DNA of 32,250 nucleotides, from contig JANLSU010000108.1 of the NCBI GenBank assembly GCA_031362565.1, positions 1-32,250 of the forward strand, in the 5' to 3' direction. A program made the position numbers and the translations under genes. The notes beneath the pieces were generated by a model. The model made no database searches, was not told the DNA's origin, and saw only the letters and a program-made list of their open reading frames with translations. Below, piece after piece: positions 1 through 32,250 of the stretch. The stretch's first letter is position 1; each line of letters begins with the position of its first letter. This DNA is from a bacterium. GTDB lineage: Bacteria; Krumholzibacteriota; Krumholzibacteriia; G020349025.

Positions 1-351
1 GCGATGGGCATGGTCGCCGCCGGGCTGACCAAAAATTTCAACCTGATCGTCGCGCTGCCCTACGTTTGGACAAAAGCCTCGCTCGGCACGCTGGCCGGGC
101 AAAAAGGCATCCAAGATTTTGGCGTTTGGGCAAAATACCGCGCCTTTTCCAAAAATTTGGGCAAAGGGAAATTCAACGTTTTTGGCGAGGCGGGTTTTTC
201 CACGCCGCTTTCCGATTACAATTTTGACCTGCTGCCGCTTTCGATCGGGGCGGGCGCCTCCACCGCTTCGCTGCGCGGCATTTTGAACTACCGGCTTGAC
301 GCCGGGCCGTATCTGACCGCAAATTGGGGCTATACTTTTCGCGGCGACGTC
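1..351 (+). CDS. Partial gene fragment resembling a Bacteroidota-type outer-membrane 'transporter'/beta-barrel protein, open at the window start and interrupted at about 350
   Basis: Amphipathic strands (LIVALPYVWTKAS, GFSTPLSDY, LLPLSIGAG, YLTANWGYTFR). All 7 Lys codons are AAA and there are many A/T runs, unlike the rest of the window. Confidence 0.5.
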
Positions 352-552
352 GAACTGGTCGCGGCGCGGTATCCCAACGCGGTCTTCGTCGCCGGACAGG
401 TCGTTTTCCAGCGGCCGAGCGTCACGACCCGGCTCCTGCACAACGAGATCGCCTTTTCCCTCCAGCGCCGCCTGCTGCCGCGCGGCTTGAACATGATCAT
501 CGTGCCGGTGCGATTGCCGCACGAAGTGTGGCCCTCCAACTCACCGGAGTGA
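352..552 (+). CDS. C-terminal fragment resembling the cytoplasmic tail of an APC-family amino acid permease, fused in frame to the preceding fragment
   Basis: YPNAVFVAGQVVF...TRLLHNEIAFSLQRRL...MIIVPVRL resembles the LLHNxxAFxxQRRL tail I recall from long APC permeases. Stop TGA at 550-552. Confidence 0.55.
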   Translation, partial: ELVAARYPNAVFVAGQVVFQRPSVTTRLLHNEIAFSLQRRLLPRGLNMIIVPVRLPHEVWPSNSPE

Positions 553-699
553 AATTCCAACGCGGGCCGGCACAATCAAGCTTCCGAGAACGCTCTCACA
601 ATAGACGATGGGTTTTGACGCCGCAAGTCGCATGGAGACCATTCCCCCCTGAACGTGTACAGTTCGCTGGCACGCTTCGACCTTCGGGGGGCACGATCG

Positions 700-1401
700 A
701 TGTTCGTCGGACACCTGGCCGTCAGCCTCGCAGCCAAGGCGCGGGCACCGCGCACCTCGCTGGGCGTCTTCGTAGCGGCGGCCATCGGGCTCGACCTGAT
801 CTGGCCGTTCTTTCTCCTGCTCGGCATCGAGCACGTGCACGCCGAGCCGGGGAACACGAAGTTCACGCCGCTCGCCTTCGATTCGTACCCGTGGTCGCAC
901 AGCCTGCTCTTGGCGATTGTCTGGGGGCTGGTCGGCGCCTTCTTGGTTCGGCTCCGGAATCGCAACGATGTTCGCACCCAAGGCCTCGTGTTCCTGCTCG
1001 TCGTCAGCCATTGGGTGCTGGATTTCGCATCGCACCGGCCCGACATGCCGCTTTGGCCGGGCGCATCCCCGCACTTGGGCCTCGGCCTGTGGAACTCGAT
1101 TCCAGGCACCTTCATCGTCGAAGGCCTGATGTTCGCGCTTGGCCTGTTTCTCTACCTTCGTACGACGACGGCCCTCGATCTCCTGGGTTCGATCGTGTTT
1201 TGGGCCTGGGTGGCACTCTCGACGTTCATGTGGGCCAGTCAGCCGTGGTCGAAGCCGCCCGCGAGCCAACATTCGCTGGCGCTCTTCAGCCTCGGCGCGT
1301 GGTTGCTGCCCGTGTGGGCCTGGTGGGCCGATTCGCATCGCGTCTGGCGCCGGGATCGAGTCGCACAAGTGATGAACAAGTTGCATCGGACGAGCGGCTG
1401 A
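700..1401 (+). CDS. Membrane-bound metal-dependent hydrolase (YdjM/DUF457-like)
   Basis: MFVGH start, GLDLIWP, YPWSHSL and SHWVLDFASHRPDMP His/Asp motifs, several TM helices. ATG at 700 preferred over 655. Confidence 0.8.
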   Translation: MFVGHLAVSLAAKARAPRTSLGVFVAAAIGLDLIWPFFLLLGIEHVHAEPGNTKFTPLAFDSYPWSHSLLLAIVWGLVGAFLVRLRNRNDVRTQGLVFLLVVSHWVLDFASHRPDMPLWPGASPHLGLGLWNSIPGTFIVEGLMFALGLFLYLRTTTALDLLGSIVFWAWVALSTFMWASQPWSKPPASQHSLALFSLGAWLLPVWAWWADSHRVWRRDRVAQVMNKLHRTSG

Positions 1402-1455
1402 ATGTGGCGTGCGGCGCCACGCCGCGCGGCGCACAAGTACTAGGGACGGCGAGTG

Positions 1456-1905
1456 ATGGCGGTCCTCATCGTGCTGGGTGTCGTGCTTGGGCTCGCGCGG
1501 CTTGCGGGAGCGGCGGGAATCGCGGCGCTCGACTCCTGGCCGGCGGCCACACGCGCGGGGCTCGCCGGGATGCTTCTGTTTACAGCCAGCGCTCACTTCA
1601 CTTCGATACGCCACGACTTGGCGCGGATGGTGCCGCCCGCGATTCGGAAGCCGATGTTTGCGGTCTATTTCACCGGTGTGTGCGAGGCGCTTGGGGCGAT
1701 CGGCCTTCTTGTTGCAAGAACGCGGGGGATGGCCGCCGTTGCTCTCATCGTCTTCTTCATCGCGGTCTTGCCGGCGAATATTCATGCTGCAAGAACGGCG
1801 GCGACGCTTCGAGGCAAGCCCGCGACGCCTCTCACGCTTCGCATCCCGATGCAGGTGCTTTTCATCGCCATGACCGCGTGGGCCGGGCTCTTCGCGGCCG
1901 CTTGA
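1456..1905 (+). CDS. DoxX-family membrane protein
   Basis: TASAHF...MVPP...VYFTGVCEALGAIGLL...VLPANIHAA...LRIPMQ pattern with 4-5 TM helices. Confidence 0.8.
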   Translation: MAVLIVLGVVLGLARLAGAAGIAALDSWPAATRAGLAGMLLFTASAHFTSIRHDLARMVPPAIRKPMFAVYFTGVCEALGAIGLLVARTRGMAAVALIVFFIAVLPANIHAARTAATLRGKPATPLTLRIPMQVLFIAMTAWAGLFAAA

Positions 1906-1943
1906 GGGCCCTTCGCTTGCCGTTCGATGTGAGGAGGAATTTC

Positions 1944-2840
1944 TTGGCCGAGCCCAGCCGCGAATTCGGCACTCCGGTCGCCGGCGCGACGTATCAATTC
2001 CGCCCCGGCGGCTACGCCATCGTGCGTCGGGATGATGGCAAGCTGGCCGCCGTCGTCACGCCGGTCGGCGTTTTCCTTCCGGGCGGTGGCCTGGAAGACG
2101 GCGAGACGTTGGAAGAAGCCACGGTTCGGGAGGTCGACGAGGAATCCGGTTTGCGCGTTCGGATTGTGGCGGCAGTTGGAGTCGCGGACGAACTCGTCTT
2201 CGTACCCGACGACGACGTGTATTACCGGAAGCGCTGCACGTTCTTCGTGGCCGAGGTTGTCGGGCAGGGCACTGCGAGCGAAGCGGATCACGAGCTGGTG
2301 TGGTTCACGGCCGACGAAGCCGCCGCGAAACTCAGCTACGCGAGCCAACGCTGGGCGCTCCGCCAAGCGCGCGGCTTGACCGACATCGCGCTCGTGCCGA
2401 TCGATCACGACGGCACGCCACGTTCAGATGTCGGTGTGCTTCCGGAAGAGGTTACGGAAGTCTTGCAAATGACGGCCGCTCTTTATGAACGCGCCGGGTT
2501 CGAAGCCCCGTGGATTTGCTACCTCGCGCTCTCGAAGTCGACCTTGATTGGGACGTGCGGATTTACGTCATCGCCAATCGATGGGCGTGTCGAGATTGCC
2601 TACTACACGTTCCCGGATTTCGAAGGGCGCGGCCACGCGACCGCCATGGCGTCGCGACTTATCGCAATCGCCGAACAACAGCCGGCATCAGTCGTCGTCA
2701 CCGCACACACGCTTCCCGTGCGCAATGCGTCGCACCGCATCCTCGAGAAGCTCGACTTCCATCACGTCGCAACCCTCGAACATCCGGAAGACGGCGTCAT
2801 CTGGGAATGGGAGTTGGCGGTGGATTCGACCAGGCGGTGA
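1944..2840 (+). CDS. NUDIX hydrolase fused to a RimJ/RimL-type GNAT N-acetyltransferase
   Basis: Nudix box GGGLEDGETLEEATVREVDEESGL. GNAT motifs VEIAYYTFPDFEGRGHAT and NASHRILEKLDF. GAGGAGG RBS at 1931-1937 precedes a TTG at 1944. Confidence 0.85.
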   Translation: MAEPSREFGTPVAGATYQFRPGGYAIVRRDDGKLAAVVTPVGVFLPGGGLEDGETLEEATVREVDEESGLRVRIVAAVGVADELVFVPDDDVYYRKRCTFFVAEVVGQGTASEADHELVWFTADEAAAKLSYASQRWALRQARGLTDIALVPIDHDGTPRSDVGVLPEEVTEVLQMTAALYERAGFEAPWICYLALSKSTLIGTCGFTSSPIDGRVEIAYYTFPDFEGRGHATAMASRLIAIAEQQPASVVVTAHTLPVRNASHRILEKLDFHHVATLEHPEDGVIWEWELAVDSTRR

Positions 2841-2870
2841 ACTTGTGCATTTGGCAAATCGGGAGTCCAC

Positions 2871-2911
2871 TCCCGAAAAGTCGTGACTTTTTGGGATTGC
2901 GATCCCTTTTT
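2871..2911. terminator. Overlapping hairpins between convergent genes, probable terminator region
   Basis: TCCCGAAAAGTC/GACTTTTTGGGA stem (2871-2896), and GGGAT-TGCG-ATCCC followed by TTTTT (2893-2911). Confidence 0.45.
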
Positions 2912-2933
2912 GTCGGGGTCCCGCCCCCGCCCG

Positions 2934-4667
2934 TCAGTGCCCGGCCCGCTCCAGATACCGCTCCACCTCGACCGGGTGCCGCAGGTTGAGGTCCCAGATG
3001 GCGCGCAGGCGTGCCGGGTCGAGCAGGTTCCCGCGCGTCACGAGCGCCAGCTTGTCGTAGTACGCCGCCAGGTCCGGGTCGCGGATTACGTTGTGACCGG
3101 TCGCGAGGGTCGCGAAGTAGCCCTCGGGGATGCGGCGCACGAAGTGCCCGATGCGCCATTTCCGCATTGCGAGCTTGGGGAAGTAATAGCCGAGCAAGGG
3201 ATCGTGCTCGATTGCCGGGAGGCGCGCCAGAAGCGGATCGGCCAACGCGTGATAGTCGAGCAGATGAATTCCGGGGCCGGCGTAGTAGCCGAAGAAGCCG
3301 ATCGCGCCGCGCACGCCGACCGGGGTCCGAATCTGTGCGCCTGCCTGTTGTGATGCCTCGGGCCAAGGATCCTGCGGGCTCATGACGCCCAGTTGCTTCA
3401 AGATCCCCGCAAATTCATCGGTCCGCCACTCGTTGCGGAGATCCGCTGCAAGCTCCGCCGACTCGGGATCCGGCCACGGCACGTTCGGGACGCGCCGGAA
3501 CCGGGCGCAATAGTCGTAGTACGAGCGCTCGTCGCAAATGCCCCAGGCGTCGATTGCCACCTCCGGCACCGGTTGGCCGTCCGGCTTGTAGATGTTCTGC
3601 ACGCCGCGGAGCGATGACGGCAGCAGAACGCCCGCGAGCACGACGGCCGCGAAGGCGATCCATGCGAGGCGCGGTGCCAGGCGCGCATGCACCAGGATCA
3701 CCACGGCCACGAAGAACGGCGGCGTAAAGAAACGGCCGCTCATGAAGTCGCCGCCAATGGTCACGATATATATCAAGTGCAGCGCGATGCCCGCGGCCGC
3801 CGCGCGCGCCGGCGTCAGCCGCCGCAGGATCGCAACGCCACCCCCCGCCGCCGTCGTCAACAGCGTCAGCGGATCGAGCCGCAGCGAGTTGGCGAAATAG
3901 CGCAGCCCCTGAGACGCGAGTTCTCCGCCGCCGATCCCAGTCCCCAGTTTCGCGTAGGCCGTGTTCGGGAACGGAAATCCGTAATAGAGAAGCGAGAACG
4001 CTTCCCAAAGGATGAACGGCAGGCCGCCCAGAAGCGCCGCCTTCACGGTCGCCCGCCACGGGCTCTGCCATGCGACGAGTGCGAGTGCCGGCAGTACGAG
4101 GAGCCCTGTATCCATGCGATTGCCAACGAGAAGCGCCGCCACCAAGAAAAGCCTGCCGCGCGCCGCCGCTCCAAATCGGAAGTAAAGCCAGAAGAACACC
4201 GCGAGCAGCAGGTGCGTCAGCGGATTCTCGAGCCCCGCCGTCGAATAATCCACGAACGCCTTCGAGAGCGTCAGACAAGCGATCCCGAAACACGCCTGTG
4301 GCAAAGACACCGCCATCCCGCGTGCCAGGACCAGCACTGCAGCAATCGACACCACCAAACCGACGACAATCGCGGTGTAGAAATATTCGCGGCTGAGGTG
4401 GGTCGCAATTGCCAACACAAACATCCAAAGCGGATGCGTGTACGCCTGCACTCGCTCGTCGATGTTCCAACGCAAGCCATTGCCGTGCAAAAAATTGAAG
4501 ATCGTCCGCACCGTGACGTAGGCATCGTCACTCACCCAGCTCGTCCGGAGCGCGATCCAGAAATAGCCGAGGATCAAGGTCACAAGAAGGAGCGGGCGTA
4601 GGACGCGCCCCGCCGGGCCGGCCGGCCCCGTCGACTCTCGATGTAAGACCGAGCCCAGGAGGTCCAA
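2934..4667 (-). CDS. GT-C fold integral membrane glycosyltransferase (AftB-like family)
   Basis: WVSDDAYVTVRT...NGLRWNIDERVQAYTHPLW, GLENPL, PNTAYAK and GGDFMSGRF motifs, with many TM helices. The start is uncertain (TTG at 4667 with AGGA upstream; alternative ATG at 4775). Confidence 0.75.
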   Translation of the reverse strand: MDLLGSVLHRESTGPAGPAGRVLRPLLLVTLILGYFWIALRTSWVSDDAYVTVRTIFNFLHGNGLRWNIDERVQAYTHPLWMFVLAIATHLSREYFYTAIVVGLVVSIAAVLVLARGMAVSLPQACFGIACLTLSKAFVDYSTAGLENPLTHLLLAVFFWLYFRFGAAARGRLFLVAALLVGNRMDTGLLVLPALALVAWQSPWRATVKAALLGGLPFILWEAFSLLYYGFPFPNTAYAKLGTGIGGGELASQGLRYFANSLRLDPLTLLTTAAGGGVAILRRLTPARAAAAGIALHLIYIVTIGGDFMSGRFFTPPFFVAVVILVHARLAPRLAWIAFAAVVLAGVLLPSSLRGVQNIYKPDGQPVPEVAIDAWGICDERSYYDYCARFRRVPNVPWPDPESAELAADLRNEWRTDEFAGILKQLGVMSPQDPWPEASQQAGAQIRTPVGVRGAIGFFGYYAGPGIHLLDYHALADPLLARLPAIEHDPLLGYYFPKLAMRKWRIGHFVRRIPEGYFATLATGHNVIRDPDLAAYYDKLALVTRGNLLDPARLRAIWDLNLRHPVEVERYLERAGH

Positions 4668-4773
4668 GTCTTGGTTCCTACGCTGTAAACGCCACGTGTC
4701 GAACCATCGCCGCGCCAAAGAAACCCAGTGTGGCACGCGCCCTCGGAAGATGGCAAGAACGCAACTCCGCGGC

Positions 4774-5120
4774 ATTCCGCTCCGTTCGTGGTGCGACTCC
4801 CGGCCCACGGGCGCTTCACCTGTGACGCCTTTGTTGGGCCGACGTTCGCGTTCAACATTCTCGCCAAGAGCGAGGTCAAAACCGAATTCGCCCAATTCAC
4901 CGACGACATCGGCACTTTCGTGAAAGCCTTCGATTTGGGGGCTGCGGTCGGCGCCGGCATCGAAATCCAGATGTCGCGGATGTCGGTCACCTTCGACGCG
5001 CGGTTTTCACCGGGACTGACATCGTTCGTGGACCAAGCCGATTTCAAAGTGGACGTGAAGAACCGCGGCTTGGGTTTCATGGCAGGGCTGGTGTTTCCGT
5101 TGGGTCACTCTGCGGACTAG
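4774..5120 (+). pseudogene. 5'-truncated outer-membrane beta-barrel (porin/PorT-like) gene remnant
   Basis: Only the C-terminal half is present: FVGPTFAFNI...FDLGAAVGAGIEI...DARFSPGLT...KNRGLGFMAGLVFPL. No signal peptide or N-terminal strands. Possible frameshift at about 4783 (IPL/FVVRLP). Confidence 0.55.
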
Positions 5121-5371
5121 TGTCGAGGTCGCGTCGGAGGCTGTGACGTGCGTCCACAGGCGCTCATCGTGGTCGTCGCGATTGCAGTCGATGGCACGCC
5201 TCGAAGCGCAAGGCCTGATCGCACCCCGAACAATGCCGCCCAATCGCCGAGGTTGATCATGACCCCCCAACCGGGGTATGGTGGACCGTTCGTCCTTGCC
5301 GCACGAGGCAGCGACGGACGCCGCGACGCCGCGACCCCGCGTTCACGCTGCGACACTCCGGAGACCCCAGA

Positions 5372-8300
5372 ATGCTCGGCCCTTTGCACGGTGCACAGTC
5401 CGCTCAGGCACTGCCTGGCGATCGAAGCGAGCGCGCGGGCTCGCTGCTGCCGCGCTTCGGGCGCAGCCCGGTCACCGACTCGGCGAAGAAGGGCCGCGTT
5501 GCATTCGCCAAAGAGAAGGTCGTCGAGGCGGCGACCACGAGTGATGGCGCGTTCGCGTTCGTGCTCGGGCCGGCGTCGCACGTTCCCGACGCCGTCAAGC
5601 TGGATTGGTCGATTGCGGAAGAAGAAGTGCAGGAGTTCGGCAGCCGCGGCGCGGTGCTCGGGCGATGTACGTGCGCGCGATTTCGGAGCGGCCGCGCCTG
5701 CGAGCACATGTGGGCCGTGGTTTATGCGCTCGACGCCATGGCTCCAGACGCGATCCCCGGCGCCTTTCCTCTCTACCTGGATCCGGATCCCGACTACGAC
5801 GACCCGGAGTTGCAGGCTGCACATGCCGATCATGTTGCCGAGATGCTGCAGCGAGCGACCCGCACCGCCGGCGGGAAGTCCGCGTCGTACAGTTTGAGCG
5901 CCTGGTTCGATCGCATCGAGCGCCGGGCGCGCGCCGGGCGATCGGACGGCCCGCCCGTTGCGCCGCATGGCACGCACCGCGAGCGCCGAGTCTCCTATGT
6001 GATCGACCTCGATCAAACCGTGCGCCGCCAGGAACTCGTTCTCGAGCTGCATGCCGCGCCGCGCCTGAAGGCGGGCGGCTTCGGCAAGGTGACGCCGCTC
6101 CGTCTGGGGCGCGGTGTCATCGAATCGATCGACAACACCGCCGACCGCGAGAACGTTGCGGTTCTGATCGGCATGTACGCGGAATCGGCCGAATCCTACC
6201 TGCTGCAGCCAATGACCATGGGGCATACGCCGGCGCGTTTCGCCTTCAATCCGGCGTACTACGATCTCTTGTTGCCACGCTTGGCGGAGAGCGGGCGGTT
6301 GTTCATCGCGCGCAAGAATGCGCCGGAAGGCGAAGTCGAAGGGCCGCTCGCTTGGGACGCGGGCGCGCCATGGCGCTTCCGGCTGTCTTTGGGGGCGAGC
6401 GTGCAGGCGGCGACTTGGACGCTGGGTGGTGTTCTGTACCGCGACGATGAAGAGCGCCCCGTTACATCGGCGCGCCTTCTCTTGCCCGCGGGACTCATCC
6501 TGTGGGAGGACCGGATCGGTCGTTTCGACCCCGACGGCAGTTACGATTGGATCAATCACACCCGCGAAGCGGGTGGACTCGAGGTCGCCGCCGACGATCG
6601 CGACGAAGTGCTGGGCCGTTTGCTGTCGATGGACGCGGTGCCGCAGGTGCGCGTTCCCGCCGAGTCGGGATGGTCGATGCAGGCCGGCTCGCCGCGCTTG
6701 CGAGTCGAGATCACGACGCCGCATGGGGATCGAGCCGAAGCCGTGCGGGGTGCCCTGTCGATCGACTATGGCGGACTGCTCATCGATCCGCGCAGCCGCG
6801 CCCGTACCGTTGCGGATCCCGACAAGCGGATGTGGCTCGAACGCGACCCGAAGCAGGAGGAAGGCCTGCGCGACGGATTGCCGTTCGATGCGCCGGGCGG
6901 TGCGATTCGGCTCAATTCCTTCGATCCTTGGGAACTGTTGTTGCGGCGTGCGCAACTGCCGGTGGCAATTCGCATGCTGGTCGAAGCCGGATGTGATGTG
7001 GTCACCGACGGCCGGGCGCTGCGCCGCTCGCTGTCCTGGAATTTGGCGGTAACGTCCGGCATCGACTGGTTCGAGTTGGAGGGCCGGGTCGACTTTGGTG
7101 GGGCGTCGGCGTCGATCGCCGAGATTCTCGAATCGCGGCGGCGCGGTGACGCCTTCATTCGACTGGGTGACGGCTCGACCGGCATGTTGTCCGATGAATG
7201 GCTGGAGCGTTTGGAGCGCTTGGCGAAGCTCGGCGAGACGCAGGGCGACGGGGTGCGTTTCAAGACGACGCAAGCCTCGGTCTTGGACGCCATGCTCGGC
7301 GACTCGGAGGTGCGAGTCGATGCCGCATTCGCGCGCGTGCGGGAGCGGTTGCGCAGCTTCGACGGCATCGCGCCGGCTGCTGCGGCCGCCGACTTCCACG
7401 GCGAACTGCGCGAGTATCAATGCTTCGGGCTCGGGTGGTTGAACTTCCTGATGGAGTTCGGATTCGGCGGCTGTCTTGCCGACGACATGGGGCTCGGCAA
7501 GACGGTGCAGGTGCTGGCGCTCTTGCAGGCGCGGCATGCAGGTGGGGCAGCGAAGGCGCCGTCGCTCGTCGTCGTACCGCGATCGCTCTTGCACAACTGG
7601 ATGGACGAGGCAGCGCGCTTCACGCCGCAGCTTCGCTGCCTCGATCTCACCGGCCTCGGCCGCCACGTGCGGCGCCGTGAGATCGCCGATCACGACATCA
7701 TCTTGACGACCTACGGAACGTTGCGCCGCGACGCCGAGTCACTCAGCAAGATCGAGTTCAGCCATGTGATTCTGGACGAGGCGACGGCCATCAAGAACCC
7801 GGCGTCGGTGTCGGCCAAGGCGTGCCGCGTGTTGCGGGCCCAACACCGCTTGGCGTTGACCGGAACGCCGGTCGAGAATCACATCGGCGAATTGTGGTCG
7901 ATCTTCGAGTTCTTGAACCCCGGGATGCTGGGCGCGGCGCGCGTCTTTCAGACCGTGGATGTTTCGGACGCGGATGGCGCCGAGCGAGATACGCTGTTGC
8001 GGGCGCTTCGTCCGTTCATCCTGCGACGCACCAAGGAACAGGTGCTGAGTGATCTGCCGGCGAAAACCGAGCAGACGATTCATTGCGAAATGGATGCCGC
8101 GCAAAAACGCTTCTATGACAAGTTGCGCGATCACTTCCGGTCGACACTGGGCCGGCGCATCGAACACGACGGGCTGGCGAAGTCGAAGATCCACGTGCTG
8201 GAGGCGCTCTTGCGCTTGCGCCAGGCGGCATGCCATCCGGGGCTCGTGGACCCGCGCGAGGCCGAGGCTTCGAGCTGCAAACTGGAGGCACTCGAAGAGC

Positions 8301-8779
8301 AGTTGGGAGAAGTCGTCGAAGGCGGCCACAAGGCGATCGTATTTTCGCAGTTCACGAAATTCTTGGCGCTCGTGCGGACGCGGCTCGATGCGCTCGGCAT
8401 CCCGTACGAATATCTCGATGGGCGAACGCGCGACCGGCGCGCCAAGGTCGTTCGCTTTCAGGAGGACGCGGCATGCCCCGTCTTCCTCATCAGCCTCAAG
8501 GCCGGCGGCCACGGCCTCAACCTGACGGCCGCGGACTATGTGTTCATTCTCGACCCGTGGTGGAACCCGGCCGTCGAAGCGCAGGCGATCGACCGGGCGC
8601 ATCGCATCGGCCAGGCGCGCAACGTCTTCGCATACCGTCTCATTGCCCGCGGCACGGTCGAAGAAAAGATCCTCGAGCTGCAGGCGCAAAAGCGCCACGT
8701 CGCCGACGCCATCTTGAAGGAAGACTCGAGCGTGCTGCGGAGCCTGACCGCGGAGGACTTGCGGCTGCTGCTCGAGTAG
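5372..8779 (+). CDS. SNF2-family helicase/ATPase with an N-terminal SWIM zinc finger
   Basis: CTC...CEH SWIM motif; LADDMGLGKT; ILDEAT; LTGTPVENH; FSQFT; ISLKAGGHGLNLTAAD; DPWWNPAVEAQAIDRAHRIGQ. Confidence 0.93.
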   Translation: MLGPLHGAQSAQALPGDRSERAGSLLPRFGRSPVTDSAKKGRVAFAKEKVVEAATTSDGAFAFVLGPASHVPDAVKLDWSIAEEEVQEFGSRGAVLGRCTCARFRSGRACEHMWAVVYALDAMAPDAIPGAFPLYLDPDPDYDDPELQAAHADHVAEMLQRATRTAGGKSASYSLSAWFDRIERRARAGRSDGPPVAPHGTHRERRVSYVIDLDQTVRRQELVLELHAAPRLKAGGFGKVTPLRLGRGVIESIDNTADRENVAVLIGMYAESAESYLLQPMTMGHTPARFAFNPAYYDLLLPRLAESGRLFIARKNAPEGEVEGPLAWDAGAPWRFRLSLGASVQAATWTLGGVLYRDDEERPVTSARLLLPAGLILWEDRIGRFDPDGSYDWINHTREAGGLEVAADDRDEVLGRLLSMDAVPQVRVPAESGWSMQAGSPRLRVEITTPHGDRAEAVRGALSIDYGGLLIDPRSRARTVADPDKRMWLERDPKQEEGLRDGLPFDAPGGAIRLNSFDPWELLLRRAQLPVAIRMLVEAGCDVVTDGRALRRSLSWNLAVTSGIDWFELEGRVDFGGASASIAEILESRRRGDAFIRLGDGSTGMLSDEWLERLERLAKLGETQGDGVRFKTTQASVLDAMLGDSEVRVDAAFARVRERLRSFDGIAPAAAAADFHGELREYQCFGLGWLNFLMEFGFGGCLADDMGLGKTVQVLALLQARHAGGAAKAPSLVVVPRSLLHNWMDEAARFTPQLRCLDLTGLGRHVRRREIADHDIILTTYGTLRRDAESLSKIEFSHVILDEATAIKNPASVSAKACRVLRAQHRLALTGTPVENHIGELWSIFEFLNPGMLGAARVFQTVDVSDADGAERDTLLRALRPFILRRTKEQVLSDLPAKTEQTIHCEMDAAQKRFYDKLRDHFRSTLGRRIEHDGLAKSKIHVLEALLRLRQAACHPGLVDPREAEASSCKLEALEEQLGEVVEGGHKAIVFSQFTKFLALVRTRLDALGIPYEYLDGRTRDRRAKVVRFQEDAACPVFLISLKAGGHGLNLTAADYVFILDPWWNPAVEAQAIDRAHRIGQARNVFAYRLIARGTVEEKILELQAQKRHVADAILKEDSSVLRSLTAEDLRLLLE

Positions 8780-8896
8780 CGGTTGCCCGAGTGCGCAGAT
8801 GGAAGGCCGGATGGCCGGGCAGCTGGCAACACGCAGTCCGTGTTTCAACGAGGGGCGCTCGCATCCTAGCAAGAATACTGAGCGGCGGACCTGAAG

Positions 8897-9337
8897 CTAC
8901 GGTTTCGCTTTCGGCACCGGCTTGTGCTTGCAAAATAGACGATTCACGACGGCGATATCGTCCTCGCCGAGTTGGTTGACGAGTAATCCGAAGTCGCGCC
9001 GGCCGTTCAACTCGCGTCGCCCGAACGTCGCCTCGAATTTCTTCGACTTGCCGTCGTGGGCGACGGCGGTGCCAGCCAGCACGGCGCCATTCAAGTTGGG
9101 GTCGCGGATGGCCCAATCCTTGGTGCCTTCGTGCAGATTGACCGTGAGCTTGTCGGCGGCACCGACCTGTACGTCCACGACGTATGTCGTGTCGAAGCCG
9201 ACATAGCTGCCGGCATACTCCGTGATGTGGGCCATCGTAACCGTTTGAAACGTCTTGGGCATGAACTTGGGCCGCTTGACTCCCGGCGCCGCACCGAGGA
9301 GCAGTGCCGAGAGCATGATGCATAACAGGTCTCGCAC
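8897..9337 (-). CDS. Hypothetical exported protein (146 aa)
   Basis: AAGGAGG RBS before GTG at 9337; hydrophobic N-terminus LLCIMLSALLLGAA; coding-like composition. Confidence 0.65.
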   Translation of the reverse strand: MRDLLCIMLSALLLGAAPGVKRPKFMPKTFQTVTMAHITEYAGSYVGFDTTYVVDVQVGAADKLTVNLHEGTKDWAIRDPNLNGAVLAGTAVAHDGKSKKFEATFGRRELNGRRDFGLLVNQLGEDDIAVVNRLFCKHKPVPKAKP

Positions 9338-9422
9338 GAGATCGTCCTCCTTGCCTGCCAATCAGCCGCGTCGCAGCGCAAAACGCCCGCCGGGCGCCGC
9401 AGCCATCCTACTCCTCCTCGCC

Positions 9423-9457
9423 TTGTCCGGCTCCCTCCATCGGAGTACACTTATACT
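9423..9457 (+). promoter_or_regulatory. Putative sigma70-type promoter for the choice-of-anchor C gene
   Basis: TTGTCC (9423-9428), 17-nt spacer, TACACT (9446-9451), immediately followed by TATACT (9452-9457). GGAGG RBS at 9471. Confidence 0.45.
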
Positions 9458-9481
9458 GTGCCAAAGGCCCGGAGGTTCCGC

Positions 9482-10336
9482 ATGGGACATGGTCGCGATT
9501 TTCGCCAGGTATGCACGTTCACACTCCTTGCATCCGTTGTCGCTGCTTCGGCACACGCCAATTTGATCGTCAATGGCAGCTTCGAAGCGGGTCCGGCGGC
9601 GCCCAACTCGGTCGAACTCACTGCCGGGTCGACCGCGATTTCGGGTTGGGTCGTGACGCCGTCGAATATCGACTACGTCGGATCCCTCTGGAGCGCGGCG
9701 CAGGGTGTCCACAGTATCGGTCTCAATGGCAGTTCGGCGGGCGGCATCGCCCAGACCTTTGCGACCGTTCCGAGCGCCAAATATATCGCGCGCTTCTGGA
9801 TTGCCGGGGACCCGCTCAGCTCGCCCGTCATCAAGCACGTGCGCGCTTCGGCGGCCGGCCAATCGCGAGATTTTGCGGTCGACATCAGCGGCATGTGGGC
9901 CTGGGATCCGGGCTGGGCCTCGCAGATGTTTCATTTCACCGCGAACACCGCCAGTACGACGCTTACTTTCTCGAGTCTCGAGACCGGCAGTACGGGCCCG
10001 TCGATCGATTCGGTGACGGTCTCGACGGCGAACCCCGTGGACGCGGGGCCGCTTGAAACGGTCGAGGCTGCTCTGTCGCGGATGGCGCCGAATCCCATCG
10101 TCGACGTGGGCCACGTGGACTTCGGCGTCACCCGTCCCGGCGCCGTGACGCTGCGCGTGCTCGATGTTGCAGGGCGCGAAGTGGCCGTGCTGGCGAAGGG
10201 CCGTTTCACACCCGGCGCGTATCACGCGAGTTGGGACGGCCACGACGGCGCCCGCCGGGCGCCCGCCGGGGTGTATCTCGTGGAACTGCGCACCGCCAAT
10301 GCACGGCGTGTGCAACGCGTCGTTCTGTTGCGGTAA
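9482..10336 (+). CDS. Secreted choice-of-anchor C (DUF642-like) protein with a C-terminal FlgD-Ig/T9SS-like domain
   Basis: Signal peptide ending AHA; NLIVNGSFE...GWVV...IDY...W...G..SI.LNG...GGIAQTFAT; C-terminal MAPNP...VLDVAGREV...WDG...AGVYLVEL. Confidence 0.85.
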   Translation: MGHGRDFRQVCTFTLLASVVAASAHANLIVNGSFEAGPAAPNSVELTAGSTAISGWVVTPSNIDYVGSLWSAAQGVHSIGLNGSSAGGIAQTFATVPSAKYIARFWIAGDPLSSPVIKHVRASAAGQSRDFAVDISGMWAWDPGWASQMFHFTANTASTTLTFSSLETGSTGPSIDSVTVSTANPVDAGPLETVEAALSRMAPNPIVDVGHVDFGVTRPGAVTLRVLDVAGREVAVLAKGRFTPGAYHASWDGHDGARRAPAGVYLVELRTANARRVQRVVLLR

Positions 10337-10373
10337 GTACGACGACTGATCGTAGAAATCGAACCCGACTCAC

Positions 10374-10411
10374 CAAAGAAACGGGCCCCAGCGTTGGGGC
10401 CCGTTGTCGTT
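10374..10411. terminator. Bidirectional intrinsic terminator
   Basis: Perfect 11-bp stem AACGGGCCCCA/TGGGGCCCGTT (10380-10405) with loop GCGT, A-rich left flank and GTCGTTT right flank, between convergent genes. Confidence 0.8.
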
Positions 10412-10439
10412 TGATCGGCAATTGCGATTCGCGCCGGTC

Positions 10440-10916
10440 TTACTGGTAGAGCGAGCGGACGCGTGACCAGGTGGCACTTTCGACGCCGACGGCGGTGAAG
10501 ATCTGACCGCGGATTTCGCCGCCCGGGAAGGTGGTCGAGTGGACGTTCTGGTACATGAGGCCGGCGTTCAGATTTGCTTCCTGAGCGGGGGTCAGCGGTC
10601 CGACGTTGATGGCGAAGGCGTCGGACGTCGCGCCGGCGCCGGACGTCGCGAACAGAACGGGACCGTTGGCGTTGGGGAGCGCGCAGCAGTGGACGTGCGA
10701 TGCGGTCCGGCTCGCCACGAGGCCCGTGTACGAGATCGTGCAGTGCAGGATCTTGCCGGCATCGAGGAAGAACGAGGCCGAGCCCGAGGCCGGCGATGCG
10801 TTCGGCGGATTTTCGCTGAGCCCACTGAGCGTTGCCACGTAGTTCTGCGCCGAAGCGGCGCTGGCGAAGACGGCGGTCAAAGCCGCGACGGCGAACAGAC
10901 GATGAACGAGGCGCAT
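10440..10916 (-). CDS. Secreted CHRD-domain protein with a short conserved C-terminal tag
   Basis: Signal peptide ending ASA; ATLSGLSENPPNASPASG, SHVHCC, YQNVHSTTFPGGEIRGQI (CHRD); ends VGVESATWSRVRSLYQ. Confidence 0.9.
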   Translation of the reverse strand: MRLVHRLFAVAALTAVFASAASAQNYVATLSGLSENPPNASPASGSASFFLDAGKILHCTISYTGLVASRTASHVHCCALPNANGPVLFATSGAGATSDAFAINVGPLTPAQEANLNAGLMYQNVHSTTFPGGEIRGQIFTAVGVESATWSRVRSLYQ

Positions 10917-11228
10917 GGCGGAGACCTCTTTCTGGTGCGCAAACGACATACCGGCACGCGGGGCGATCCGCGTCTCGGCGCTGTGAATCGAACCAAGGGC
11001 GGGTGACATTTCGGCTCCCGGTTCGAACTGAGGGTCGATGGTCAGGACCTTACCGCATGGCCGGAGCGGCCGTCAATTCCCCCTCCGGGAGGCGGCGCGG
11101 ACGCAGGCGCGCGGGCCGTCGAGGCATCCCGCCGCGTTAAATTTGGCGCTGCAATGGCGATCCGGCAGGGCGCGCCGGCGTCGAGCGGTCGGCGCGGTAG
11201 GTGGCGACGTGTGGCGGGACAGCCGGCT

Positions 11229-12701
11229 TCAGCGCGCCCGGGTTGTCGCCGCCGGCAATGGCCGCATGTCGTCGTATGCCTGTCCTGGAATCTCGAAGAA
11301 CGTGCGCGGCACGAGTTCGTAGCGCACCGACTCGATCACGGAGTCTTCGATCAAGTCGTTGTCGTGGTTCGAATCTTTGATCGGGTGCCACGACAATCGT
11401 GACCGGAGAATTACGCCGTCCGGGCGCTCCGCCGGCAGATCGATGCAGCGGCCGTCGAAGAGGTACAACGCCAGGCGATAGACCTCGTACATGTCGCGCG
11501 TCAGCTCCATGCCCTCCGTCGCCCAAACTTCGTTCTCGACCAGGAGGCGTGTTCCTTCGTCATCGGTCTTGCGCGCGGTGGCGGTGAATTGCGAGGTCAC
11601 GAAGCCCGCCATCGTCTCGCCCATGTGGCGATCGGTGAATTTCGGTGCACGCGGCGACAGCGCCAGGCTCGTGGCGGTCGTGGCGGAGTCGACGTACGCT
11701 TGCCAATCAGCGATGTCCTGCACTTGCCATGCACCATTCTTCGCATCGATGCGCGCCACTAACTGTTGGTGCACATCGACAATCAACTCGGTGTTGCCGT
11801 ACTGCAGGCGCGCCAAGCCGGGTCCAAAATAGTATGTGGCGTGCGCCGGCTGTTCCTCGTCGCTCCACTGAGTGGTTTCCTGGAGCACGACGCTTGGAAC
11901 TTGATCGACGCGACCGGGGCCACACCGCAATAGACCGACATCAATCCAACGGCATCGACGGCACGGATCGTGGAAGATTGGCATCGGCGGCGCATGATGT
12001 GGGCGGCGTCGCGGCACGGGAATCGTAAAGACATGGCCGGCTTGAATGGGAACGGGTTCGGCGACGAGCGGCGGCCCGGTACCGGGCTGCGGAGTCGTGA
12101 CGGGCCTCCCCGGCTGGCGCACCGGCACGCGCTCCGGCGCCGTGACGGGCTCGCCGTGCGGGCTTTGCACCGGAGTGCCTGGAACCGGCAGGGTGACCGG
12201 GTTGGGTAGGGTGCGCACGGGCTCCGGAGTCCGCGGCCGCGGCGCCGGGTTGGATGCAGAACCGCGCTCACGCGTTGGCGGTGGCGCTTGCGGCGTCGCC
12301 GGCGGCGGTTCGACGATCAAACGCCGCCGCTCGTGGACCGGCGGCGCGACGTGCGGGGATTCGCGCCCGGGTGCGGTGCGTGGCGCCGGCGCGGGTGCCG
12401 CTGGCGCTGGCGCTGCCGGTGCGGGGGCCGGGGCAGCTGGCTCCTGAGCGGCGGGTGCCGGCGGTGCTTGTGCGGGTTGTGACGGGGGCACATCCGGTGG
12501 CGTTGGCGCGGGGGCCGGCGGCTGTGCCTGTGCCGGCGCCGGCGATTCCTGCGGCGGCGCAGCCTCGGGTTTTTCGATCGATCGGGTCGGGCTGGCGGCG
12601 GACGCCGGGACCACGCTCAACGCGGTTCCAATTGCGAGTGCCATCGCAGCGACGAACGCCGCGGCAAACACCGGAACTTGCTTGCGGATCGATCGAGCCA
12701 C
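11229..12701 (-). CDS. Exported Pro/Ala-rich protein with a C-terminal DUF4412-like domain
   Basis: GAAGGGGG RBS and GTG at 12701; signal peptide; long PAPA/PQ low-complexity region; C-terminal GETMAGFVTSQF...EVWAT...FFEIP..Y pattern. Confidence 0.65.
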   Translation of the reverse strand: MARSIRKQVPVFAAAFVAAMALAIGTALSVVPASAASPTRSIEKPEAAPPQESPAPAQAQPPAPAPTPPDVPPSQPAQAPPAPAAQEPAAPAPAPAAPAPAAPAPAPRTAPGRESPHVAPPVHERRRLIVEPPPATPQAPPPTRERGSASNPAPRPRTPEPVRTLPNPVTLPVPGTPVQSPHGEPVTAPERVPVRQPGRPVTTPQPGTGPPLVAEPVPIQAGHVFTIPVPRRRPHHAPPMPIFHDPCRRCRWIDVGLLRCGPGRVDQVPSVVLQETTQWSDEEQPAHATYYFGPGLARLQYGNTELIVDVHQQLVARIDAKNGAWQVQDIADWQAYVDSATTATSLALSPRAPKFTDRHMGETMAGFVTSQFTATARKTDDEGTRLLVENEVWATEGMELTRDMYEVYRLALYLFDGRCIDLPAERPDGVILRSRLSWHPIKDSNHDNDLIEDSVIESVRYELVPRTFFEIPGQAYDDMRPLPAATTRAR

Positions 12702-13311
12702 CGCAGAACCCCCTTCGTTCTCCCTCGGCAATCGTGCGAGGTCGCTGTTTCTATCGCCGGCCGCGCCTTGCTTCAGGTCCGGATCACAGGGGAGTGGCCA
12801 CATCATAGCAGATCGCCAGAGCTCAGCTCCCGGCGCCCATCGGCTCGGTGGATCTACCCGCGCTCCTTCTGAGGTATTCCATCCCACTCGGTGAGACCCT
12901 GCGGAGGACGACGGAGTTCCCTCGCGCCGATCGAACGCCCCCGCCCGTTTACTGGCTGGTCGATCGAGGGTCGCTCACTGGCGGGCGTCGATTGGCAGCG
13001 TCATCTCGTTCGAGTGTCAACTCCGTCGACACTTCGCCCCAACTCCAGTTGACGATTTCTCTCGCGCCAACTCTCAAGAACCAGCGCCTAGAGCCTCTTT
13101 CTGTCTGCGCGGCACATGGCCGGCGTCTTGCGAGGATTGATTCGACCGTGTGCGTCGTCGGCGCCCATCGAGCGCCGCCGTGTTCATTGAAATCAGCCAC
13201 AGTCCCAGAGACTGAGCGCAGACGTTCTCCAAGCCGACTGGCCTCGCGTCGCGTTGGCCGTCGAGGGCAGCGAAAGCTCCGTCCTGCGCCAGTGTCAACG
13301 TCAGGGTTAGA

Positions 13312-13360
13312 GCCCGCGCCAGCGCCCGCGCCCGCGCCCGCTGTCAACGTCGTTGACAGC
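13312..13360. repeat. GCGCCC tandem hexamers followed by a 21-bp palindrome GCTGTCAACG-T-CGTTGACAGC
   Basis: Read directly from the sequence; palindrome at 13340-13360. Confidence 0.8.
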
Positions 13361-13424
13361 TCCGGGCCTATCCATGCGGGTGGCAGTGTCGAGTGTCCGT
13401 CGTGCGAACGACATCCGAAGATCA

Positions 13425-13583
13425 CTGTCCCGACGTGATCCGTCCTCGTCGCCGCAGTCGAAAAGTACTCGTTCTAGAACGAGTACTTGCAAGATGACAC
13501 GGCGGTGAAGGAGGCCGGTTCAAGCACGCCGCCCAGCAGAAGACAGCCTCGATGCGCGGGCTGCTGTCCCGACGTGATCCGTC
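13425..13583. repeat. 20-bp direct repeat CTGTCCCGACGTGATCCGTC (13425-13444 and 13564-13583) enclosing a 26-bp perfect palindrome (13463-13488)
   Basis: Exact match of both copies; palindrome AAGTACTCGTTCT|AGAACGAGTACTT. Confidence 0.85.
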
Positions 13584-13651
13584 GGTGTCGGCGTGGTCGT
13601 GGGCGTCGTCCTCGTCGTCGTCGTCGGCGGCAGAGACGCCGGCGCGCCCGC

Positions 13652-14818
13652 TTACAGCACGCCCGACGGTGGGTTGGGCAGGCCCTCGGCGAAGCGCGAG
13701 GGGCGGAGCGGGTGGGCGTCGAAGTTGAGCGTGCCGCCGTCCAGGATCATTTCGGCGATGAGCTGGCCGATGGCTGGGGCGTGCATGACGCCGTGGCCGG
13801 AGTTGCCGGTGGCCAGATACAGGCCTTTGACTTCGGGCACGGGGCCGACGAGGGCGTGCTTGTCGGGGGTCATTTCATAGAGACCGGCGTGACAGGCTTC
13901 GAGGTCGATGCTTGCCGATGCCAGGCAGGGCACGCGCTCGCGGGCGGTGGCGAGTAGCGGCTCGAGCCATTGCGCATCGAATGTCGTGGCGAAGGGATCG
14001 GGTGACGGCGGCACGTCGGGTTTCAAGAGCAGCACTCGGCCGTCGCGGACGCGGAGGTGGAAACCGTCGTTGCACCAAATCGTCATCGGCATCGTGGCTG
14101 GGAGTGCGGCGAAGGGTTCGGTGACGGCGATTTGGCGGCGCTCGGGTTCGACGGGAATCGTCACACCGTGCGCGGCGAGCTGGCCGGACCAGGCGCCGGC
14201 AGCGATGATGATGGTTTGGGTCGCGACCGAATGGGCGCCGAAGTCGACGCCGGTGATGCGGCGCTTGCCGGCGCGTTCTTCCATGCGCCAGCGCACCGGG
14301 CCGCAGGCGAATTCGAAGTGCACGTTGCGGCGGCGGGCGGCCGCCGCGTAGCCGTGCAAAATATCGAGGGGACGGAGGAAACCGTCGGTGGGACAGAACG
14401 TACCGCCCAGGACGCCGGTGAGGTCGGCGTGCGGATTGAGTGCTTGCGTATCGGCGCGTGAGACCTCGCGCGCTTCGGTGAGGCCGCATTTTCGTTGCAG
14501 CGCCAAGGCCGCGCGGAGGGCGGCGAGCTGTCCGGCGTCGGTCGCCAAGAAAAGATAACCAGCGGGGGTGTAGCCCGGGTCCACACCGATTTCGTCGCGG
14601 AAGCGCCGCAGCTTTTCGCGCGCCAGAAGCGACAAGCGGATATTGACTTCACTCGCGAACTGGCAGCGAAAGCCGCCGGTGGCGCGCGCCGTGCTGCCGG
14701 CGCCGAGCTCCGGTGCCCGCTCCAGTACGAGCACGGAGACACCGCTGTGCTCGGACAGGTGGGCGGCGATGCTGGTGCCGACGACACCGGCGCCGATAAT
14801 GACAATATCAGGCTGCAT
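13652..14818 (-). CDS. FAD-dependent oxidoreductase, DadA/sarcosine oxidase beta/glycine oxidase family
   Basis: DIVIIGAGVVG Rossmann motif; GSTARATGGFR; IAAGAWS; AGLYEMTPD; GNSGHGVMHAPAIG. Confidence 0.9.
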   Translation of the reverse strand: MQPDIVIIGAGVVGTSIAAHLSEHSGVSVLVLERAPELGAGSTARATGGFRCQFASEVNIRLSLLAREKLRRFRDEIGVDPGYTPAGYLFLATDAGQLAALRAALALQRKCGLTEAREVSRADTQALNPHADLTGVLGGTFCPTDGFLRPLDILHGYAAAARRRNVHFEFACGPVRWRMEERAGKRRITGVDFGAHSVATQTIIIAAGAWSGQLAAHGVTIPVEPERRQIAVTEPFAALPATMPMTIWCNDGFHLRVRDGRVLLLKPDVPPSPDPFATTFDAQWLEPLLATARERVPCLASASIDLEACHAGLYEMTPDKHALVGPVPEVKGLYLATGNSGHGVMHAPAIGQLIAEMILDGGTLNFDAHPLRPSRFAEGLPNPPSGVL

Positions 14819-15818
14819 TTTGTCCCTGCTCTCGTGGCCGTACGTGCAGGAACGCGACGCCGCCCGCGAGCATGGTCGGAAGCACCTGAATGGCATGGTA
14901 GGCGAGCGCGAAAGCGAGGGCGCGTTCGGGCGTGAACCCGGCGAGGGCGAGTGCAAACACCGTCGCGGCTTCGAACGGGCCGAGGCCGCCCGGCGTTGTC
15001 GGCACGATGAGCGCAACGTCGATGGCGAGGATGACCAGGAACGCCACCCACAGGTTGACGTGCACGCCGACGGCGTACGCGGCGCAGATCAGAATGCCGG
15101 CGTCCGCATAGCGGGCGGCGAGCGTCACGATGCCAACGATGAGTGCGCCAGGGCCCGATCGGAGTGCCGAGGCGCCACGTCCGAGCCAGGCCGCGAACGA
15201 TTGCACCCGGTGCCCGTGGAAGACGACGAGAATGGCGAGCAGTGTCGCCACGCCGGCGGCGACTGCGAGCCATCCGAAGCCGCGCCGCACTGAGTGCGGC
15301 AGATCGAGCATCCACGGCAGCGGCATGGCGACGAGAATCAAGCTGGTCGTTTCGGTGGCGGCCTCCATCACTTGGATGCCGGCCGAGGTCGCCAGCGAAA
15401 TGCCATGCTCGCGCACCAGCGTTGCCCGCAGCACTTCGCCGGCGCGCGCCGGCAGCACGCTCGACGCGGCGCTCGCCATCAAGGTGTAGAGGTACGTGCG
15501 CCTAAAAGGCACCCGGCCGTGCGGGCGCAGCATCACATACCAGCGAACGGCCTTGAGACCCAAGTGCAGAGCGAGATTGCCGATCGCCGCCAGGATCAAG
15601 AAGCGCCAGTCGGCATGGGCGAGGGTCTTGCGAGTGGCGCTCAGATTGAGTTTCAGCAGCGCGTAGATGCAGAACCCGAGCACGAGGATCGAAAGCGCGA
15701 TGCGGCCCCAAAAGAAACGCCGGCGCCCACCCAAGGTGAACGCCGGCGCGTCATCGGGTGCGAGGCGCGGCGGCCCGTTCCCAGTGGGGCGCTCCGCATC
15801 GGCCTCGCTCGAACTCAT
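14808..15818 (-). CDS. Lysylphosphatidylglycerol synthase TM-domain (flippase-like, YbhN/AglD2) protein
   Basis: LKAVRW, VLPARAGEVLRA, PTTPGGLGPFEAA, ALAFALAYHA; multiple TM helices; ATGA overlap with the upstream stop. Confidence 0.88.
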   Translation of the reverse strand: MSSSEADAERPTGNGPPRLAPDDAPAFTLGGRRRFFWGRIALSILVLGFCIYALLKLNLSATRKTLAHADWRFLILAAIGNLALHLGLKAVRWYVMLRPHGRVPFRRTYLYTLMASAASSVLPARAGEVLRATLVREHGISLATSAGIQVMEAATETTSLILVAMPLPWMLDLPHSVRRGFGWLAVAAGVATLLAILVVFHGHRVQSFAAWLGRGASALRSGPGALIVGIVTLAARYADAGILICAAYAVGVHVNLWVAFLVILAIDVALIVPTTPGGLGPFEAATVFALALAGFTPERALAFALAYHAIQVLPTMLAGGVAFLHVRPREQGQNAA

Positions 15819-17152
15819 CCGATTCCCAACGCTTGGCTTTGCTCGCGCAAGACCTCGTCCAGGATCGAACACGCTTCGGCGGCGACGGCGCTCGGCACAT
15901 TGAGCGGCGGATACAAGCGAATGCTCGAACCACTCACCATGACGAGCAAGCCGCGGCGCGCGAGTGCCTTGTAGACCTCGCCCAACTGTTCTTTCGAGAG
16001 CGGCCGGTGCTCGTCGGGCGAACCCAGTTCGATGCCGATCATCAAGCCACGGCCTTGCACGGCGGTCACCATCGGAACCTTGCCGACGAGCGACTGCAGG
16101 TTGGTGCGGATCTCGCCGCCGACCCGCCCCGCATTCTCGACCAAGCCCTCACGCTCGAAAATGTCGAGGGTCGCCTGCACGGCGCGGGCGGCAAGTGGGA
16201 AGCCGCCGTAGCTGGACGAGCTGTGGCTGGGATTGGCGTACGGCGCCGCGGCCATGATCTTGGACGACGAAATGACCGCCGTCACCGGATAGCCGCCGCC
16301 CATGCCCTTGCCGACGATCATGATGTCGGCCTTCACGCCATCGTATTCCGAACAGAACATGCGGCCCGTGCGCCCGAAGCCGGTGAGCGTTTCGTCGATG
16401 ATGAACAGCGCCTTGTGGTCGTCCGCCATGCGGCGCAGTTCTTTTAGATAACCTTCCGGCGGCACGAGATTGCCGGCGCGGCCCTGAATAGGCTCGACGA
16501 TAATGGCGGCCAGCGAGTCGGCTGAATCGCGCTTCAATCGTTCGCGCGCTTGATCGACGCAGGCGAATTCGCAACTGGGGAACTTGAGGCGCAGCGAACA
16601 CTGGCTACAATATGCATACGGCGTGCTGTGGAAACCCGGCGCCACCGGACCCAGGCCGCGTTTCTCACCGTCGGTGAGCGCCAGGGCGCCCATCGTCTTG
16701 CCGTGAAAACCGTTCCAGAAACTCAGGAACTCGAATTTCTTGGTGTAGGACTTGGCGAGGCGGAGAGCCGCTTCGACTGCTTCGGCGCCGGTCGAGTAAA
16801 GCTGCACGCGATCGAGCTCGGGCGGCAGGACGCGCTTCAGTGCTTCGAGCATCTCGGCGCGCGCCGCCGAGCTGAAACCGCCGACCGTCCATTCGGACAT
16901 CTGGCGCGACATCGCCTCGACCCAGCGCGGGTGCGCATGGCCGATGCTGTTGACGCCGCTGGCACCGAAAAAATCGAGATAGCGGCGGCCGTCTTGATCG
17001 AAGAGGAACGTCCCTTCGCCGCGCGCGATCGACAGCTGCGACCACAGCACGACCTGCTGCAACCCGGGACCGAGCATGCTTTGCTCGCGCTCCCAAGCCA
17101 CGCGGGTGCGCGGTCCGGGCATGCCGAAATTCGTTCGAGTGTCCACGGACAT
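15815..17152 (-). CDS. Class III PLP-dependent aminotransferase (GabT/ArgD family)
   Basis: DGRRYLDF, STGAEAVEAALR, FHGKT, IVEPIQGRAG, IDETLTGFGRTG, PLP lysine in VGKGMGGG, QGRGLMIGIE; AAGGAG RBS. Confidence 0.92.
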   Translation of the reverse strand: MSVDTRTNFGMPGPRTRVAWEREQSMLGPGLQQVVLWSQLSIARGEGTFLFDQDGRRYLDFFGASGVNSIGHAHPRWVEAMSRQMSEWTVGGFSSAARAEMLEALKRVLPPELDRVQLYSTGAEAVEAALRLAKSYTKKFEFLSFWNGFHGKTMGALALTDGEKRGLGPVAPGFHSTPYAYCSQCSLRLKFPSCEFACVDQARERLKRDSADSLAAIIVEPIQGRAGNLVPPEGYLKELRRMADDHKALFIIDETLTGFGRTGRMFCSEYDGVKADIMIVGKGMGGGYPVTAVISSSKIMAAAPYANPSHSSSSYGGFPLAARAVQATLDIFEREGLVENAGRVGGEIRTNLQSLVGKVPMVTAVQGRGLMIGIELGSPDEHRPLSKEQLGEVYKALARRGLLVMVSGSSIRLYPPLNVPSAVAAEACSILDEVLREQSQALGIG

Positions 17153-17212
17153 TCCGGGTGTCTCCTTGTCGATGCTGTGGGCGTGCCGGCCGTGTGCCTG
17201 GCGCGCTCCAGA

Positions 17213-17989
17213 CTACGCCCGGCGCGCGTCGCGAGTGGAGTCGCGACGGACAACGAGCGCCCGATAGACGAGCCGCGTGCGCTGCACGGCGGTGACGAAC
17301 GAGAAGAAACCGATGACGGTGAGGGCGCCGAGCAGCACATGGCAGCGCGGCGTGACGGCGTCGGGTTCGATCCACCGGGCGGCGAGTGGCCCGATGAGAA
17401 GCCCGAGGCAGAGCCAGATGATGCGTTCGTGGCGTTGCATCCAGCCGACAGCGCAGTCGACTGACATGGCCTCGCCCTTGGCGCGGACATAGCTGACGAG
17501 CAGCGAACCCACGAGGGCGATGCAGACGAGCACGAAGGCAAGCGAGTCTTCGCGGTAGTAATAGAGCAATCCGAGGAACGCGGCCGCGTCGTTGACGCGG
17601 TCGGCGGTTGCATCCAAGAGTTCGCCCGCGTCGGACGCGGTGCCGGTCTCGCGCGCGATGATCCCGTCGAGGGTATCGAGCGACGATCCGAGGAGCAGCA
17701 TCCAGCCGCCGAAAATGAGTTCGCCGCGCGCGACCAGGACTGCCGCCGCGACGCTCAGGACGACTGAGAGCGCCGTACAGACGTTGGCGGTGATACCGAC
17801 CCGCATCGCGCCATGGGCCATGACCCGGGCGAGCTGGAAACCGGCTTCCACAAAGGGCCTGGGGACGAACGGTGACGAGGCCATTTTGTCGGTGCGCGCG
17901 TCACGCAACCGGCGGATGCCGCGCATTTTGGTGGCGACCGTTCCGCCGACCAGCATCGCGGCGCCGAGAGGGAGGAGTCTTTCGATCAT
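17213..17989 (-). CDS. CDP-alcohol phosphatidyltransferase (PI/PIP-synthase-like)
   Basis: ITANVCT; signature DTLDGIIARETGTASDAGELLDATADRVND; LVSYVRAKGEA...GWMQRHER. Confidence 0.9.
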   Translation of the reverse strand: MIERLLPLGAAMLVGGTVATKMRGIRRLRDARTDKMASSPFVPRPFVEAGFQLARVMAHGAMRVGITANVCTALSVVLSVAAAVLVARGELIFGGWMLLLGSSLDTLDGIIARETGTASDAGELLDATADRVNDAAAFLGLLYYYREDSLAFVLVCIALVGSLLVSYVRAKGEAMSVDCAVGWMQRHERIIWLCLGLLIGPLAARWIEPDAVTPRCHVLLGALTVIGFFSFVTAVQRTRLVYRALVVRRDSTRDARRA

Positions 17990-18200
17990 CAGGAATGAAC
18001 TCGCAACTGGAATTCGTGGGCCCAGGAACTCTATAGTCGAGCCGCGTAGGCACTGGCTCGATTCGGTGCAGGCTACCATCCGCCAGGCGCCCCGTCCACC
18101 GCCTTCGACTCCTGTCGGGTCTGGAGTCCAGGGGCCTCGAACCGGCGGGGCCCATTCAACCCCAAGAATCGACCGCCGGACGACTCAAAGGAGCCCGCGA

Positions 18201-19211
18201 GTGTTGCAAGGCGCCATCATCGGCTGCGGGAACATCGCGCTTCGGGGCCACCTGCCGGCGTTCCGCTGCGACGCAGATCTTGCGGCACGGGCGCGAATCG
18301 TCGCCGTGGTCGACATGGCGGCGCCCGGCCCGGAACACGCCGACCTGCTGCAAGGCGCCCGTTTCTACCGGGATTTGGCCGCGTGTCGGCGCGCTGAGCA
18401 GCTCGACTTCGTCGACATTTGCGCGCCGCCCAACACGCATGCCGAAGCGATTTGCGCCGGTGCGGCAGCGGGGCTGCACGTGTTGTGCGAGAAGCCGCTC
18501 GCCGAACGCAACGCTGCGACGGCACCCATCGGGCGTGCGGTGCGCGATGCCGGCATCGTGTTCGTGCCGTGCCATCAATACAAGTATGCGCCGCTTTGGA
18601 GTGCGATCGAGCGCTGTATCGTGGGCGGCGAACTGGGGCGCGTGACGGTAGCGCGTTTCGAAGTGCTGCGCACTCAAGCCGACCCGGGGACTGCGAAATG
18701 GAATCCGGCGTGGCGGACGTCGAAGGAATTGGGCGGCGGCGGCATCCTCACCGATACCGGCGCGCACTATTTCTATTTGGCGCGCTGGATGTTCGGCATG
18801 CCGCGCCAGGTGACGGCGGTGCTGCGGACGCTCAAGCATGCGGCGTATGGCGTCGAAGACACGGCGGCCGTGACGCTGGAGTATGAGAATTGCATCGTGC
18901 AGCTGGGGCTGACTTGGGCGGCGAACGGGCGCGGGAATTCGGCGTCCGTGGCCGGCACCGAGGGTTCACTCGAGTACGACGGCACGCATCTCGTGCTCGC
19001 GAACGCGGCGGGCAGCCGCGAGATCCCGATTGGCGACGTGTCGGACAAGTCGCAGTACGTGGCGTGGTATGCGGCACTCGGCCGCGAGTTTGTGCGGCGC
19101 GTCGAAGCGCGTGATGTGAAGTACGACTTGCTCGAGGAAGCCGAGGCCGTCATGCGGCTTCTGGAAGTGACCTACCAAGCCGGGGCGGAGCATCGCACGC
19201 TCGACGTTTAG
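18201..19211 (+). CDS. Gfo/Idh/MocA-family NAD(P)-dependent oxidoreductase
   Basis: AIIGCGNIA, HVLCEKPLA, GGGILTDTGAH, VEDTA; AAAGGAG RBS before GTG at 18201. Confidence 0.9.
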   Translation: MLQGAIIGCGNIALRGHLPAFRCDADLAARARIVAVVDMAAPGPEHADLLQGARFYRDLAACRRAEQLDFVDICAPPNTHAEAICAGAAAGLHVLCEKPLAERNAATAPIGRAVRDAGIVFVPCHQYKYAPLWSAIERCIVGGELGRVTVARFEVLRTQADPGTAKWNPAWRTSKELGGGGILTDTGAHYFYLARWMFGMPRQVTAVLRTLKHAAYGVEDTAAVTLEYENCIVQLGLTWAANGRGNSASVAGTEGSLEYDGTHLVLANAAGSREIPIGDVSDKSQYVAWYAALGREFVRRVEARDVKYDLLEEAEAVMRLLEVTYQAGAEHRTLDV

Positions 19212-20005
19212 CGGCCCGCGCGCCGTTGCGCCAGGACCCACTTCCAGAGATTTTCATCACCGTAGGCTTGATCCCACGAACCGTGGCCGACGCCGGGGTA
19301 TTCGGTGTAATGCGGTTCGCCGCCGACGGCTTTCAGGGCCGCGGCCATGCGTTGTGATTCGGTCACCGGAATGATCGGATCATCGGCGCCATGGAAGATC
19401 CAGGCCGGAATCTTGGCGATACGTTGCGCGACATGCGTGTACGGGTCGGCCTGGCCGATGGCTTCGGGTGCGAGATGCACCGAAGTCGTATGCACCGACG
19501 GAACGATGCCGCCACACACTGGCACGATGGCGGCAAAACGTTCCGGCGCGATAAACGCCAGGTGCCAGACTCCGTAGCCGCCCATCGACAGGCCGGTGAG
19601 TGTCACCCGGTCGGGGTCGATCGAGAACTCGCTCTCGGCTGCATCCAACGCTGCAAGTGCAGCCGTGGCCGGTTCGCCAAGCCAAGAGCTATCGGCGGGC
19701 GCCTGCGGGAAGACGACGATGCACGGGAAGCGCTCCGGCGTCCAGCGAATGGCGCTCGCGAGCCCGACCTGCGTTTGGCGAAAACCGTCGCTACCCCGTT
19801 CACCGGCACCATGCAATGCCAAGAGCGCCGGCCAACGCACTCCCGCCGTATAGCTCGCCGGCACGAAAATCTGATAGCGATACGCATTGCCGCCGACGAC
19901 AACGCTGCGATTCAAAAATCCGGTTTCTTGCACGGCGCGCGCTCCCGTCGGCCAAGCGATCGACGCGAGGCAAGCCAACGCTAGCATGATTCGGATGAGT
20001 CGCAT
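19208..20005 (-). CDS. Secreted alpha/beta-hydrolase (phospholipase/carboxylesterase, predicted-peptidase COG4099-like)
   Basis: Signal peptide; LHGAGERGSDG; nucleophile GLSMGG; WIFHGADD; YTEYPGVGHGSW. Confidence 0.88.
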   Translation of the reverse strand: MRLIRIMLALACLASIAWPTGARAVQETGFLNRSVVVGGNAYRYQIFVPASYTAGVRWPALLALHGAGERGSDGFRQTQVGLASAIRWTPERFPCIVVFPQAPADSSWLGEPATAALAALDAAESEFSIDPDRVTLTGLSMGGYGVWHLAFIAPERFAAIVPVCGGIVPSVHTTSVHLAPEAIGQADPYTHVAQRIAKIPAWIFHGADDPIIPVTESQRMAAALKAVGGEPHYTEYPGVGHGSWDQAYGDENLWKWVLAQRRAGR

Positions 20006-20027
20006 GCGCGCCTCCGAAGGGGGGGTG

Positions 20028-20063
20028 AAACAACACCGCCCCCGGGAAAACCCGAGGGCGGTG
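20028..20063 (-). terminator. Intrinsic terminator downstream of the 20087-20884 gene
   Basis: On the minus strand: CACCGCCCTCGGG-TTTT-CCCGGGGGCGGTG (13-bp stem with one G-U pair) followed by TTGTTT. Confidence 0.75.
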
Positions 20064-20086
20064 CCGGAAATAGACTCGAACCGGAG

Positions 20087-20884
20087 TTACCGATACAAGC
20101 CCTTGACGGCCGTCCAGTTGGTCGCTTCGACGCCAACCGTTCCAGCTTCGAACCCGATGTTCTTCCACTCCGCGCGCGAGTTCGTTCCGGGCGGCGACGC
20201 GAAGACGAAGAACTGATGATGCCCACCGACCCACGACGGCTGCAGGATGCCCCACTGGCCGTGCGGCGGATCTTCGGCTGCATTGCCCTGGTCACATGTC
20301 AGCACGCCGCTCGTGTACGAATTCGAAAGATACACGAGGTTGTACTGGATGGTACCCGGGCTGGCCAACGACAAACCATTCGGATGGTAGATGACTTCCA
20401 GATGGATCGTGTTGCCCTTGGCGTAGTTCAAACCAAAAGCCCCCGTGAACGAGAAGAACGGCAGACGGCCGCCGAAGCAGGCAATCTCGCCATCCGTCGA
20501 GCGCACGTTGAAGCGGCCGTCGACGTACTGCGACCACCAGGGGTTGATGCTGAGTCCGGCTTCGCCCTCGCCCGTTCCCGTAATGAGCAAGTCGGCCGAG
20601 AACTTGAAGTCGTCGCCGTTCTGGAAGACCGCATCGGTCGCGCCACCGTCGGCCGAGAACTTCCAGCCGTGCAGATTGGCGCCGCCGACGCAAGCGGTGT
20701 TGGCGTCATCGGTGACGATGCTCGCCGGGTAGGTGTTCACCGTGGTCAAAATCGACCCGGGACAGTCGTTGAAGACGCGCGTTTGGACCGTCGCGCCGTT
20801 TACAGCGGGTGCCGTTGCATAGGCACTGGCCGCGAGGGCCAGTACTGCAGCGACCGCAGTCGAGGTGATAAGGATCCGCCTCAT
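20087..20884 (-). CDS. Secreted beta-rich hypothetical protein with a short conserved C-terminal tag
   Basis: AGGAGG RBS; signal peptide ending AYA; Gly/Asn/aromatic-rich body; ends VGVEATNWTAVKGLYR. Confidence 0.85.
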   Translation of the reverse strand: MRRILITSTAVAAVLALAASAYATAPAVNGATVQTRVFNDCPGSILTTVNTYPASIVTDDANTACVGGANLHGWKFSADGGATDAVFQNGDDFKFSADLLITGTGEGEAGLSINPWWSQYVDGRFNVRSTDGEIACFGGRLPFFSFTGAFGLNYAKGNTIHLEVIYHPNGLSLASPGTIQYNLVYLSNSYTSGVLTCDQGNAAEDPPHGQWGILQPSWVGGHHQFFVFASPPGTNSRAEWKNIGFEAGTVGVEATNWTAVKGLYR

Positions 20885-20924
20885 GGTGTTTCTTCCTCCT
20901 AGGATGATTCGTTTTCGGACGGAC

Positions 20925-20939
20925 CTGGAATTATTCCAG
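20925..20939. promoter_or_regulatory. Palindrome CTGGAAT-T-ATTCCAG, possible operator
   Basis: Perfect 7-bp arms about 40 nt upstream of the start codon at 20884, inside the 159-bp intergenic gap. Confidence 0.35.
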
Positions 20940-21043
20940 TTTCTTACGGACATTGGAACCACTTCGCAAACCAGAAACGTACTGCTCTGACATTGTCGAC
21001 TCGTTGCCATCGCATCACCACTCTTTCGAGTGTTCGGGTTGTT

Positions 21044-22624
21044 TCACTTCACTACGGTGAACTGCCGTTTCGAACTCTTGCCATCGACCTGCATCTCGTA
21101 GAAGTACACGCCACTGCGGAGATGCGAGGTGTTGAACGGCACGACGTGCGTGCCGGGTGCCTGGGTACCGTCGAGCACCGTCTGCAAGCGACGCCCCGCG
21201 GCGTCGTAAACCGAGAGCACGACGCGGGTCTGGCGTGCGAGCCGGAAGGGAATCCAACCGCCAGCCTGCAACGGATTCGGGTAGCTTTGTTCGAGAACCG
21301 CCGGACCCAGTTGCTCGGTGCTGGGTTCGACGCCGACGGTCGTCGCCGGCACGAAGCCGGCGCGCGTCAATCCTAGTTGAATATCGGCGTTCTGCATGAA
21401 ACGGTTCCACACCGACTGGTTCCGGAAGTTCTCGATCATGATAATAATCGGACCTTGGTCGATGCCGAGGTAGTCGGTACCGACCCAATTAACCGTCGGA
21501 TTGAACGCGTCTTTGAATCCGTACGTGGACCAGGTCGTGCCGCCGTACACGTTGTAGAGATTCTGCAGCGCCGAGATACAGACGGCCGGCGAAAACGCGA
21601 TCGAACCGCCGATGGCGCTCGGCGTAATCGTGCCGTCGTCGTTCTGCGCCGGCGGGGCGCCGCGCGCGTTGTATCCGGTCGGCACGTCGGACGCCGTGAT
21701 GCCCCAAGTATCGGCGCCATAGCCGACGCGGTTCGCAGGGTTCGCGATGCAGTACGCGCGCTGCGCCAGCGTTGCGCGCCGCGAATTCTCCCAATACGTA
21801 ATGCCGTGCGCCGTCATATACGGGTCTTTGATATACCGGAAATCGACCCAGCAATGCGAATACTGGTGCCCGAAGAGCGGCGGGAAGTTCACATAGCTGT
21901 AGCCGTACCAAGTTTGCCAGGAATAGCCGTTGGTCCACGTCGTCCAGTTGTTGGCCGGAATCGCATGCGTCGGCGAGCCGAGCGCCATGATGTAAAGAAT
22001 CATCGCCTCGTTGTAGCCGACCCAGCGCCCAAAGTTCAAAAAGCCATTGCCCCCCGGCTTCCAGCCCATATACAGGCCGGCGCCAAAGTTGCGCATGAAT
22101 TCCCAGTCAGCCCGTTGGTAAATCTGATCGCAGAGCGTCCGCACTTGCACGTCGACCGGGTCGGAAGTCGAGAAGTACTGTTTCACATCGATGACGCCCG
22201 CGAAAAGCAGCGCCGTATCGATCGTCGACAGTTCGCAATCCCAAGTCCGGGTCGCCGTCGTCATGTCGAGGAAGTGATAATAGAGGCCCTTGAAGCCGAT
22301 GGCGCCGGCCGTCGCGCCGTTTTGCGTGCCGTTCCATAGCGTCTGCAGTGTCGTCAGAACCCGCGCTTCGCCATTGGCGCGCGTCACCCAACCGTGATCG
22401 ATCCCGATGCAAATCGACGTCAGCCCAAAGCCCATCGCCGCGATACTGGCCGGCGATCCGGGCGTACTGCGGTCCTTGATGCAGCCGTTCGCCGGGTTTG
22501 CCTCGTTCCAGAAGTAGTCGAAGGCGCGCTGTTGCAGCGCATCCAGCAACTGGTCGTCCGTGAGAGCCTGCGCGTGCGACGCCCAGAGGACGATGGTGAC
22601 GATGGCTGTAAGTCTGCGAATCAC
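21044..22624 (-). CDS. Glucoamylase-like (PF10091) / GH144 endo-beta-1,2-glucanase-like protein with a T9SS-type C-terminal domain
   Basis: QQRAFDYFW, SIAAMGFGL, GLYYHFLD, ELSTIDTALL, YNEAMILYI, PLFGHQYSH, WGITAS, YLGIDQGP; CTD QSYPNP...VYDAAGR...SGVYFY. Confidence 0.88.
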   Translation of the reverse strand: MIRRLTAIVTIVLWASHAQALTDDQLLDALQQRAFDYFWNEANPANGCIKDRSTPGSPASIAAMGFGLTSICIGIDHGWVTRANGEARVLTTLQTLWNGTQNGATAGAIGFKGLYYHFLDMTTATRTWDCELSTIDTALLFAGVIDVKQYFSTSDPVDVQVRTLCDQIYQRADWEFMRNFGAGLYMGWKPGGNGFLNFGRWVGYNEAMILYIMALGSPTHAIPANNWTTWTNGYSWQTWYGYSYVNFPPLFGHQYSHCWVDFRYIKDPYMTAHGITYWENSRRATLAQRAYCIANPANRVGYGADTWGITASDVPTGYNARGAPPAQNDDGTITPSAIGGSIAFSPAVCISALQNLYNVYGGTTWSTYGFKDAFNPTVNWVGTDYLGIDQGPIIIMIENFRNQSVWNRFMQNADIQLGLTRAGFVPATTVGVEPSTEQLGPAVLEQSYPNPLQAGGWIPFRLARQTRVVLSVYDAAGRRLQTVLDGTQAPGTHVVPFNTSHLRSGVYFYEMQVDGKSSKRQFTVVK

Positions 22625-22634
22625 GTGTATCTCC

Positions 22635-23651
22635 TCATAGTCCCAACACGAACGTCAGGCGTTGCATTTCCGAGAGCGTCGCGTGGTACGCCCACGCATA
22701 GTCCACCGAGAACTGCCGGTCGCCGAACGAGCTACGAAAGCCCACGCCCGCGGTGCCAGCCAGCTCCGAGTCGCGCTGGTAGAGATCCTGGTATCCGGCG
22801 CGGATCGATAAAGCGTCTCTCCAGGTCCATTCCCAGCCTAGGTTGAGATTCTCCGAGTTGTCGCTCGGGTGTTGTGCGTCGATCACGAACAGCAACTTGC
22901 TCGAGGCACTCATTTGGTGCGGGAAGCTCAAGCCGACACGGAATTTGATCGGCACCGGGAAGTTGTCGGTGGTCTGCTGTCCCGGCAGTGAGCCGTTGTC
23001 GCCGTTGCGCGACGGGTCGGCGTCGAACTGAATCGAGAGATCGCGGCCGTTGAACCGGCCATTCGTCCCGAAGTTGGTCAAGCTGGCTCCGAGCTGGATG
23101 CCGCCTTCGGTCAAGCGGTACAGGGTCCCAAATCCGAAGGTCATCGTGCGCATGGAGCTGTGCCAGATGGTTTCCTGAACAAAGTTGGCTTGGACGCCGG
23201 CCGTGAACCGGTGGGTGACATCGCGCGCGTAGGCGACGCTCAATCCTAAGTCGTCGGCCGAGAAGCGCTCGCCGGTGCCCTCCGGGTGCTCGACGGTGCG
23301 CACGTCCATGTCGCCCGAACTCAACGTCGTGACGCTCGCGAAGAATTTGCCGGCATTCGCGGTTGGAATCGCCAAGCTCACATAGTCGACGCGGATATCG
23401 GCCAGCCAGAAACTGTGCGTAAATTGCACGAACGGTTTCTCCAACGCGCCCAGCGCACCCGGGTTGTAGTACACGCCCTGGACAGGGTCGAGTACCGCGA
23501 CGCCGGCATTGCCCATGGCCGCGATACGCGCCCCCGGTTCGATCAGCATGAACTGGCCGACGGTGGTCCCCGTCTTGGTTTGAGCCGACGCAACCCCCGC
23601 CGAAAACGCCAGCAGTACCGGGACGAGCCGCGTCGCGAGGTGTTTTTGCAT
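22635..23651 (-). CDS. PorV/PorQ-family outer-membrane beta-barrel protein
   Basis: KTGTTVGQFMLIEPGARIAAMGNAG, YYNPGALG, HSFWLADI, RAGYQ, VDYAW; ends in an amphipathic strand; AAGGAGG RBS. Confidence 0.88.
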   Translation of the reverse strand: MQKHLATRLVPVLLAFSAGVASAQTKTGTTVGQFMLIEPGARIAAMGNAGVAVLDPVQGVYYNPGALGALEKPFVQFTHSFWLADIRVDYVSLAIPTANAGKFFASVTTLSSGDMDVRTVEHPEGTGERFSADDLGLSVAYARDVTHRFTAGVQANFVQETIWHSSMRTMTFGFGTLYRLTEGGIQLGASLTNFGTNGRFNGRDLSIQFDADPSRNGDNGSLPGQQTTDNFPVPIKFRVGLSFPHQMSASSKLLFVIDAQHPSDNSENLNLGWEWTWRDALSIRAGYQDLYQRDSELAGTAGVGFRSSFGDRQFSVDYAWAYHATLSEMQRLTFVLGL

Positions 23652-23665
23652 GGCCCGTCCCTCCT

Positions 23666-26600
23666 TCACTTCAAGATGGCGAATTTGCCGATGCTGGCGC
23701 CCAGCGCAAATCCATCGACCTGAAAAATATACAAGCCGGGTGCGACGTCGAGGTTGTCCTTGGTGCGCAAGTTCCATGGGATCGCACCACTCGTCGAACC
23801 GTCCTGCCGCAACGTCTGCACGAGTTCACCGCGCACCGTGAAGATGCGCAACGAAGCGTTCAACGGGATGTTCCGGAACTCCATACGGCGTTCGCCGCGT
23901 CCCGAAACTGCGAATCGAGCCGGTTCAAAGCTGGCCGAACCGACATAGGGATTCGGCACGACGTAAGGCTTGGCGGCGAATTGGGCCGCCGCGAGTTCCG
24001 CGTCGACTTTTTCGCCGTGGGCTTCGAACACGAACACATCGTCGGTCCCGAACGGTTGCCGTAGCCGCAATTCGAAAACGTCGCCGCGGCGTGGCGCGAT
24101 GATCGCCTGTCCGGACGCAACGCTGGTCGGGTCGATCTTCAAACGCCAAGTTGCTTTCACCACTCCCGGCTCGGACGGCAGGTACGTGACCAGATCGAAG
24201 TATTCTGTGAGGGTGCTGAGCGTCCCCGTCGAAACCAACGGCGTCGAGTACCGCAGGTCGAGCTGCAAGTCACCGGACGGCGTGTGCGCGAACGCGATGA
24301 ATTTCGTCGGATTGGCGCGGAGCGGGAAATTCGCCAGCGACGTATCCCGCACGACGTCGTCGAACGTGATGGTGACATCCTCGGGGAAGCCCGGCCGCCG
24401 CGCGTTGATCGGCGCGACCGGCAGGTACTCGACGAGCAGGCGGATATTGGTGCCACTCCCGCGCGCGAAGCCGGTACCAGCCGCGTCGATTTCGACGGTC
24501 TTGGCGGTGCGCACGAGCGGCAATAAGCCGCCGCCGACCGCTCCGACGCCTTGGGCATCGAAGTCGGCGCCTGTCCGGAAGAGCAACTTGCTTGTGGTGC
24601 TATCGGTGAGTGTGTAGGCCGCGGCATGCACGCTGTCGGGCGATCCCAAGAATGCCAATTTCATCAAATGGCCGTCGAGAACGAGGCTGGAGTTGACAAC
24701 GCTCACGCCAACGGTACCGATGCCGTCCCCCGCCACGTGGGCCGCCGTCGCGACAGTTGCCGGCACGTAGCCCGCGATCTTTGGTTCCGGCCGCACCGCC
24801 ACGGCGTTCAGCGGCGTAATGAGTCCGCCGCGCAACGTTTGCGACAGCGTGATGGCGTTTTCCGACGGGAAGAAGCCGAACGAGTTGGAGCCGAAATCGT
24901 AGGCGCACACCGCATAATAGTATTGCTGTCCAGCGGTGACCGTCGAATCCACCCAGGTATGCGTGATGCCCGTCTCGTTTCCGAGATCGTACGCCACACC
25001 CTCGACTGTATCCGTCGTGAATCCGAATTTGCCGTCGATCAGGTCGAACTGCGCGATCGGCTTGCCGTTGCCGATCGGGCCCGTGCCGTTGCCGGTCGAG
25101 ATGACTTTGGGGTCGAGGAAGTTGGGATCCGTCGACCGGTAAATGCGATAGCCTTCGAAATCGAGTTCGCCGGTCACCGGGTCGGCACTGTGCTCGGCAA
25201 TGTCATTCCACGACAACCGGACGCGCCCACCGCTCGCGTCGGCCGTCACGGTTGGCAGTTTGGGTGGCACCGCGAACTGGTAGTTGGCGTTGTAGATCTT
25301 CTGAACAGTTTTCACGGTGCGCCGCAGTTCGTTGAGGTCAGCGCCGTACGCGAGGGCCAAGCTGAAGCGTTCGGTCTTCCCGGCACGCAGTTTGAATGGC
25401 CCCGACGCGAAGACGAACGCGATGTTGTAGTTGGCGGCGAGCGCTGCATCGAACCGCACGGTCGAGTCGGGGTCCGTGAATTTTTGATATAAGCGCGCCG
25501 GCCAGTTTTGCGAATCGTTGAAGAACACAATGCCGTCGGCTTCAGGATCCGGATTTCCAAGGCCAGCTTTGATGCGGTTAAACTTGAACCCCGTGAGGCC
25601 GATTTGGTCGGACTCATTCAAATCGGTGCGATCGAAGTTTGCCTCGCCGAGAGTCGGAATGCCGTCGCCCTCGCCGGTGTCGTGGGTATCGGGGACGCCG
25701 TCGGCGCCGAGGTCGTGCAGGTCCGCGACCCAATCCATGTCCTCATCACCGGTCCACCACGTTCCGGCCCGGTACGCCGGCCGGGTCTCGAGCGAACCGT
25801 ACGTCGCCTCGAAGCGCGTCAAACCATAGTGGCTCGTGACGTAGTCGCGAATCTCCGGCTGCCCGACGATCTGCTGGCCGGGACCGCCGTCCCGTTGTTC
25901 GTCGATGATCCCGTCGAGGTCGTTGTCGGCGCTGTCGAACGAGTTGCCCGGGGTTTCGAGGTACGCATAGCCCATGTAGCCGGTCGTACTGCAGTCGCCG
26001 CTCAGGTCGCGGCCGTGCCGGCGATTGTCCCACGTGTAGACTAAGTTTAGCACATCCGTATCGAACGTCCGGTCGAAGTAGGCGTTGTCATCATCCGATT
26101 CGAAGATGCCGTCGCATGAAAGCGTCGAGCCGCCGACACCCGAGTCCATGTACAAGCCGAAAACGATGTTGTCGTCGTAATCCGTCGTGCCTTCGTTCGT
26201 AATGTCGTAGTGCCAGAACACGACGTTACGCGCCTGTGGATTGGCCCACTGGAAACCGCGCACTTCGATACGCAGCCCGAGTCCGCGGCGCGTCGAATCG
26301 CGCGCATCGGGATAGAAATCCCAGGCGTCGTAGTAGTCGTCGTCCATGACCGAATAGCTCTCCTGGTCGGCCGCTGCGCGCTTGCCAAAGTACCCGTTCC
26401 AGGAGCCGCGCCAGCCCGGATCGTCCGTGTCACGGGCTCGGTCTGGCCAGCTGTTCGGCCAGGTGCGGGGATCGTTGCTGATCGCCGGTGAACGGCCGGC
26501 GTTGACCGCCGGGTCGGCTTGAAAGTAGCCCGGCCGCGGCTCGAAACGCATGATGCGATTGAAATAGGGGCTCGTGCCCTGCCGTTCCCGGAAGCCGGTT

Positions 26601-26980
26601 TCCATGATGTAGGCGTCGACGCCGCTCCGCTGCCGCACTTTGGCGAGGACGAAAGGCGTAATGCCGTCGCTGTAGTTCATGCCGCTGCCCTTGGGGGCTT
26701 CGGCGGAATGGAACACACTCAGGTCGACACCGCCCGGATCGGACGGATAGTCGCCCACCATGCCGTAGTTCCAGAACACGGTGCGAATGTTGGCGGCGTC
26801 GTGGGTGCCGGCGCGCTCGGCATCGAGCCGGCCGCGTTGGTCGGCGGGCACTGGAGTCTGCACCTGGGCGTTTGCGCCCAGGGGCACGCTCCCACCGGCG
26901 CACGCCGCGACACACAGAAGCCCGCGTGCCACCTGGTGGCGGATCGCGCTTCGCCTGCGTCCGAGTCCAGCTTGCGTCAT
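23666..26980 (-). CDS. Large (~1100 aa) secreted protein with acidic DxDxDG-type loops, an FN3-like region and a C-terminal T9SS-like domain
   Basis: Signal peptide; HDAANIRTVFWNYG; DNDLDGIIDE; LSWND...FEGYRIYRS...YYYAVCAYD; CTD VVPNPY...FRNIP...IFTVRGELV...WNL...APGLYIFQV; TGATG coupling with the upstream stop. Confidence 0.85.
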   Translation of the reverse strand: MTQAGLGRRRSAIRHQVARGLLCVAACAGGSVPLGANAQVQTPVPADQRGRLDAERAGTHDAANIRTVFWNYGMVGDYPSDPGGVDLSVFHSAEAPKGSGMNYSDGITPFVLAKVRQRSGVDAYIMETGFRERQGTSPYFNRIMRFEPRPGYFQADPAVNAGRSPAISNDPRTWPNSWPDRARDTDDPGWRGSWNGYFGKRAAADQESYSVMDDDYYDAWDFYPDARDSTRRGLGLRIEVRGFQWANPQARNVVFWHYDITNEGTTDYDDNIVFGLYMDSGVGGSTLSCDGIFESDDDNAYFDRTFDTDVLNLVYTWDNRRHGRDLSGDCSTTGYMGYAYLETPGNSFDSADNDLDGIIDEQRDGGPGQQIVGQPEIRDYVTSHYGLTRFEATYGSLETRPAYRAGTWWTGDEDMDWVADLHDLGADGVPDTHDTGEGDGIPTLGEANFDRTDLNESDQIGLTGFKFNRIKAGLGNPDPEADGIVFFNDSQNWPARLYQKFTDPDSTVRFDAALAANYNIAFVFASGPFKLRAGKTERFSLALAYGADLNELRRTVKTVQKIYNANYQFAVPPKLPTVTADASGGRVRLSWNDIAEHSADPVTGELDFEGYRIYRSTDPNFLDPKVISTGNGTGPIGNGKPIAQFDLIDGKFGFTTDTVEGVAYDLGNETGITHTWVDSTVTAGQQYYYAVCAYDFGSNSFGFFPSENAITLSQTLRGGLITPLNAVAVRPEPKIAGYVPATVATAAHVAGDGIGTVGVSVVNSSLVLDGHLMKLAFLGSPDSVHAAAYTLTDSTTSKLLFRTGADFDAQGVGAVGGGLLPLVRTAKTVEIDAAGTGFARGSGTNIRLLVEYLPVAPINARRPGFPEDVTITFDDVVRDTSLANFPLRANPTKFIAFAHTPSGDLQLDLRYSTPLVSTGTLSTLTEYFDLVTYLPSEPGVVKATWRLKIDPTSVASGQAIIAPRRGDVFELRLRQPFGTDDVFVFEAHGEKVDAELAAAQFAAKPYVVPNPYVGSASFEPARFAVSGRGERRMEFRNIPLNASLRIFTVRGELVQTLRQDGSTSGAIPWNLRTKDNLDVAPGLYIFQVDGFALGASIGKFAILK

Positions 26981-29646
26981 CACAGCTTCGACCCCACGGT
27001 GAATCCAATTTCGATGCGCCGCGGCGCGTAGAAATGCGTCGGATCGGCGAGCACCACGTCGTCGGCCGGTGATCGCGAGTAGTACGGGCTGCCGGTGGTA
27101 TTGAAGACCCCACCGTTGAAGAAACGGGTGTCGAACACGTTGAACACCCGGGCGAAGAGGCTGGTGTTGTAGCGCGAGAAGTTCAGGCTGCGCTCGCCGC
27201 GTAAATCGACGAGAAAGCCCGCCGGACGGCGCCCGGAATTGACATTGAGCCCGAACCCAAAGGCGCCTTCGAGCGCCGGGGTGTAAGGCTGGCCACTGGA
27301 GGCGCGCACGATCGCACTCACCGAGTATTGCTCGGGCCTGGAGAAGGTCAGACTCGCGTTGAACGTGTGGCGTTGGTCCCAATTGAGCGGCGCGAGATGC
27401 GGCTGCGCGTCCTCGCCGGCCGCGGCGCGTGTTGCCGTTTCGCGCGGGTCACTGGTATTGCCGCGTGCCAGTTGCCACGTGTAGTCGATCGATGCCGCTA
27501 CCGGTCCGAGCTTGCGATGGTCGAGTGCTACCGTGATCCCAATCACGTCGCCGAAATCGACATTCGTCAAGCGCGCATACTCGGCTTGCGTGTAGGTCGA
27601 AATGAACTCGACGCCCAAGAGATCGCGCACGTCCTTGTAGAAGGCGCTCGCCTCGAACCCGAAATCGGCACTGAGCGCCTGCTTGTACCCGAACTCGTAT
27701 TGAACCGTGTGTTCGGGCCGCACATCGGCGTTGCCCATCACCCGAAAATCCGAGCCGGCCTGCAAGTTCGCGAGCACGGAGTAATCCGAATTGGTGAAAA
27801 TATCGCCGATCTGCGGGAATTGGTAGAAGTGTCCGTATGCGAAATGCACCCCGGCCCGGCCGGTCACCGGATAGGCGACACCAATGCGCGGCGAGATGTT
27901 GATCTTGCGTGACGTGCGCACCGGCACGGAGAGCGGCGCTCCCGTAATGGCATTGGCCGGATTCGCGAGATCGCTCGGTTGCGTCGAGCGCGCGTCGAAG
28001 TAATCGAGCCGCGCGCCAACGCGCAGCGTCAAATCGGGCAGTTCGAACTGGTCCTGCACATAGGTCGCGCCGATGACCGGCCAGAACGTTTGCGACGTCG
28101 GGTAGTCGTGCGGATTGTTGGCCGGCCGCAGGATCTGGCCATTTCCCACTTGCACGATCCAGCCGGGCACTCCGAAGCGGACTTCGGGCAACTGGGCCTC
28201 GAAACCCGCCTTCAACTGGTGCTGGTGGTTCGCTTGGTTGACGAGCGACCCCTTCAGCAAGTACGCGTTGGTCGCTTGTTCGTAGCGGGTGAAATCGACC
28301 CCCGCGACGATCAGGCCAGGAATACTCGGCACTCCCACCGGTGGTCCGGCGGCGTCGTACCGGTGGTCGTAGGCATTCTCATAAACGAAATCCTCGTAGT
28401 GCCGGTAGTTCTGCCGGAAGCTCAAGTCGAGAAACGTGTTCTTGCCGAGCCCGTACGTGCCGTCGATGCCATGTGCCAGCGCCACGGCATGCTGCTTCGA
28501 CGCGCCATCCGGGTTGAACCGGTAGGAGTAAGCGATGCGCCGGCTGTCGATGTCGTTGAAGAGGATTTGATAGCTGAGTTTCAAGTTCGGGAGGGAGCGA
28601 TTGGTGATTTTGACCGCGCCGGACATCTCGTCGTTGAAGCCGAGGGCCGATTCGTTGCTGTCGCCGGGCGTCGTGAAGAACCGTGGCTCGTCGGGTCCGG
28701 GGTTCGGGTTCGGGGTCAAGACGGGCGTGAACAAGCGTTTCGCTTTGACATAGTCATCGAAACCATAGTGTCGCAGGTTCACCAGATACGTCGTCTTGGC
28801 GAGGTGCAACGGCCCGCTGACCGTCGCGGTCGCATTTCGAATGTCGAACGGCTGCACCGCATCGGCGACGCGCCGGCGGCTCTCGGCATTGCCGGGGAAC
28901 ACGAAACCGCCGCCATAGGCCTCGAGGGTCATCTCGGCCTGCTCGCCGCCTTCTTTGAGCACCGCGTTCACGACGCCGCTCATCGCCTGGCCGTATTCCG
29001 CGTCGAACGTGCCGCTGATGACTTGCACTTCCTGCAACAACGAACGGTCGACATGCAGGCTGGCGGAATTGTCGAAGGCGTTGTTGATGCTGACGCCATC
29101 CACCTGGTACTGCACCTCGCCGGCGCGCCCGCCGCGGAAATGCCCGTCGACGACACCGGCTTGCAAGTTGACGATGTCCTGGAGTTCCTGCACCGGCAGC
29201 TTGGCGATGTCTTCGGCGCGCAACTTCGCGATGCTGCTCGTCTCGTTGATTTCGACCGGCAGCCGTGCGGCCGTCACGACGACCGTCTCGGCGACGATCT
29301 TCGTGTCCTCGAGCGTTGCATCTTGTCTGGTCGTGTTGTCGGCGGAAACCTGGATCTCGTGCACGAGCAGTGCCTTGTAGCCAATGCGGCTGATCTTCAA
29401 GTCATACGTTCCTGGCGGTACTTTCAAAATATCATACGTGCCCTGCGCCGTCGTGAAGGCGCCGAATGGCTGCCCTACGACCGCGACCGTGGCGGCAATC
29501 ACCGGCTGATTGCTTTTGTCGATGACCCGTCCGGAGATCTTGCCGGTCGTGCCTGCTTCGGCGCGCGGTGCCAACACACTCGCTACAAGGCAGAGCCCGG
29601 CGGACCGGCTCCATCCTGCAAAACGATATGAAAACAAGCTCCGCAC
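26980..29646 (-). CDS. TonB-dependent receptor with an N-terminal carboxypeptidase-regulatory-like domain
   Basis: GTTGKISGRVID; plug HFRGGRAGEVQYQVDG...SGTFDAEYGQAMSGVVN; ISPRIGVAYP; YEFGYKQ; NVFDT; PRRIEIG. The start is uncertain (GTG at 29646 or ATG at 29718). Confidence 0.92.
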   Translation of the reverse strand: MRSLFSYRFAGWSRSAGLCLVASVLAPRAEAGTTGKISGRVIDKSNQPVIAATVAVVGQPFGAFTTAQGTYDILKVPPGTYDLKISRIGYKALLVHEIQVSADNTTRQDATLEDTKIVAETVVVTAARLPVEINETSSIAKLRAEDIAKLPVQELQDIVNLQAGVVDGHFRGGRAGEVQYQVDGVSINNAFDNSASLHVDRSLLQEVQVISGTFDAEYGQAMSGVVNAVLKEGGEQAEMTLEAYGGGFVFPGNAESRRRVADAVQPFDIRNATATVSGPLHLAKTTYLVNLRHYGFDDYVKAKRLFTPVLTPNPNPGPDEPRFFTTPGDSNESALGFNDEMSGAVKITNRSLPNLKLSYQILFNDIDSRRIAYSYRFNPDGASKQHAVALAHGIDGTYGLGKNTFLDLSFRQNYRHYEDFVYENAYDHRYDAAGPPVGVPSIPGLIVAGVDFTRYEQATNAYLLKGSLVNQANHQHQLKAGFEAQLPEVRFGVPGWIVQVGNGQILRPANNPHDYPTSQTFWPVIGATYVQDQFELPDLTLRVGARLDYFDARSTQPSDLANPANAITGAPLSVPVRTSRKINISPRIGVAYPVTGRAGVHFAYGHFYQFPQIGDIFTNSDYSVLANLQAGSDFRVMGNADVRPEHTVQYEFGYKQALSADFGFEASAFYKDVRDLLGVEFISTYTQAEYARLTNVDFGDVIGITVALDHRKLGPVAASIDYTWQLARGNTSDPRETATRAAAGEDAQPHLAPLNWDQRHTFNASLTFSRPEQYSVSAIVRASSGQPYTPALEGAFGFGLNVNSGRRPAGFLVDLRGERSLNFSRYNTSLFARVFNVFDTRFFNGGVFNTTGSPYYSRSPADDVVLADPTHFYAPRRIEIGFTVGSKL

Positions 29647-29765
29647 TCGGGCACCTTTTCGAATCGAGCCCGGACGCAGGACGGCGAAAATGCGAAGCGT
29701 TGCGCTCTCGCCGCCCATGCGTCCAAGCCCCGGTCTAACTCCATTGTCTCAGCGTGGCGCCGCGC

Positions 29766-31655
29766 TCAGCGGAGCACCGTCACGCGTCCCGTCAACTGCT
29801 TGAGCTGCGCGCCCGTCTCCGGGTTTTCCAGATTGAGGCGGTACAGATACACGCCGGGCGCACGGCCGCGCCCGTCGAAGAACGCTTCCTGCACGCCCTT
29901 GGCCATGACGCCGAGCCGGCGCGTTTCGATCAACCGGCCTGCAACGTCGAACACGTCGAGGGTGACGCGGCTCGGGCGCGGCAGTGCGTACCGAATTGTC
30001 GAGTTGCGGGCCGGGTTCGGGAACGTGCCCAGCACCTTGTAGTCACTGATGGCTTCCGCGGTTGGATCGCTGCCGTTGTCGGTGGGTGCCGCCGACGACA
30101 AGAACGCCCACGCCGGGCAGCACTGGCCCTCGAACTCCTTGAACCACCAAGTGCGGGTGCCGTAGCTGTCGGTGAACGGTGTGAACGAGTCGCCGTCCAA
30201 GGCGTTGACGCCGATAAACAGCGACTTGTCGCCCAATCCCGGCGGATAGCCGATCGCCGTCAAGTCGACGCGCATTTCAGCGGTGTAACCCGTGTCGGCG
30301 CTCGTGCCGAGCGTATCGACGGTGGTTCCGCCCTTCAACTGGATCGCCACCTGCCCGGTGCCGGCGCCGATGAGCGTCGCCAGATAGTCCGCGGCGAGTG
30401 CTGCACCTGTCGGGCCGACTTGAAACGACAGCCGCCGGTTCCGGTACACGTTATCGATCGGATCGATCGCCGTGCGGTCGGTGAGCGAGACGATGAATCC
30501 ATCCCACCGGTCGATGGTCGGATGGTATTGCACTACCTGATCCGCGACGTCGAAGCCCAAGAAGAGATTGTTGTCGCGCCAGAACATCTTTACGATGGCG
30601 TCATTCGGGTCGAGGATTGCCGCGACGCCGCCGTTCACCGTCGGTTGGTACTGGCCGCCGCGTGACGGCCCGACACCGGGGTATCCGGCACGAATCGCGT
30701 CGTCCCCGAACTTGATGTGGAATGAGTAAGCGCTCGCCCACGCGGCATCGCTCAAATTACCGTCGATCGTCGGCGCCGCGAACGCGGCGCCATTCGGCAC
30801 GTAGACTTCGGGCCGCACCGTCGGCAAAATCGTCGATGCCGTCGATACGTCGGGCCGCGTAAAGATATGTACCTCGTCGTACCACATGGCATTGCCCCAC
30901 GGGCTCTGCCACCAGACGCGGTTGTACGCCAGCGTCGAGACGTTGAGCGGCCACAGCCAGTCACAGTCGTAGACCGAGATGTTCCACTCGAGAATGTCGC
31001 CTTCCGGTTTTGTCGCGTCGTAGCCCATGGGCGTCAAGTTGAAGCGCATTTCGACCGTGTAGCCGACGTCCTGCACGGCATCGCTGTTAACCGTGCCGTT
31101 CACGACCGTGGCGGCCTCCCAATTGGCGATCTGCTCAGCCGTGCGCGGCAGCGCTCCAAACGGATTGCCCCAGCGGCCGAGATATGTCGGCACCGTGCTG
31201 ATGGCGGCCGTCGTATCCGGCGACCACCACGAATACAAATATTCCGCCGGTGGCTTCGGTGCGCCCAGGCTGCTGTGATCCTTGAGCGACATCAGGAAAC
31301 CATCGAAGCGGTTGAAGTCGCGCGACCCGCCGATCGACTTGTCCACAACGCGTGCTCCCAAATAGAGCTGGTTGCCGACGATGAGGAACTTGAGAGTTGC
31401 CTTGGTCGGATTGTTCGGAATGACTCCGCCCTCGTACTTCCAACCGCTGCCGGGGATGCCGTTGATCACGCCGAAATTGACGACGATCGATTCGGCTTTC
31501 GCCCATGCCGGTTCGGAGAGCGAACCATTCAGCGTGATGTTAGCCAGCGACCGCTTGGCCCAAATGAAGTCCTGGCGTGGAGCTTGGCTGAACGCCGGGC
31601 TGGCAGCGAGACACGCCGCTCCCAGGGACAGCAGCACTGCTCGTCCGATTCTCAT
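29766..31655 (-). CDS. Secreted protein with two tandem CBM9/DOMON-like sugar-binding domains and a T9SS/FlgD-like CTD
   Basis: ITLNGSLSEPAW / PTIDGNLSDAAW; GYTVEMRFNL / GYTAEMRVDL; CTD FPNP...VFDVAGRLI...PGVYLYRL; GGAGG RBS. Confidence 0.8.
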   Translation of the reverse strand: MRIGRAVLLSLGAACLAASPAFSQAPRQDFIWAKRSLANITLNGSLSEPAWAKAESIVVNFGVINGIPGSGWKYEGGVIPNNPTKATLKFLIVGNQLYLGARVVDKSIGGSRDFNRFDGFLMSLKDHSSLGAPKPPAEYLYSWWSPDTTAAISTVPTYLGRWGNPFGALPRTAEQIANWEAATVVNGTVNSDAVQDVGYTVEMRFNLTPMGYDATKPEGDILEWNISVYDCDWLWPLNVSTLAYNRVWWQSPWGNAMWYDEVHIFTRPDVSTASTILPTVRPEVYVPNGAAFAAPTIDGNLSDAAWASAYSFHIKFGDDAIRAGYPGVGPSRGGQYQPTVNGGVAAILDPNDAIVKMFWRDNNLFLGFDVADQVVQYHPTIDRWDGFIVSLTDRTAIDPIDNVYRNRRLSFQVGPTGAALAADYLATLIGAGTGQVAIQLKGGTTVDTLGTSADTGYTAEMRVDLTAIGYPPGLGDKSLFIGVNALDGDSFTPFTDSYGTRTWWFKEFEGQCCPAWAFLSSAAPTDNGSDPTAEAISDYKVLGTFPNPARNSTIRYALPRPSRVTLDVFDVAGRLIETRRLGVMAKGVQEAFFDGRGRAPGVYLYRLNLENPETGAQLKQLTGRVTVLR

Positions 31656-31716
31656 GGGTGGAGCCTCCAACGGAGTGAGTGAACAGTCGAGACGGATGGG
31701 AAGTAAAAGCTGAGCG

Positions 31717-32250
31717 TCATCGCTTGCTCCTTGGATTGGCGCGCGCCCGGCCGGGGGGGCGCTTCGCAATGGAGCGAGTTCGAGGTGCGTGGGTCCTGGG
31801 GCTCGTGCCGTTGCCGGCGCCGCAGGATTCGCGTACGACTAGCGTCGCCGGCACGACCTCGTGCATCGGACCGCGGCGCGACGGGTTGCCGATCTGCGCC
31901 ATGAGACTGCGGAAGGCGCGCTCGCCCAAGTCGTACGAATCGACATGCACGGTCGTGAGCGCGGGACTCAAATACTGCGCGATGGCGATGTCGTCGAATC
32001 CGGCCACGGCCATGTCATGAGGCACCCGGACGGCCGCATCGCGCAACGCCCCCAACAGTCCGATCGCCATATAGTCGTTGGCCGCGAACACTGCGGTGGG
32101 CCGGGTCTTCAGGCGCAGCATCTTTTGCCCTGCCTGATACCCCGAGGCCTCGGTGAAGTCGCCCGGCAATTCGTAGCGTTTTTCGACCGCGATCCCCGCC
32201 CCATGCAGCGCGGCGCGATAGCCGCGCAACCGTTCGTCGGCGTCGGCGTT
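31717..32250 (-). CDS. LacI-family transcriptional regulator, C-terminal ligand-binding part (5' end outside the window)
   Basis: ERLRGY, GDFTEASGY, PTAVFAANDYMAIG, VAGFDDI, PALTTVH, LVVRESCG. Confidence 0.92.
   Translation of the reverse strand, partial: NADADERLRGYRAALHGAGIAVEKRYELPGDFTEASGYQAGQKMLRLKTRPTAVFAANDYMAIGLLGALRDAAVRVPHDMAVAGFDDIAIAQYLSPALTTVHVDSYDLGERAFRSLMAQIGNPSRRGPMHEVVPATLVVRESCGAGNGTSPRTHAPRTRSIAKRPPGRARANPRSKR

Follow-up and report, generated by a model that had tools for sequence, protein, structure and literature searches.

The window considered here, a stretch of 32,250 nucleotides of bacterial DNA taken as a whole, contains two genes whose products share a 16-residue ending, for which the word tag is used below whatever its function (Table 1). 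For the CHRD-domain protein the open reading frame runs from 10440 to 11009, and the likely start at 10916, corresponding to M32, gives a product of 158 residues with a signal peptide. The second gene, within a 307-aa frame at 20087-21010 and with its likely start at 20884, specifies a member of a family with 1106 homologues at E<=1e-5 and no Pfam domain; its predicted structure (AF2 pLDDT 91.5) has legume lectins and PL7 lyases as Foldseek matches, at TM ~0.4. Translation bears out the two tails as read in the initial annotation, VGVESATWSRVRSLYQ and VGVEATNWTAVKGLYR, each directly followed by a stop, and its proposal that each gene has a terminator of its own agrees with the hairpins 3' of both (that following the ConA-like gene is at -45 kcal/mol over a 93-nt stretch). 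BLASTP of one protein against the other aligns the 16-residue tail alone (8/16 identical, 12/16 positive, E 0.003), in keeping with the earlier view that similarity is absent elsewhere and that the two are not full-length homologues. Nearby, the DUF642 and CHRD genes are convergent, and the gene for a PorV/PorQ paralogue is two genes upstream of the tagged ConA-like gene, with shared orientation.

Table 1. Features of the window relevant to the two tagged genes, with the evidence for each
Feature	Coordinates	Strand	Evidence or remarks
DUF642 protein with FlgD_ig-type T9SS CTD	9458..10336	(+)	Pfam; TIGR04183 match 10085-10324
Terminator-like hairpin 3' of CHRD gene	10380..10405	(-)	11 pairs, 8 GC, then T-run
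CHRD-domain exported protein	10440..10916	(-)	Pfam CHRD 85.4 bits; homologues 150-160 aa; AF2 pLDDT 91.1
Tag VGVESATWSRVRSLYQ closing CHRD protein	10443..10490	(-)	Translation, then stop
Strong hairpin 3' of ConA-like gene	20031..20066	(-)	16-bp stem; z -3.33
Exported ConA-like beta-sandwich protein	20087..20884	(-)	Family without Pfam model; 265 aa
Tag VGVEATNWTAVKGLYR closing ConA-like protein	20090..20137	(-)	Translation, then stop
GH144-type (PF10091) protein with T9SS type A CTD	21044..22624	(-)	Pfam 258 bits; TIGR04183 31.9 bits
PorV/PorQ-family outer-membrane barrel paralogue	22635..23777	(-)	NF033710 47.9 bits (below cut-off); Pfam PorV 25.6 bits

The ending is far from confined to these two genes. 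When the 5.4 Mb source genome, as 50,273 stop-to-stop ORFs of at least 60 aa, is scanned with a strict core motif, W..[VILM][KR].[LMIV][YFW].-stop, 66 ORFs end exactly in it, the expectation from its internal rate being 0.37, and allowing 0-8 further residues before the stop raises the number to 101. An HMM of the tag gives 113 matches, and the tag's share comes to ~2-3% of all genes, or ~100 proteins. The proposed genome scan thus finds an abundant motif and not a rare one, and the suggested restriction to C-termini is strict, since the motif occurs more than 12 aa from the stop in none of the 4187 called genes. Chance as the origin of the shared tail is excluded genome-wide.

The tag can be summarized by the consensus (C)-x-V-[GA]-V-[EQ]-x-x-[TS]-W-[SG]-x-[VI]-K-x-L-[YF]-R, after which the stop comes either directly or following 1-8 extra residues. 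In the 101 tags the search itself dictates the W; K is present in 96/101 (with K or R allowed), L in 86/101 (with four residues allowed) and Y or F in 100/101. The last motif residue is R in 71, and 35 of the tags extend past the motif. V-[GA]-V-[EQ], seven residues upstream and so beyond what the search demanded, is conserved too; VGVE is part of the tag. The initial annotation had taken VGVE for a linker common to T9SS CTDs, and although it does precede the CTD of the GH144 protein in the window (at 21326-21337), [VIL][GAS][VI][EQ] is near the CTD start in just 4/205 C-terminal CTDs of the source genome, and the generalization lapses.

With hairpins lying 3' of both window genes, the shared ending might simply reflect conservation of some DNA element, such as a terminator or repeat, into which the 3' ends of genes extend. 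That explanation is refuted. Every synonymous codon is used at the conserved positions, with 6 codons in use for Arg, 4 for Leu, and TCN as well as AGY for Ser; TGA, TAA and TAG all terminate tagged genes; the 60 nt downstream average 27.6% identity; and the motif is in frame at ORF ends only. As synonymous codons vary freely, selection acts on the protein.

As to the shape of the peptide, AF2 models of the two unrelated bodies have similar tails, a coil and then a helix of 7-8 residues that starts at the Trp and lies outside the folded body, with tail pLDDT below that of the body in each. In the CHRD protein the predicted helix spans 150-156, with the Trp its first residue. In the ConA-like protein VGVE is in the coil and the helix, 257-264, is WTAVKGLY at pLDDT 68-69; among 112 homologues of this protein K261 is invariant and W257 at least 90% conserved. 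The expectation of a short helix lacking a TM segment is thus matched by prediction, and what follows the motif in the 101 tags, at most 8 residues, includes no hydrophobic stretch, the basic end amounting to one R or K, at motif position +8.

A helix of this kind, with a hydrophobic face (W, V, L, Y) and a basic one (K, R), detached from its body and tolerating 0-8 residues past the motif, could conceivably act as an anchor needing no machinery, by lying in the interfacial zone of a leaflet of the membrane or binding anionic LPS or phospholipid; some periplasmic penicillin-binding proteins are tethered by C-terminal amphipathic helices. Such an anchor would also be in keeping with the lack of any partner gene near tagged genes: around 79 dispersed loci, with 436 neighbour genes, no family is enriched that would qualify as a conserved neighbour or operon partner. 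(The largest neighbour family is at 9/79 loci and has 54 members genome-wide, so that by a simple arithmetic estimate ~5.6 would be expected among the 436 genes where 9 were seen.) However, the helix is just 7-8 residues long, and the conservation of its K, L and Y/F far exceeds what amphipathicity needs. Tight conservation together with the upstream V-[GA]-V-[EQ] therefore points to recognition by a protein, and a machinery-free anchor is considered unlikely.

The initial annotation anticipated that carriers would be exported proteins with diverse bodies, and this is what the genome provides. N-termini resembling signal peptides, as called by a home-made heuristic for which the background is 36%, are found in 79/93 tagged genes (~85%), 159/196 CTD genes and 1405/3898 other genes; a cruder test gives 92/101 for tagged proteins versus 403/1000. 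The tagged proteins fall into 58 mutually unrelated BLAST families, and Pfam yields no match for 40 of the 58 representatives. The bodies recognized include fn3, beta-helix, PD40, NHL, CHRD, phosphoesterase, trypsin-like, ice-binding-like and LTD types. Most carriers are small, with a median of 242 aa versus a 790-aa ORF for CTD proteins.

What takes the place of the tag in relatives of its carriers bears on function. A CTD-bearing paralogue exists in the source genome for 31 of the 101 tagged proteins, and where one of these (C97) was compared with its CTD-bearing paralogues C18 (48% identity) and C92 (41%), divergence sets in at the same body end. Among 120 homologues of the ConA-like protein there are 91 with the strict tag, one with a T9SS CTD and two with a TM-plus-basic anchor. 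With 120 CHRD homologues, the sequence immediately after ...GGEIRGQI is a strict tag in 58, a loose tag in 8 and a PEP-CTERM-like tail in 23. The suggestion that the tag stands in for the T9SS CTD is thereby upheld among homologues, and extends to PEP-CTERM. Since its position is one at which relatives have known surface-sorting signals, the tag is probably, on these sequence comparisons, an address label not previously described.

Exchange with anchoring signals also bears on whether the tag instead marks proteins for quality control or degradation, via a periplasmic tail-specific or PDZ protease. Its strictly C-terminal location would suit this, and short C-terminal degrons exist in bacteria. 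But a degradation signal would hardly be interchangeable with anchors, or be kept phylum-wide on ~2-3% of genes from 58 families, and a basic end with 1-8 added residues tolerated is not what a reader of free non-polar C-termini would be expected to accept; this reading is very improbable. Somewhat less so, but still improbable, is a docking role in which the translocon is not the reader, with the tag binding a scaffold or carrier in dockerin-cohesin fashion or being co-exported with a CTD-bearing partner. Small cargo, a tail that is flexible and exposed in the AF2 models, and the more than 200 CTD proteins of the genome as possible carriers are all compatible with it. Against this, neither a repeated receptor-domain protein nor a conserved neighbour was identified at the 79 loci, and a tag that trades places with PEP-CTERM and TM anchors looks more like an envelope address than a signal for assembly of enzyme complexes.

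Phylogenetically, the tag is in all 21 relatives examined and in 143 of 151 genomes of its phylum at E<=1e-4. The remaining 8 have 4-19 weaker matches each (E<=0.05), so that none of them can serve as a tag-free contrast set inside the phylum. A second, small phylum has the tag in 10/10 genomes. Record titles are an unreliable guide to taxonomic spread: MAGs labelled "Fibrobacteraceae", "Krumholzibacteriota" and "Latescibacteria" belong to the window's own phylum.

T9SS type A CTDs, folded domains of some 70-100 residues, are carried by Sec-exported proteins in genomes with the T9SS core (SprA, PorV, PorU); secretion of these proteins depends on T9SS, with the PorV shuttle binding the signal. 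The source genome encodes SprA, PorU and PorV-like genes, among them at least six PorV/PorQ paralogues including the one in the window, and SprA is in 10/10 tag-bearing genomes tested, though with T9SS-free relatives absent from the set this co-occurrence is not discriminating. One genome (G155) is T9SS-positive yet has at most one tag-like ending, so that possession of T9SS is not enough to predict the tag. The PorU sortase has three copies over the cut-off in the source genome, including two nearly identical ones in tandem; an extra PorU as the tag's enzyme was discounted when five other tag-bearing genomes proved to have one PorU each, making it no general correlate. Co-folding of the canonical PorV-like barrel (C85, residues 28-327) with the mature ConA-like protein (24-265) scored 0.00 in a run without controls and is evidence neither way.

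From the pattern of sequence conservation and exchange we infer a sorting function, and it is reasonably likely that, in Candidatus Eisenbacteria and in a small sister phylum, the 16-residue ending serves as a C-terminal tag that sorts or anchors proteins exported by Sec. A flexible linker beginning V-G/A-V-E would hold the amphipathic helix of 7-8 residues apart from the folded cargo, with W, V and L/Y on one side and K and R on the opposite one. After Sec export the helix would be bound by a dedicated receptor, either periplasmic or in the outer membrane, which would then bring its cargo, small in most cases, to the cell envelope or surface or fasten it there. The tag may thus have the role that falls to the ~85-residue CTD in this genome's large proteins and, in other phyla, to PEP-CTERM in homologues. 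The likeliest reader, at a guess that we would expect to fail more often than succeed, would be some component that acts together with the type IX pathway, such as a shuttle barrel of the PorV/PorQ family; a receptor that is unrelated and undescribed is no less plausible. That the tag defines an envelope-sorting route whose reader is unrelated to T9SS, sortases and exosortases, and in which a bare helix of ~10 residues would serve 2-3% of the phylum's proteome, is a doubtful, if considered, proposition.

Study of C-terminal sorting signals has repeatedly led to envelope machineries, sortases, exosortases, rhombosortase and T9SS among them. Here the tag marks ~100 proteins per genome in an uncultured phylum of soil and sediment, and its architecture, with neither TM helix nor domain, fits no known class. 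Should T9SS be the pathway that reads it, a minimal peptide signal would be acceptable to that system; if not, there would be a new pathway to discover. In practical terms, an HMM of the tag would label thousands of metagenomic "hypothetical proteins" as envelope or surface proteins, and would offer a starting point for tracing the missing receptor by phylogenetic profiling.

NCBIfam and Pfam return 0 families for the two window tails, with the GH144 neighbour as positive control scoring 31.9 bits, and no existing model in either covers the tag. T9SS models match 0/57 tag tails, a PDB profile search with the tag retrieves no solved structure, and no paper describing it was found in the searchable literature on sorting signals or on Eisenbacteria with T9SS. 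A relationship to the CTD itself finds no profile similarity: aligned by hhalign with the CTD profile of the source genome, the tag profile reaches a probability of 0.1%, and the idea of a CTD remnant was set aside.

Among known systems, the beta-signal of outer-membrane proteins, which is C-terminal and read by BAM, is likewise a short terminal motif with an aromatic residue near its end in a diderm host. The tag, however, ends in Arg or Lys or runs on for up to 8 residues, is a predicted helix and not a strand, and its two modelled carriers are soluble beta-sandwiches instead of barrels. Eukaryotes have short C-terminal address tags in PTS1 (-SKL) and KDEL, which are also very short, structure-independent peptides on unrelated cargo, for which a soluble or membrane receptor would presumably be the reader, though in another domain of life and of other sequence. 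PEP-CTERM/exosortase, LPXTG/sortase, GlyGly-CTERM and MYXO-CTERM resemble the tag in being short, lineage-restricted C-terminal signatures on many unrelated exported proteins, and in CHRD homologues the position of PEP-CTERM is identical to the tag's. In tripartite signals of this sort a TM segment and an Arg-rich cluster are the defining second and third parts, according to 10.1101/2023.06.07.544157. The tag differs in having neither the hydrophobic TM segment nor the terminal Arg-rich cluster, and no cognate intramembrane enzyme or transpeptidase was identified for it.

The T9SS type A CTD (TIGR04183 / PF18962 Por_Secre_tail, with its FlgD_ig-like variant) is described in PMC11285876 as a folded Ig-like 3+4 beta-sandwich of ~85 residues. 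In contrast, the tag has only 16-20 residues, predicted to form coil plus a 7-8-residue helix, and its cargo is much smaller. According to that same paper, extra residues after the signal are tolerated, as they are with the tag. Both occupy the extreme C-terminus of unrelated Sec-exported proteins; genomes with the one also have the other, CTD proteins numbering at least 205 in the source genome; and in paralogues and homologues they are interchanged at the same body end.

The sixteen-residue C-terminal endings (the tag) of the CHRD protein and the ConA-like protein had been described accurately in the initial annotation, since the tails themselves, the BLASTP alignment in which only these 16 terminal residues pair (8/16 identical, E 0.003), the position of VGVE and a strong hairpin 3′ of each of the two genes were all recovered. 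The source genome, in which the window is contig C86, is 65% G+C, with 133 contigs and 5.41 Mb. The tagged ConA-like gene belongs to a co-oriented gene run resembling a glycan-utilisation locus, and a T9SS type A C-terminal domain (CTD; TIGR04183/PF18962 or a FlgD_ig-like variant) is present on other products of that run.

Tagged genes of the window and features near them
Feature	Position	Strand	Remarks
CHRD-domain protein ORF	10440-11009	minus	Pfam 85.4 bits; terminal sequence VGVESATWSRVRSLYQ
ConA-like protein ORF	20087-21010	minus	without Pfam or NCBIfam family; terminal sequence VGVEATNWTAVKGLYR
VGVE	21326-21337		upstream of the T9SS CTD in the adjoining GH144-type protein
PorV/PorQ-like barrel	22635-23777		two genes upstream of the tagged gene
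Co-oriented gene run	20087-31769	minus	order: CBM9 protein with FlgD_ig-type CTD; CarboxypepD_reg+Plug+barrel outer-membrane protein (TonB-dependent-receptor-like); 1238-aa protein without Pfam match, ending ...GKFAILK; PorV-like barrel; GH144-type protein with CTD; tagged ConA-like protein

The tag is real. In 50,273 stop-to-stop ORFs of at least 60 aa, from all six frames of the source genome, W..[VILM][KR].[LMIV][YFW] plus one residue forms the end of 66, versus 0.37 predicted from its internal rate, and the genome-wide regex and HMM scan that had been proposed for the motif finds it abundant. Allowing 0-8 extra residues gives 101 tagged ORFs (66 exact and 35 extended), an HMM built from 57 tails (alignment A1) has 113 genome matches at E<=0.01, and with a looser regex a further 32 endings emerge, roughly half of them resembling tag variants, e.g. 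TWSNVKAAYR and TWGEVKQRYR. The tag follows the consensus (C)-x-V-[GA]-V-[EQ]-x-x-[TS]-W-[SG]-x-[VI]-K-x-L-[YF]-R. Gene calling by codon usage yielded 4187 genes, 93 of them tagged and 196 CTD-bearing, and in these the strict motif was found in no case more than 12 residues from the stop. Conservation is at the protein level; an artefact of some DNA element is ruled out by the variety of synonymous codons (Arg from six codons, Leu from four, Ser from both TCN and AGY), by the use of all three stop codons and by a mean identity of just 27.6% in the 60 nt 3′ of the stops. Cys is the commonest residue 9 and 10 positions before the tag Trp (23/101 and 17/101), often within a C..C pair, and may form a disulfide that closes off the cargo domain at its end.

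Enrichment for signal peptides and diversity of protein bodies, both proposed as checks in the initial annotation, are borne out. By a stricter, home-made test, 79/93 tagged and 159/196 CTD genes score positive for a signal peptide versus 1405/3898 other genes, and by a cruder one 92 of the 101 tagged ORFs do so versus 403 of 1000 control ORFs. Lipobox-like signal peptides are commoner in tagged genes (14/93, e.g. the C63:17-21 kb family) than in CTD (10/196) or other genes (156/3898) by a crude heuristic. The 101 tagged ORFs fall into 58 BLAST families (sizes 22, 6, 4, 3 and 3, ten pairs and 43 singletons). At E<=1e-3 a Pfam family is matched by 18 of the 58 representatives, in some cases below the curated cut-off, and by none of the other 40. 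The matches include fn3, beta-helix, PD40, NHL, CHRD, phosphoesterase, trypsin-like, ice-binding-like, LTD, DUF4082 and Temptin_C. Tagged proteins have a predicted median length of 242 aa versus 790 aa for CTD-bearing ORFs; their genes are scattered over 79 loci, 71 of them lone genes, and around these loci no enriched neighbour family was found. The 22-member family (~190-250 aa, e.g. C29:25740-27059 and on contigs C27 and C75), whose representative is without a Pfam match, has N-termini resembling ...SSIGVFF.PDGSDC..., and its module recurs N-terminally in large CTD-bearing proteins on four further contigs (C16, C33, C90, C12).

An AlphaFold2 model of the ConA-like protein (265 aa form, 112-row alignment, pLDDT 91.5) is a beta-sandwich through residue 247, resembling ConA-like lectins and PL7 lyases in Foldseek (E ~3e-6, TM ~0.4), followed by coil, in which VGVE occupies residues 250-253, and by the helix WTAVKGLY at 257-264 (pLDDT 68-69). 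In the CHRD model (158 aa, 73 rows, pLDDT 91.1) the body ends near residue 141, followed by coil and then a Trp-initiated helix at 150-156 (pLDDT 72-82). Since the two models agree despite their unrelated folds, the tag is predicted to be a flexible linker and a 7-8-residue helix outside the domain. Judging by spacing, W, V and L/Y would lie on one face of the helix and K and R on another; in the 112-row alignment the tag Trp is conserved to at least 90% and the Lys does not vary.

The strongest functional clue, as read from sequence comparison, is an apparent choice of anchor. A tagged protein on contig C97 has its whole body in common with CTD-bearing paralogues on C18 and C92 (48% and 41% identity), divergence from both being at one same point, after which there is either the tag or a linker plus CTD; a CTD-bearing paralogue exists for 31 of the 101 tagged proteins. 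Homologues of the ConA-like protein number 1106 at E<=1e-5; among the best 120 of these, 91 have strict tag ends, most others have close variants (L to Q/T/S/N, W to F), one has a T9SS CTD in place of the tag and two (P0094, P0119) end in a hydrophobic helix plus basic cluster. In these last two, ...STWG precedes a TM-type anchor whose first residues are like the start of the tag helix. For the best 120 of 304 single-domain CHRD homologues at E<=1e-5, the residues right after the domain end ...GGEIRGQI comprise 58 strict and 8 loose tags, 23 PEP-CTERM-like TM-plus-basic tails (many with PF07589 in precomputed Pfam) and 31 others, including W to L/M/I tag variants and tail-less proteins. A position that alternates between tag, T9SS CTD, PEP-CTERM and TM anchor is as expected of an envelope-sorting or anchoring signal.

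The tag HMM matches in 21/21 relatives (7 families, 15 genera), with 5-113 matches each, and at E<=1e-4 in 143/151 sampled genomes of the phylum, the remaining eight having 4-19 weaker matches each at the ends of 200-400-aa frames. A strict back-translated pattern over species genomes finds at least 129 stretches; the record titles, which are unreliable, of the 80 matches listed are Candidatus Eisenbacteria (17), Latescibacter- (7), Fibrobacter- (6), Krumholzibacter- (5), Gemmatimonadota (3), Zixibacteriota (1) and unnamed "bacterium" (41), with no other phylum among them. MAGs titled Fibrobacteraceae, Krumholzibacteriota and (one) Latescibacteria belong to the same phylum as the window, their contig coordinates agreeing exactly with the HMM survey, and a Gemmatimonadota-titled MAG is a member of a different small phylum, all 10 genomes of which have 6-43 tag matches at E<=1e-5. 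For these four titles (loci L059-L138 of the pattern scan) the title phyla conflict with the grouping of the genome collection. One ConA-like homologue has the source name Candidatus Eiseniibacteriota.

The source genome is a heavy user of T9SS, with at least 149 TIGR04183 matches; an iterated CTD HMM finds 236 ORFs, in 205 of which the CTD is within 10 residues of the stop. It encodes SprA, at least six PorV/PorQ-like barrels (all below the PorV cut-off) and three PorU sortases above cut-off, two being a near-identical tandem pair. That pair (C85:55836-64629), in which the PorU-type gene is duplicated together with a small upstream ORF, has the same C-termini in both copies, adjoins the best PorV-like gene and may reflect either genuine duplication or a repeat created in assembly. 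Extra PorU copies do not explain the tag, since PorU is single-copy in five other tag-bearing genomes. SprA is present in 10/10 tag-bearing genomes tested (G000, the source, and G154, G158, G160, G161, G163, G213, G231, G265 and G266), a co-occurrence that does not discriminate because the compared relatives include no T9SS-free genome. Genome G155 has SprA, zero tag HMM matches and one tag-like ending at a contig edge.

Of the initial interpretation as a sorting signal, one part stands and another falls: the evidence best supports a short sorting-type C-terminal tag, a reasonably probable reading, but VGVE as a linker common to the tag and T9SS CTDs rests on coincidence within the window, a VGVE-like motif being near the CTD in only 4/205. 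The reader of the tag, its destination and any cleavage are putative. Kinship of the tag to the CTD itself was rejected, hhalign against the genome's CTD profile giving a probability of 0.1% and no similarity. As to novelty, neither the tails of the two window proteins nor, beyond single chance matches at E>=0.1, the 57 tails have a model in Pfam-A plus NCBIfam (release 20), and a profile search of PDB sequences gave no match; the tag is undescribed in these profile libraries, in solved structures and in the literature searched (main texts open without subscription). Tripartite sorting signals are defined by a transmembrane segment and an Arg cluster (10.1101/2023.06.07.544157), and the tag is without either. 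Unlike the T9SS CTD, the tag is without the defining Ig-like sandwich, and it parallels the CTD in that added C-terminal residues are tolerated (both CTD properties from PMC11285876). Type A and type B CTDs are described as being read by PorV and PorP/SprF shuttles (PMC12618676), and on that model the tag would be read by a component of the type IX pathway, e.g. a PorV/PorQ-family shuttle barrel, which by analogy is a plausible candidate reader, if on the unlikely side.
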